51,405 bases of DNA, taken from positions 1-51,405 of IMG/VR virus record IMGVR_UViG_3300044475_000302, one strand, 5' to 3'. Position numbers and translations under genes: made by a program. Shown here piece by piece: positions 1 to 51,405 of this stretch. Below the pieces are notes generated by a model. The model was not told the origin of the DNA, made no database searches, and saw only the letters and a list, made by a program, of their open reading frames with translations. The stretch is from a virus (taxonomy: Duplodnaviria > Caudoviricetes). How positions within the stretch are numbered: the first letter of the stretch is position 1; each line of letters starts with the position of its first letter.

Positions 1-429
1 TCACTGCGCATGGTCGCGCACGCTGTACCGGACCACGCCCCAGACGACCAGGTCGTCACCCTCCATGATGTAGCGCGGGGGATACGCCGGGTTCTCCGAC
101 TTGAGGATCACCACCCCGTCACGGCGGTGTAGACGCTTGCATACAGGCTCGCTGTTGACGGCGGCAATCACGATGTCGTCGTGCTCGGCCTCGCGCCCCC
201 GGTCTACGATGACGATATCGCCCGAGTAGATGCCGGCGCCCTGCATGCTGTCGCCCTCCACTTTCACCAGATACACATGGGGCGCGCGGAGGTCGAACAG
301 TTCATCAAGCGAGATATGGCCTTCCAGGTGATCAGCCGCAGGCGACGGGAAACCGGCCGGGACGCGGAACGAGTAAAGCGGGATGGGTTCGGTGCCACCG
401 GTCGGCGCACCCAGGAAGGTGGTGGTCAT
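1..429 (-). CDS. umuD: UmuD/RulA-like S24 peptidase (DNA polymerase V subunit)
   Basis: VPAGFPSPAADH cleavage site, VEGDSM catalytic Ser, CKRL catalytic Lys; an overlapping ATG at 11 (M-R-S..) may start umuC/rulB beyond the window. Confidence 0.92.
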   Translation of the reverse strand: MTTTFLGAPTGGTEPIPLYSFRVPAGFPSPAADHLEGHISLDELFDLRAPHVYLVKVEGDSMQGAGIYSGDIVIVDRGREAEHDDIVIAAVNSEPVCKRLHRRDGVVILKSENPAYPPRYIMEGDDLVVWGVVRYSVRDHAQ

Positions 430-449
430 GGCGATAGGCTCGGAGAAAA

Positions 450-465
450 CTGTATGTATATACAG
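450..465. promoter_or_regulatory. LexA (SOS) box
   Basis: CTGTATGTATATACAG fits CTG-N10-CAG with alternating TA core; lies between divergent umuD and SRAP genes. Confidence 0.9.
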
Positions 466-531
466 TTAATCCAGCATCCGGCGCCCGGTCAATCCTGGGC
501 AACGATAATTCTGACGAGCGAGAGGTGGGGA

Positions 532-1221
532 ATGTGCGGGCGCTACTCGATCTTTGAGTCGATGGATCACTACCTGCGCCAGCTTTCGCTGGACCTGGTG
601 ATCATCAACGGCTACGACCACGAGCCAATTGTCCGGTACAACGTGGCGCCCTCGACGCGGGTCGAGGTAATCCGACAGGTTGAGGATGGACTGAGCGTGG
701 ATCGAGTGAAGTGGGGATGGTCGCCGTTTTGGGCGAAGGGGAAGCGTCCCGATCCGATCAATGCTCGGGCCGAAACGGTGGTGACGGGGAAGTTTTTCAA
801 GGGCCTGTGGCCAGCCGGCAGAGCCTTGGCGCCGGCCAATGGATGGTTCGAGTGGGTGACCGACCCTGCGGACCCGAAGCGAAAGCAACCGTACTACATC
901 ACCAGCACCGACGGCGCCCCGCTGTACTTCGCGGCGCTGGCCGAGGTGCACCAGGGCATCGAGCCGGACGAGCGCGACGGCTTTGTGATCATTACCGCTG
1001 CTGCTGATCAGGGGCTGATCGACATACACGACCGGAAGCCGTTGGTTCTAACGCCAGAGGTGGCGAGGGAATGGCTGAATCCAGCCACTTCAACCGACCA
1101 AGCGGCAGCGATTGTGGAAAGTGGGTGCCGGCCGGCCTCGGACTTCAGGTGGTATCCAGTGAGTAAAGCGGTGGGCAACGTGCGAAACCAAGGGCCAGAG
1201 CTAATCGATCCTGCTCAGTGA
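532..1221 (+). CDS. SOS response-associated peptidase (SRAP/YedK/HMCES family)
   Basis: True start MCGRY (catalytic Cys2) at 532 after GAGGTGG; YNVAPS, INARAET, IHDRKP, VGNVRN motifs. Confidence 0.92.
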   Translation: MCGRYSIFESMDHYLRQLSLDLVIINGYDHEPIVRYNVAPSTRVEVIRQVEDGLSVDRVKWGWSPFWAKGKRPDPINARAETVVTGKFFKGLWPAGRALAPANGWFEWVTDPADPKRKQPYYITSTDGAPLYFAALAEVHQGIEPDERDGFVIITAAADQGLIDIHDRKPLVLTPEVAREWLNPATSTDQAAAIVESGCRPASDFRWYPVSKAVGNVRNQGPELIDPAQ

Positions 1222-1424
1222 CGAATCAACGGCTGATGCCCCAGCGCGTACAACTGGTAGTCAGTCACGGCTTGGTAAGCTGACTCCGCGATCACGCGCA
1301 GACGCTCTATCTGCTCCACAGATTCGCCGGCGGCCTGGGCTTCGTGATATCTGCGAAGCGCGGCGATCGCCTCCTGTATCAGAGGCTCGCCCGCTTCGAT
1401 CATCCCTTCGACTGTGCGCTTCAC
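1215..1424 (-). CDS. Small hypothetical protein
   Basis: 69-aa helical ORF immediately downstream of the spanin. Confidence 0.6.
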   Translation of the reverse strand: MKRTVEGMIEAGEPLIQEAIAALRRYHEAQAAGESVEQIERLRVIAESAYQAVTDYQLYALGHQPLIRH

Positions 1425-1428
1425 TGCC

Positions 1429-1935
1429 CTACCCCGGTGGTTTGATCAGAGCATTATAGGCGCCCTCGCACGCCAACCCTGCTATTCGGGCGCCGTCATA
1501 CGCTTTCGCCAACTCTCCCGCTCGAGCATCAGCCCGTGCGAGCAGGTCGGAGAGCACCATTGCGGCGCGGGTGGCTGCTTCGCCTCGATCGGCAACTGCG
1601 GGATCCGGGCTGGAGCAACTGACGGAGGTCGCGAGATCTGTGGCTGCGTCGTGCAGCCGCTGGCCAGCAGCATCAGCGTCAGCAGCACCGGCATCAGCAG
1701 CCGCTTGTTGTTCATGAGCATTCGCCATTACCTCCTCATGCGCCTCGGCGCGTCGTTGTTCTTCCTGCCGCTCGCCGCGCTCGCCAAGCACTTCTGCCAG
1801 GCGGTCGCCGCTGTCACGCTGCGCGGAGGCCTGGCCAGCCTCTGCGCGCTCCACTGATCGACCGTGCTCATAGGCGCCCCAATACGAGGCGACGACCAGC
1901 AGCAGCGCGATTACGCGCACGCCCCAGCCGCTCAC
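1429..1935 (-). CDS. i-spanin (Rz-like, DUF2514-like)
   Basis: N-terminal TM helix, Ala-rich coiled coil, C-terminal Cys; overlaps the endolysin stop. Confidence 0.85.
   Translation of the reverse strand: MSGWGVRVIALLLVVASYWGAYEHGRSVERAEAGQASAQRDSGDRLAEVLGERGERQEEQRRAEAHEEVMANAHEQQAAADAGAADADAAGQRLHDAATDLATSVSCSSPDPAVADRGEAATRAAMVLSDLLARADARAGELAKAYDGARIAGLACEGAYNALIKPPG
1482..1721 (-). CDS. o-spanin lipoprotein (Rz1-like), embedded in Rz
   Basis: Signal peptide with lipobox LASGC and Pro-rich mature part; fully nested in another frame of Rz. Confidence 0.8.
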   Translation of the reverse strand: MLMNNKRLLMPVLLTLMLLASGCTTQPQISRPPSVAPARIPQLPIEAKQPPAPQWCSPTCSHGLMLERESWRKRMTAPE

Positions 1936-2561
1936 GCCAGCACCTTGAGCGCCAGTTCATACAGAGCCTTGCGCTCGGCATCGCCGTGCGGCACGCGGCC
2001 CGGCTGCCCGGTGTTGATGATGCTGCCGATGTCCCGGATGCGGCCGGCGTCGGCCAGTTCGTTCAGGCCGCGCTTCGCCCACCACCAGGCGGCGGACTGA
2101 GCGGCATGTTCGGCCTGTTCGAGCAGCTCGGGCTGATCTTCCAACGGGAGGCCCAATGCTTGGCCGGCGGCGCGGTAGTTGTCGCGGCCAGTGAGCTGGA
2201 TCAGGCCACGACCCTTGAAACGCCAACCGTCGCCGGTAGACTCCGGCCCGTTGCCCATCCGCCCGCCATACACCTTGTTGGCGATCTTCTCAGGCTGCCG
2301 GGCGTACGCGGCGGCGGTCTCTGGGGTGAACCGGCTTGGCCAGGTACGCATCAGAGCGTCGGCGCTGTAGTTCAGATTCTCAACCAGGTTGCGCAGCTGG
2401 CCCGATTCGTGGCCGATCTGTGCGAGGAAGGCCGCCATGCGCAGGCGGCTGTCGATCTTCCAACGCAGTGTGGCGCGGTTGATGGCGGGTACAAAAATGC
2501 CCGCGACTTGGCGGGCATTGGGGAGGATGCGCAGCAGCTGCTGCTCAGTGAGAGGTGTCAT
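1932..2561 (-). CDS. Endolysin, glycoside hydrolase family 19
   Basis: AAFLAQIGHESG, ENLNYS, GDGWRFKGRGLIQLTGRDNY motifs. Confidence 0.93.
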   Translation of the reverse strand: MTPLTEQQLLRILPNARQVAGIFVPAINRATLRWKIDSRLRMAAFLAQIGHESGQLRNLVENLNYSADALMRTWPSRFTPETAAAYARQPEKIANKVYGGRMGNGPESTGDGWRFKGRGLIQLTGRDNYRAAGQALGLPLEDQPELLEQAEHAAQSAAWWWAKRGLNELADAGRIRDIGSIINTGQPGRVPHGDAERKALYELALKVLA

Positions 2562-2575
2562 GCGTTTCTCCAGAC

Positions 2576-2600
2576 AAAAAAATACCGGCGCATGGCCGGT
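2576..2600 (-). terminator. Putative intrinsic terminator after the tail fibre gene
   Basis: ACCGG-N7-CCGGT hairpin followed by a T-run on the minus strand. Confidence 0.5.
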
Positions 2601-2621
2601 TGACGGGCTCAGGTGTTGCGG

Positions 2622-4193
2622 TCAGGCAGCTTCGAGCGCAGTCAGCCGGGCTTCAAGGCCAGCAGCGATGAAGGCCAGCAGGCCGTCCATGCGGAATGAG
2701 TATTTGTTTCCGGCAGGCACGACCACCTCCGTGTACGCCTCGCTGACCAGGGCGCCGTCGACGAAGCCGCCAGGCTCAATCTCACGACCTTCTTCGTCGA
2801 GGAGCGCAGGGGTGGCAACTTGCTCATACTGGGCCGGATGCTCGATGACCGTGTCTTCCCATTCGTCGAAGCAGATAAACGAGTAACCGAAGGGGTCAAG
2901 GCCGTGGGACTCCATGATCTCGACGGCCCGCTGCACGGTCATGCCGATGTGCTCGCGGGCGTCATCGCCCTTCTCGGCCACCGAGGCGAGAAACTTGTAC
3001 GCACCGATCTCCCGAGAAAGGTCTTTCGCCGCCGCCAGCTCGGCTTCGGTGAGACCCCGTACATCGGTCTTGTCGCGCGCATCGGATGTGTTGATCGTGC
3101 CAGTGCCGGCGTACACCGTAGACCAGCGCAGCGCCGAGTTGCCCAGCGTGAAGGAGTTGTCAGTGCGCGGACGAACGACACCGCCAAATACCACCGAGCC
3201 ATCGAAGTTCATCTCCATCGGGGTGGACTGGAGCGTACCGTCAGCCCGCGTGATCCACTGGAACGTCATGCGCCCGGAAGTGCCGCCCGTACTGTTCGCG
3301 GCCATGGCCGCTGCGTAAGTCGAGTTCTGGCTGAAAATCAACCGATTGCCGTTCGTGACACTGCCACTCCCCTGGAACTCCGCACAGTATGATGCCTGGG
3401 TGACGGCGCCCATGGTCCCAGCGTATACCGCCTTGCCACGGAATAGCATGCGAGTAGGGACAACCGAACCCGATACAGCGGCCTCGTCCACAACGCCAAG
3501 GATGTATGCCCCGGCGCCGTAGCCGCTGCCGTGGTATGGCACAAACTGGATACCGCCGACGGTATCGTCGATAGACGGCGGCGTGGGTTCAGCTGTGGTT
3601 CCACGGGACCGCAAGAAGTTGAACCTGCCCCCCCAGGCGCTTGTGGAGCTGGCCGAGATAAACTCGGCGACCATGTTCTCGTTCTTGGCGATAGAGATGA
3701 CTGGGCCTATGGCGACAGGCGCGTGCGTTACACCGCCGACAATCAGCGTGTCGGTCAGCGATGTGAGTGACAGGCTCTTCGCCTCCAATGTGCTTGTCGA
3801 CACGAGGGGGCCAGTCAGCGCACCGCCGGCGGATCCGAGGCCATAGTTCCAGGCATACCAGTTAGAACCGGATGGCCTGGATCGGGATGCAATGCGACCT
3901 GTCGCATGGTCGATGGCCACCTGCGTGATCACGTCGTCGAATGCAAGACTCACGCGCAGCTTGGCGCGACCGAACCCATCAGGGCGCCCCAATGCAGTCG
4001 CGGTGCCGATGAACTCGCCGGGCTGGTTTACGTCGTTGTAGTTTACGACCTCGCGCGTCTGGGCAATGGGCCCGCTGATGCCGGCGTCGTCGAGAAGTTT
4101 GAAGTTGTTGTTGATCCGCGTGAACGCAGTGCGCGGATCGTCGCCGTCCTGGCCGCTCGGCGGTGTTCCGAGCCGCACTTGATCTAGTGGCAT
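2622..4193 (-). CDS. Tail fibre/spike with C-terminal intramolecular chaperone (peptidase S74)
   Basis: N-terminal GDDPRTAFTRINNNF anchor; RWSTVYAGTGTINTSDARDKT autocleavage motif; C-terminal coiled coil. Confidence 0.88.
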   Translation of the reverse strand: MPLDQVRLGTPPSGQDGDDPRTAFTRINNNFKLLDDAGISGPIAQTREVVNYNDVNQPGEFIGTATALGRPDGFGRAKLRVSLAFDDVITQVAIDHATGRIASRSRPSGSNWYAWNYGLGSAGGALTGPLVSTSTLEAKSLSLTSLTDTLIVGGVTHAPVAIGPVISIAKNENMVAEFISASSTSAWGGRFNFLRSRGTTAEPTPPSIDDTVGGIQFVPYHGSGYGAGAYILGVVDEAAVSGSVVPTRMLFRGKAVYAGTMGAVTQASYCAEFQGSGSVTNGNRLIFSQNSTYAAAMAANSTGGTSGRMTFQWITRADGTLQSTPMEMNFDGSVVFGGVVRPRTDNSFTLGNSALRWSTVYAGTGTINTSDARDKTDVRGLTEAELAAAKDLSREIGAYKFLASVAEKGDDAREHIGMTVQRAVEIMESHGLDPFGYSFICFDEWEDTVIEHPAQYEQVATPALLDEEGREIEPGGFVDGALVSEAYTEVVVPAGNKYSFRMDGLLAFIAAGLEARLTALEAA

Positions 4194-4202
4194 GCCCCCC
4201 CC

Positions 4203-4907
4203 TCAAAGGTTTGTAATATCAGCAAAAATGAGGTCCCCGCCAACTATGACATCAATGGTTGTAGGTGGAGGGGCGCCAGTAACTGGAATTTCGGAGTAGT
4301 CGTATATCTCTTCTGGGAGCGCTGACACCTTCCCGATGACCGACGTATTGAATCTAGGGCTGCTGTACTGCCTAGTAACAAAAGATAGATCTGGGATATC
4401 TGGAGATCGATACCCACTCTGCACAAGAGTACCGCTCCACTGCCCAAAAATTATTCCGTATTTTCGTCCAGGCTGAAGCTCGTATGTCCGCGAGCCCGTT
4501 ACTTGCTGTGGTGCGGAGCTATGAACAGTCAAGAAATCAGAAGCTGCATCGAATACCAGGCTTCCAGACTCACTAAACAATTGCATTCCATATCCGCTGT
4601 CCGGTGGCGCATCCTGCCTAAATGTGTGGCCAGTTACGACTTGACTGGCGTTCGGCGTAACCACAGCAACTATGAATTCGTTAGATGACGACGCCCTAAT
4701 CCTGCCTATTTGAAAAGGGCCATTCGATGAAATCGCTATCACGTCGCCCATCTTCAAAGAAAACACTGCTGCCTGAAAAGCTAGCCCCCAGCTACCGCCT
4801 CCTCCCCTCACTTTCGACTGCTTATTAACCAGCCTGAAGTTAGTGAACCGATCATCAATTTGAAGGAAGTCATCTTGATTGTAAACCTGAATCCCGGCAC
4901 GCATCAA
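4203..4907 (-). CDS. Tail-tip accessory protein
   Basis: Two AGIQVYN / YGMQLFSESGSLVFD-type repeats typical of genes following J; AT-rich. Confidence 0.7.
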   Translation of the reverse strand: MMRAGIQVYNQDDFLQIDDRFTNFRLVNKQSKVRGGGGSWGLAFQAAVFSLKMGDVIAISSNGPFQIGRIRASSSNEFIVAVVTPNASQVVTGHTFRQDAPPDSGYGMQLFSESGSLVFDAASDFLTVHSSAPQQVTGSRTYELQPGRKYGIIFGQWSGTLVQSGYRSPDIPDLSFVTRQYSSPRFNTSVIGKVSALPEEIYDYSEIPVTGAPPPTTIDVIVGGDLIFADITNL

Positions 4908-5188
4908 AACACCCCATAAGTCACATACGCTGGCGATTGATTGTTACTCGTGAACCTCCAAATCAGCGATTGCCCATCAATACTTATTATAGGAGTAAAC
5001 CCTGTATAAGACCCTGAGTTCGCCAGCGCAATTACTGTATACCAAGGTTTTCCCTCCAAAAACCTTGAATCGATGATCGACCCGTTGCTAGACCCAGTGT
5101 AAATAGTTCCCATAGGAAGGCCAACGCGTGACACAAGCGATAGTTTTGAAGTCCCGTCAGCCCTGAATATTTCCAACCCAGCCGGCAT
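4904..5188 (-). CDS. Small tail-tip accessory protein
   Basis: MPAGLEIFRADG start with GAGGAGG RBS; ends VTYGVF; position after J. Confidence 0.7.
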   Translation of the reverse strand: MPAGLEIFRADGTSKLSLVSRVGLPMGTIYTGSSNGSIIDSRFLEGKPWYTVIALANSGSYTGFTPIISIDGQSLIWRFTSNNQSPAYVTYGVF

Positions 5189-5202
5189 GTTGCACGCCTC
5201 CT

Positions 5203-8200
5203 CTATGACCAAACACCAAGTCTCACACGGAGAGTATCAGCAGAGTCAAAAACCTGAATCAGCTTATTGGTCATTGTCAATCTACCGCCACCTTCTGACG
5301 GCCCATTCACCTCGAACTCATTTGTTACAAAATTAATTCTGATACCCTTTTCCCCCTGAACATAGTCAGAAGACTTAAGTTCTCCAGTTATAATCAGATT
5401 GATGATATCGGCCTGGTTGATGATCGCGCTGTTCATGAACACCTGGCCGTTGTTAATCGCAAAGACCGACTTCGGCGTGCCGCCTGGCTGGTTCATGACG
5501 GAGAAGAGGTTCGCCAAGAAGACGATCATCGACTGCATACCATCCGGCGTGTTCTCAACGCTGACGCCCATCCCGGCGCCGTAGTAGACGCCGTTCACGT
5601 CCACGCCGACTTTGATGTTTCGCGTGGCGCGAAGCTCGCCATCAACTCCGACCAGCGCCTCAGCGGTATCCTCGGCCATGGCCCTGGTGCCGTCGAGTTC
5701 AGTGCTTAACGCTGCAACCTGCTGTGCCCGAGCCTCCTCTTCATTCGCCACAGCCTGGGCGACGTTCTGAACACTGCTTTCAGTCTCGCCGACCCGCGCC
5801 GTCAGGGACTCCGATACGCTCGAAAGCGCTGAGACGTCATCAGTGAGCGTCTCCGTTGTGCGCACCACGCGCGCCAGGTTGCCGTCTACTTGAGCCTTGA
5901 CCTCGTCCACCTGTTTTGCGATTGCCATGTCGCCGGCAGCGAAGGCCGAGTAGATCGACCATGCTCCGGCGTAAGAGCCGGTTTCGCCTGGACGCCAGCC
6001 GTCGATTGCGCCAGCCATGTTCGGCGCGACTGCGGCCTCTACGCCCAGCATCCTAATTGCGATGGCCGTCAGTTCGCCGTTTATCTCCTCAACGCTGGTC
6101 TCGACGTTATCGACCCGCACCGCCAGAGCGGTAACTAAATCACCGAGGCTGGCGTAGTCGCCCAGGTACTCCCAGAACGCGGCGTCGGCCACCGGCGTGC
6201 CGGTCGGAACATCGATCTTTGCGCGGTACAGCTTGCCGTCGAGCTTGACCAGCGAGCCGGCCAGGTAGGCCTCGGTTTCGTCCCAGTCGGGCGCCCCGGC
6301 CAAGTCTGCAAGCTGAGACGACAGCGAATCGATCTGGCTTTGCAGCACTTGATCGCCAGCTTGCAGTCGTTCGTTGACCGAACCGGCGCCGTCGCCACTG
6401 ATCTTGCCGATCTCCCCAGCCAGCTGTTGGCCTAGGTGGCTTTCGTTGATCTTGCCGTCCAGATACTCCAGCAGCTCAGCCGCGTCGGCACTGGACTGCC
6501 CGTAGATCCAGTCGGACCAAGGCCCGATGTTGCCGGTCCTGTCGACGAGGCGCGCCCGGAAGAACCGGACAACACCGGCAGCCATACCGGAATGCAGATA
6601 GGTCGAGGTCGGATAGGCCATATCGCCCAGCTCAACCGGGTTCTGCCCTGTGCTCTCCGATGCCATCTGGAACTGGGTATACTCCGTATCCCCTGCTCCC
6701 TCCGGGAAACCCCATACCAGTCGGATACCAAAGATCTCGCTGGTGGTGCGAAGGAACGCTACCGCCGGCGGCGGCGTGGTCTTGCCCTGCACATCGGTGA
6801 GCATCGAGCTGGTGGGTAGCGAGGAGACCTCCATCGAGTTCACCGCACGCACGCGCGCCAGGTACTGGCCGGCGTACACCCCACGGATATCGACCAGCAG
6901 CTCGCCGGTGCGCGGCACCTTCACCCAGTCGCGATCGCCCCACTTCCATTCGACATCGTAGGCAACCGCACCAGGTGCAGCGTCCCAGGCGATCGTCATC
7001 GTGGTGATCGCAATACCCTGGTCGATGGCGGCGCTGTCGCTGATCAGCACCCGGGCCGGCGCCTCCTGCACGCCCGGTGGCAACGCGCTGACCGGACGAT
7101 CATCAATCATCGCGCCGTTGTCGATGTAGTCGAACTTGCTGGGCTCATGCTGGATCAGCTCGAGTTGGAACTGGTGCCACTCCGGCCGCGTGACGTTGCG
7201 GACGTAGAACTGCATGACCTTGAGGTCGTCGTAATCGAGCACCCAGCCGCATTCGGCCTCGGGCGCCTCGCTGTAGTCGGCCATGACGGTGACCGCCCGC
7301 CCCGCTACCGAGCGCACCTGCCGGGCCTCGGACTTGCCGCTTGGCAGGTTGACCAGCAGGCGGGCACCCGTGGGCATCTCTACATCACGATCCAGTGTGA
7401 TCACCCGGCCCGCCGCGGCCGCGATACGGCCGCCATTGGCGCGGCCGGCGAACATAGGGTCGGCCAGGGAGATTACGGTGCCGGGCTTGGGGATGTAGCC
7501 GTCCAGACCAACCCGCGCGGAGGCCGAGCGCAGCTGCAGTTGCTCGGACAGCAACGCCCACTTGCCGGCGCGCTGCGCCTGCCCGCGGGAGGTGCACCCC
7601 ACCGCCTCCACCGAGGTCTCACGGACCCCATACTCCGCAACCGCGTCCTCATCGAACACCGGCTCCTTGTCGGTTTCGAAGCCCTGATCCGGATCGTCGA
7701 ACGAGACCATGGCCAGGCTGTTACGGTCTCGCCACTTGCTGCCTACATACTTGATGGCGCCATCGCCGATGATCTGCGAAGTCGCGTAGTTGTAGACCGG
7801 ATCCTGCGGCATGTCGGCGTTCACGGTGATCTGGTTGCCGTCCCAATAGGCCAGCCCGTGGAAAATCGCCGCCAGGTCTTGCAGAACCGCCCAGGCGTCG
7901 GCCTGCTTCTGCAGGTAGAGGTTGCAGGTGAATCGCGGCTCCTCGCCGCCCTTGCCGTCAGGCACAAACTGGTCGCAGTACTGCGCGATACGGTACAGGG
8001 CCCAGCGGTTGATCATGGTCTGGTCGATGCGGTCGCCCAGGCCGTAGTACGGATTCAGCGCCAGGTCGTAGAACACCCAAGCCGGGTTGTTGGTGTAGGC
8101 CTCTTTGAAAGAGCCGTCCCAGATCCCTCCGCTGGTGCCAGCGCCACTGGTGGCGTAGGTCCGCGACTCCGGGTCGTAGTTCATCGGCACGCGCACGATC

Positions 8201-8985
8201 CGGCCGCGCATCAGGACCGCGATTTTGGCGATATCGCCGCCGAACGCCTGGGCGTCATACTCAACACAGCTGACGGCGGTCAGCGGGTACTCTTGGTCGC
8301 TGTCGACAACTTCGGCCACGGCCTCGACATACATCCCGTCCTGCACCAGGGAGCTGCCAGAATTCGCCGATGTGCGCCGCGCGCGCACGGTCCACCTGCT
8401 GCCCTCTGGAAGCTCGATGCGGTGCGAGCGCTCGTACTTCGTGACGTTCTTGCGCGATACCGAAGACGCCAAAAGCTCCACAAATGGGCCGCCATCGGTG
8501 GAAACATCGATGGCATAGCGAACGGTCACGCCGCTGATGTTGCCGGCCGAGTCCTGAGCCTGGAGGACCGGCCAGCTAAACCGCACGCGCACAGCATCAA
8601 CCATCGGGTTGGTTATCGTGTGCAGCCAGGGGGTCGTGTTCCGCAGCTCCTGCTGAACATCGATCTCGTTACTGGATTCGGTCACGCCCTCGAGGCGCTC
8701 CTGGTTCAGCTCGCCATTCCGAAACTGCCACTTCACCCCGGGGAAGTTGATCGTTCCGTCTTCGGACTGGATAGGCGTGCCGTCGAGGCGCACCGACCGC
8801 AGGCCATTGACCGGCCCGACAATAGGCCCCCAGCTCCAGAGGTAGAGCATCCTCGCCGTGGCAATGGACGGAATGCTGTTGGCGGCGATTGTTGGCTGGC
8901 GCTGCTTTTTGCTGCCGCTTTTGGCGCCGGACACTCTGCGCCGCTGCGCAGGTGCAGCCCTCGGCTTGCGCTTCACTGAGGTCAT
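5203..8985 (-). CDS. Central tail fibre / host specificity protein (lambda J-like)
   Basis: 1260 aa; YTNNPAWVFYD, EPRFTCNLY, GCTSRGQAQRAGKW motifs; Fn3-like segments; C-terminal coiled coil. Confidence 0.93.
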   Translation of the reverse strand: MTSVKRKPRAAPAQRRRVSGAKSGSKKQRQPTIAANSIPSIATARMLYLWSWGPIVGPVNGLRSVRLDGTPIQSEDGTINFPGVKWQFRNGELNQERLEGVTESSNEIDVQQELRNTTPWLHTITNPMVDAVRVRFSWPVLQAQDSAGNISGVTVRYAIDVSTDGGPFVELLASSVSRKNVTKYERSHRIELPEGSRWTVRARRTSANSGSSLVQDGMYVEAVAEVVDSDQEYPLTAVSCVEYDAQAFGGDIAKIAVLMRGRIVRVPMNYDPESRTYATSGAGTSGGIWDGSFKEAYTNNPAWVFYDLALNPYYGLGDRIDQTMINRWALYRIAQYCDQFVPDGKGGEEPRFTCNLYLQKQADAWAVLQDLAAIFHGLAYWDGNQITVNADMPQDPVYNYATSQIIGDGAIKYVGSKWRDRNSLAMVSFDDPDQGFETDKEPVFDEDAVAEYGVRETSVEAVGCTSRGQAQRAGKWALLSEQLQLRSASARVGLDGYIPKPGTVISLADPMFAGRANGGRIAAAAGRVITLDRDVEMPTGARLLVNLPSGKSEARQVRSVAGRAVTVMADYSEAPEAECGWVLDYDDLKVMQFYVRNVTRPEWHQFQLELIQHEPSKFDYIDNGAMIDDRPVSALPPGVQEAPARVLISDSAAIDQGIAITTMTIAWDAAPGAVAYDVEWKWGDRDWVKVPRTGELLVDIRGVYAGQYLARVRAVNSMEVSSLPTSSMLTDVQGKTTPPPAVAFLRTTSEIFGIRLVWGFPEGAGDTEYTQFQMASESTGQNPVELGDMAYPTSTYLHSGMAAGVVRFFRARLVDRTGNIGPWSDWIYGQSSADAAELLEYLDGKINESHLGQQLAGEIGKISGDGAGSVNERLQAGDQVLQSQIDSLSSQLADLAGAPDWDETEAYLAGSLVKLDGKLYRAKIDVPTGTPVADAAFWEYLGDYASLGDLVTALAVRVDNVETSVEEINGELTAIAIRMLGVEAAVAPNMAGAIDGWRPGETGSYAGAWSIYSAFAAGDMAIAKQVDEVKAQVDGNLARVVRTTETLTDDVSALSSVSESLTARVGETESSVQNVAQAVANEEEARAQQVAALSTELDGTRAMAEDTAEALVGVDGELRATRNIKVGVDVNGVYYGAGMGVSVENTPDGMQSMIVFLANLFSVMNQPGGTPKSVFAINNGQVFMNSAIINQADIINLIITGELKSSDYVQGEKGIRINFVTNEFEVNGPSEGGGRLTMTNKLIQVFDSADTLRVRLGVWS

Positions 8986-9002
8986 TCACATCTCCAAGGC
9001 AC

Positions 9003-9024
9003 AAAAAAGCCCGCTTCTGCGGGC
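9003..9024 (-). terminator. Intrinsic terminator between I and J
   Basis: GCCCGC-AGAA-GCGGGC-TTTTTT on the minus strand. Confidence 0.7.
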
Positions 9025-9038
9025 CGCGTAAACAGGCG

Positions 9039-9623
9039 TTACTTTCTGTCTTGCGTGTAGATCCCGCCGGACTCGACGGCGCCGCCGATCTCGCGCTCGC
9101 CGTACAGCACCGGGTAGGGGTTGCCCTGGGCGATAGTGGTGACCGCCGAGCCAAAGCCGTAGCTGGGGTTGTTGCCATCCTCGTTCCGGTCCAGGCTTCC
9201 GGTTTGCGGCATCGGCGACAGCATTTGCACCACACCACCCAGCGCCAGGCCTGCGCCGCCCGCCATCAGCCCAACACCGATTGCAGAGGTCGTGCCGAAG
9301 GTGAAGTAGCCGACGGCGATCAGCACAACCCCGAGAATGGTTTGGAATAGGCCGGCGGTCTTGGAGCCCTGGATGATGGGGGCGATGCGGATATCACCAG
9401 CGTCCGCCCCCTTCAGCTCCAGGTCTTCGGCTCTGAGATTGCGCTGGCCGGAGAAAACGGTGAACACCAGGCCGCGCTCCTCGCCTGTGGCGATGAACTT
9501 CTCGAACCCCGGCACCATCATGCAAAGCGCCTGGATCGCCTCCTGCGGGCTGGCCACATCGAGCACATACTCGCGCCCGAAGTGCTTGCGCAGCACCCCG
9601 TACAGCTTGATGGTGCGCTTCAT
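9039..9623 (-). CDS. Tail assembly protein (lambda I-like)
   Basis: MKRTIKLYGVLRKHFGR start; QGNPYPVLYGE motif. Confidence 0.88.
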   Translation of the reverse strand: MKRTIKLYGVLRKHFGREYVLDVASPQEAIQALCMMVPGFEKFIATGEERGLVFTVFSGQRNLRAEDLELKGADAGDIRIAPIIQGSKTAGLFQTILGVVLIAVGYFTFGTTSAIGVGLMAGGAGLALGGVVQMLSPMPQTGSLDRNEDGNNPSYGFGSAVTTIAQGNPYPVLYGEREIGGAVESGGIYTQDRK

Positions 9624-10402
9624 GGGCGGTAGTCCTTGTGGCGCAGGATGAGCCGGCAGCGGTTGCCCATCGACCATCCATACACCTCGCGGGCCGAGGA
9701 TCGGCCGGCCATGTGGTGGTAGATAAATGGCCCGCTGCCGCCCAACGCTGGGGCTTCCTCGCTGATCAACGCAGGCTCGTCGCCCAGGTAGATCGCGCCG
9801 TGGTTCGGATGGTGGCATGGGCGCCCCGGGGTGGCGATCGCGAACACCAGCAGATCACCACGCCGCGGCTCGGCCACATGCTCGAAGCCGATGTTGAAGG
9901 CGTTCTCCTCGTAGAGGCTTGGGCCATCAGGGTCTTCCCACCAGAGGTCTCTGCGTTCGAAGTTCGGCAGCTGGATGCCGGCTTCGCGTGCGTACCAGTC
10001 CCGGCAGGCCGTCCAACAGTCGAGCAGGCCGTGGACGAATCCGCGGCCGAGCAGAGGCGCGCGGTAGCCGGTCGGCTTGAACCACTCCATATCGCCGCCT
10101 GGCCAGCTTACAATCCCCCATGGCAAGTCGTGCAGTTCGCAGCTGACCAGGTCGCCCATGCTCGGCTTGGCCGAGGCGTCAGGGTGGCTGTGGATGATCG
10201 CCAGCAGCTCGCCGCGATCCTCGGCGTCGGCCAGGTCTTCGTGGTGGAGCTGGAACTGGTCCTTGGACGAGACGGCCAGGTTGCGGCACGGCACGTACTC
10301 GCGGCCTGACGCGGTCTTGATCAGCACCCCGCAGGCTTCGGCCGGGTGCTCGCGTTCCGCATGCTCGCGAATCGCGGCCTGCAGCTGTTGATTAATGCGC
10401 AT
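9620..10402 (-). CDS. Tail assembly protein K (JAB + NlpC/P60)
   Basis: EACG, HSHPD JAB motif, DCW NlpC Cys, NHGAIY; start MRINQQL at 10402. Confidence 0.9.
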   Translation of the reverse strand: MRINQQLQAAIREHAEREHPAEACGVLIKTASGREYVPCRNLAVSSKDQFQLHHEDLADAEDRGELLAIIHSHPDASAKPSMGDLVSCELHDLPWGIVSWPGGDMEWFKPTGYRAPLLGRGFVHGLLDCWTACRDWYAREAGIQLPNFERRDLWWEDPDGPSLYEENAFNIGFEHVAEPRRGDLLVFAIATPGRPCHHPNHGAIYLGDEPALISEEAPALGGSGPFIYHHMAGRSSAREVYGWSMGNRCRLILRHKDYRP

Positions 10403-10404
10403 GG

Positions 10405-11106
10405 TTACCTCGAGCTTGCGATCAGGCTTGCGCCCATGGACCCGCCGAAACGCTTGGTGTTGCCCCGCAGCTTGCAGCTGGCCCAGCGGCCGGCACAGCG
10501 GTCGAGGGCGGGGTTGTCGGTGGGCTCGTTCTGCTTGGTGAACATCGCGGCACCGGTGTAGGCGCAGGCTTCGCCCCGGTACTGCCCGCGGCAGGCCCAC
10601 CGGCACAGCTTGGTGATTTGCTGGCTGGGTAGCTGGATGCCGCCCAGATCCAGAGGGCTGGAGAGGTCGAACGTCACCTGTTCCCGGTCTTCCTCGGTCT
10701 TCTGCTCGATGTACCACAGGTTCTCGCGGCACTGATTCGAAGCCTCGGGGTTGCCGCCTGGGAAGTTGGCGGCATCCAGGAAGTGCTTGAAGGTCTCGAT
10801 CACCCTCACCTTCGCGCCGGCCATGTCCTTCAGCGCCAGGCACAGGGCCGTCACGGCGCCGCGCACGCCGGCGATCTCGTTCGCCAGTTGCAGGCTTGGC
10901 GTAGCTGGCCGGCCGTCGCCGCGGATATCGAACCCCTTCGCTTCCATCTGCATGGGCGAGTAAAGCTGCCCCTGCCAGATGATGTCGCCCTCCTGGGCGT
11001 GCCCGTGAAAGCGCATGATGTTGCCGCCCAGGCGCGTGGCGTCGATCTCGTACAGCCGCACCTGGTTGCCCGGCTCGAGCTTTTGGATGTCGGTTTCGAA
11101 TGCCAT
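10405..11106 (-). CDS. Minor tail protein L
   Basis: PSLQLAN and FLDAANF motifs; Cys cluster (YRGEACAYTG, DRC..SCKLR). Confidence 0.92.
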   Translation of the reverse strand: MAFETDIQKLEPGNQVRLYEIDATRLGGNIMRFHGHAQEGDIIWQGQLYSPMQMEAKGFDIRGDGRPATPSLQLANEIAGVRGAVTALCLALKDMAGAKVRVIETFKHFLDAANFPGGNPEASNQCRENLWYIEQKTEEDREQVTFDLSSPLDLGGIQLPSQQITKLCRWACRGQYRGEACAYTGAAMFTKQNEPTDNPALDRCAGRWASCKLRGNTKRFGGSMGASLIASSR

Positions 11107-11142
11107 GGGGCCTCAGAAAGAAGAAACCCCGCCGGAGCGGGG

Positions 11143-11493
11143 TCAGTACGGGGTGAATGTCTGCTTCATGGTGAAGCTGATCTTGAATTGCCCGGCGCCT
11201 TGCGGGTCGAGCTTGTAGCCATTGATCTTGTACCGGCCCGGCACGCCACCAGGCGGCGTCCAGAAGAACGACCTGAAACCTTCGTGGAGGTCGATGAAGT
11301 CGCGCATCAGGCGGAGCTCCTGCCCCGCCTCAAGACTACCCACCGCTTGGTGCGTCCACTCCTCGGACTTGGTGTTTAGGCCTGTGCCGCCGGACTGAAC
11401 GTATCCGTCGCCGAAGTCGTTCTCCCAGATCCGCTGTTTGACCTCGCCGGACGCGCCGACGCGGGTGCAGAACCCGAATGTCTCCGTCATCAT
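11143..11493 (-). CDS. Minor tail protein M
   Basis: FGDGYVQ..GLN and SFFWTPP motifs. Confidence 0.9.
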   Translation of the reverse strand: MMTETFGFCTRVGASGEVKQRIWENDFGDGYVQSGGTGLNTKSEEWTHQAVGSLEAGQELRLMRDFIDLHEGFRSFFWTPPGGVPGRYKINGYKLDPQGAGQFKISFTMKQTFTPY

Positions 11494-14400
11494 CTCCTCC
11501 CCATGCTTCCGCCCTGGCCGAACTCCTCGTTGAGCACCTTGCGGATCGTCTGCTTCAACCCCTCCCCCATTGCCTCACCCTGCCGACGCGAAGCCTCATC
11601 GCTCATGCCGGGCTGCCCCTGAACGGTGATAGGCGCGTTGATGGTGACACCGCCGCCCCCGCCGCCCACCGCGCCGCCGTCGTTCGCGCTGCGCAGGTAC
11701 TGGGTCAGGTCGCGGTTCTGGCTGGGGTTGAGCACACGCTCACCACCATCGAGCAACCAGGTGCCTTCGCGAGGGATGTTGTCCATGCCGTTGTGCGCCA
11801 TCCCCATCAACGCAGTGGATGCCACGCCGGCAACCATCGGGGCAGTAGTTGCTGCGGCGGCCGCGGCTGCTGCTGGAGCCATGGCCGGGCCCACGATTGG
11901 GATAGCCGCCGTCGAGGAGAACGCGTTCAGCTGAGCCATGAAGGAAGTAGCCTGGGCGTTCGCCACCAGCGCCATGCCGGCGGTTATCTGCGTGGTTTGC
12001 CCAATCGCAGCCTGCACAGCCTGGTAGACAAGCCACTGCGCAGCCATGTCCGTCAAGGCGCTGATCGTGGCTTTGGCAAACCCGGTCACCATGTCGATCA
12101 GGGCGTCACCGGCGTCCTTCGAGCCGGTTGCCACGTCGGACATGAACGAACTGAGCTCGCTCCTGGCGCTACCAAGAACCGAAGTCGTTGCATCTGCAGC
12201 CATGGCTGAGTAGTTCGTTGCCGCGTCAGCGAAGTTCTCCCAGGCGCCAGTAACACCGTCCATCCAATTGGCTTGCGCCTCTTCAAGCTTGCTGTAGTAG
12301 TCCTCCTGCAGCGCCAGGCGCGCAGCCAAAGCCCCGCTGAGCAGCTGCGTTTCCTTGTCGAACAGGTCCTGGCTGATATCGCCGCTGTTTCGCTGCAGAA
12401 CGAGCTCTCGCTGCTGCCGGTTGAAGTCCTCCTCGATCGCCAGCCGCTCCTTCAGCCGCTCCTTGTACTCGTCGCCACGGCCGGCTCCAGCTAGCTCCTG
12501 GTCAAACCCGCTTTTCGCGGTCTGGTAGTCCTCGTTCACGCTGGACCTGAACGCAGCAAGCTTCTTGGCATCCTCCTCGGCTTGCTTCAGCTTTTTCAGG
12601 GCATCCAGTTCAGAAGCCAAGCCCTCGAGGCGCTTGCGTTGCTGAGCGTTGACGCCTTCAAGCTTCCCGGCCGAGATCTCGAAGGCCAGCTTCTCCACTT
12701 CGGTGGCGTTCTTGCGCTTGTCGGTCGAGGTGTTGATCAGCTCGATCTGCCGCTGATACCCCTCCTCCATCTGCTCGAACTGACGACCCAGGGCCTTGCT
12801 GTCTTTGTCGTTGGCTTTAGACTCCTTGAGGGCCTTGCTGGCCTTGTCGATCGCCTCTGCGTACGCAAGTGCCTTCTTTTCATCGGGCGGGGAAAGCTTC
12901 AGCGTTCCTGCGGCCAATTGAGCCCGCAGCTTCTCGACCTCCGTCAGCTTCCCGGCTACTACCGATTGCTTCTCGAGGTTCTTGAGGTAGTTGCCACCGT
13001 CCTTGTCCGAGGCGAGCCTGGAACTGTTCAACTCCTTGTTCAGCTCCTGCAGGGCCAGGCGCAGTGCACCAACTTTTTCCTTCTGCCGGTCAAGGTTGCC
13101 CTGGGAAAGGTTCTTGCCGTTATCGACGTTCTTCTGGAAGACCTCCTGCCACTGCTCGGCCTCTTTCAGCTCTTTGGTCAGGCCAGCAACCTTGTCCTGC
13201 AACTGCTCGTAGGTCTGCCCGGTGAGGTTCTGCGGGATCATATCGCGCGAGGCTCGGCGAATCCGCGCAGAGGCATCTTCAAATGCATCTGCGGCCTTAC
13301 CTGCACCAGCCTCAGCGTTACTGCCAAAGGTCAGGAACGACGCCCCAACAGCCGCCACTGTGAGGACCAATCCTGGGAGGCCGCCCATCACACGCATCAG
13401 GCCGAACCAGGCGCTCTGCAGAGCCGCTATCGCTCGACCAGCAAAAGTTGCTGTCGCGGCCCAAGCGGCGGTCGCTGTGCTTGCGGCATATTGAGCGGCG
13501 GTCACCTGCATCGTAGTGACCGCGACCGCCTCGGTGGCGACAGCCTGTTTTGCCAAGGCGCCGGACACAACGGTCGAACTAGCAACGGTGGTCGCTCCAA
13601 GCTTCGCTTCGGCGGCGGACAACTGGTTGGTAATAGCCACCTCCGCCAGGCGAAGCTCAGCCATACGAGCCACCGACTGCTGCCGACCAACATCAGTGAT
13701 CTGCGCTTGCAGGCGCTGGGCCTCAAGCTGCTTTTCTGCAGCCAGCGAACTCATCACAGCTTGAAGTCTGCCGATCTCAGCAGCCGTGAGCTGTCGCTCT
13801 GCGGCCACCTGCGAGGTGGCAGCCTGAACCGCTTGGCGCGCAGCATTCTGGTTTGCCAGTGCCTCTGCATGGGACGCTTCAGCGCGGCGCAGAGAGCCGT
13901 TGGCCGCGATCATGGCCGCCTCTGCCTGCTCTCTTGCCGCAGCCCTGCCTGCCTGCCAACTGGTGTACAGGGTAGCCAGACTGAGGGCGACCTTGCCCAT
14001 CGCCACGTAGAGGCCGGCAGTCAGAGCCTGCGCAAGCCCTTGAACGCCGGCTGAGTCCCAGGCTTTGGAAGCGCTCAGGGCCGCGGCAGCAAGTGACTTG
14101 GTGAAGCCGAGGGTCTCATCCAGAGAACCTACGAACTTGGTTGCGCTGTTCTCCATTGTCTGGAAGGCGCCGGCGATAGTGGTCTGCGATCTCGCGAACG
14201 CATCATCAATGGCCTGCGTCTGCGACAGGATTGCAGCAAACACCTCTTTCGAGGTGAGCTTCCCGGCCTCACCCATAGAGCGCAGCGATTCCCGCGCGAC
14301 CCCGAGGCCATCCGCGATCGCCTGGGCCAGACCTGGTGCCTGCTCGAGCACCGAGTTGAGTTCTTCCCCTCGAAGCACGCCGGAGGCAAACGCTTGACCC

Positions 14401-14888
14401 AGCTGGACAAGGGCGCCCTGAGCGGCCTCCGCTGACACGCCGCTCGCCGACATGGCCTTGCTGATGTTCTGGGTGACCTGGGCGACTTTTTCCTGTGTCG
14501 TGCCAAGCTGGCCAGAGGAGGCTGAAATGCGCTGATACAGCTCAGCGGTCGCCTCAAGCGAAGACTGGGAGTTTTGCGCGATCGAGAAGACCGACTGCGA
14601 CTGCTTGGAGAACTCGTCGAAGGAGGTCGACACCTGCTTGATCCGGTTCTGGACGCCGACCCAGGCCTGCGAATACTCCATAACCTGCTGCGCGCCCAGA
14701 TACGCTGCAGCGGCGCCAGCAATCGCCTTGAACGAAGCTACTACCGCTTGCGAAGCCCTGTCTGCAGAACGTTCAACCTGGGACATGCTCCGCTGCGTAG
14801 TTCTGGCGGCCTGATCCATGCCCTGCTGAAAGCCGCCAATTCTGGCGATCAGATCTAGCGTGAGGGTGCCCAGAGAGCGACTCGCCAT
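11490..14888 (-). CDS. Tape measure protein
   Basis: 1132 aa Ala-rich; LGTLTLDLIARIGGF start; QLGQAFASGVLRGEELNSVLEQAP domain. Confidence 0.95.
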   Translation of the reverse strand: MASRSLGTLTLDLIARIGGFQQGMDQAARTTQRSMSQVERSADRASQAVVASFKAIAGAAAAYLGAQQVMEYSQAWVGVQNRIKQVSTSFDEFSKQSQSVFSIAQNSQSSLEATAELYQRISASSGQLGTTQEKVAQVTQNISKAMSASGVSAEAAQGALVQLGQAFASGVLRGEELNSVLEQAPGLAQAIADGLGVARESLRSMGEAGKLTSKEVFAAILSQTQAIDDAFARSQTTIAGAFQTMENSATKFVGSLDETLGFTKSLAAAALSASKAWDSAGVQGLAQALTAGLYVAMGKVALSLATLYTSWQAGRAAAREQAEAAMIAANGSLRRAEASHAEALANQNAARQAVQAATSQVAAERQLTAAEIGRLQAVMSSLAAEKQLEAQRLQAQITDVGRQQSVARMAELRLAEVAITNQLSAAEAKLGATTVASSTVVSGALAKQAVATEAVAVTTMQVTAAQYAASTATAAWAATATFAGRAIAALQSAWFGLMRVMGGLPGLVLTVAAVGASFLTFGSNAEAGAGKAADAFEDASARIRRASRDMIPQNLTGQTYEQLQDKVAGLTKELKEAEQWQEVFQKNVDNGKNLSQGNLDRQKEKVGALRLALQELNKELNSSRLASDKDGGNYLKNLEKQSVVAGKLTEVEKLRAQLAAGTLKLSPPDEKKALAYAEAIDKASKALKESKANDKDSKALGRQFEQMEEGYQRQIELINTSTDKRKNATEVEKLAFEISAGKLEGVNAQQRKRLEGLASELDALKKLKQAEEDAKKLAAFRSSVNEDYQTAKSGFDQELAGAGRGDEYKERLKERLAIEEDFNRQQRELVLQRNSGDISQDLFDKETQLLSGALAARLALQEDYYSKLEEAQANWMDGVTGAWENFADAATNYSAMAADATTSVLGSARSELSSFMSDVATGSKDAGDALIDMVTGFAKATISALTDMAAQWLVYQAVQAAIGQTTQITAGMALVANAQATSFMAQLNAFSSTAAIPIVGPAMAPAAAAAAAATTAPMVAGVASTALMGMAHNGMDNIPREGTWLLDGGERVLNPSQNRDLTQYLRSANDGGAVGGGGGGVTINAPITVQGQPGMSDEASRRQGEAMGEGLKQTIRKVLNEEFGQGGSMGRR

Positions 14889-14902
14889 GCTTTCCTCCAG
14901 GC

Positions 14903-14927
14903 GAAAAAAAGCCCGCCGAAGCGGGCT
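14903..14927 (-). terminator. Intrinsic terminator after the lipoprotein moron
   Basis: AGCCCGC-TTCG-GCGGGCT followed by a T-run on the minus strand. Confidence 0.75.
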
Positions 14928-14938
14928 CTGTGGTCATT

Positions 14939-15250
14939 TTACCGGTATGGATTAGCCATATCGGTGGTGGTGTAACTGACTACCTTGCCGGAAGGGTCGA
15001 GGATTACGCTCAGGCCCTGGCTCTTGTAGTTACTGCCCGCAAAACCAACATGCGAGTAGCCCCAAGACATCACCTGGGTACCGTCCGAGTTTTTCGTCAC
15101 AGACATTGGCTGCCCAAAGCTCGCCAGCAGCTCTTCCCGGGTAGTTTTCCCTTGCTGGATTGCGTCGAGCTGCGCCTGGGTTACCGGCTTCCCGTAGGTT
15201 GCACAAGCCGATAACGCAATCGCCATGGCCGCGATAACTAGTTTCCTCAT
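14939..15250 (-). CDS. Outer-membrane lipoprotein moron (SmpA/BamE-like fold)
   Basis: Lipobox LSAC; IQQGKTTREELLASFGQP motif; own GGAGG RBS and terminator. Confidence 0.75.
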   Translation of the reverse strand: MRKLVIAAMAIALSACATYGKPVTQAQLDAIQQGKTTREELLASFGQPMSVTKNSDGTQVMSWGYSHVGFAGSNYKSQGLSVILDPSGKVVSYTTTDMANPYR

Positions 15251-15285
15251 GATTGCCTCCTAGCAAAAACAAGGAATCTACCATG

Positions 15286-15590
15286 TCATGACCATTCCGC
15301 CATGGCTTGCTCCAGCGCAGTCCCCGGCCTGGTGTAGTGCGGCATGAAGTCGTAAAGCTCGGCCTTTCCTCCGCCGCTACGGTTGACCTGTAGCGCGATC
15401 AGCGCCGTGGCCAGCTCGACACGGCGGGCCAGGTTCAGCGATCCATGCTTATCCCGATACGCCACCCAGGCCAGCACTTCCGCATAGGACAGCGTGGCCT
15501 TGGCCTCTGCGATCGTCCGGCCACCTATGCCGTTAAGGACGAGTTCGTGCCAGAGCTCCTCGGCCGGGGTGATTTCTTTGCTGGGGGGTT
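15286..15590 (-). CDS. Tail assembly chaperone GT, -1 frame extension
   Basis: The -1 frame is open from the slippery region (EITPAEELWHELVLNGIGGRTIAEAK...) to the stop at 15286. Confidence 0.8.
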
Positions 15591-15908
15591 GTTCACCTCA
15601 TTGACGGCGTTGAGCAGCAGAATGCCCAGGCCTGGGTGCAGATTCACGGCATCGTCGAACGGGAGCTCCTCGGTCCCGTTTTCACCAAGCATCACGCTGG
15701 CAGCCAGATAGCGGGCGTTCTTGAAGCGTTCAGCCTCACCGCCGGCGAACATCGTCTCCATGACGCCGAAGGCGTGCCGGCGAATGTGCACGGTGAACTT
15801 GTCAGTAACCTCCTTCCCATGCTCGCCGACATGCTTCCATGCAATTTTTTTGGGCACCAGGGCATCAGCAATGACGCCGCCTGTTTTCTTCAGTTGCGCG
15901 AGATCCAT
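15525..15908 (-). CDS. Tail assembly chaperone G
   Basis: Between major tail and tape measure genes; followed by an overlapping -1 ORF. Confidence 0.85.
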   Translation of the reverse strand: MDLAQLKKTGGVIADALVPKKIAWKHVGEHGKEVTDKFTVHIRRHAFGVMETMFAGGEAERFKNARYLAASVMLGENGTEELPFDDAVNLHPGLGILLLNAVNEVNNPPAKKSPRPRSSGTNSSLTA

Positions 15909-15917
15909 GGGAACCCC

Positions 15918-16643
15918 TTAGGTGGTCTTCTTGATCCAGGCGGAGCCGCCCGAGCGTTGGATGGAGACCGCAGTGCTGACCACTGCGTTGGCTGCGAAGT
16001 CGAACGGGAAGTCGGCGACGTAGCCCTCGAACACGAACCAGGTGCGCGAGGTCGGCAGCACGAAGTCGGCCTCGAGGTTTACCGATGCAGTTGCAGCGGC
16101 GCCGGTGCCGGAGCCGCCGGTGAACGCGACCGCCGGTGCACTGGTGTAGCCAGTGCCGGGGTTGGTGACGTTGATGGCCACCACCTCATCGCCATCGAGG
16201 ACGGCCACGGCCGTGGCGCCGCTGCCCCCGCCGCCGGTGAGGTTGACGGTAGGCGCACTGGTGTAGCCACTGCCGCCGCTGGTCACCTCGATCTGATCCA
16301 GGCTGCCGGAGGCCGCCAACGTGGGTGCCGCGGTGCCATCGGACCAGCCAACGGCCCATTTGACGGTGGTATCGCCGTCGGCTTCCGACATCTGGTGCAA
16401 GCGGATGTGGCTCGCATTGTTAGGGTCGGCGTTGATGGTCAGGGACGCCTGGCCCGGCGTGCGCAGGCCCGGCTTGTAGGTGCGCTCCTTGGAGCTGAGG
16501 CAGGTGTCTTCGATCTGCTCCTTTGGAGATCCGCCTGGGTTGAACGCGGTTGCACATTCTACCTCCATCACGGAGCTCTGGCCGGTGCCGGTGGGCGGCG
16601 GGGCCAGGCAATACACCTGGGTGCCTTGGGTCAAAATCGACAT
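15918..16643 (-). CDS. Major tail (tube) protein with inserted two-repeat domain
   Basis: [44 protein letters not shown] motifs. Confidence 0.9.
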
Positions 16644-16695
16644 GGTGATCTCCTGTCGGTAAAAGAGAAGCCCGCGCAGGGCGGGCTCTGTTGGC

Positions 16696-17064
16696 TCATC
16701 GGAGGACTATCCAGTCCACATCAAAGCTTCGGTGGTAATCCTTGGTTTCGGGGTCGCGGTCGGTAGCCCCCCAGCGGACAACGTAGGCCCGCGGCTCGAT
16801 TGCTGCGCAGAGTGCTTCGGTCACAGCGCGCACTGGGCCAGCGGTGGTCGCATACACGTCCAGTTGAAGGGTGAAACTGTCGGCGTCAGGCCTGCCGGCC
16901 AGGTAGTTCTCGGGCGAGCCAGTGATCAGGCTCCAGACCACATACGGCCTTACCGGCTTCTGTGGCGCTTCGCCGAACGAGTAGAGCCGACACTCGATGC
17001 CCACCCCAAGCAGCGCTGTGACGCCCGGATCTGTTGAGCAGATGGCGAAAATTGGCGCTTCCAT
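16696..17064 (-). CDS. Tail terminator (DUF3168-like)
   Basis: PYVVW, PENYL, LQLDVYA motifs; synteny. Confidence 0.85.
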
Positions 17065-17537
17065 CAGTTGCCTCGCAGAGCTGCGTCAATTTCCTGCCCG
17101 AACACCTGCACGAAGCGGTCGGTCACTGCGTTGACGTTGCTGGAGAATGCCGGACGCATGAACGGGGCCGGCGGGTTGTGCTGCGTGCCGAACTCGAGGT
17201 AGCGCCAGTGCCGGGTGTCGCCACCCGGATTGCCACTGGCATCCTTGCTGTGCTGGTTCGAACTGGCACCTCCTCGAACCCCCACCCTCATCACCACGCC
17301 GCCCTCTCGCCGCCCCTGGCGACCAGATTCCTGGGTGATGATGTTGCGGAAGATCTTCTCTGCGGTGTCGGGGTCATCCAGGCCTTTGGCGCGAGCGCGC
17401 GCATCGTCGCGGACGATGTTCATGGCCTGCCGCGCAGCCTTGCGTAGCCCAGAGCGGCGCAGCTTCGGTGCGAGCCCAGCCATCTTGTCGGTGATGGCCT
17501 TCAATCCCTGGAGCCGGGCACTGACCTCATCAACCAT
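17064..17537 (-). CDS. HK97 gp10-like tail completion protein
   Basis: WRYLEFGT and PFMRPA motifs. Confidence 0.88.
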   Translation of the reverse strand: MVDEVSARLQGLKAITDKMAGLAPKLRRSGLRKAARQAMNIVRDDARARAKGLDDPDTAEKIFRNIITQESGRQGRREGGVVMRVGVRGGASSNQHSKDASGNPGGDTRHWRYLEFGTQHNPPAPFMRPAFSSNVNAVTDRFVQVFGQEIDAALRGN

Positions 17538-17871
17538 CCTTCACCCCCTTGGAGACCAGAATCGTCAGGTACTCCAGGCCAGAATCAGGGTCCTCAAGGG
17601 GAGGCCCCTCGAAGCTGTATACCTCACCTCGGTAGATGGCACGCATGGTTGGCAGAACACCGGCACGGTACCGGATCACGATGCGCGCGGTCGCCTCAGA
17701 CTGGGCCGCCTGTGCCGCGACCAGATCACGAGCCGAGAGCGGCTCGACCGATGCAGGGCACCTTGGCCAACGAGCCACCCACTGGGGCTCACCGTACTCA
17801 CCGGTTGCCGGATCGCGCGGTATGGTCTCTTCCTCGATGTCGATCCGGTGCCGGAGCTTGCCGGCCCGCAT
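17530..17871 (-). CDS. Head closure protein
   Basis: MRAGKLRHRI start; RIVIRYR motif. Confidence 0.88.
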   Translation of the reverse strand: MRAGKLRHRIDIEEETIPRDPATGEYGEPQWVARWPRCPASVEPLSARDLVAAQAAQSEATARIVIRYRAGVLPTMRAIYRGEVYSFEGPPLEDPDSGLEYLTILVSKGVKDG

Positions 17872-18347
17872 TACACACCCATCCGGATGCGATATGGCAT
17901 CAGCAGATGTTGCGAGGAGAGCGGGAGCTCTGTGGCGATGGCCCCGGTAACCACCTCTTCGCGGTTTGCGAACAAGTGCCCAAGTCTGAGCAGGCAGGCA
18001 GCCTGAATCGCAGGGTTTACCACCATGCCATAGGCGATGGCATCTGCCTGTTCATAGGCATCAGCCAGCGCCCGCCTGGCGTGATCGAGGAGACGGCAAC
18101 GGATTGAGTGATCTTGCTCAGCATCAGCAACGGCGACCGCTGAGGCGTTCGCATCTTTTGCAGCCTGGAGTGCTTGCGGTACCGCAGCGCGTGCTGAATC
18201 AAGCGTCACCTGATCCAGATAGAAGCGGCGATTCAAAAACTGCATCGCCGCCTCCTCCGCCGCCTCCAGCTGGGCCTGGACTAGAGGCTGGTCTTCTGGT
18301 TCGGCCAGCAGGTGGTGCATGGCCACCTCGATCGCAATTACGGTCAT
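17871..18347 (-). CDS. Head-tail connector (gp6-like)
   Basis: AAEEAAMQFLNR, LGHLFANREEV, LLMPYR motifs. Confidence 0.88.
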   Translation of the reverse strand: MTVIAIEVAMHHLLAEPEDQPLVQAQLEAAEEAAMQFLNRRFYLDQVTLDSARAAVPQALQAAKDANASAVAVADAEQDHSIRCRLLDHARRALADAYEQADAIAYGMVVNPAIQAACLLRLGHLFANREEVVTGAIATELPLSSQHLLMPYRIRMGV

Positions 18348-18350
18348 GGC

Positions 18351-18884
18351 CTACTCCTTCAGCGGTTCGAGCGATGCCAGATTCCGCTGTACCAGCTCCT
18401 CCGCATGCCGGCGGGGCACCGTGTACGCAGAGCCGCCGCGACGACGCAACTCGCCCTCGTCCATGTAGGACCGCATCGGGTAGATTTGAAGAGTTGCTGG
18501 ATTGGGATTGGCCTCGGACTGATCCTCCTCAGCGGACTCATCCTCTCCGCCGCTGTTGTCCGTCAGTGCCGGCCCGTTCTGGCCCGCACCTTCCGATGCC
18601 ACCGCTTTCGCGGCGAGGGTTTCGGCGCCGGCGTTCAAGCCACTTGCGGCGATGTCAGATTCGGCTCCTGAGTCTGCCGGCGCCACTGGCAGTGCCTGGT
18701 CTGCGCTCTCCCCCGAGCCTGGAACAGTCGCGGAAGCGCCAGCCTCGTCAGGATTTGGCGAAGCTGCATCACCAGGCGAAAGGAGCAAAGCCCCGCCCTC
18801 GAGCTGGCTGCCGCTGGTTTCAGTGGTAGAGCCAGGACCCTTCGGATCAACCGTGGATTCCGGCTTTTCCTGTTTACGTGCCAT
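18351..18884 (-). CDS. Hypothetical protein after capsid gene (acidic low-complexity N-terminus)
   Basis: MARKQEK start after AGGAG; ordered C-terminal segment YPMRSYMD..AEELVQRNLA. Confidence 0.7.
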   Translation of the reverse strand: MARKQEKPESTVDPKGPGSTTETSGSQLEGGALLLSPGDAASPNPDEAGASATVPGSGESADQALPVAPADSGAESDIAASGLNAGAETLAAKAVASEGAGQNGPALTDNSGGEDESAEEDQSEANPNPATLQIYPMRSYMDEGELRRRGGSAYTVPRRHAEELVQRNLASLEPLKE

Positions 18885-18932
18885 GAGAAAACTCCTGGAG
18901 GGCGCCCTTTCTGGCGCCACTTCGCGGAAGGT

Positions 18933-20120
18933 TTAAGGAGTGACCAGCGGACCAGTGACGAACGCTTCGTCGCGGTAGATCGCGAACGCCAGACGCTCCT
19001 CGGCACGAATCGTCGCCATGTTTTTCTCGAAGTCATCGCTGTTCTCTGTAGAGATCAGCACTTCAATTTCCATGCGGTCGAAGATTTGCGCGCCGAGCTT
19101 GAACGCACCAACCAGGAAGTCGTTCTGGGTCATGGCCTGAGTGGATACCACTGGACGGTTCCAGAGTTTGGCGTTGGTGCCGTCTTGCGGCTGGCCAATG
19201 ATGTACCGCCCTTCGCCATCCTTGGTCAGCTCAATGGCCGCCCAGTCGATCGGGTTCAGCACGATGCCGTCGGATGGAAACTCGGCCAGCTCGGCCTGCA
19301 ACAGCGCCAGGCGCAGGCGGTCGATGCGCTGCTCGCCCACCACGGCCACTCCAGCCGGGGCAGCGTACAGTTGCGCAACGGTCATGAGGCCCTGGAGGTT
19401 CACGCCGGTGCCGTTGCCGTAAAGCAACTGTGCCTCTTCCGCCATGTTGAGGCCGTAGCGTGCACGACCGTCGATGTAGCTCTGAAGTGCTTTGGCGTCG
19501 TCCAGCATCTGGCGGCTGGCTTTGAACAAATGGGCGATGGTACGCACATTCGCGGTGGCCAGACCGAAGGTCAGGTCGGAGTACGGCTTGGCCGTTGTCT
19601 CTGCCACAGTACGAGCGTTGTTGGTGAAGCCAGTTTCACGGACGTACTCGATGGAGTTCGACTCGGTCGTACCGGGTGCAACCAGGTCGCGGACGGTGAG
19701 TCGACGTTGAGGCGGGGCAACAATCCCCGGCAAGCGCTGAGTCTGCACCAAGTCACCGCCGGTTGCGGTGGTGATGGCCGCGCGCGGCACCGATACCCGA
19801 CGAGAGCCACGGAAGGACGAATTCATGTCCTTCATTTCCTCGCTTTCGATGACGAGGGCGCCAACCGACTTCTGCGGTTCTTCTTGATGGTTGCGATCGC
19901 GACTAGCGTTCACAAGCTTCTGCTCGGCCTCACCCAGGCGAGCCTGGAGCTCGCCCTGCTTGGTCAACAGCTCGTCGACCTTGGCGCGTGTTTCGGTATT
20001 CATCTCACCGGAGGCCTTGATTTGCTTCTCGGTCGCCTCGGCCTGACTTTTGATCTGATCGCCAATGCCCTTGAGGCTGGCGTTGAGTTCCTTGACTTGG
20101 GCTTCAAAGTCCATGGTCAC
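18933..20120 (-). CDS. Major capsid protein (HK97 fold)
   Basis: Coiled-coil delta domain; RLTVRDL, TIAHLFKASRQMLDD, IRAEERLA motifs. Confidence 0.95.
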   Translation of the reverse strand: MTMDFEAQVKELNASLKGIGDQIKSQAEATEKQIKASGEMNTETRAKVDELLTKQGELQARLGEAEQKLVNASRDRNHQEEPQKSVGALVIESEEMKDMNSSFRGSRRVSVPRAAITTATGGDLVQTQRLPGIVAPPQRRLTVRDLVAPGTTESNSIEYVRETGFTNNARTVAETTAKPYSDLTFGLATANVRTIAHLFKASRQMLDDAKALQSYIDGRARYGLNMAEEAQLLYGNGTGVNLQGLMTVAQLYAAPAGVAVVGEQRIDRLRLALLQAELAEFPSDGIVLNPIDWAAIELTKDGEGRYIIGQPQDGTNAKLWNRPVVSTQAMTQNDFLVGAFKLGAQIFDRMEIEVLISTENSDDFEKNMATIRAEERLAFAIYRDEAFVTGPLVTP

Positions 20121-20974
20121 TTTCCTTTCAGAGAATTGAGGATATTGGTTGCCGCGCTCAGAGAGGCGGAGAGGTCTGGCGCGACAGCGCGGGGCTTATC
20201 GGTCGAGGCAGCGTTATGCGTGCCTCCGCCGGCAGCGCGAGGCATGCCGGACTTGAAATTGGCGAACAGTTCACGGCGCTCGGAGCGAGTCAGGCCGCCT
20301 TTGGCAAGGGCGACATCCATCGCCTTGAGGGCGTTGGCCTGGGCAGCGTCTTCGGTCTCGCGTTCGGTTACCTCGGAGGACGACAACACTCCGGTGGCCA
20401 GGCCAAGCTCCACGGCACGTTTGCCACGGATGTAGGTTTCGTCATCCATCAGCTCGGCCATATCTTCGGCCGACTGCCCGCTGGCCTCGGCGTAGAGATC
20501 AGCCATCACGGCATCGAACTCTTCCATGTCAGCAGCGATGTCCCTGAGGTAGTGGCGATTACCGGCTAGCCAGGTCCAGCAGTTGTGGATCATGAGGAAG
20601 GCGCTGCTGGCCACCTCTCGCTTCTTGCCAGCCAAGAAAACAATCGAAGCAGCACTGGCCGCCATGCCGAGGACCTTTGTGGTGACATGATGGCTGTGCT
20701 CTTGCAGGCGGTTATAGATAGCAATGCCTTCAAACATGTCGCCGCCTGGCGAGTTGATATAGACGGTGACATCGCGCTCTCCGATGGCGCGCAGTGCGGC
20801 ATCGATCCGCTTCAGCGTGACGCCCTCGCCGTACCAGTCTTCGCCGATCACGCCGTACACCGTGATGGTGTCTGAGGTGTTCTCGACGGCCGCCTGGATC
20901 GCGGGATTCCATTTGTCGAGCGCGCGCGGGCTCATCTCGCTGCGCAGGCCGCGAGATTGGATCTTGTGCTTCAT
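20117..20974 (-). CDS. Prohead protease (ClpP type)
   Basis: INSPGGDMFEG, GMAASAAS, LMIHN motifs. Confidence 0.93.
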   Translation of the reverse strand: MKHKIQSRGLRSEMSPRALDKWNPAIQAAVENTSDTITVYGVIGEDWYGEGVTLKRIDAALRAIGERDVTVYINSPGGDMFEGIAIYNRLQEHSHHVTTKVLGMAASAASIVFLAGKKREVASSAFLMIHNCWTWLAGNRHYLRDIAADMEEFDAVMADLYAEASGQSAEDMAELMDDETYIRGKRAVELGLATGVLSSSEVTERETEDAAQANALKAMDVALAKGGLTRSERRELFANFKSGMPRAAGGGTHNAASTDKPRAVAPDLSASLSAATNILNSLKGK

Positions 20975-20990
20975 GGATTGCTCCCGTGAT

Positions 20991-22289
20991 TTACTTTTCC
21001 GGCTGTTGGAGCCAGTTCATCAGCGCGGCCCTTGCGGCCTGGCCATCGTCTTGCTTGCCCAACTGGTCCAGTGGAACCAGGTTCGACTGAACGGTGAGCA
21101 CGTCACCTCCAGGCATATGGGGCATGTTGTCTTTACGGCGGCCTTCGTTTCGAGTGATGAAACCGTTCTGGGCCATGGTGCTGAGGTAAGCAGCGCGGCC
21201 GGAGCTGTCGGCTCTCAAGAACGCCTCAAGCGAGAACTCCGAGTAGAAGTTGATACGGTCCACCGCCGTCATGCACCGCTTGTTCACACACTGTTCGATC
21301 GGCGCCGTGAAGGACATGATGCAATAGGTGAGGAACGCGATCTGCTGCTGCTCCAGGCCTGTCCCCCAGTTGCTGCCCTTGTCGGTCTTCATCACCATCC
21401 AGGGCGGGACGCCGAACCAGCGGCAGATTTCTTCGACGCTGTGACCCCTCGACTCCAGCAGCTGAGCATCCGCTGGGTTGATGCCAATCATTTCCGGCTT
21501 CACGCCCTGCTCCAGCACCGGGCTCTTGCCTGCGTTCAAAGCGCCGGAGATCGTCTTGACGTATTCGCGGAATTCAACGCGCTGAGCGGGATTCAGGGTC
21601 TTGTCTACCGAAAACGCAACCGTGGGCATCATCCCATTGCGGAATGTGCTGTTGGCAGCATCGTCAGCCGACATCGCAGAGCCGAATACGTCAGCACCGT
21701 ACCGAATGGCGGAAAGCCCTACACGACCATCTAGGGTAAAGGCCGGTATGTGCAGCATGTTCTGCCGTACGATCTCACGGCGCGCCCCCTTTCGCGGCCT
21801 GAAGAAGTATCTCAAGCGGCCATCATCATCGAACTCGAGGTCGACTCGGGACGGCATCAGGAAGTCGAGCGCAATAACGCGGCCGGCAGAGCGGTGGATC
21901 TCGCAATAAGCATTCCCCCACAACAGCATTGAGGCGACGACTGCCTGCCAGAAGTGGAAGGCGGCCATATCCTCGTTCGGGCTGGTATGCACAACGTCGT
22001 AAAGGGGGAAATCCCGAGCACTCTCACGGCTACCGTCCGGCATTCGCCTGTAGATGCTCAGGGGCAAGCCAGCTACAGAGGTCGAAATGATGCGGACACA
22101 GGCCCACACCGTCGAGAGGCGCATTGCCTTGTCCACGCTGACCGACTTGCCGCTGCTCGACTGGGCACCCGAGAAGGCGCTCCAAAACCCTCCATCCGAT
22201 AGCTTGATGGTCCTGCCAAGCCACTCACCCATGCTGGCTGAAGGCTTGGCGGCGGCTGCCCCCAAGGCCTGCGAAAGGGTTCTAATCAC
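20991..22289 (-). CDS. Portal protein (HK97 family)
   Basis: VWACVRII, LLWGNAY, DAQLLESR, ICRWFGVPP motifs. Confidence 0.95.
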   Translation of the reverse strand: MIRTLSQALGAAAAKPSASMGEWLGRTIKLSDGGFWSAFSGAQSSSGKSVSVDKAMRLSTVWACVRIISTSVAGLPLSIYRRMPDGSRESARDFPLYDVVHTSPNEDMAAFHFWQAVVASMLLWGNAYCEIHRSAGRVIALDFLMPSRVDLEFDDDGRLRYFFRPRKGARREIVRQNMLHIPAFTLDGRVGLSAIRYGADVFGSAMSADDAANSTFRNGMMPTVAFSVDKTLNPAQRVEFREYVKTISGALNAGKSPVLEQGVKPEMIGINPADAQLLESRGHSVEEICRWFGVPPWMVMKTDKGSNWGTGLEQQQIAFLTYCIMSFTAPIEQCVNKRCMTAVDRINFYSEFSLEAFLRADSSGRAAYLSTMAQNGFITRNEGRRKDNMPHMPGGDVLTVQSNLVPLDQLGKQDDGQAARAALMNWLQQPEK

Positions 22290-22443
22290 TGGTCAGCCCT
22301 CGGCGAAGGAATCCGGCGATGCAAAAGAAGCTCACCGCTCCCGCCATCAAGGCCCAGCCTGTACCAGCTAGAACCCACACACCGGCACATGCCAGGCAGA
22401 AGGCCACCAGAGCGCAGGCGATGAAAATGTAAAGTGCGTTCAT
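22282..22443 (-). CDS. Small two-TM membrane protein (53 aa; not in ORF track)
   Basis: MNALYIFIACALVAFCLACAGVWVLAGTGWALMAGAVSFFCIAGFLRRGLTSD; overlaps the terL stop and the portal start. Confidence 0.65.
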   Translation of the reverse strand: MNALYIFIACALVAFCLACAGVWVLAGTGWALMAGAVSFFCIAGFLRRGLTSD

Positions 22444-24119
22444 GCGATCAGTGGATCCCGAATGCCAGCCATGAAGTTGTCCATTCCCCCGCGGCCTTCA
22501 GGATTGAGGCTGATCAGGGAAACGGCGTTGAAAGTAGCCATGAGCGGGTCGATCTTCGCCGTGCCCGATGCCTGCTTAGTGATCAGGAAGGCGTTGGCCG
22601 ACGGCACGCCCTTGGCGTTCCCGCATGACCAGGCCATGAGCGGCTGGCCGCAGTGCAGCAGCGTTCCCTCGGCAAGCTTGCGCTCTGTGGTCTTGATCGC
22701 GCCGGTGAGCTTCCAGCCCTGGGAGATGCCGACGATCTTGTCTTCTTCGACGCCGACATCAGCCAGCGCGTCGAGCACAGACCCGATACCCGCAGGGTCA
22801 AGGCCAACCTTGTCCAGCAAACCAGTCTCATTGATGCGTTTGACGATCGCGGCGAACTCCTCGACGTCATCGCCGATCCGTTTCACGATGGTCAGATCGC
22901 CAATCGCCTCAAGATCCTTCAGCCTGGGCGCTTCGGACTTGCGCCGTTCAAGCACCGAGGGGTGGGCCCAAGCATGAGCCCAGTGGAACCACCGTCGAGT
23001 GCCAGACTCCCGACCTATAACGGCAAGGCCGAGCAAATCATCCAGGCCGCCGCCGTCACCGCCCACGTCGATGACTTCGCACCGACCAAGGATTTCATCC
23101 AGGCTGAGCCAGGTGGCTGCCTGGGGCTCCCAGAACTCAGCACCGACCCAGGCATCCGACATCAGAGCCAGGCCGATTTCGATGTTCAGGTGCTTGGCCA
23201 GAAAACCGCGCAGCTCGGCTTCGCCGTCGATCTCGGCCTGCATGAACAAGCGTTCAAGCGTGGGGCGATCCACCGAGAACCCCATGTTTGGGTTCACCAG
23301 ATGGAAGTTCTCGGGCTTGCGCGCCGCGCCGCTGTCGATCATCTCTTTCGAGAATTCGTAGATGATCGGCAGGAAGCGATTGTCGTTGATGCGACCATCG
23401 CGTACGCCGCGGGCATAGTTCAGTTTCGACCGGAACACCCCGGCAGGCGGCTCGTTCGATTGAGTGGTCAGCCAGATAACAAAGCCTTCAGGCCGGGACA
23501 GCAGGCCGCCAGTGGCCTCGCGAATCATATCGGCGGCTTTCGGGTTCTTGCCAAACAGCCAGGCCTCGTCGATCAGCACGCCCACCGCCTTCTTGCCGCC
23601 CACCACATCGCTGTCAGCGGCGACGACCTTCAGCGTGGCGCCGGTCTCACGGTGAGTGATCAATCGAAGGTGCGGCTGCACATGCAGCAGATCCTTCAAT
23701 TCCTCGTCGTTGTTGACCATGTCCTTGGCCGGCACGAAGGCGTTGTCGGCAATCTCTTTGGTCGGCGCGAGGATGATGAACTCAGCCGACATCCGCCAGT
23801 TGCGGACCAGGGCGGTCAGCATGATCGCGGCAGCAATTGTCGACTTGCTGTTCTTCTTCGGGATACACAGCATGAACTCCCGAATCAGGCGCTCACCTGT
23901 TTCGCTGTTGTAGCTACCGAACACGGCCCCAGCGAAAGCCAGCACCCAGGGTGCGCACGCACTCTCGATGGTTGGGCTGCCAGGGGCGTCGACAATGCGA
24001 AGCCCCTTGAAAACCTCAAGGCTCTCTTCGGCCTCCTGGGGAAACAGCGGAGCTGGAATGATCGATTCGCTGGCGGCCAGGCGCCGCCACCAGTCAGGGC
24101 AGGCCGTAGTCCAAAGCAT
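22440..24119 (-). CDS. terL: Terminase large subunit
   Basis: Walker A-like PKKNSKST, Walker B LIDE, TTQS coupling motif, KIDP nuclease motif. Confidence 0.95.
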   Translation of the reverse strand: MLWTTACPDWWRRLAASESIIPAPLFPQEAEESLEVFKGLRIVDAPGSPTIESACAPWVLAFAGAVFGSYNSETGERLIREFMLCIPKKNSKSTIAAAIMLTALVRNWRMSAEFIILAPTKEIADNAFVPAKDMVNNDEELKDLLHVQPHLRLITHRETGATLKVVAADSDVVGGKKAVGVLIDEAWLFGKNPKAADMIREATGGLLSRPEGFVIWLTTQSNEPPAGVFRSKLNYARGVRDGRINDNRFLPIIYEFSKEMIDSGAARKPENFHLVNPNMGFSVDRPTLERLFMQAEIDGEAELRGFLAKHLNIEIGLALMSDAWVGAEFWEPQAATWLSLDEILGRCEVIDVGGDGGGLDDLLGLAVIGRESGTRRWFHWAHAWAHPSVLERRKSEAPRLKDLEAIGDLTIVKRIGDDVEEFAAIVKRINETGLLDKVGLDPAGIGSVLDALADVGVEEDKIVGISQGWKLTGAIKTTERKLAEGTLLHCGQPLMAWSCGNAKGVPSANAFLITKQASGTAKIDPLMATFNAVSLISLNPEGRGGMDNFMAGIRDPLIA

Positions 24120-24122
24120 GCG

Positions 24123-24629
24123 TCACCCCTTGACGACAGTGAGGGGCGGCTTGCTCTGTGAGTACTTGCCCTTGCCGGCCTCTTTAGCGGCTTCCGCCTT
24201 CTGTTCTTTCTTGCCGGCCTCAGCCTTCTTCCCATGAATGTACGGGACGGCGGTCTGCGCAGCATTACGCCGGTCGAACACCTTCGCCCTGGGCTCGTTC
24301 ATGAGAGCGAGCAGCCAAACGAGCGGATCGTCAGTTGATGGCAGGCAGCTGAGGAACTCGCCGTCGGCCTCACTGATCTCTGCGGGGTCTTCAGTGACCT
24401 TGTCGGCCTTCGATTTCCCTCTACGTCTTTTGGTCTCAGGGTTAACACTGAGCTCTGCCCGGCGCGCCAAAATGGCGGAGGCAATCTTGGGATCATTGGC
24501 CCATCGCGAACCCGCGGCAGATGCGGTCGAGGGCTTGCAACCTGCGGCCTCCGCTGCTTCCTTGTTGGACGCACCCCGGGCCTTAGCGTCAACAAACTGT
24601 CGCTGTTTGTCTGTTAACACCATTAACAA
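24123..24629 (-). CDS. terS: Terminase small subunit
   Basis: LTDKQRQFV..AAEAAG HTH start; directly upstream of terL. Confidence 0.85.
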   Translation of the reverse strand: MLMVLTDKQRQFVDAKARGASNKEAAEAAGCKPSTASAAGSRWANDPKIASAILARRAELSVNPETKRRRGKSKADKVTEDPAEISEADGEFLSCLPSTDDPLVWLLALMNEPRAKVFDRRNAAQTAVPYIHGKKAEAGKKEQKAEAAKEAGKGKYSQSKPPLTVVKG

Positions 24630-24720
24630 AAACCTTTAGGGGGGAGAAAAATGTCTACGTGGGGTCGGTGGCGGTCTAGCTGCGTGAAGGTCGCAGACTT
24701 TCGCACCCCCTATCCACTTA

Positions 24721-24770
24721 GGCACGTCAACTGCGTGCCACACCTCATTGCGGCACGTCATTCGCGTGCC
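24721..24770. repeat. Two GGCACG-N7-CGTGCC inverted repeats in the probable cos region
   Basis: Copies at 24721-24739 and 24752-24770, between HNH and terS. Confidence 0.7.
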
Positions 24771-24798
24771 GCATCAGGCCTATCGGCCCGGAGCAGGG

Positions 24799-25137
24799 TC
24801 AGGTCGGCGAGCCTGCCGCCTCCTCTGCCTGCTTGACGGAGTCGTGGCATGGCTTGCAGAGGCTCTGCCAGTTGCTGTGATCCCAGAAGAGAGCCATGTC
24901 GCCACGGTGAGCAGTTATGTGGTCGACCACCCTTGCTGCGGTCGTGCGGCCGTTTCGCTCACAGAAGACGCAGAGCGGGTTATCTCTGAGGTATTGCTCG
25001 CGCGCCTTCTGCCACTTGTAGTCGTAGCCACGCTGGGAACTAGTCATGCCGCTACGCCAGCTGCCTGGCGTTACAACCTTCACCCTCGACCCCGTGCTCA
25101 CCTTGATGCGAGGGCCAAGGGTCTTGAGTCGAGACAT
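24799..25137 (-). CDS. HNH endonuclease (terminase-associated)
   Basis: PLCVFC, VVDHITAH, NWQSLCKPCH motifs. Confidence 0.92.
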   Translation of the reverse strand: MSRLKTLGPRIKVSTGSRVKVVTPGSWRSGMTSSQRGYDYKWQKAREQYLRDNPLCVFCERNGRTTAARVVDHITAHRGDMALFWDHSNWQSLCKPCHDSVKQAEEAAGSPT

Positions 25138-25493
25138 CAGCGGCCACCTAGAACGGGAGAGCCGTCCAGATAGTGCGTGCGAGGACGGTCGCCTGGGTCG
25201 ATAGCCGTATCGTCAGCCAGTGCTTCGAGCAGTGCCAGGTTCTGCGTCGCGATCTGCTCCAACAGGGCAGTCTGCTTCTGCTGCTCTGCCAGCAGATCAC
25301 CCAGGCTTGGATGGATCTGGGCTGTGATGCCGCACTCAAGCACCAGAAGCTCGCACCCCAAACGCTCAGCGACTGGTCGCAGATTCGCCTCCAGGCTCTC
25401 GCGCTGGCCATGCTTCAGGAGAAGCGGGACGTTGATCGTCAGCAGGTCGCCCTTCTTTGGGCTCAGCTTCTCGACATTCTCAAGAATGTTCAT
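25137..25493 (-). CDS. Hypothetical phage protein
   Basis: In-operon ORF ending YLDGSPV, coupled to both neighbours. Confidence 0.7.
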   Translation of the reverse strand: MNILENVEKLSPKKGDLLTINVPLLLKHGQRESLEANLRPVAERLGCELLVLECGITAQIHPSLGDLLAEQQKQTALLEQIATQNLALLEALADDTAIDPGDRPRTHYLDGSPVLGGR

Positions 25494-25783
25494 GACGCCA
25501 CCCGTGCATAACGGCGGGATTGGTCTTTGAGGCTTGAGATATCCACCTCAACCATCTGTGCATCGGCTGTCACAACAGGGATCTCGCACGGCATCACGGT
25601 GATGACGGCCGTCCAGACGCCACTATCGACGCACGCCTTGAGTTCAACACTCGTCACGCCTTCGAGTTCGCGGCCATCACTTAGCAGGACCTTGGTTCCC
25701 ATCACCTGATGCGGGGCGTTCGGGTTGCTCTTTGGCGCCGGCACGATAGTCGCCACTGCCAACGATTTGCTTTGCTCGCTCAT
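25490..25783 (-). CDS. Hypothetical phage protein
   Basis: MSEQSK start after AGGTGG; GTKVLLSDGRELEGVTSV. Confidence 0.65.
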   Translation of the reverse strand: MSEQSKSLAVATIVPAPKSNPNAPHQVMGTKVLLSDGRELEGVTSVELKACVDSGVWTAVITVMPCEIPVVTADAQMVEVDISSLKDQSRRYARVAS

Positions 25784-25843
25784 ATGCCACCTTTTTCCAT
25801 TTGCTGATCCAGGCGCGCCGGGCGGCGCATCCACTGCAAGCCA

Positions 25844-26074
25844 TCAGATGAATGGATCTGATGGCTTGGCGATCGAGCGCACAAACCACATGAAACCCTG
25901 CTGCAGGTTGGCCTTTGCCAGGGCCAAGGTTCGCTGGTCCACGCCTTCGATCTGGCCAATCTGCTTGAACAACTCGCCGGCGTCGGCCTCCAGGGTCTTG
26001 ATCGAGTTCATACCATCGATCTCGCTCTGGGTGAGGTCGCGGTAGCCGGTGATCTTCTTGTGTTGGTTGTCCAT
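25844..26074 (-). CDS. acb2: Acb2-family anti-CBASS cyclic-nucleotide sponge
   Basis: MDNQHKKITGYRDLTQSEIDGMNSIK...LQQGFMWFVRSIAKP matches the recalled Acb2 pattern, including Y11 and K26. Confidence 0.85.
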   Translation of the reverse strand: MDNQHKKITGYRDLTQSEIDGMNSIKTLEADAGELFKQIGQIEGVDQRTLALAKANLQQGFMWFVRSIAKPSDPFI

Positions 26075-26161
26075 AGCTCTCTCCAGAGTGCAAAAGCCCC
26101 AACGAATGCCAGGGCTTGGGGCGCGCGCCACGAAAAGACGCACATTGGAAATGTGGCGTGA

Positions 26162-26482
26162 CTACGGCGAAACCCGATTGAGGGCCTCATCAGCCTTGTC
26201 AGCGGCCTGGGTTGCGGTGGTTGCCGCCTTCGATGCTTTGGCAGCGGCGCTATCGGTGCGGCGGGTGAGTTCGTCCAAGCGCTTGTCGCGCTCAGCCATG
26301 GCTGCGTCGTAGGCATGGCGGATCTCGTCAACCTGGTGCGCCTGGGTGCTGGCCATGGCCCAGTAGGCCGACTGCCAGCCCAGCACGGCACCGCCGGTGA
26401 TCAGCACGGCAGCGATCAACCACACCTCAACACGACGCCACCAGCGCCTGGCGATGTACTCCAGTACGCATCTGTCCATCAC
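26162..26482 (-). CDS. Membrane-anchored coiled-coil protein (lysis-associated?)
   Basis: One TM helix followed by Ala-rich coil; overlaps the upstream gene. Confidence 0.65.
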   Translation of the reverse strand: MMDRCVLEYIARRWWRRVEVWLIAAVLITGGAVLGWQSAYWAMASTQAHQVDEIRHAYDAAMAERDKRLDELTRRTDSAAAKASKAATTATQAADKADEALNRVSP

Positions 26483-26850
26483 GATGTACCTCCAAGCTTG
26501 GTACGCAGGCGAGCAATCTCATCGCTCTGTAGCGTTACTCGCTCTGTGAGGCTGGCTACCTGGCTGGTCAGCGCCTCGATCTTGCCTTCCATCCGGCCGA
26601 CTGTTGCGGCCAGGTCGTTGCGCTCCTTGGCGAACTGATCGGCGCGGGCCTCCGCCAGTTTCCGGGCCTCTCGCTCAGAGTCGAGCAACTCATTCAGCCG
26701 TCGGACTGTGCCGATGTCGGCGTTATCCATGGCGCGGTCAGCGGCGTCCTTAGATAAGAACTTGCGGAGCCACAAGAAGCCGCCCAGCAGGACGGTGCCC
26801 GTTCCGCCCAGCCAGGTGGCTGTGCCTGGGCCGAGGTCGGTCGGGTCCAT
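26479..26850 (-). CDS. Putative holin-like membrane protein
   Basis: N-terminal hydrophobic helix plus coiled coil; early in the late operon after the Q-like gene; function inferred from position. Confidence 0.5.
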   Translation of the reverse strand: MDPTDLGPGTATWLGGTGTVLLGGFLWLRKFLSKDAADRAMDNADIGTVRRLNELLDSEREARKLAEARADQFAKERNDLAATVGRMEGKIEALTSQVASLTERVTLQSDEIARLRTKLGGTS

Positions 26851-26865
26851 CACTTTCTCCGCGAA

Positions 26866-26891
26866 TAAAAAAGCCCCGCGTGGCGGGGCTC
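26866..26891 (-). terminator. Intrinsic terminator
   Basis: AGCCCCGC-CAC-GCGGGGCT followed by a T-run on the minus strand. Confidence 0.7.
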
Positions 26892-26928
26892 GAAAATATC
26901 TAGATTGTTCGGCGCAGAAGTCAGCGCC

Positions 26929-27270
26929 TTAGTGGTTTCGGCCAAAGACCCATTTACCCACACCCCAACCAACCACAGTGAGGAACACATCCGCCACGAG
27001 CATTGCTGCGTAATTCGGTGCTCTGGGAGCGAGTCCGCCGCCGAATTGAGGCTCCATCGCTGGAGGCGCAATGACATGAAAACCATGGGGGAAAAAGGCC
27101 CAAAGACACAAAACAACCAGCAGTGCGATCGTCCACCCTTCCTGCCGATCATACGAAGAGTGCCGAGCCAAAAGCACGACGTAGGTGAACAATCCTGCCA
27201 CCACCGCAGTGTGCAGCTGGGAAAAGATGGAGGTAAAAACATCTACAGCGAACATCAGGCTCATGGACAT
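26929..27270 (-). CDS. Three-TM membrane protein (moron)
   Basis: Hydrophobic 113-aa ORF, AT-richer, bracketed by terminators. Confidence 0.65.
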   Translation of the reverse strand: MSMSLMFAVDVFTSIFSQLHTAVVAGLFTYVVLLARHSSYDRQEGWTIALLVVLCLWAFFPHGFHVIAPPAMEPQFGGGLAPRAPNYAAMLVADVFLTVVGWGVGKWVFGRNH

Positions 27271-27332
27271 CCTTTAAATGAAGGCAAAAAGCCATTGTCG
27301 CACTCGGAGGGAAAACCAGAAACCTTAAAACG

Positions 27333-27362
27333 AAAAAGCCCAGCTAAATTAGCCGGGCTTTT
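27333..27362. terminator. Bidirectional terminator (tR'-like)
   Basis: AAAAAGCCCAGCTAAATTAGCCGGGCTTTT. Confidence 0.7.
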
Positions 27363-27405
27363 CGTCGTCACTCCTCAACACGCGCAGGAATGACAGGATG
27401 GAGAT

Positions 27406-27434
27406 AATTTCGCTCAGTCGATCACTGATGTCAA
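27406..27434 (-). promoter_or_regulatory. Putative late promoter (pR'-like)
   Basis: TTGACA-N17-GAAATT on the minus strand right after the Q-like gene and just ahead of a terminator. Confidence 0.55.
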
Positions 27435-27441
27435 CAGACAA

Positions 27442-28128
27442 TCACGCAGGCTCTTTCATCAACAGCCCCTCAGCCTCCAGGATCACCCGAACCTCCGCCA
27501 GAGCGTCGTCAATCATCCCATCAAGTTTCTCGTTGATTCCCTGCCTCCAGCGTCGGCGAGTCGCCTCCGGCGCCGCATCCAAGTCCCAGGTGTTCATGTC
27601 GTAGAAGCTGTCCGGCAGGATGATCAAATCCTCCTCGAGCGCCTCGATACGCTTCTTCGCCGCATTGCCGGCGGCAACAGCAGCGTTCACGGTGGCATCG
27701 CGGCGCCATGGAGACGCATCCAACGGGATGTTCACCGAAACAGACTGCGGGGCCTTGCGGCGTGCGCCCTTGAGCTTCGGAATGGCCCAGGCAGTTACCG
27801 CCTTGTAGATGAAGAGTGTCGGCGCCGGGCTCGCGATCATTGGCCGAACCAGCGTAATCGCCTGAACCTTCTTCGCCTTATTGGTGCTGTACTTGGCGAC
27901 CAAGGCATTCCAGTGCCGCCCCTTGAGCATGTGATGCAGGCGCGCCGAAAGCCAGTAATCGACCTGGGTGCGGTCTATGCCGTCTGATCGCCCGCCAAGT
28001 GACGCCAGGCAGCCACCCTCCTCCTCCGCCGATTTGTAAAGTTTCTGCCAGGCCTGGGCCTTCGCCGATCCCTTCTCGCCCGCCGCCAGAGCGGCAACTA
28101 CTGCACCCGATACGCTGCTATAAACCAT
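27442..28128 (-). CDS. Putative late antiterminator / late activator (Q position)
   Basis: Last delayed-early gene before pR'/tR'; C-terminal PEATRRRWR HTH-like segment. Confidence 0.6.
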   Translation of the reverse strand: MVYSSVSGAVVAALAAGEKGSAKAQAWQKLYKSAEEEGGCLASLGGRSDGIDRTQVDYWLSARLHHMLKGRHWNALVAKYSTNKAKKVQAITLVRPMIASPAPTLFIYKAVTAWAIPKLKGARRKAPQSVSVNIPLDASPWRRDATVNAAVAAGNAAKKRIEALEEDLIILPDSFYDMNTWDLDAAPEATRRRWRQGINEKLDGMIDDALAEVRVILEAEGLLMKEPA

Positions 28129-28138
28129 GTCCTTCCCC

Positions 28139-28456
28139 TCAATCCCCGGTGTAGTTGGTGCCGCCAGCGCCGCGCTGGTTGCTTCCCTGATATCCCGCCT
28201 CAGGCCCGCCGGCCTTGGGTCTTTTCAACTGCTCGATCTGCCGTGTCGCGGCCTGCAGCCTCATGCTGAGCTGGGTCACCAGTTCATCCAGGGCAAGGGT
28301 CTCGCCGGTTGCAGCCACTACCCAGCCCGAGGCGTTGCAGTGGTCGCATGGCAGTTCGTGAAACACGCCCTTGATTACCGCTCTCCCGCGACACAAAGGG
28401 CACTCGTCCAGCTCGATCACGGCCTTCTTGAAGGCTGGGCCGTGGCTCCTCTTCAT
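28139..28456 (-). CDS. Zn-finger protein
   Basis: CPLCRG and CDHCNASG motifs. Confidence 0.7.
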   Translation of the reverse strand: MKRSHGPAFKKAVIELDECPLCRGRAVIKGVFHELPCDHCNASGWVVAATGETLALDELVTQLSMRLQAATRQIEQLKRPKAGGPEAGYQGSNQRGAGGTNYTGD

Positions 28457-28710
28457 GCCTGCCCAGCCTTCACCCAACGTCGAATCCTCATTTCGCAGCC
28501 CGAGATCAGGCACACGCCATTTGCAAACCCCAGGTGGGTTTTGTTCGTCTCGCAACCGCATGCGCATTTCGGCTGACGACCTGGTCGCTTCTTGCGTGGC
28601 TCCATGTAGCGGATTTGCCCTGGCTGTCCGCCTACCTGGCCCCATCCGGCAACGCCACCTCGCATTGCAGCCGACCGTGCTGCCGGCGATAGCGCATTCA
28701 AATCGGTCAT
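28453..28710 (-). CDS. Hypothetical Cys-rich protein
   Basis: CACGC..THLG..NGVCL..GC; coupled by ATGA overlaps. Confidence 0.65.
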   Translation of the reverse strand: MTDLNALSPAARSAAMRGGVAGWGQVGGQPGQIRYMEPRKKRPGRQPKCACGCETNKTHLGFANGVCLISGCEMRIRRWVKAGQA

Positions 28711-30005
28711 TTCGAATCCTCGCTAATAACTAATTTGCTAAGGTCGCTCGAAGCCCCGCCGCCGTTGGCCTGTGCCGAATTCTGCGGGATTTCAAATAAG
28801 GCCTCTTTAAGGCCGTGGATGGCGGTGAAGCCGATCCGATCAAGCCACGCATGCCACTTCTCCAGAGCCAACTTGCGCTGCTCCATAGCCTGCGTGTGGA
28901 TGTAGGTGCTGGCGATCTTGCCCAGCGAGTGATTCAGCAGCATCTCGCCAATGTGGCCGTCGATACCGAGGTCGGTCCAAGTGGTGCGGGACACCTTGCG
29001 TAGGTCGTGGCTGGTCCACTCGCCCTGCCCCAGTCGGGTAAACACCATGCTGGCCTGGGTCTCGCTCAATGGCTGCCCACGACGATTCGGGAACAGGTAG
29101 GCGCCCTCGTAGCCCTTGGCCTGCTGGATGGCGCGATAGCGGACCAGCAAGGCATGGAGCTGGGCGGTCAGTGGCAAGCGGTGCTCGGTGCGGGTCTTCG
29201 TGTGGGCGGCTGGAATAAACCACTCAGCAGCAGCCAAGGTGACATCGCTCCAGCGCGCCATGCGGGTCTCACCGATCCGCGTGCCGTGGGCCAGCATCAT
29301 CAAAGCCAGCATGGCGTCACTCGGGCTCGTCTCGAAGGCATGCGCCAACTGCTGCATCAGCTCTGGCAAGTGCACGCCACGCAAGCGAGCAGCCTTTGCG
29401 GTGATCCGCGCCTTGGTGAAGTCACTGAACCGCACTCCTGCCATGGGGTTGGCATCGATCATCTCCAGCTTCATGGCCTGGCGAAAAGCGGTCAGCAGCA
29501 TCCCGAACATCTGCCGGAGATAGGACAGCGACAGCTTGGCCTGGCCTGGCCAGATCAGGTGCTTGTCGATCAGCTCCGCGGTGACATACTTGATTGGCAG
29601 ATCTCCCAAGCATGGGCGAAGGTGCTGACCCACTGCGGCGCGGGTGGCGGCCTTGCGCTTCGCCGACAGGGAGCGGTCGCGAGCCATGCGGTCAACATAC
29701 CAGTCGAGCAGCTGCCCTACCGTGGCCATACCCGAAACCACCAGTGCGGTGGCTGGGCTGCGCATCAAGCGCTGACGAAGCGCGGGCAGTTCTGCCAGCA
29801 CTGCCGACACGCTAAGCTCCGGCCAACGCGCAACCGGCACCCACTTCTTGCCGCGAACCAGGTGCCAAGTGCCGCGCTCGCGATTACTCCAGAAACGCAG
29901 GTACAGGCCAGGATGGCGTGGGTCGCGCAGGTCGCGCACCGACTTGTCACCGGCCTGCCGACGAATCTCCGCCTCGCTGAACTTCACTTCCCGGGTCGCG
30001 CTCAT
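28707..30005 (-). CDS. Tyrosine recombinase (second, nin-region)
   Basis: GTRIGE, HTKT, HDLR, LLNH, STY catalytic set; arm-binding-like N-terminus. Confidence 0.9.
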   Translation of the reverse strand: MSATREVKFSEAEIRRQAGDKSVRDLRDPRHPGLYLRFWSNRERGTWHLVRGKKWVPVARWPELSVSAVLAELPALRQRLMRSPATALVVSGMATVGQLLDWYVDRMARDRSLSAKRKAATRAAVGQHLRPCLGDLPIKYVTAELIDKHLIWPGQAKLSLSYLRQMFGMLLTAFRQAMKLEMIDANPMAGVRFSDFTKARITAKAARLRGVHLPELMQQLAHAFETSPSDAMLALMMLAHGTRIGETRMARWSDVTLAAAEWFIPAAHTKTRTEHRLPLTAQLHALLVRYRAIQQAKGYEGAYLFPNRRGQPLSETQASMVFTRLGQGEWTSHDLRKVSRTTWTDLGIDGHIGEMLLNHSLGKIASTYIHTQAMEQRKLALEKWHAWLDRIGFTAIHGLKEALFEIPQNSAQANGGGASSDLSKLVISEDSK

Positions 30006-30427
30006 GCCGCCACCGTGACCGGGAGCATCAGGTAGGCCCGCAGCTGCTCCATGGCGTCAAAGTGTCCACGGCACACGATGGCGAGATAGCCCTGCTCGTT
30101 CAGGCGGCGCAGGCAATCACGCTGGCTCGCTGAGACGGGTGCAGGTTCCACGGTCGCCTTGAATTCGATGTAAAGTCCGAAGAAGCCACCGCGAGCCATC
30201 GGCAGCACCAAGTCGGGAATGCCGGCCTTGACGCCCTGGGCTTTGAGCTTGGCTGCCACAGCCTTGACCCGGTGGCCGCCGTTGGGGACGTGGTAGATCA
30301 GTTCGTAGACGTCGGGGTGCTTGAGGCGAATTTCGCTCAGCAGCGCGGCCTGTTCCTGGCCTTCTCGGTCAACGGGCTTGGCACGAGGGGTGCGCGGCTT
30401 GGTGGTTCGGATACCGAGCACCTTCAT
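30002..30427 (-). CDS. VRR-NUC domain nuclease
   Basis: HVPNGG, GVKAGIPDL, LYIEFK motifs. Confidence 0.9.
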   Translation of the reverse strand: MKVLGIRTTKPRTPRAKPVDREGQEQAALLSEIRLKHPDVYELIYHVPNGGHRVKAVAAKLKAQGVKAGIPDLVLPMARGGFFGLYIEFKATVEPAPVSASQRDCLRRLNEQGYLAIVCRGHFDAMEQLRAYLMLPVTVAA

Positions 30428-30720
30428 GCGACCAGCACCCCTTCGTTGAGCAGAACGGCTTGGGTGCGCATGACGCCTTCGGCGTGGTACTGGCGAGCGG
30501 TGTCACGATCAATGGCGCTGCTTCTGCCGTCGCAAGTGTCGTGGCACGCACTGCACGACCAGGCGCCCTGGATATCGTGCGGTTTCTTGCCTATGCCGCA
30601 GGTGCCCGCCAGGCGGTAGTGCGCGAGCACGGTGGTTTCGGGGTTGCCGTTGCACACGCCAGGGATGCGCACTTGGCACTCCCGACCGCGCGCGGCCTTG
30701 GTCAGTTTCGATTGCCGCAT
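30424..30720 (-). CDS. DUF1364/YbcO-like putative nuclease
   Basis: ARGRECQVRIPGVCNGNPETTVLAHYR, CSACHD. Confidence 0.85.
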   Translation of the reverse strand: MRQSKLTKAARGRECQVRIPGVCNGNPETTVLAHYRLAGTCGIGKKPHDIQGAWSCSACHDTCDGRSSAIDRDTARQYHAEGVMRTQAVLLNEGVLVA

Positions 30721-30905
30721 GGGCTGTCTTCTCCATGAAGATCGATGACGGTGTATGCGCTCGGCCACATGAGCTGGCCGTGGGCAATGGCTGATGCCTC
30801 GTCCCTGTAAAGCGCAATCGGTGGGTGCTGGTTGGCCGCAATGCCGAGCAGGTCGCTGCGGCAGTACAGCGCATAGCGGTACTCGGTGAGATCTGGTGGC
30901 AGCAT
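30702..30905 (-). CDS. Hypothetical protein
   Basis: 67-aa ORF filling the operon between dnaB and the DUF1364-like gene. Confidence 0.55.
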   Translation of the reverse strand: MLPPDLTEYRYALYCRSDLLGIAANQHPPIALYRDEASAIAHGQLMWPSAYTVIDLHGEDSPCGNRN

Positions 30906-32299
30906 CAGAATCGCTCCGTGGGCCTGAGATCGTTCAGCAGAGAGCGAGACGACCGACGTGCAGGCTGGGTGGCGACCTGCTGCTCGCGTGTTCCGGCATA
31001 GTTGGCAAACCGGGCGAACTCACCCTGGTGTTGCAACAGGCAGTGCCCGACAGGTGCGTGTCGATGCTTGACCGCGTCTATCTCGGTAACGCCGCTCTGG
31101 CCAAGGTCCGAATCGGCATCGCGATGGGCGATCAGGATGATGTCAGCGTCTTGCTCGATCTCTCCCGAATCACGAAGGTCGGACATCTGGGGCTTCTTGG
31201 CCGAGCGTGTCTCGATACCTCGGTTCAGCTGGGCCAAGACGATTACCGGCACGTCCAGCTCCTTCGCCATGGCCTTGATGCCGCGGCTGATGGCGCCCAG
31301 TTCAAGGTTGCGGTTCTGTTGGCGGCTACCTGGCTCTGCTGCAATCAGGCCGATGTAGTCGATGACGATCAGGTCGAGCGGCTTGGCCTTGTGCTGGAAG
31401 CGGGCGATATTGCGGATTCGGCTCAGCGGAAGGCCACCCTTCTGGCAGATGCGCAGGTCAGCGTTGCGCATGCGGCCAACGGCGGCGGTGATCTTCTGGA
31501 TCTGCTCGCCATCACCCATAGCCTTGCCGGTATCGATGCTGCCAGTGGTGACCGACGAGGCCGAAGATAGGCTACGTTTGGCCAGCTCCTTGCCGGCCAT
31601 CTCCAACGAGAACACCAGGGCGGACTTGCCCTCACGAATGGTCAGGTGCTCGGCAATGCCAAGGCCGAGGGTCGTTTTGCCGGTGCCTGGGCGCCCGGCA
31701 ACGATGATGACGTGCGAACCGCGCAGGCCTTGGACCAGCTCATCCAAGTCGGTGAGGCCAGTGGAAAGGCCGTTGATGCCGCGGCCATTGAATCGGTCGT
31801 CCATCTCGTCGATGACGGGGCCGAGTGCTTCGGCGAGCGTAATCACGTCCGGCTCATCATCCTCGCTGTTCAGCGACAGCGCCGCTTCCTGCACCTCAGC
31901 GATGATCTGAGCGATCGGGCGGTTCTGGGATGCAAGGTCAATGATGGTCTGGCCTAGGTCATTGACGGTGCGCGCCTTCGAGCGCTCGATCACGATCCGC
32001 GCGTACTCCTGGGCGTTTGCCACGCTAACCGTGTTGCGCATGATCTCGGCAGCGCGGATCAGGGTCATTTCGCCGCTGCTGAGCGTCGGACGGATATCGG
32101 CCAAGGCGACGGGATCGGCTGGGCGGCCGGCAGAGCGAGCGGCCAGGATCATGCTGAACAGCTCGGCGGCGTCCTCGACGTGGAAGTGCAGCGGCGAGAC
32201 CTTTGCGCCGATGGACTCGATGAGCGATGGCTGGTGCATCAGGGCGCCCACGACCCCGAATTCAGCCTCTTCGGCAACAAGCGGGCGGGTGGCGATCAT
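30905..32299 (-). CDS. dnaB: Replicative helicase, DnaB family
   Basis: GRPGTGKT, FSLEM, IVIDYIGLI, LAQLNR, SDLRDSGEIEQDAD. Confidence 0.95.
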   Translation of the reverse strand: MIATRPLVAEEAEFGVVGALMHQPSLIESIGAKVSPLHFHVEDAAELFSMILAARSAGRPADPVALADIRPTLSSGEMTLIRAAEIMRNTVSVANAQEYARIVIERSKARTVNDLGQTIIDLASQNRPIAQIIAEVQEAALSLNSEDDEPDVITLAEALGPVIDEMDDRFNGRGINGLSTGLTDLDELVQGLRGSHVIIVAGRPGTGKTTLGLGIAEHLTIREGKSALVFSLEMAGKELAKRSLSSASSVTTGSIDTGKAMGDGEQIQKITAAVGRMRNADLRICQKGGLPLSRIRNIARFQHKAKPLDLIVIDYIGLIAAEPGSRQQNRNLELGAISRGIKAMAKELDVPVIVLAQLNRGIETRSAKKPQMSDLRDSGEIEQDADIILIAHRDADSDLGQSGVTEIDAVKHRHAPVGHCLLQHQGEFARFANYAGTREQQVATQPARRSSRSLLNDLRPTERF

Positions 32300-33111
32300 T
32301 GCTGCGCCTCCAGCACCTTGAGCACGGTGGATTCACGGGTCAGGAACTCGATATCCGCCTTCCAGCTTCGGTCGTTGTCGCCGGTGTAGTGCTTCACAGC
32401 CAGGCAGTCGCCGAAGTAGGCAATCCAGAACTCACCCTTGCGGAATGGCTGGACGCCGTTGATCTTCAGGTTCCAGCAATTGCGGATATTGGTTCGGCGC
32501 TTGTCGTTCAGCTTCAGGCACTGCGGGAGCGCGTGGCCACAGGTCTGGTTGTAGATTTCGACGATGCGGCTATACGGGATCTTCTCGCCCTTGGCTGCCT
32601 TGGGCTGCTCAGCCTGAGGCGCGGGCTTGTCGTGACCAGCTTCGTCGTTGCCCGTCGATGCGGATGCGTCGACAACCAATGCGTTAGCATTGGTATTTGT
32701 ATTTCTTTCTTTATTGTGTGGCAGAAACGCCACATTGGACGTGTGGGAAACGCCACACTGAGGCGTTTCTTTTTGCTTGTTCGGATGGGTGTTTTTCTTG
32801 TCGATCTTCCACTGGCCTACCGGAGCAAAACCGATTGGGCTGCGACTGCCGCCTTCGCGGTAAATCACTCCTTGGCGCAGCAGTTCGGAGACCGCCCTGG
32901 AAACATCCTCGCGACGAATGCCGGACATCTCCGCGATGTACGACGCAGCGATGCAGGCGCTCTCCAAGTTGTAACCAGCGGTTTGGCGGTGGATTGCCAG
33001 GGCGACACGAAGCTCGCGGCCTGACAGCTCAGCCCCGATCAGGGCCTCGTACAGGTCGTTGTCCATTCGGGTGAATCCGCTTTTCGATTGGATTGGGGTG
33101 ACGGTGCTCAC
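32296..33111 (-). CDS. Replication initiator (lambda O-like)
   Basis: GFTRMDNDLYEALI..LSGRELRV..RQTAGYN N-terminus; WKADIEFL C-terminus. Confidence 0.88.
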   Translation of the reverse strand: MSTVTPIQSKSGFTRMDNDLYEALIGAELSGRELRVALAIHRQTAGYNLESACIAASYIAEMSGIRREDVSRAVSELLRQGVIYREGGSRSPIGFAPVGQWKIDKKNTHPNKQKETPQCGVSHTSNVAFLPHNKERNTNTNANALVVDASASTGNDEAGHDKPAPQAEQPKAAKGEKIPYSRIVEIYNQTCGHALPQCLKLNDKRRTNIRNCWNLKINGVQPFRKGEFWIAYFGDCLAVKHYTGDNDRSWKADIEFLTRESTVLKVLEAQQ

Positions 33112-33296
33112 GCCTCACCTCCGCACAGCGATGCCCGCAGGTGCTCGACGCACTCACGGCGGAGTGCGGCTTTCGAGGCGGCTGCGTACTGGAGGCGAAT
33201 CATTCGCGCGGCATTGAGTGCGGCGGTTTGGTGGTAGGACTTTTGGTGCGAAACGGCCAAGGGTGCGGTGTTGCTTGCATCCATTGCAGAGTGCAT
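33108..33296 (-). CDS. Small hypothetical protein between cro and O
   Basis: MHSAMDAS start after GAGGT RBS; overlaps the O start. Confidence 0.55.
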   Translation of the reverse strand: MHSAMDASNTAPLAVSHQKSYHQTAALNAARMIRLQYAAASKAALRRECVEHLRASLCGGEA

Positions 33297-33349
33297 AATC
33301 GACCTCGATGTTTGTTGTAGAGAAGCCGCCCTGCCAGGCGGTTTTTTTT
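33271..33349 (+). ncRNA. Putative ~45-nt antisense RNA unit (promoter plus terminator, oop-like)
   Basis: TTGCTT-N17-CATAAT (33271-33299), then CCGCC-N6-GGCGG-T8 (33326-33349), antisense to the pR operon. Confidence 0.55.
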
Positions 33350-33432
33350 CGCCTGCGATTCGACTACTGGATGGATTCGCAGGTGTTTCAGTCATCTACT
33401 GGCGCAAGGCCAGGAATGGGATCATTTGCTCG

Positions 33433-33657
33433 TCAGGCAGCTGTTCTCCCGAGATCGGTTGGCGGAAATACCTCGTCCAGATCACATACCGCTCCAAGTG
33501 AGTTCAGGGCCGCAACGATCAAGCGCGCTTCTTCCAGACCTGGATTCCTCCTGCCGGCCTCATAGTTGGCCAAGCGCGACTGATTCCAATCGAGCTTCCG
33601 GCAAAGGCTGGCTTGGCTTAAACCCGCCCCTACTCGGATCTTGCGAACGTTGTTCAT
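33433..33657 (-). CDS. cro: Cro-like HTH repressor
   Basis: LSQASLCRKLDWNQSRLANYEAGRRNP HTH; divergent from cI. Confidence 0.88.
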   Translation of the reverse strand: MNNVRKIRVGAGLSQASLCRKLDWNQSRLANYEAGRRNPGLEEARLIVAALNSLGAVCDLDEVFPPTDLGRTAA

Positions 33658-33683
33658 CAGGGGTTCCTCAATGACTTGCACTC

Positions 33684-33725
33684 AGGATAAACACGCATCG
33701 TGTTAATGGCAATCACAATAAGTGA
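33684..33725 (-). promoter_or_regulatory. pR promoter with operators
   Basis: TTGCCA-N17-TATCCT on the minus strand; operators ACACGCATCGTGT (33691-33703) and TCACAATAAGTGA (33713-33725). Confidence 0.75.
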
Positions 33726-33761
33726 AAGCCGGGTATTTCGTTTCGTGATGAAATCCCGCGA

Positions 33762-34586
33762 ATGAACGAATCACTGAGCCAGCGCATCAAGCGCCTGAGA
33801 AAAGCGACCGGGATGTCCCAGGCACAACTGGCGGACGCCTGCGGCTGGAAATCACAGTCGCGTGTGGGCAACTACGAGGCCGGTACCCGCGAGCCGACCT
33901 TGGCAGATATCGCTTCCATTGCATCAGCTCTCGGCGTAGACCAGTCCGAGTTGCTCCTGAATGCCCCTGTTGCCGAGCAGGCTTCTGCGCCTGGCAGAAC
34001 CACGGCCGACTTGGTAAAGCAGATGCTCGCCAAAAGTGGAAAGGGAATTCCAGAAGAAGCTCGACAATGGCTTCTAGCAGCAGCGGAAGACCCTGCCAAT
34101 CAGGCCCTAAATGCGGATGCCGGTCTAGTGACCGCTGACTTCTCTCGGCCAGGCCAGGTTGGCGACGAGGTTTGGATTGCCCACTACGACGTGCGAGCAG
34201 CAATGGGCGGCGGGCAGATTCCGCACGAATACCCCGAAATGCTTCAAGACATCCGGGTCAGCCCAAGGCATCTGCGCGAGATGGGTGTCTCATTCAAAGA
34301 GCACTTCCACCTCAAGATGATCACCGGCTGGGGCCAGTCTATGGCTCCGACGATCAAGGACCGAGATCCACTGCTGGTGGACGTCACGATCCGTGAATTT
34401 ACCGGTGATGGCATCTACCTCTTCTCCCACGACGAGATGCTGTACGTGAAGCGCCTGCAAAAGAAAGGCAAGGATCGTTTCAAGATGATCTCGGACAACA
34501 AGCATCACGATCCCGAGGAGATCCGCGTGGACGACACCCACATCCTGGCTCGAGTGCTTTACGTGTGGAACGGGCAGCCGGTTTGA
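33762..34586 (+). CDS. cI: CI repressor (HTH + S24 peptidase)
   Basis: MSQAQLADACGWKSQSRVGNYEAG HTH; GQSMAP and YVKRL catalytic dyad. Confidence 0.93.
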   Translation: MNESLSQRIKRLRKATGMSQAQLADACGWKSQSRVGNYEAGTREPTLADIASIASALGVDQSELLLNAPVAEQASAPGRTTADLVKQMLAKSGKGIPEEARQWLLAAAEDPANQALNADAGLVTADFSRPGQVGDEVWIAHYDVRAAMGGGQIPHEYPEMLQDIRVSPRHLREMGVSFKEHFHLKMITGWGQSMAPTIKDRDPLLVDVTIREFTGDGIYLFSHDEMLYVKRLQKKGKDRFKMISDNKHHDPEEIRVDDTHILARVLYVWNGQPV

Positions 34587-34589
34587 CCT

Positions 34590-34829
34590 ATGACCCTAAC
34601 CAAGCCTAACCAAGAGCTGCGCCGCGACCTCCAGGACCTGGCCAGCGACCTGAAGTGGTCAGCGGTCGAGCTGATGCGGATCGCAGTGCGCCTGAGCGAG
34701 GCCGGGAATGAAGCTGACGCCCAGGCAGTGATTAGGATCTGCCAGGTGATGCAGGCCGGAGAGGATCGGTTGGCGGGGTATGGGGATGAGGTGAAAGCAG
34801 GAAAGATTGCACGACAGAAGGCCGATTAG
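34590..34829 (+). CDS. Hypothetical protein downstream of cI
   Basis: 79-aa helical ORF starting 3 bp after the cI stop. Confidence 0.7.
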   Translation: MTLTKPNQELRRDLQDLASDLKWSAVELMRIAVRLSEAGNEADAQAVIRICQVMQAGEDRLAGYGDEVKAGKIARQKAD

Positions 34830-34904
34830 CGCCGCTCCATCGGTCACGCCATATGAGATGGTGTCGACCAATAACTACAACACCCTAGTGGCAGGGAGCA
34901 GGGG

Positions 34905-35429
34905 ATGGCGAAAGCCGGAAAAATTCCATACGTCGATGCTATGTCGGCGATTTCTCTGGAAAAAGCATGGGCTGGAGCTACCACCATTTTATGGGTTGGC
35001 ACGGGCGGCAACGGGTTTCCTATTGCCCATAAGTGCCGCGTGCCGGTTTCCTGTAAAGGTGTAGTGCAAGAAGGGCTTTTCATTGACTTGTTCCACAAGT
35101 TCAGCGATTTGCCTGGGGTTCCTGACAAGGTCAGTATGACCCTAGTGTCCGGAGGGGCAAGGGTTCTTGCCCTGGATGAAAACGGGCCCACCACGCATGT
35201 GAATGCTGTTGGCCGGGGCATGCCGCACTTCCAGAAGCTGGCAGACCACCCGCACCTTCATACCCCTGTTCCTGAAAGCTCGTCTGGCTATGCGGAGCCC
35301 ATCGATCGGGTTCACATTGAGGCCCTGTGGCGCATCTTCCTAGAGCGTGCCAACATTGAGGGCGCACCACCCTTCAATCTCCCTAATCGAGGACCGCAAG
35401 AAAACAGCGGGCAAATGGATCTCCTATGA
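34905..35429 (+). CDS. Hypothetical protein, partner of the downstream DUF1828-like gene
   Basis: H-x-N and HPHLH motifs; ATGA overlap with next gene. Confidence 0.75.
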   Translation: MAKAGKIPYVDAMSAISLEKAWAGATTILWVGTGGNGFPIAHKCRVPVSCKGVVQEGLFIDLFHKFSDLPGVPDKVSMTLVSGGARVLALDENGPTTHVNAVGRGMPHFQKLADHPHLHTPVPESSSGYAEPIDRVHIEALWRIFLERANIEGAPPFNLPNRGPQENSGQMDLL

Positions 35430-36190
35430 ATTGCGCAGACATCAGCAGGCAGCTTGGCTTTCAATGCCGCCATATCAGCGATGGCCTGACATACATTCAG
35501 TCCCCTCTGACCCTGGCATTTGATGGCGCGGCAATTGGTGCGTTTGTTCAAGATATCGGTCGCGGCCTGGTCCGGATCACTGATAACTCTGACATCCTCT
35601 TCACGGCCATGACGCACGGCATAGCGCCGGACCAGAGGCGCTCCAGAAAATTCGGTGAGATTGCCAAGCTAAGTGGAATGTCCTTTTCCGAGAATGGGGA
35701 GCTGCATACCGTTTGCTCCCAGGATGAAGCGGGCTTCCAGATCGCCAGATTTATCGAGGCGGCATCCCGGATCGGAGATGCGTGTGACGATATGCTGGTT
35801 ATCCATGTCCCAAAATTCCAACGCAAGGTAGGGTCGATCCTGGCAAGAAGGTATAAGGAGAGCCTGCGACGAGATTTCGTGCTCAGCGGGGCCAGCGGTC
35901 ACCAACTGACCTTCCCCTTCGTTATCAACATCGGCAGGCCGGATCAGATGGTGATCCAGACCATCGCGGCTGGATCCTCCGGGAAACCTAACTGGGCAAG
36001 CATCTATGGGGCTGTCGGGAAAATGGGGGACCTTAAAAACTCCCGCGACAGAACTAAGCGCACGATCATTCTGGAGCAAGGCGAGGAGCAGTCCACTCAG
36101 CAAGCTATGGTTGCTCTGGCCGAGTCGGCTTCCATTGTTGTCTACGACGGAAACAATCAGCACCTATACGACGCGCTTCAAGCGGCGTAA
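35426..36190 (+). CDS. DUF1828-like protein with possible degenerate PD-(D/E)XK-like C-terminal domain
   Basis: SPLTLAFDG, VRITDNSD, GASGHQLTFPF motifs (recalled family pattern). Confidence 0.65.
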   Translation: MNCADISRQLGFQCRHISDGLTYIQSPLTLAFDGAAIGAFVQDIGRGLVRITDNSDILFTAMTHGIAPDQRRSRKFGEIAKLSGMSFSENGELHTVCSQDEAGFQIARFIEAASRIGDACDDMLVIHVPKFQRKVGSILARRYKESLRRDFVLSGASGHQLTFPFVINIGRPDQMVIQTIAAGSSGKPNWASIYGAVGKMGDLKNSRDRTKRTIILEQGEEQSTQQAMVALAESASIVVYDGNNQHLYDALQAA

Positions 36191-36221
36191 GGCCTGCCAC
36201 GCAAATACGCTGAAACATCAT

Positions 36222-36243
36222 AGCCCGCCTCGGCGGGCTTTTT
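36222..36243 (+). terminator. Intrinsic terminator
   Basis: AGCCCGC-CTCG-GCGGGCT-TTTT. Confidence 0.75.
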
Positions 36244-36328
36244 CATTTCTTCGCGATAGCTGGCCCAGGTGAAGATTCAAGGCGCTTTGATATCATCACC
36301 AACCACCCTCACTGAATGGACTCTGCTG

Positions 36329-36766
36329 ATGCGCTCTCTCGCTGCCACCGCCCTCCTCTGCCTATCCCTCGTAGGCTGCGCCTCTGTCCCTATGGCCAAT
36401 ACACAGGACGACAGTGATGCCAAGCGCTTCTCCCCAGCGCCTGACATGTCTGGCATCTACATCTACCGAAATGAGTTCGTTGGCGCCGCCATCAAGATGC
36501 CTGTTGTGCTTGATGGAAGACAGCTAGGGAAGACTGTCGCTTACAGCTACCTGTATAAAGAAGTGCCGCCAGGCAAGCACATCATCACCGCCGATGGCGA
36601 GAATACCGATCTCCTGAAGGTTGAGACCCGAGCTGGCCAAGCCATTTTCATTCATCAGGAGGTGAAGATGGGGTTCGCAGTTGCTCGCAGCGGTATGAGG
36701 GTCGTTGATTCGACCGAAGGCAAAGCAGGCGTGCTTGAGTGCAAGCTGATCGAGTCGCAGTACTAG
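36329..36766 (+). CDS. Lipoprotein (DUF2846-like)
   Basis: Lipobox LVGC; GIYIYRNE, YLYKEVPPGKH motifs. Confidence 0.8.
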   Translation: MRSLAATALLCLSLVGCASVPMANTQDDSDAKRFSPAPDMSGIYIYRNEFVGAAIKMPVVLDGRQLGKTVAYSYLYKEVPPGKHIITADGENTDLLKVETRAGQAIFIHQEVKMGFAVARSGMRVVDSTEGKAGVLECKLIESQY

Positions 36767-36789
36767 AATCGTCTAATAGTCATCAAGAG

Positions 36790-36812
36790 GCCCGCCGCAT
36801 GGCGGGCTTTTT
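36790..36812 (+). terminator. Intrinsic terminator between convergent genes
   Basis: GCCCGCC-GCAT-GGCGGGC-TTTTT. Confidence 0.75.
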
Positions 36813-36820
36813 GATGGCCA

Positions 36821-37144
36821 TCAGAAAGGTGCCTCCTCCTCAACCTCAATCTCGCTGTCCTCCTCGATGATGAAGTCGTCGCGATCTTGAGCTGCGCTCT
36901 GCTCCCACCGGACAGTCACGCTACCGTCATCATCGAACGTCAGATCAAGCTCAGGCGTTTCGGCCAGCAGCCCCATCACCTCCTCCCACTCCATATCTCC
37001 ATCCGTGTCCAGGCGATGGATCGTCACCCAGCGCTGCGTCTGCGCGAGCGGATGATTGATCATCGACGAAACCCTCAGGCTCAGACGTTCTAGCCCGGTC
37101 ATTTCCTCACGCTGAAGTACTGCTTCTTTCTTCTGCTTGGACAT
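36821..37144 (-). CDS. DUF1654-like protein, SOS-regulated
   Basis: ERLSLRVSSMINHPLAQ..VTIHRLDTD..WEEV; AAGGAG RBS; LexA box upstream. Confidence 0.75.
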   Translation of the reverse strand: MSKQKKEAVLQREEMTGLERLSLRVSSMINHPLAQTQRWVTIHRLDTDGDMEWEEVMGLLAETPELDLTFDDDGSVTVRWEQSAAQDRDDFIIEEDSEIEVEEEAPF

Positions 37145-37160
37145 AAGCACCTCTCCTTAA

Positions 37161-37176
37161 CTGTATATCCATCCAG
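37161..37176. promoter_or_regulatory. LexA (SOS) box
   Basis: CTGTATATCCATCCAG. Confidence 0.8.
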
Positions 37177-37195
37177 TATTTGAAGCGAGAATACA

Positions 37196-37299
37196 TCACG
37201 CCTTGTGAAAGGTGAAGCCGCCGTGTAGCGAAAACCATCATCACACCACTCACGAAAATCACATTACGTGTTGACACAATAAACACAATGCGTGATATT
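37196..37299 (+). promoter_or_regulatory. pL promoter with three operators
   Basis: TTGACA-N17-GATATT (37271-37299); WCAC-N5-GTGW sites at 37196-37208, 37259-37271, 37283-37295 match the pR operators. Confidence 0.8.
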
Positions 37300-37353
37300 T
37301 GTCTCGACACGCAGCCTCTCACCAAGAGCTGCCAAGGCCCCATCACTGGCCAC

Positions 37354-37433
37354 CGCTCTTTACACATCGTCGGGAACCTCGCGGATCGATCCCCGGTAAC
37401 GGGAAGCCCCATGTGGGCATCGCTGAAAAGCGA
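37354..37433 (+). promoter_or_regulatory. nut-like site: boxA and GNRA hairpins
   Basis: CGCTCTTTAC at 37354-37363; CCCG-GTAA-CGGG; TCGCT-GAAA-AGCGA at 37420-37433. Confidence 0.55.
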
Positions 37434-38005
37434 ACAGCGCGAGCAACAAATTCGATCCCCATGCCAGCTCTGGAACTGGCCAGCTCGATGTCAGGCGCTT
37501 ACGGCGCGGACGGAGGGTTGAGCTGCAACGCTCCCTGCCAGGTGGCCCTCAGAACGGGCTGATGCACTGGTAAAGCGGGCCACGCCGGATAACCGGTGGA
37601 GGCTGCAGCAATTAAATAATCGCCCAGGACACCGTGGCGCGTAACGGATCCCAGTTAGACAGATTTGAATTAGCGCCCCGAGCCTCGGCATTGAGGGGCG
37701 CCGGACCTCATGCACCCTGCCCCGCTCAGTCAGGGCATTCAGAGCTGTAGCGTGCATGTTGTAAGGACCTGCGATCCATGGCGAACAGATGCTGATTGAC
37801 GCCGTGAGGAGGAAGCTCGACGCCCGCAACCATGACGAACCGCTGAGCTGCAATCACTAGCGGCACACGCGGCGCCACCCTAGCGCAGAGGGAATCATCG
37901 CTGACGCAATGCCCCGGCCTGTCGCCAGTAGCGAGGCCGGGTCCACCGATTCACTGAAGCACCTGGGCGACCGGGTGCTTTGGGAATCCACTGGAGGAAC
38001 ACGGC

Positions 38006-38206
38006 ATGACCACGATCATCAAGGACACCTTCACCAGCGGTGCTCAGGTGAGCATGGAGATGGACAAGGACGCAGAAGAGCTTTTCGTCTTCCACTGCCC
38101 AGCCGGCCAAGGCTGCATCGTCAGCAAATGGCCGCTAGACAGCGACCACATGCCGATCGCGATGGCGCATTACCAGGAGTGCTGCGAGCTGGAGAGTGCA
38201 CCCTGA
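38006..38206 (+). CDS. Small early protein
   Basis: GGAGG RBS; 66 aa. Confidence 0.7.
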   Translation: MTTIIKDTFTSGAQVSMEMDKDAEELFVFHCPAGQGCIVSKWPLDSDHMPIAMAHYQECCELESAP

Positions 38207-38269
38207 TTTCACTGGCTGGCCTTGGCGACAGGGCCAGACGGGAAATCAACCGCCCCGGAGGGCAGATCG

Positions 38270-38482
38270 ATGTCTCAGACATTCGAGCAAGGTTGGGCGG
38301 CTCGACCATTCGCTCAGCAGTTCCCGGAAATGAGCGCCGACGAGGCCAAGCGCCTCGACCACATCAATACGTCCATCACCACGCTGTATCTGGCAGGCCT
38401 GTTGACCGACAAGCAGGCGAACGAAATCCGCACCAAGAAATTCCCCAGGGTCGTCACCAAGGCGGTCCTGGGCAAGCGTTGA
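38270..38482 (+). CDS. Small early protein
   Basis: GGAGG RBS supplied by the repeat; starts MSQTFEQGW. Confidence 0.7.
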   Translation: MSQTFEQGWAARPFAQQFPEMSADEAKRLDHINTSITTLYLAGLLTDKQANEIRTKKFPRVVTKAVLGKR

Positions 38483-38549
38483 GCGATTTCACTGGCTGGT
38501 CTTGGCGACAGGGCCAGACGGGAAATCAACCGCCCTGGAGGGCAAGACG

Positions 38550-38852
38550 ATGAGCTGCACCTGCATCAGCGATGCCGTGAAGCTGGTTACGGACCAGCTT
38601 GCTGAGGAGGCGCCAGGGTCTGGGCCTTTCTACATGCGCGCAGAGGGCCACAATCTGTCACTGAACATCGAGACAGGAAAAGCCGCTCGGCGCTACTGCG
38701 TAGAGGTCACTGGCCACTACATGGCGCCGAAAAGGGCTGGAGGAATGAAGCGCGTGAACAAGACCGTTTCGGTGGTCGCCAACTACTGCCCGCTTTGCGG
38801 CAAGAAGTGCGCGACAGACGAAGAAGAGACAACCAGCGCCACGTCAGCCTGA
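38550..38852 (+). CDS. Small early Zn-binding protein
   Basis: MSCTC...NYCPLCGKK; RBS supplied by the repeat. Confidence 0.75.
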   Translation: MSCTCISDAVKLVTDQLAEEAPGSGPFYMRAEGHNLSLNIETGKAARRYCVEVTGHYMAPKRAGGMKRVNKTVSVVANYCPLCGKKCATDEEETTSATSA

Positions 38853-38890
38853 CGTTGACTGCCCGATCTACCTGCCCCCCCTATCACCAG

Positions 38891-39022
38891 GCTGCATCGG
38901 CGTGTGATCTGAAGGCGCAGGCTGATGCGCAAACCTTGCCTCGTTGGCGAGCTACTGAGGCCTCATAGAGTTAGGCCGCCAAGCCGGAGATCAGCACCGG
39001 CCAGATCACACACCAATGCAGC
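38891..39022 (+). ncRNA. Structured tRNA-shaped element upstream of the LuxR gene
   Basis: 21-nt closing stem (19/21 paired), two hairpins with complementary loops GCTGA/TCAGC, ACCA after the inner 10-bp stem. Confidence 0.55.
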
Positions 39023-39037
39023 CCCCGAGGACAAATC

Positions 39038-39421
39038 ATGGAAACGATCACCTGCGGCTCATGGATTGGCCAGCTCGGAAAGGCGCTGGCTCCCCGCGAG
39101 CTTGAAGCACTGCTGTGGGTGGCCCAGGGCCTCACCACCAAAGAAATCGCCCGCCAGATGGCGGTCAGCCCCGGAACCGTGGCAAACCGCATCGAGAACG
39201 CCCTCTTCAAGCTTGAAGCTGGGCGGCGCATCGAGGCGGTAACCAAGGCCATGCGGCAGCAGATCATCAGCCCGCTGTGCATCGCGCTGGCCAGCCTCAT
39301 CGCAATGCACGCAGTCATCGACGACGGCGACCCGATGCGCCGCGATCGCCGGGCGCCCGAGCGGCGCACAGCCCAAGTTCGAATCGTTCGCAAGGCCGAG
39401 GCCTTCGAGCACTACGCCTGA
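39038..39421 (+). CDS. LuxR-type HTH regulator
   Basis: LAPRELEALLWVAQGLTTKEIARQMAVSPGTV. Confidence 0.88.
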   Translation: METITCGSWIGQLGKALAPRELEALLWVAQGLTTKEIARQMAVSPGTVANRIENALFKLEAGRRIEAVTKAMRQQIISPLCIALASLIAMHAVIDDGDPMRRDRRAPERRTAQVRIVRKAEAFEHYA

Positions 39422-39442
39422 TTCCCCTTCGAGGAACACCCC

Positions 39443-39712
39443 ATGCAGACAGCAATGCACCCCGCCTTCGAGGCGAAACTCGCCGTGCTCGCGGCACTGC
39501 TTGAGCGCAGCCAGGCGGTACGCGACGAAGCCCATGCCAAGGTCGCCCAGGGCAGCCCGCGCTATCAGGCCTCGGGCCATGGTGGTACCTGGGATGTGGT
39601 TGAGATCGCCACCGGCGTGGTCCAGGGCTTCGCTTACAGCTACCGCACTGCCCTGCGCTTCGTCGATGCGATGGAGGCAGGTGCTGCGAGCAAACAGAGG
39701 GCCTTGCAATGA
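39443..39712 (+). CDS. Hypothetical early protein
   Basis: GAGGA RBS; ATGA coupling to the next gene. Confidence 0.7.
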   Translation: MQTAMHPAFEAKLAVLAALLERSQAVRDEAHAKVAQGSPRYQASGHGGTWDVVEIATGVVQGFAYSYRTALRFVDAMEAGAASKQRALQ

Positions 39713-40236
39713 ACGGCGCAGCAACCCAGGCCCAGCGCGCCGCCGTGCTGGACCAGCTCAATGCGAGCATCGACAGCTTCTTCGGTAGCGGTGGTAGCGT
39801 TCAGGTGCTGCGCGGCTTCGAGCCGGTTCCGCGGCGAGCCCATCACGGCCCCGGCGAATCTGCCGGCGATCAGTCGGTGACCGAACGATTCCGCGCCGAG
39901 CTCGACCTGGTTCAGCGAGTGAAGGAAGCGGCGAAGACTATGACCCTGGCCGAGGCCGTGCGCGAGCTAGGCATAGGCCGCACCGAACTCCACCGAATGT
40001 CCAAAGAGCACGGTTTCCTTTTCAGATCGAACAATCGGGAGCACCTGCAGCGAGAGGCGGCCCGCCAGGCCAGAGCTGCCGAGAAGGCGCGGATAATTGA
40101 TCTGGTCCGAGCCAACAGCGGCAAGGGCCTCAGTCGCCACTTTGTCGCCAAGCGCCTGGGCATCAGCGATTCATACATCAGGAAGATCATCGAGGAGAAC
40201 GGCCTCGACTTCCCGCTCTACGGAGACCGACCTTGA
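39709..40236 (+). CDS. Hypothetical protein with tandem HTH-like motifs
   Basis: TLAEAVRELGIGRTELHR and SRHFVAKRLGISDSYIRK. Confidence 0.7.
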   Translation: MNGAATQAQRAAVLDQLNASIDSFFGSGGSVQVLRGFEPVPRRAHHGPGESAGDQSVTERFRAELDLVQRVKEAAKTMTLAEAVRELGIGRTELHRMSKEHGFLFRSNNREHLQREAARQARAAEKARIIDLVRANSGKGLSRHFVAKRLGISDSYIRKIIEENGLDFPLYGDRP

Positions 40237-40329
40237 AACGCATCACGGCGCGCGTCAGGCACGGTCGGCGACAGCAACACATCAGCTTGCCGCCAAGCGG
40301 GCTATCAGAGGATCGAGGAGTTTCAGCGC

Positions 40330-40518
40330 ATGAGAATCGACCTTCCCGGCCAGTTCGATCTGCCGATTCAGATTGCCCACCAGCCGCCGTCAGCACCCGA
40401 GGGAAGCAAGGTTGAATTGGCTGAGCGCATAGCCAAGGCGTTGATCAAATACGAATCGCGACCTTCTTCGGCGCTATGGATCGAAATCCAAGCCTGCGCC
40501 AAGTCGATCCTGAACTAA
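40330..40518 (+). CDS. Hypothetical protein
   Basis: GAGGAG RBS; 62 aa. Confidence 0.55.
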   Translation: MRIDLPGQFDLPIQIAHQPPSAPEGSKVELAERIAKALIKYESRPSSALWIEIQACAKSILN

Positions 40519-40583
40519 CACCCCCGCGAGTTACCACCTACCGCCACCAGCCATGGAGGGCGGCCTACACCCTGGAGAAAGTC

Positions 40584-41060
40584 ATGACCCAATCTGCACT
40601 GCAATCCATCGCCGCCGCCGACTTGCCGGAACGTGGCCAGCCCCTGGCTGGTGGCACCTTCCTGACACGCTACTGGCTGAACGGCCAAGAGCGAGCACTG
40701 ATCCAGCTTGACGTCGAGTTCGAAGGCATCTGGGGCAAGTACGGGGTGAAGATCCCAGGCGCCGACAGCTACAGCGACGGCGAGGCGAACACCCGCGCCA
40801 TGGCCGAGGCCGGCTGCGAGATCGCCATCAAGGCGCTGGAGCTGGGCGCGTTCATCCCTTCCTGCCTGGAAGGCCAACTGGTGATGGCTGCTCAGGCTGA
40901 TGGCCTGGTAGCCATGCGCGAAGATCGCTTCCACTGGCTGAGCACGCAGTTCGCCGCCAACGTCGCCTACTTCTTGGGCTTTGAGGATGGCTGGCTCTTC
41001 AACGGCGGCAAGTACAGCGAGCGTCTCGTCCGCCCCGTCCGCAGCCTTCCAATCCAGTAA
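40584..41060 (+). CDS. DGR target protein 1 (DUF1566/C-type-lectin-like, 158 aa)
   Basis: GGAG RBS; DGEANT, FIPS..E, HWLSTQ, C-terminal RLVRPVR; carries VR1. Confidence 0.9.
   Translation: MTQSALQSIAAADLPERGQPLAGGTFLTRYWLNGQERALIQLDVEFEGIWGKYGVKIPGADSYSDGEANTRAMAEAGCEIAIKALELGAFIPSCLEGQLVMAAQADGLVAMREDRFHWLSTQFAANVAYFLGFEDGWLFNGGKYSERLVRPVRSLPIQ
40945..41044 (+). repeat. DGR variable repeat VR1
   Basis: Versus TR: 11 substitutions at TR adenines and 1 T-to-G near the 5' edge. Confidence 0.95.
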
Positions 41061-41083
41061 TTCACCCATTCATTCCTTTTCTC

Positions 41084-41156
41084 GCAGGCGATTCCGGGTT
41101 CGTCAGGACGACGATCAGACCAGAAGCACGCCGGGAAGCGCCGGCCGCCTGCACCC
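41084..41156 (+). ncRNA. tRNA-sized structured element between the two DGR target genes
   Basis: GCAGGCG/CGCCTGC 7-bp stem stacked on GCCGG-N6-CCGGC arm, followed by ACC. Confidence 0.45.
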
Positions 41157-41177
41157 CACTTCGACAGGAACGACCTC

Positions 41178-41774
41178 ATGGAAAACGCTCCATTGATTGG
41201 CACCCTCAACATCCACCTCACGGCTCCGGCATTGAGCCCGCTGGCGTCAGCCTTGGTCAGCGCGCTGCTCAAGCAGGGCGAGCAGCGCCCAGCGGCCAGC
41301 GCCGAAGAGATCAAGCTGACCCCTCCTGAGATCGGCAAATACTGGCCAGGCCAAGGTGGCATCTACGGCGGTCTTCGCCAATACCCCGAGGGCCTGTGCC
41401 ACATCATCTTTGCCGCTGAGGATGTCGGGAAGCACGCCTTTGGCGATTACGGCGAGGAGGTAGAAGGCACCAACCAGATCGACGGGCGCGCCAATACCGC
41501 GATCTTGCTCGCCCGCGAGGGCAAGCATCCGGCAGCCATCGCCGCAGCCGGCTACACCGCAGATGGTCACGCCGACTTCTACCTGCCAGCCTCCAGCGAG
41601 CTGCATCACGGCTACCTGTACCTGCCAGAGTCGTTCGAAAAGGCCTGGTATGTGTCGAGTTCGCAGTTCTCCGCCTACTACGCCTACGACATGGACTTTG
41701 AGGATGGCTGGCTCGGCTACGTCGACAAGTACAGCGAGCGTCTCGTCCGCCCCGTCCGCAGAATCCTTCAGTAA
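41178..41774 (+). CDS. DGR target protein 2 (DUF1566/C-type-lectin-like, 198 aa)
   Basis: PEIGKYWPGQGGIYGG, DGRANT, DFYLPASSEL, WYVSSSQ, RLVRPVRR; carries VR2. Confidence 0.92.
   Translation: MENAPLIGTLNIHLTAPALSPLASALVSALLKQGEQRPAASAEEIKLTPPEIGKYWPGQGGIYGGLRQYPEGLCHIIFAAEDVGKHAFGDYGEEVEGTNQIDGRANTAILLAREGKHPAAIAAAGYTADGHADFYLPASSELHHGYLYLPESFEKAWYVSSSQFSAYYAYDMDFEDGWLGYVDKYSERLVRPVRRILQ
41661..41762 (+). repeat. DGR variable repeat VR2
   Basis: Versus TR: 8 substitutions, all at TR adenines within AAC codons. Confidence 0.96.
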
Positions 41775-41791
41775 CTCAGTTATTCATTCAT

Positions 41792-41807
41792 GGGCGCCTC
41801 GGCGCCC
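41792..41807. promoter_or_regulatory. GC-rich hairpin/cruciform downstream of VR2 (DGR target-recognition element)
   Basis: GGGCGC-CTCG-GCGCCC, ~30 bp after VR2. Confidence 0.7.
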
Positions 41808-41826
41808 TCGCTTTTAGGAGGCCAGG

Positions 41827-42180
41827 ATGGCCCTGCACACGGATCTCGAGATCCACAAGGTAGGCGAAGAGCTGTTCCAGCTTTCGCTCAACCTGGTTCG
41901 CCACATCCCACGCGACCTGAAGCAGGTTGCCGGCAACAAGATCCGAGACGTATGCCTCGACATCCTGCTGCTGATCGGTCGGGCGAACATGGCGCGCGAC
42001 AAGCGCCAGTATCTCACCCAGGTGATCGAAAACACCTGGGCGCTCAACTACCTGTTCAGGGCTCTGTCCGACTGCGCAGCTATCAGCCGAGGCCAACACG
42101 CCAAGGTCATGAAGCTCACAGCCTCCGTTGGACGCCAGGCGAATGCCTGGAAGAAATCCGCAACCGCGCCCGCCGCTTGA
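41827..42180 (+). CDS. avd: DGR accessory variability determinant (Avd, four-helix bundle)
   Basis: 117 aa basic helical protein, L.IHK..PRDLK..G.KI...VGRQANAWKK; lies between targets and TR. Confidence 0.88.
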   Translation: MALHTDLEIHKVGEELFQLSLNLVRHIPRDLKQVAGNKIRDVCLDILLLIGRANMARDKRQYLTQVIENTWALNYLFRALSDCAAISRGQHAKVMKLTASVGRQANAWKKSATAPAA

Positions 42181-42335
42181 GGGTCAAGGCTCTCTTGCCT
42201 GTGCGCTGAATCTGGTCGTGCCGCTGATCTGTGATCACCGCCATGCGCAGCACGGATACCACCGGCAACTGCCGGCAGGTCCGGCGCAGTTTCCAGGCTG
42301 AGCAATCGTCCTGGCGACGTAGATAGCACGATAGG

Positions 42336-42437
42336 TCGCAGTTCTCCGCCAACAACGCCTACAACATGGACTTTGAGGATGGCTGGCTCAACAACAACGA
42401 CAAGTACAGCGAGCGTCTCGTCCGCCCCGTCCGCAGA
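42336..42437 (+). ncRNA. DGR template repeat TR
   Basis: Six AAC codons in the VR frame and 26 adenines; between avd and RT. Confidence 0.95.
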
Positions 42438-43548
42438 TTCGCCCGTTGCGAGCTTCACCTTCGAGGAATTGGCCCAGGCCTATTACGACTGCCGACGGCG
42501 CAAGCGGAATACCGCAAGCGCACGACGCTTCGAGATCGACATGGAAGCCAATCTCCTCGACCTATTCGAAGAGCTTCAGGTCGGCACCTACCGGCCTGGC
42601 CGCTCCATCTGCTTTGTGGTCACGCGGCCAAAGGCCCGCGAGGTGTGGGCTGCCGAGTTCCGAGACCGCATCGTGCACCATCTGCTGTACAACCGCATCG
42701 GCCCCGCCATCGAGCGCAGCTTCATAGCGGACAGCTGCGCCTGTATCCCAGGGCGCGGCACGCTGTACGCCGGTAAACGCATGGAGGCGAAGATCCGCAG
42801 CCAGACGCAGAACTGGTCGAAGCCTGGCTTCTACCTCAAGTGCGACCTGGCCAACTTCTTCGTGTCGATCGACAAGCGCGTGCTTGCCCAGCAGTTGGCC
42901 GCACGCATAGACGATCCTTGGTTTCGCCAGCTCGCGCTACAGGTGCTCATGCACGACCCGCGTGAGAACTACGTCGAGCGCAGCCCGGCACACCTGTTCA
43001 ACCGGGTGCCGCAACACAAGCGACTGACCGCGCAGCCTGCGTACCTGGGGCTGCCCATCGGCAACCTGTCGTCGCAGTTCTTCGCCAACGTCTACCTCGA
43101 CTCCCTGGACAAGTTCTGCAAACACACGCTCAGGGCCAAGCACTACATCCGCTACGTCGACGACTTCGTGCTGCTGCATGAGTCGCCGCAGCAGCTGAAT
43201 GGATGGCTCCAGCAGATCGAAGACTTCCTGCCCAGCCTGGGCGTCAGGCTCAACCCGTCGAAGACGATACTTCAACCAATCGAGCGTGGCGTGGACTTCG
43301 TCGGGCACGTGATAAAGCCCTGGCGGCGCACCGCTCGCAAGAAGTCGGTGGCCCAGGCCATGAAGCGAGTTGCCGCAGCACCTGCCGAAGACCTGCGCGA
43401 GACGGCGAACAGTTACTTCGGCCTGCTTGGCCAGGCCAGCCACAGCCAGAAAGATCGCGCCGCGCTGGCCAACTTGGTGCTGCGCCGCGGGCATATCGTC
43501 AATAGCGCGCTGACCCAGACCTACCCAAGGAAAAGGACAACCCCATGA
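42379..43548 (+). CDS. DGR reverse transcriptase
   Basis: FRDRIVHH, LKCDLANFFVSI, GLPIGNLSSQFFANVYL, YIRYVDDF, GVDFVGH; start uncertain (ATG 42379 or TTG 42373, both inside TR). Confidence 0.95.
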   Translation: MAGSTTTTSTASVSSAPSADSPVASFTFEELAQAYYDCRRRKRNTASARRFEIDMEANLLDLFEELQVGTYRPGRSICFVVTRPKAREVWAAEFRDRIVHHLLYNRIGPAIERSFIADSCACIPGRGTLYAGKRMEAKIRSQTQNWSKPGFYLKCDLANFFVSIDKRVLAQQLAARIDDPWFRQLALQVLMHDPRENYVERSPAHLFNRVPQHKRLTAQPAYLGLPIGNLSSQFFANVYLDSLDKFCKHTLRAKHYIRYVDDFVLLHESPQQLNGWLQQIEDFLPSLGVRLNPSKTILQPIERGVDFVGHVIKPWRRTARKKSVAQAMKRVAAAPAEDLRETANSYFGLLGQASHSQKDRAALANLVLRRGHIVNSALTQTYPRKRTTP

Positions 43549-43958
43549 GCAACTACAACTGCGACTACGTTCGTCGCCACTACAACGTCCCGGCTGAGGT
43601 TGGGCGTCGGGTGATTGCCAACGGCGAGCCCGGCATCATCATGGCTGATCGCGGCCATTACATCGGCGTCATCCTCGACAGCGATCCGAAGAAGCGCATC
43701 CGCAACTACCACCCAACCTGGGAAATGCAGTACGGCGATATGGCCAAGGAACTTCCGCTCAAGCAGTGGGAGGTGCTCACCAACGGCATGTATGACTGGG
43801 ATGACGTGAGGTACATGCTGGGCGATGCGCGCCATTATGTGCTCCGGGTATGGGCAGCGACCCGCAGCCAAGCCAAATACCGGGCCTATCAAGAGCTGGC
43901 CGACTGCTTCAACGACGACGCCACAGCAATGCTGACCTTCAAGGTGCGCGCTGCCTGA
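43545..43958 (+). CDS. Hypothetical early protein
   Basis: ATGA overlap with the RT stop; YVRRHYNVPAEVGRRV..YHPTW. Confidence 0.75.
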   Translation: MSNYNCDYVRRHYNVPAEVGRRVIANGEPGIIMADRGHYIGVILDSDPKKRIRNYHPTWEMQYGDMAKELPLKQWEVLTNGMYDWDDVRYMLGDARHYVLRVWAATRSQAKYRAYQELADCFNDDATAMLTFKVRAA

Positions 43959-43988
43959 CCCTCCGGCGCTGCCCACCAACGCCTTCCC

Positions 43989-44168
43989 TTATTCAGCGAC
44001 AGGGTCGGCACCCAGGCCTTTCCGGTAGCGCGCAATCGCGATGATCTGGCGCAGGCAGATGACCATGTCCTTCTTGAGGTGGTCATCCGGCAGACCGATC
44101 TTTTTCAGCATTGCCTGGGCTTCTTCCTCGATCGAGGCAAGGGCCTCGGTATCGCTTTTCAGTGTCAT
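43989..44168 (-). CDS. Small antisense-oriented moron protein (59 aa)
   Basis: GGAGG RBS; cassette bounded by 18/20 direct repeats. Confidence 0.65.
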   Translation of the reverse strand: MTLKSDTEALASIEEEAQAMLKKIGLPDDHLKKDMVICLRQIIAIARYRKGLGADPVAE

Positions 44169-44282
44169 GGCGGCCTCCACCAGGTCGAGTCAGCCATGAA
44201 CTGATAGCTCACCAAAACACTGCGCGCCAGCTACGGCGCCTTCCCCTATTCAACGATAACGCCTCCCCGGCGAGGATCACCA

Positions 44283-45770
44283 ATGTCCATCACCTACGGA
44301 AGCGTCTGCAGCGGCATTGAAGCTGCGACTGTCGCCTGGCACCCGCTTAGGTGGCAGGCAAGCTGGTTCGCTGAGATTGAGCCATTCCCCTGCGCTGTGC
44401 TGGCCCACCACTACCCTGACACGCCGAACCACGGCGATATGACCCGCCTAGCGGCCCTGGTGCTGTCCGGCAAGATTCCCGCGCCCGACGTGCTGGTCGG
44501 GGGCACACCCTGCCAGGCCTTCAGCGTGGCCGGTATGCGCGAAGGCCTCGCCGACCCCCGCGGCGCCCTCACCATCAAATACGTGGAGCTGCTCGATGCA
44601 ATTGACCATGTTCGAACAAAGCGCGGCGATCCCGAGGCCACCTGCCTCTGGGAAAACGTCCCCGGCGTCCTCTCCGACAAAGGCAACGCGTTCGGCTGCT
44701 TCCTCGGCGCCCTGGTGGGCGAATCCGAAGAACTCCAGCCGCCAAGGGGGAAATGGAAGGACGCTGGTTGTGTGTATGGACCCGGGCGAACAGTCGCGTG
44801 GCGGGTTCTGGATGCCCAATATTTCGGCCTGGCCCAACGACGCCGTCGTGTGTTCGTTGTCGCAAGTGCTCGAACAGGGTTCGATCCCCTCGAAGTACTT
44901 TTTGAGCGCGAAGGCGTGCGCCGGGATACTCCGCCGCGCCGAGGCCAGAGGCAAGACGTTGCCTGCACCCTTGATGCACGCACTGACGGCGGTGGCTTCC
45001 CAGGAACTGACGGGGCAACCGGAGGGCACGTAGTCGCACCGCCGGCGTGGCCAAGGGTGTTCGGTGGAAATAACACCAGCGGCCCGATTGATGTGGCTCC
45101 AGCGCGCAACGCATGCGCCAGCGCCAGTGGAAGGATGGACTTCGAGAGTGAGGCCTTCGTGGTCCACGGCACGCAAGATCCTGACGTCAGGTTCGAACAA
45201 GCCCACGCCCTGGGGCGAAACAACGGCCAGGAAAACGCGCTGTTTGCCTTCAGTTGCAAGGATCACGGCGCAGATGCTGGTGATCTGGCGCCCACGCTGC
45301 GCGCCATGGGGCACGGCTCCAGCCACCCGAACGCAGGCGGCCAAGTCGCGGCGTGCATCACAGGCGAGATTACGCACACGCTGAAGGCCGAGGGCTTCGA
45401 CGCCAGTGAAGACGGTACTGGGCGCGGCCAGCCAATCGTCACCCACGCCATTCAGGCCGGCGCCCTCCGCGAAAACCCAGCCAGTGGACCGGACGGCGTT
45501 GGAGTTCAAGCTGACCATGCCTACACCCTCGAAGCCAGAGCCGAGGTTCAGGCGGTACAGTCAAATGCCCAAGTCAGGCGACTCACCCCGCGCGAATGCG
45601 AGCGTCTCCAGGGGTTTCCCGATGACCACACACTGATCCCCTATCGCGGTCGAGTCGCAGGCCTCTGCCCCGACGGCCCGCGCTACAAGGCGATCGGCAA
45701 CAGCAAGGCCGTCCCCGTCGTGCGCTGGATTGGCCGGCGTATCGCCCAACAACTTCAACGTCTCGACTGA
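44283..45770 (+). CDS. C5-cytosine DNA methyltransferase
   Basis: CSGIEA, GGTPCQAFS, WENVPG, AQRRRRVF, RRLTPRECERLQGFPD, IGNS. Confidence 0.95.
   Translation: MSITYGSVCSGIEAATVAWHPLRWQASWFAEIEPFPCAVLAHHYPDTPNHGDMTRLAALVLSGKIPAPDVLVGGTPCQAFSVAGMREGLADPRGALTIKYVELLDAIDHVRTKRGDPEATCLWENVPGVLSDKGNAFGCFLGALVGESEELQPPRGKWKDAGCVYGPGRTVAWRVLDAQYFGLAQRRRRVFVVASARTGFDPLEVLFEREGVRRDTPPRRGQRQDVACTLDARTDGGGFPGTDGATGGHVVAPPAWPRVFGGNNTSGPIDVAPARNACASASGRMDFESEAFVVHGTQDPDVRFEQAHALGRNNGQENALFAFSCKDHGADAGDLAPTLRAMGHGSSHPNAGGQVAACITGEITHTLKAEGFDASEDGTGRGQPIVTHAIQAGALRENPASGPDGVGVQADHAYTLEARAEVQAVQSNAQVRRLTPRECERLQGFPDDHTLIPYRGRVAGLCPDGPRYKAIGNSKAVPVVRWIGRRIAQQLQRLD
44596..45033 (+). CDS. Overprinted +1-frame gene inside the C5 MTase (EcoHK31I beta-polypeptide-like)
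   Basis: GGAG RBS 7 nt upstream of the ATG; WMPNISAWPN..SLSQVLE..YFLS..ILRRA..LP.PL pattern. Confidence 0.65.
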   Translation: MQLTMFEQSAAIPRPPASGKTSPASSPTKATRSAASSAPWWANPKNSSRQGGNGRTLVVCMDPGEQSRGGFWMPNISAWPNDAVVCSLSQVLEQGSIPSKYFLSAKACAGILRRAEARGKTLPAPLMHALTAVASQELTGQPEGT

Positions 45771-45779
45771 GGTATCCCC

Positions 45780-46631
45780 ATGCCCACAGAAAACCGATCC
45801 AGCAACACAGAGATGGCCAGCGTGCCGCGTGACTGGGCAAATCACTATGCCGACCTGCTTGAAGAGCGCTGCGCCTACGAACAGTCAGAGCTGGTCAAAG
45901 CCTTTCTCGCCAAGCCAGCCGAGCAGCCCAAGGGCGAGCCTATCCAACTGACAGCGGTGGCCACCCTTGTCGATGATGCCGACGGCGGCCTTGAGGCGAG
46001 CTGGCTCCTCGAAGGCGGTACCGCCGAGTTGTTCGCCGGCATGACGCTCCTGGTTGCCGAGAATGCCCCTGAGCTGTGCCAGGAAGACGGGGGCGCCCAG
46101 GTCTACACCCACGCCGATCCTGGCGAGGTTGAGCGGCTGCGCTTTGAGATCGAGAAGCTCCGATTCAGTCTGGAGGCGCACGATCACGAAGCGGTGCAGG
46201 ATGACTGCGCGCGGGCCGAAAACCGTACTCTTGTTAGCGAGGTCGAGCGGCTGCGTACGGCGGTTGAACTGGCAGAAAGTGAGGCTCTATCAGCGATAGT
46301 CGAGCGCGATGACCTGCGCGCCCAGCTTGCCGAGCGGGATGCGCTGCTGCGCGATAGGTCTGGCGACCTTATCCGCATGGCAGCTCATCTGATCAGCGCG
46401 CCTCTGTTCGCCCTGCAAGAGCTTCAGGACGAAGACAAGAAAATGACTCGCGCTCGAGTTGATCATGCCGTTGATGTTGCGGATGCAAGACTGAAGGATG
46501 CGGCATACGAACTGCGCCGGATCGCTAACGCCCTATCAGTCAGCGCAGAGTCGAGCGAGCCTGTATTCAGAGGCGCCAAAGAGCTCGGCACCGCCTGCGG
46601 CAAATGCCGGCGCTGCAACGAGAACGCATAA
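45780..46631 (+). CDS. Hypothetical mosaic coiled-coil phage protein
   Basis: MPTENRSS start with GAGGT RBS; repeated EVERLR. Confidence 0.75.
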   Translation: MPTENRSSNTEMASVPRDWANHYADLLEERCAYEQSELVKAFLAKPAEQPKGEPIQLTAVATLVDDADGGLEASWLLEGGTAELFAGMTLLVAENAPELCQEDGGAQVYTHADPGEVERLRFEIEKLRFSLEAHDHEAVQDDCARAENRTLVSEVERLRTAVELAESEALSAIVERDDLRAQLAERDALLRDRSGDLIRMAAHLISAPLFALQELQDEDKKMTRARVDHAVDVADARLKDAAYELRRIANALSVSAESSEPVFRGAKELGTACGKCRRCNENA

Positions 46632-46718
46632 TTCCGAAAGGAGTACATCCGTACTCTTTCCGCTTTAACCCATCTCCCCTCTATTCACTGCCGCGATATG
46701 GCGGCCAAGGACGAAGTC

Positions 46719-47138
46719 ATGCCCGCAGAAAAGCAACCGGCTTGGCCTGACCATTTCCGTTACGTCGATGAGATCAGCCCTGATGGGGTGACCATCGTCT
46801 GCCAGCGGTTCGTTGTGCTGCGCGAGTCCGAGCACTTCTACTGGATTACCCGTGATCGTAATGCTGGCTGGGCCACTGATCTGGTTGCCTCTGGCGAAAA
46901 GAGCCCGCTCATCAAGCGCGTATCGAAGGAGTCGTACGGTCGCCGCTACGCATATCCGGACAAGGCGAAGGCCCTGAATTCATACAAGGTCCGCAAGCGC
47001 CGCCAGATGGGCCATGCCCAATTAGCTATTGAGCGCGCCAAGGCCGCCCTGGAAGACCTAAAGGACGTAGACGCGATCAACGACGAGCACCTGTGCTCGG
47101 GCGGCGATTACATCAAAGAACTGACCTGGGATTGCTGA
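46719..47138 (+). CDS. Hypothetical protein
   Basis: AAGGA RBS; 139 aa. Confidence 0.7.
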   Translation: MPAEKQPAWPDHFRYVDEISPDGVTIVCQRFVVLRESEHFYWITRDRNAGWATDLVASGEKSPLIKRVSKESYGRRYAYPDKAKALNSYKVRKRRQMGHAQLAIERAKAALEDLKDVDAINDEHLCSGGDYIKELTWDC

Positions 47139-47140
47139 CC

Positions 47141-47407
47141 ATGACCCGCCTCACCCTCTGCCTCCTGCTGCTGGCCACCGGCGCCAGCGCAGCACCCAAG
47201 CCGCAAGACAAGGTCATCGACGTGCAGCACGACAGCCAGCGCGGCGTCACCTGCTACGTGCTCAACGGGGTAGGCATCAGCTGCATCCCCGACAGCCAGC
47301 TGCAGGCCGGCAACGAGCCCCAGCTCTCCCCGCATGAGCAAGACGACAACCGCCCCACTCCGGCGGCATCAAGCCCGCACTTGATCGAAGAGAGGTATTC
47401 GCTGTGA
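47141..47407 (+). CDS. Small secreted protein
   Basis: Signal peptide MTRLTLCLLLLATGASA; two Cys (GVTCY..ISCIP). Confidence 0.7.
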   Translation: MTRLTLCLLLLATGASAAPKPQDKVIDVQHDSQRGVTCYVLNGVGISCIPDSQLQAGNEPQLSPHEQDDNRPTPAASSPHLIEERYSL

Positions 47408-47856
47408 AGGCGCTTTCAATCCGCCAACCATGGGCCTGGCTGATCATCAGCGGTGGCAAGGACATCGAGAATCGAACCTGGCACACGAAGTTCCGAGGCC
47501 GCTTCTTGGTGCACGCCGCCGCCGGCATGACCCGGCGTGAGTTTCTTTCGGCGTTTGATTTCATGGCGCAAAGAGGGATCAAGGCGCCGTTCCCGGTACC
47601 GCCTGACAACCTGTTGCGCGGCGGGATCATCGGCTCGGTAGAGCTTGTCGATAGCGTCAATCACACCGAATCGCCCTGGTACATGGGCGAGAAAGGGTTC
47701 GTGCTGCGTGATCCGAGGCCGATGCCGTTCATCCCGATGAAGGGGCGCCTGGGATTCTTTGATGTGCCTACTGAAGCACTGTGCACCTGCCCATCCGGCA
47801 ACGGATCACTCCGCTGGCCGTGCCCTGCTCACCCTCCAGAGGAACTACTGCCATGA
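47404..47856 (+). CDS. ASCH domain protein
   Basis: ALSIRQPWAWLII.GGKDIENR, GGIIGSV, KGRLGFF. Confidence 0.9.
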   Translation: MKALSIRQPWAWLIISGGKDIENRTWHTKFRGRFLVHAAAGMTRREFLSAFDFMAQRGIKAPFPVPPDNLLRGGIIGSVELVDSVNHTESPWYMGEKGFVLRDPRPMPFIPMKGRLGFFDVPTEALCTCPSGNGSLRWPCPAHPPEELLP

Positions 47857-48203
47857 AGACACTCGGCGAAATCATCGAAGCCGCCAAGTGCGGCGAGCGC
47901 CCCGAATACGACGAACTGCGACTGGCTGTCTGCGCCATGGATGCGCTCATGACATTCGACCGCCAGGCAATCTGGAAGCTTGCCGAGGGCGAGGAGAAAG
48001 GCAAGAAGCAAATCCTGGTGTGGAGCAGCCTCTGGCAGCGCGACGAGCAGTTCGACCGTATCAAGCGGGCCATGGCCACCGACCCGAAAACGTGGCTCGG
48101 CCCCAACTATGACCCCGATAGCCCGGAAGTGCAGGAGCGACGACGTATGTCGATCGCCATCACGGAAGGTGCTGCACGGCGAGCACAGGAGAAGAAGGCA
48201 TGA
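47853..48203 (+). CDS. Hypothetical protein
   Basis: GAGGA RBS; ATGA overlaps at both ends. Confidence 0.7.
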   Translation: MKTLGEIIEAAKCGERPEYDELRLAVCAMDALMTFDRQAIWKLAEGEEKGKKQILVWSSLWQRDEQFDRIKRAMATDPKTWLGPNYDPDSPEVQERRRMSIAITEGAARRAQEKKA

Positions 48204-48511
48204 ACACTGGAGCAACCGACGTACAAGGCCTGATGAATGCCTGCCAGCGCGGCGTGGCCGGAAAAGGTCCGGCGATCGAGGCGGCTAACAACCTGTTGGC
48301 CGAGTGCTACGGCGTCTTGGGTAAGCTGGCTGCCGAGAACGAGGCGCTGCGCAAGGATGCTGAGCGGTATCGGTGGCTGCGCTCTCGCGATCTTGAGACC
48401 ATCAGCCAGGGCGGTGTCTTCGCCGGCATAACCCCGCAGAACATGGTCCTCAACGAGGAAACCTTAGACCAGGCTGTCGACGCAGCCATGACTAAGGAGG
48501 CGCAGCCATGA
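48200..48511 (+). CDS. Hypothetical (Ead/Ea22-like) protein
   Basis: LRKDAERYRWLR and LDQAVDAAM motifs. Confidence 0.7.
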   Translation: MNTGATDVQGLMNACQRGVAGKGPAIEAANNLLAECYGVLGKLAAENEALRKDAERYRWLRSRDLETISQGGVFAGITPQNMVLNEETLDQAVDAAMTKEAQP

Positions 48512-48554
48512 TCGCATTCGCCTACATGGCCTATCTGATCTACAGGGGGCCGCG

Positions 48555-49328
48555 ATGACCGATGCAAGCCTCTACCACGGCGACTGTCTGGAGGTGATGC
48601 AATCAATCCCAGACGCCAGCGTCGACCTGGTGCTGGCCGACCTGCCCTACGGCACAACGCAGTGCGCTTGGGATGTCGTGATCCCATTTGCCCCTCTCCG
48701 GGAGCAGTACTTGAGAATCGCCAAGCCGGAGGCGGCCATTGTGCTCTGTGCAGCGCAGCCGTTCACCTCAATGCTCGTCGCCAGCAACCCTGGAATCTAC
48801 AAGTACGAATGGATCTGGGAGAAAGGTGCTGCCACCGGCTTCCTGAATGCCAAGAAGCAACCACTGCGCGCGCATGAAAGCGCCCAGGTCTTCTACCGGA
48901 AACAGCCGACGTACAACCCGCAAATGACCGGCGGGCACGAGCGAAAGACATCCAGGCGCAAGACGGTGAATTCCGAGTGCTACGGCAAGGCGCTGCAGCT
49001 GACTGAGTACGACTCAACAGACCGGTACCCGCGCTCGGTTCAGTTCTTCTCGAGCGACAAACAACTTGCCAGTCATCACCCGACCCAAAAACCCGTGGCG
49101 TGGATGCGATTCCTGATCGCCACATACACAAACCCCGGCCAGGTGGTGCTCGACAACACCATGGGCAGCGGCACGACAGGCGTCGCCTGCATCCAGCTAG
49201 GGCGCCAGTTCATCGGCATCGAGCAGGACGAGGCGCATTTCGGTACCGCGCAACAACGCATAGCTGATGCCATCACCCTTCGCGACACTCCGGCAGCGCA
49301 GATCGAACTGTTCGAAGCGCGCGCCTAA
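48555..49328 (+). CDS. N6-adenine/N4-cytosine DNA methyltransferase (beta class)
   Basis: GDCLEVM, DLPYG, HPTQKPV, VLDNTMGSGTTG. Confidence 0.93.
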   Translation: MTDASLYHGDCLEVMQSIPDASVDLVLADLPYGTTQCAWDVVIPFAPLREQYLRIAKPEAAIVLCAAQPFTSMLVASNPGIYKYEWIWEKGAATGFLNAKKQPLRAHESAQVFYRKQPTYNPQMTGGHERKTSRRKTVNSECYGKALQLTEYDSTDRYPRSVQFFSSDKQLASHHPTQKPVAWMRFLIATYTNPGQVVLDNTMGSGTTGVACIQLGRQFIGIEQDEAHFGTAQQRIADAITLRDTPAAQIELFEARA

Positions 49329-49344
49329 CCCCTCCCCCTACAAC

Positions 49345-49515
49345 TCAAGCCCGTCGACGATACCCGGCGATGAGCAACGCAAGCCCAGGCACCAGCAAAC
49401 CGACTGCGGTATAGCCGAAAGCAGCCTGCCCAGATGCGCCTACTGCTGCGAATGCAGCACCGACTGCAATCAGTGGCGCAGCTACGAAAAAGAACGGTTT
49501 GGCTGTCTTGCTCAT
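49345..49515 (-). CDS. Small two-TM membrane protein, antisense moron (56 aa; not in ORF track)
   Basis: MSKTAKPFFFVAAPLIAVGAAFAAVGASGQAAFGYTAVGLLVPGLALLIAGYRRRA with AGGAGG RBS. Confidence 0.7.
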   Translation of the reverse strand: MSKTAKPFFFVAAPLIAVGAAFAAVGASGQAAFGYTAVGLLVPGLALLIAGYRRRA

Positions 49516-49584
49516 ATCGAACCTCCTGTTTGATCAACCCTTTTATCACATGAGCCCGCCGACATGCGCGGGCGAGGATTCCCC

Positions 49585-50061
49585 ATGTCCGCAATCAATC
49601 GATTCCACGAAGTAGCCAATGATGCCCTGGTGAGCATCAGCGACCACCTGAAACCAGAGGCGAAGCTGACCCTGGTGATCTACACGCCAGGCGAGCCAGA
49701 ACAAGACATCGTCTTGAAAGGCCCCGGCGTAGATGCCGACGAGGTTGTGAACACGCTACGCCGGCGCGGCGGCCTGAGCCTCGACGGCGATAACGGCTAC
49801 AGGCGCGGTGTATGCGACGTGGTTGTCGGCAGCCTGGCCGCAGGCAAGCAAGACAGCAACCCGCCGCCTACTGGTCATTGGGGCCAGCAGTTCTGGGAGA
49901 CCGGCCGGGCCGAAGGCCAGCAGCGTGATGAACTGATAGCCGCTCTTGAGCACCTGGTTACCGTCACCACTCCCGATGCAAATGGCCAGATCGAGGCGAA
50001 GGAAGAACACCTCGCATCCCTCGAACACGCCCGCGCAATGATCCGGCTGCATCGCGGCTGA
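49585..50061 (+). CDS. Hypothetical protein
   Basis: GAGGA RBS after hairpin GCCCGC..GCGGGC; 158 aa. Confidence 0.7.
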   Translation: MSAINRFHEVANDALVSISDHLKPEAKLTLVIYTPGEPEQDIVLKGPGVDADEVVNTLRRRGGLSLDGDNGYRRGVCDVVVGSLAAGKQDSNPPPTGHWGQQFWETGRAEGQQRDELIAALEHLVTVTTPDANGQIEAKEEHLASLEHARAMIRLHRG

Positions 50062-50100
50062 CCACCAATCTGCCGCCACCGGCGGCGTGGAGACCATCCC

Positions 50101-50337
50101 ATGGAACATACAAGCGAGTTCCTCGAAGAAGACGAGGTGGTGCGGATCACCGGCTACCAGATCCCGAGCAAACAAATCGCCTGGCTGGCCAACAACGGCT
50201 GGCAGTACACGCTGACCAGGGCGCGGCGCCCGGTTGTAGGCCGGGTCTACGCCCGCCTCAAGATGGCCGGGGTTAAACCCAATGTAACGAACGCAACAGC
50301 AGAAACCTGGACACTCGACTTATCGCGCGTGGGGTAG
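50101..50337 (+). CDS. Excisionase-like protein (DUF4224-like)
   Basis: FLEEDEVVRITGYQ..KQIAWL..RPVVGRVY; directly upstream of int. Confidence 0.8.
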   Translation: MEHTSEFLEEDEVVRITGYQIPSKQIAWLANNGWQYTLTRARRPVVGRVYARLKMAGVKPNVTNATAETWTLDLSRVG

Positions 50338-50340
50338 AAA

Positions 50341-51405
50341 GTGCGCCATAGAAAAAAGGAAAACCGTGACCTGCCGGAGCGCATGCTTCGGAGGGCTCGA
50401 AAGAGGAAGGGCGGGAAGATTTGGGTTGCGTATTACTACTGCGGTAGAGACGCGAACGGAAAGAGGATCGAAATCCCTTTGGGGCAGGACTTGGCAGAGG
50501 CCAAGCTGGAGTGGGCGCGATTAGAGCAAAAGGCGAAGCCGAAAGCGATGGCGACGATGGGAGAGCTATTCGACCGGTACGAGCGAGACATCATCCCAGG
50601 GAAGGCGCCGCGCACCCAGAAGGACAACAAGTATGAGCTGGAGCGCCTGCGCAAGGCTTTTGCTGACGCCCCTATCGAGGCGATCACCCCTCCGGTAGTG
50701 GCCCAGTACCGTGATGCTCGCACGGCTAAGACCCGGGCAAACCGAGAAATTGCACTGCTCTCGCACGTGTTCTCCATGGCCCTGGAGTGGGGTTTCGCTG
50801 AGCGCAACCCATGCCTGGCTGTACGAAGGAACAAGGAAAAGGTCCGAGACTTCTACGCCGCCGACGAGATCTGGGATGCAGTGTACGCCGAGGCTGATCA
50901 AGGCCTGAAGGATGCCATGGACCTAGCCTACCTGGCAGGCCAGCGCCCCGCAGACACGCTCAAGTTCAGCACAGCCGACCTAGATGACGACTTCCTGTGG
51001 GTTGACCAGAACAAGACCGACAAGAAGCTGCGCATCCGGCGCCACGTTGGCGGCGAGCTTACCGGCCTGGGCTTGTTCATTGAGGCGCTGCTTGATCGAA
51101 GGAAGCTCCAGGGCGTGCGCAACTCGCGTCTTATCACCAATGACGCAGGCCTGCGCATGAGCTGGGGCATGCTCCGCAATCGCTTCGCTGAAGCGCGTGA
51201 CAGCGCCGCAGCAAAGCTGACCGCAAACGGAAACTCCGACATGGCTGCCAAAGTTAGGCAGTTCCAATTTCGGGATATCCGACCGAAGGCTGCGTCGGAA
51301 ATCGAAGACATCAGCCACGCTAGCCGGCTCCTGGGGCACTCGAAAGAGGAGATTACAAAGCGGGTCTACCGGCGCGTCGGCGAGGTTGTTAGCCCGACGA
51401 AATAA
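50341..51405 (+). CDS. int: Phage integrase (tyrosine recombinase)
   Basis: GQRPAD, QNKT, FRDIR, LLGH, VY catalytic residues; ends with TAA at the window end. Confidence 0.93.
   Translation: MRHRKKENRDLPERMLRRARKRKGGKIWVAYYYCGRDANGKRIEIPLGQDLAEAKLEWARLEQKAKPKAMATMGELFDRYERDIIPGKAPRTQKDNKYELERLRKAFADAPIEAITPPVVAQYRDARTAKTRANREIALLSHVFSMALEWGFAERNPCLAVRRNKEKVRDFYAADEIWDAVYAEADQGLKDAMDLAYLAGQRPADTLKFSTADLDDDFLWVDQNKTDKKLRIRRHVGGELTGLGLFIEALLDRRKLQGVRNSRLITNDAGLRMSWGMLRNRFAEARDSAAAKLTANGNSDMAAKVRQFQFRDIRPKAASEIEDISHASRLLGHSKEEITKRVYRRVGEVVSPTK

Follow-up and report, generated by a model that had tools for sequence, protein, structure and literature searches.

A complete DGR in the early region of a Pseudomonas prophage

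The window, that is, the whole 51,405-nt stretch of DNA that was analysed, is the record of a lambda-like Pseudomonas prophage that carries a complete diversity-generating retroelement (DGR) at positions 40584 to 43548. The template repeat (TR), two variable regions (VRs), a bAvd gene and a reverse transcriptase (RT) with an intact YVDD are all present, in agreement with an earlier note made from the letters of this DNA; the element also has an RNA of the Rfam RT-15 family. The 158- and 198-aa ORFs, the peptide strings quoted in that note, avd and the RT with its YVDD and IGNLSSQ sequences were likewise found as described. The element is confirmed as a genuine DGR, a new member of an already catalogued class. 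The features of the locus are as follows.

37258-37272 and 37282-37296, + strand: two operator-like palindromes (AACAC-N5-GTGTT) flanking a sigma-70-like site
37271-37299, + strand: putative pL-type promoter, TTGACA-17-GATATT, with 10/12 consensus matches in a promoter scan
40584-41060, + strand: target 1 (T1), 158 aa, small DUF1566-like protein; ORF with RBS, VR1 forming its C-terminus
40945-41044, + strand: VR1; 11 mismatches at TR adenines plus one T to G
41178-41774, + strand: target 2 (T2), 198 aa, with a DUF1566/Lcl_C-like domain; VR2 forms its C-terminus
41661-41762, + strand: VR2; 8/8 mismatches at TR adenines
41792-41807, + strand: GC hairpin GGGCGC-CTCG-GCGCCC, 30 nt past VR2, from a terminator-like scan
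41827-42180, + strand: avd accessory gene, 117 aa; PF22296 bAvd, 48.8 bits (cut-off 40)
42164-42338, + strand: RT-15 structured RNA (Rfam RF03018), 167.7 bits (gathering score 82), immediately 5' of TR
42336-42437, + strand: TR; 26 adenines in 102 nt, six AAC codons in the target frame
42373-43548, + strand: DGR reverse transcriptase ORF; RVT_1, 65.9 bits; start as listed falls within TR, true start uncertain
43545-43958, + strand: orf137, its start overlapping the RT stop (ATGA); phrog_16342, E 8.8e-74

The avd product matched phrog_3206, 'Avd protein of DGR', at E 2e-24, and NCBIfam DivGenRetAVD at 44 bits, below the 80-bit cut-off of that model. The RT matched phrog_1423 (E 1.7e-116), and its IGNLSSQ follows the [I/L]GxxxSQ motif that is a mark of DGR RTs. 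All 11 related loci that were scanned have RT-15 at the equivalent place. orf137 had no match in Pfam, NCBIfam or PADLOC; it comes after the RT in phage phPA-G and in 5 of the 39 viral loci whose RT is full, and is probably not a core part of the DGR.

Adenine-specific differences between TR and the two VRs

TR was compared with VR1 and VR2 by gapless alignment, and all three are in register. The alignment reproduced the differences that had been claimed. The eight VR2 mismatches fall on the TR adenines 42351, 42354, 42363, 42390, 42391, 42393, 42396 and 42397, and the sole non-adenine change of VR1 inside its 100 nt is T42345 to G. Two further VR1 differences, T42336 to A and A42437 to C, lie at the two ends of the 102-nt register, in which non-adenine positions are identical at 76/76 (VR2) and 74/76 (VR1). 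Such an adenine bias would arise by chance with a hypergeometric probability of ~7e-6 for VR2 and ~2e-6 for VR1. The substitutions in VR1 and VR2 differ, which bears out the proposal that a single TR wrote two independently varied VRs. The 150 nt upstream of VR1 and VR2 match at only 53/150 positions, ungapped, therefore the repeat is confined to the VR. Both VRs stop 12-16 nt short of the target stop codon, and the GC-rich 3' stretch GTCCGCCCCGTCCGCAG is identical in TR, VR1 and VR2. In a repeat scan the TR/VR set was the largest direct-repeat family of the window, and exactly three copies were found when the entire 51,405-base provirus was searched at the DNA level; the tail genes therefore carry no VR, as the earlier note had maintained.

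These features would fit a mechanism in which a single transcript bearing the RT-15 RNA and TR is copied by an RT-Avd complex, with misincorporation at template adenines during copying, and the cDNA replaces the final 34 codons of the paralogous T1 and T2. The start of homing would be marked by the GC-rich 3' end GTCCGCCCCGTCCGCAG common to TR and both VRs. If all A-bearing codons were varied, ~6e14 peptides per target would be possible. A hairpin or cruciform downstream of the VR is a requirement in BPP-1. Here the hairpin at 41792-41807 is a candidate for a target-recognition hairpin and/or an attenuator before avd; as a single fold it is unexceptional (z -0.98). Across the family, perfect GC-rich stems (at least 6 bp, at most 90 nt downstream) follow 52 of 103 VRs versus 11 of 103 control segments.

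We considered whether the element is a frozen relic whose VRs were written in the past, the DGR being now non-working in this prophage. Ongoing activity cannot show in a single sequence, the variation observed is that between genomes, the start codon of the RT is uncertain, and VR1 has one non-adenine change and no hairpin of this kind within 90 nt downstream. On the other side, all ORFs are intact, the YVDD and SQ motifs are kept and RT-15 is full length at 167.7 bits; the non-adenine positions of TR and the VRs are near-identical next to unrelated flanks, and close relatives with the same TR bear different VRs. A relic is thus very unlikely, and we infer that the DGR is probably still active in this prophage.

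T1 and T2 are small DUF1566-like proteins

Both targets matched phrog_4245 (T1, E 1.5e-20; T2, E 2.1e-29). T1 had no match in Pfam. T2 matched Lcl_C (PF07603) at E 0.0024 with 18.6 bits, under the 34.9-bit gathering cut-off, and 29 of 40 relatives matched this family at E <= 0.01, the best at 1.1e-6. The targets resemble Lcl_C/DUF1566 (PF07603) but are not members by Pfam's own rule. T2 has an N-terminal extension of 45 residues before the domain, and searches with Pfam and PHROG profiles recognised no N-terminal domain in either protein. The C-type lectin (CLec) fold of other DGR variable proteins is a candidate for the region around the VR; both AlphaFold2 models were poor (pLDDT 37.6 and 48.3), and a PDB profile search gave weak matches only (HbP1 8q4e, E 0.024).

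T2 has 475 relatives, which the source records name DUF1566 proteins of Pseudomonas, and T1 orthologues in 12 viral loci are 69-78% identical to it, differing at VR codons. In alignments of 40 T2-type and 19 T1-type proteins, variation is almost confined to VR codons. The family profile also matches giant multi-repeat proteins of 889-4301 aa, and Legionella LdtA, which shares the VR class, is a surface lipoprotein (PMC5758913, in the portion available). The domain gives no clue to the compartment.

The cassette is widespread and keeps its early-region position

Of 80 related viral loci, 39 have a full RT. Their 101 TR-VR pairs hold 1448 mismatches, 1318 of them (91%) at TR adenines, and adenine makes up 29.5% of the TR bases. 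One TR serves two targets in 15 of these loci and three in 22. The isolated P. aeruginosa phages phPA-G (VB_PaD_phPA-G, PP083311, Detrevirus) and Haboob (OR683404) carry the cassette, and SC_8_H2H8_2017, Cruim01 and LPPA56 are alike in cassette and order. As in the prophage, two targets, avd, TR and RT lie between a CI-like repressor and methylase/recombination genes; the order in phPA-G and Haboob is CI, targets, avd, RT, then methylase, bet and exo. This group differs from the prophage in having another TR sequence and targets that are only 46-47% identical. The RT of the prophage is 71% identical to those of phPA-G and Haboob, counted from residue 17. phPA-G and Haboob share the same TR and their VRs differ at adenines (13/13, 15/16, 13/14 and 17/17). 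RT-15 was found in phPA-G, the one phage of the group that was scanned, and is annotated as a feature in the Cruim01 record, and records of the group annotate the targets as 'hypothetical protein'. A keyword search of the accessible text of published papers on phPA-G, Haboob and Cruim01 found no mention of RT or DGR. The earlier note had implied that the cassette is rare. It is instead widespread and present in deposited phage genomes, and its target class is already catalogued in the portions available of PMC5758913 and PMC6642488.

CI (33762-34586), Cro, RepO and DnaB were identified in the prophage. The earlier note had placed the targets under a CI-repressed pL promoter, and a sigma-70-like site (37271-37299) lies between two palindromes, 3.3 kb upstream of the DGR cassette. 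With at most one mismatch, AACAC-N5-GTGTT occurs three times in the window, against 0.62 expected, a count reached in 2 of 100 shuffles, and the third copy (33690-33704) is in the cI-cro gap. This evidence is pattern-based, the promoter scan giving 4 sites versus 3.3 expected by chance. Since the palindromes beside the sigma-70-like site recur only in the cI-cro gap, the site fits a CI-repressed pL-type promoter, from which T1 and T2 would be expressed.

The placement is conserved in the survey of homologous cassettes, as the early-region claim predicts. A CI-like gene lies upstream of the target on the same strand, at a median of 2 kb, in 62 of the 80 related viral loci, and DnaB or RepO upstream on the opposite strand in 34, while any match to the structural proteins of this phage falls within 10 kb in just 4. 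In the prophage itself, 33-38 kb separate T1 and T2 from the J protein and the tail fibre of this phage, and they lie outside the tail module, as had been asserted.

The targets probably act inside the cell

In a crude rule-based screen neither T1 nor T2 showed a lipobox, a Tat motif, a signal-like N-terminus or a TM segment, consistent with the report of no evident signal peptide in either. The same screen flagged the window's own lipoprotein (36329-36766), which served as a control, and 0/40 and 0-1/16 relatives. Because T1 and T2 are small, without export signals, far from the J protein and fibre, and behind a promoter with CI-operator-like sites, intracellular action is the most likely. 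On balance, we favour the view that this is a complete, recently active DGR in an early operon whose targets are intracellular hypervariable binding modules and not virion receptor-binding proteins. They would serve in conflict of the phage with its host or with other phages, or else in regulation; their cytoplasmic location and any ligand are what we infer from the features above.

Alternatively, T1 and T2 might serve as accessory adhesins or receptor-binding proteins and end up on the virion or the cell surface although their genes are in the early operon; the DGR would then act in recognition of hosts or surfaces, as with BPP-1 Mtd and Legionella LdtA. The experimentally characterised DGR targets in the portions available of PMC8144416 and PMC5758913 are all displayed on virion or surface, and the domain family of T1 and T2 includes the giant multi-repeat proteins. 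The T2 class has a conserved N-terminal strand (APL-I/V ... N-L-x-L) followed by a variable linker, and this strand could be a docking peptide for the virion or another structure. We nevertheless consider a surface or virion role unlikely, given the crude screen for export signals and TM segments, the 33-38 kb between targets and tail genes and the 4/80 loci with a structural match nearby. In addition, the shortest target class begins ~10 residues ahead of the domain, fibre-like fusions were not found among close relatives, whose longer forms number just 2 (351 and 365 aa) in 3404 candidates, and some paralogues swap the N-terminal piece for an AmrZ-type DNA-binding domain. If the targets prove to be virion or surface parts, this would be a DGR of the ordinary kind whose target genes are oddly placed.

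AmrZ/Arc fusions among relatives and the role of the targets

Among the matches listed, PF03869 Arc was found in 8 of 120 clusters of relatives, at 35-41 bits versus a cut-off of 20.4, and in the fused relatives the 46 residues at the N-terminus matched AmrZ (alginate and motility regulator Z, 3QOQ) at E 2.6e-8. Arc-fused members are L003-L007, L027, L028, L032, L045 and L049. The fusions are a minority (8/120 listed clusters, 5/80 viral loci, 1/31 N-extended representatives), and the window itself has no Arc gene. In two complete genomes TR occurs in exactly four copies, namely TR, two adjacent VRs and the Arc-fused gene, which is the only remote copy and lies 2.6 or 2.37 Mb from the RT. The VRs of the Arc-fused genes are changed at 14/14 and 12/12 adenine positions relative to TR and identical at 72/72 non-A positions. 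In 9 viral loci the gene immediately after the target homologue is a separate, stand-alone Arc gene, which makes a Rosetta-stone type link. That Arc-fused homologues are DGR targets supports a cytoplasmic role, and the intracellular part of the earlier note's inference is in this way indirectly backed; the anti-defence or host take-over function that it had offered as an example is one among several possible roles, and none of the results favours it.

As early counter-defence or host-take-over proteins, the targets would use their diversified tips to bind and neutralise variable host defence proteins. Their position behind a pL-type promoter among early accessory genes would suit this, every progeny genome can bear a new variant, and a TR commonly serves two or three targets (15 and 22 loci, respectively). 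Comparisons run without an anti-defence library found no likeness to known anti-defence proteins, and PADLOC, which covers defence proteins, had no match to T1 or T2. In RT-less relatives the target homologue stands directly behind CI and a LuxR-type gene, with gaps of 65-92 nt, a lysogen-expressed position and not an infection-only one, and a DNA-binding fusion is unexpected for a stoichiometric inhibitor. We regard the counter-defence role as unlikely.

Prophage-borne sensors or regulators are a further possibility, with the tip reading molecules from rival phages or cues from the cell. The coupling to DNA would be direct where an Arc domain is fused, and would otherwise run through a partner. 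The AmrZ/Arc-fused paralogue is itself a DGR target, and the stand-alone Arc gene adjoins the target in 9 loci. LuxR is upstream of the target in 23/80 loci (order CI, LuxR, target in L003 and L026), and the DGR of one prophage has rewritten a gene carried by a second element integrated into that chromosome. Intracellular DGR-diversified regulators or sensors have been proposed in other systems (PMC7517822 and PMC7159879, in the portions available). This role would amount to adaptive superinfection control or lysis-lysogeny tuning. Against it stand the window's lack of an Arc gene and the PADLOC result; moreover, the targets may be silent in the lysogen because they are behind an operator-bearing promoter. 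Such a role is rather unlikely in our judgement.

Taken together with the intracellular view that we favour, the fusions lead to a broader proposal, made tentatively and with more doubt than conviction. This DGR family would diversify not an attachment organ but an intracellular recognition module that temperate Pseudomonas phages maintain next to their immunity region, one lineage of which has been wired to an AmrZ/Arc domain and rewritten in trans across co-resident prophages megabases apart. The product would be a phage-borne adaptive sensor/regulator or counter-defence binder. It would also be the first DNA-binding protein diversified by a DGR.

Here a cassette that is common among culturable Pseudomonas phages turns DGR machinery on small, signal-less early-operon proteins. 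If these are cytoplasmic, DGRs would supply adaptive binding diversity to phage-host and phage-phage conflict within cells. Relatives whose target is joined to a well-understood DNA-binding domain offer a direct handle on function, and P. aeruginosa phages phPA-G or Haboob would permit bench work on the cytoplasmic reading.

Comparison with known DGR systems

Like the BPP-1 DGR (mtd-avd-TR-brt), the element combines RT, Avd and TR with adenine-specific rewriting of a C-terminal VR (PMC5737381; PMC8144416 in the portion available), and in both a GC-rich 3' end is common to TR and VR. In BPP-1 the one target, Mtd, is the tail-fibre tip and is encoded in the structural module, whereas here two stand-alone proteins are encoded in an early-left operon, 33-38 kb outside the tail module and with no recognised N-terminal virion-attachment domain. 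Unlike BPP-1, this element has RT-15 placed 5' of TR. The DGR of Burkholderia phage Magia (MT701587; PMC7883833) has a related RT and Avd, with 68% nucleotide identity, but Magia is a myophage of a different genus.

The VR overlaps a weak DUF1566 match, as in category 'd' of Wu 2018, in which CLec2-type VRs lie over DUF1566/DUF823/Fib_succ_major motifs, e.g., in Legionella LdtA (PMC5758913, in the portion available). Unlike LdtA/TvpA-like surface lipoproteins, T1 and T2 showed no lipobox, Tat motif or hydrophobic leader in the crude screen. A figure in Yan 2019 shows a DGR whose single TR is paired with two VRs, these being in two DUF1566 ORFs (PMC6642488, in the portion available). Early-operon position and DNA-binding fusions are not discussed in the accessible portions of PMC5758913 and PMC6642488. 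In comparison with AmrZ/Arc ribbon-helix-helix repressors, the fused relatives share the DNA-binding domain, and the rest is a DGR-diversified DUF1566-like domain. New here is that some homologues bear an N-terminal AmrZ/Arc domain and, in two complete genomes, are DGR targets rewritten by an RT 2.4-2.6 Mb away.

The retroelement and its adenine-directed variation

The diversity-generating retroelement (DGR) comprises two target genes, T1 and T2, each with a variable region (VR1, VR2) encoding its C-terminus, together with avd, a template repeat (TR) and a reverse transcriptase (RT) gene, arranged as follows:

40584-41060, T1, 158 aa, phrog_4245 match
40945-41044, VR1
41178-41774, T2, 198 aa, phrog_4245 match
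41661-41762, VR2
41827-42180, avd, Pfam bAvd at 48.8 bits (cut-off 40)
42164-42338, RT-15 RNA, Rfam RF03018 at 167.7 bits (cut-off 82), ending where TR begins
42336-42437, TR
42373-43548, RT ORF, RVT_1, phrog_1423 (E 1.7e-116), motifs YVDD and IGNLSSQ
43545-43958, orf137, phrog_16342, its start overlapping the RT stop codon (ATGA)

A gapless alignment placed the three repeat copies in register and bore out the substitution pattern reported in the earlier note. All 8 differences between VR2 and TR lie at TR adenines, and VR1 carries 11 adenine differences plus T42345->G within the 100 nt originally noted, and the full 102-nt register adds two more at its ends. Since TR holds 26 A in 102 nt, the hypergeometric chance of such a bias is ~7e-6 for VR2 and ~2e-6 for VR1. 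The DNA directly upstream of VR1 and VR2 is unrelated (53/150 identical), therefore something preserves the similarity of the last 100 nt. The TR/VR repeat is the largest direct-repeat family in the window, and the provirus record, rated 100% complete by IMG/VR, contains exactly three copies (TR, VR1 and VR2), so the tail genes indeed hold no VR. In the target frame TR reads SQFSANNAYNMDFEDGWLNNNDKYSERLVRPVRR with six AAC codons, and the theoretical repertoire would be ~6e14 peptides if all 18 A-bearing codons varied. No convincing hairpin was found 3′ of VR1. The avd gene and the intact RT said to follow the targets were recognized by bAvd, RVT_1 and phrog_1423 and by the YVDD and GNLSSQ motifs. 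The listed RT start falls inside TR; because RT homologues align from residue 17 onward only and two genomes have a stop codon within the upstream part of the ORF, the true start is uncertain.

By blastn against deposited phages, the same block was found in the P. aeruginosa phages phPA-G (Detrevirus) and Haboob and also in SC_8_H2H8_2017, Cruim01 and LPPA56, and RT and avd were matched in Burkholderia phage Magia and others. phPA-G and Haboob share the order CI, small genes, two 'hypothetical' targets, Avd, RT, and methylase and recombination genes. They have one common TR, and their VR differences fall at adenines in 13/13, 15/16, 13/14 and 17/17 cases. When the family alignment was used to search IMG/VR, 80 loci were recovered, and these were probed with the window's proteins; divergent neighbours were missed because the probes were this phage's own proteins. 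RT was detected downstream in 43 of the 80 loci and was full length in 39. These 39 loci provided 101 TR-VR pairs with 1448 mismatches, 1318 of which (91%) lie at TR adenines, A making up 29.5% of TR bases; the adenine share was below 80% in three loci (L022, L062 and L077). One VR per TR was present in 1 locus, two in 15, three in 22 and four in 1. orf137 recurs 3′ of RT in phPA-G and in 5 of the 39 loci with full RT, so it is RT-linked, yet probably no core part. The DGR of the window is real and, going by its sharp VR boundaries and the VR variation among close relatives, was probably active recently.

Early-region setting and a putative pL

The sequence of the window, 61% G+C, is that of a lambda-like siphovirus prophage. 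In addition to the tail fibre and J, the minus strand encodes endolysin, tape measure, major head protein, portal and large terminase and, beyond the structural genes, DnaB, an O-like initiator and Cro. The landmarks are:

2622-4193, minus, tail fibre
5203-8985, minus, J
33762-34586, plus, CI, followed by three ORFs
36222-36239, strong bidirectional terminator after the three post-CI ORFs
37271-37299, sigma-70-like site TTGACA-17-GATATT, from a promoter pattern scan

The sigma-70-like site is flanked by two AACAC-N5-GTGTT palindromes. Allowing up to one mismatch, this palindrome occurs three times in 51 kb, the third copy being in the cI-cro gap, against 0.62 expected by chance; three copies were reached in 2 of 100 shuffles. 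We infer from these patterns that the promoter-like site and its operator-like palindromes are pL with OL, 3.3 kb upstream of T1, in line with the earlier placement of the targets under a CI-repressed pL. Downstream of the putative pL the order is small ORFs, LuxR-type gene, HTH gene, T1, T2, avd, TR and RT, and the cassette is followed by a C5 methylase and further early genes. Early-region location extends to homologous cassettes: a CI-like gene lies upstream on the same strand in 62 of the 80 viral loci (median 2 kb), the upstream DNA of 34 loci encodes DnaB or RepO on the opposite strand, and any structural-protein match within 10 kb was seen in 4. If the targets work inside the cell, they may serve counter-defence, as the earlier note suggested, and the operator-bearing promoter leans toward expression on induction or infection; PADLOC gave no match for T1, T2, orf137 or the Arc fusion of relatives described below.

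Several other features of this region were recorded. Between the putative pL and the first early gene, ~700 nt (37300-38005) lack a convincing ORF, and no Rfam family reached gathering score there. Two 68-nt elements, 93% identical, immediately precede consecutive small early genes (38205-38272 and 38485-38552) and fold into long stable hairpins of -35.7 and -31.8 kcal/mol (z -3.6; 0/200 shuffles as good), each followed by a small hairpin over the GGAGGG ribosome-binding site; possible roles are translational control, processing or antitermination. The genes right after CI (34905-35429 and 35426-36190) hold the position of rexAB in lambda, and the second region encodes a 254-aa DUF1828/DUF1829 protein for which phrog_1960 and, among PADLOC's candidate defence families, PDC-M24B (E 8e-9) were matched. 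A DUF2846 lipoprotein gene (36329-36766, plus; lipobox LVGC) and a gene for a DUF1654 acidic protein (36821-37150, minus), both between the cI operon terminator and the putative pL, look like morons. An integrase-family protein (28707-30005, minus; phrog_1, E 5e-48) is encoded inside the rightward replication/late region, not at a prophage end.

Properties of the two target proteins

T1 and T2 are 35% identical, and their common match, phrog_4245, carries no assigned function. T2 scored 18.6 bits against Lcl_C/DUF1566, below the cut-off of 34.9; Lcl_C was matched at E <= 0.01 by 29 of 40 relatives. In their source records the relatives are called 'DUF1566 domain-containing protein' of Pseudomonas species. 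A crude script found no lipobox, Tat motif, signal-like leader or hydrophobic window (19 residues, value >= 1.6) in T1 or T2, in keeping with the earlier observation that neither has an evident signal peptide or anchor. The same features were found in 0/40 T2-type and 0-1/16 T1-type relatives, and the window's own lipoprotein, used as a control, was flagged. The shortest relatives start ~10 residues ahead of the domain. Close relatives are all small: a search for longer homologues gave 2 among 3404 candidates, one tandem duplication and one 365-aa protein. A broad profile of the family, with 15,546 representatives at E <= 0.001, also reaches giant multi-repeat proteins, and a Legionella target of the same VR class is described in the available text of PMC5758913 as a surface lipoprotein; therefore the domain alone is uninformative on compartment. 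We regard an action of the targets inside the cell as fairly probable, and virion or surface proteins as an improbable alternative.

Structure prediction with AF2 gave poor models, with pLDDT 37.6 from the single sequence and 48.3 with a 40-row alignment. The Atlas contains no T2 model and its feature matches repeated DUF1566 only, and a PDB profile search returned weak matches only. Complex prediction of T2 with T1 from custom alignments scored 0.01 against a mark of 0.32, which makes the heterodimer once proposed neither more nor less likely.

The N-terminal extension of the T2 class retains a short strand motif, APL-[IV]-x3-[T/N]-L-x-[L/I]-x-[L/I/V/F], before a variable linker. In T2 the motif covers residues 4-16 (window 41187-41225); 27 of 40 aligned relatives share it, and it recurs in distant representatives (e.g. 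QLTLNI, NLQLHL). This strand may be a docking peptide. The beta-clamp-binding hexapeptide is QLxLxL, which the pattern [T/N/Q]-L-x-[L/I]-x-[L/I/V/F] resembles; a functional likeness would be a long shot because the alternating strand pattern is common.

The jumbo phage PA5oct encodes a stand-alone protein of 163 aa that is homologous to the VR-bearing C-terminus (MK797984, 37081-37572; EST35_0104); its gene is surrounded by small genes within the long terminal repeat. The nucleotide identity, ~72%, does not extend beyond the last 130 nt, and the main text of the PA5oct paper does not state the virion status of the protein.

A DNA-binding fusion as remote target in relatives

Pfam Arc was present in 8 relatives among the 120 listed. 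The Arc matches of the fused relatives score 35-41 bits (cut-off 20.4), and their Arc domain aligns with the AmrZ DNA-binding domain (PDB 3QOQ, E 2.6e-8). The full fusion occurs as a single ORF in five genome loci (L003-L007), in all of which RT and Avd are absent within 10 kb. In two of these five genomes, an RT 76-77% identical to that of the window is present elsewhere on the same chromosome; in the other three, all draft assemblies, the search found no RT in two and a weak match in one. Both complete genomes contain exactly four TR copies: besides TR there are a pair of neighbouring VRs and the copy in the Arc-fused gene, which lies 2.6 or 2.37 Mb from TR on the opposite strand. The VR of the Arc-fused gene differs from TR at adenines in 14/14 and 12/12 cases and is identical to TR at 72/72 non-A positions; upstream of the VR, ungapped comparison with the cassette's own targets gave merely 43-52% identity. 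These adenine-only differences, with TR and RT at a distance, argue that the Arc-fused gene is a remote DGR target, rewritten in trans.

In L003 the order is CI-like gene, LuxR-type gene and Arc fusion, separated by 92 and 65 nt, and an integrase is close by. Within the intracellular reading, the targets may be prophage-side sensors or regulators, an option slightly favoured by the Arc fusions and by the CI-LuxR-target order of RT-less relatives; the operator-bearing promoter of the window favours expression upon induction or during infection. Target and Arc are fused in 5 of the 80 viral loci, and a stand-alone Arc gene lies directly 3′ of the target homologue in 9. The fusion is a minority lineage: among 31 N-extended representatives, Pfam recognized Arc in one and DUF6378 in one, and no domain in the remaining N-termini. 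By tblastn no Arc domain was found in the window; the fusions bear on the target family, not directly on T1 and T2.

In the RT-less elements (3′ of the target; L003 10768-11502 and 11499-12233, L026 ~12050-12836), the gene next to the Arc-fused or T2-type target encodes another DUF1566-like protein, ~244 aa long and without VR. A metallophosphatase-like gene also lies 3′ of the target in L003, and an integrase is nearby in these elements.

Relation to described DGRs

The target class is already in print as category 'd' (CLec2/DUF1566), half of it short single-domain proteins, in the available text of PMC5758913. The combination of a single TR and two DUF1566 ORFs is likewise described in the part of PMC6642488 at hand, which, like the accessible portion of the Roux et al. 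preprint, places Pseudomonas among the genera richest in DGRs; the latter also notes prophage-borne reference DGRs 'targeting uncharacterized proteins'. A text search of the papers on phPA-G, Haboob and Cruim01 found no mention of the element, and a search of largely open-access literature yielded no report on the early-operon position of the cassette or on an Arc-fused or DNA-binding target. The DGR of the window belongs to a catalogued class. The earlier interpretation stands in part: the DGR is complete and the intracellular reading is fairly probable, the cassette is common and not the rarity implied, and counter-defence is one of several possible roles. The AmrZ/Arc-fused trans target in relatives is the most useful new handle.

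The RT-15 RNA lies between avd and TR, ending at the TR start, in 12/12 elements scanned, namely the window and 11 further loci (L001, L011, L012, L053, L071, L077, L081, L085, L092, L093 and L100). Therefore RT-15 can be assigned to this DGR class. In Bordetella phage BPP-1, according to the available text of PMC5737381, the corresponding motif (RT-10) is 3′ of TR, whereas RT-15 is 5′ of TR here, so that folded RNA and template come in the opposite order.
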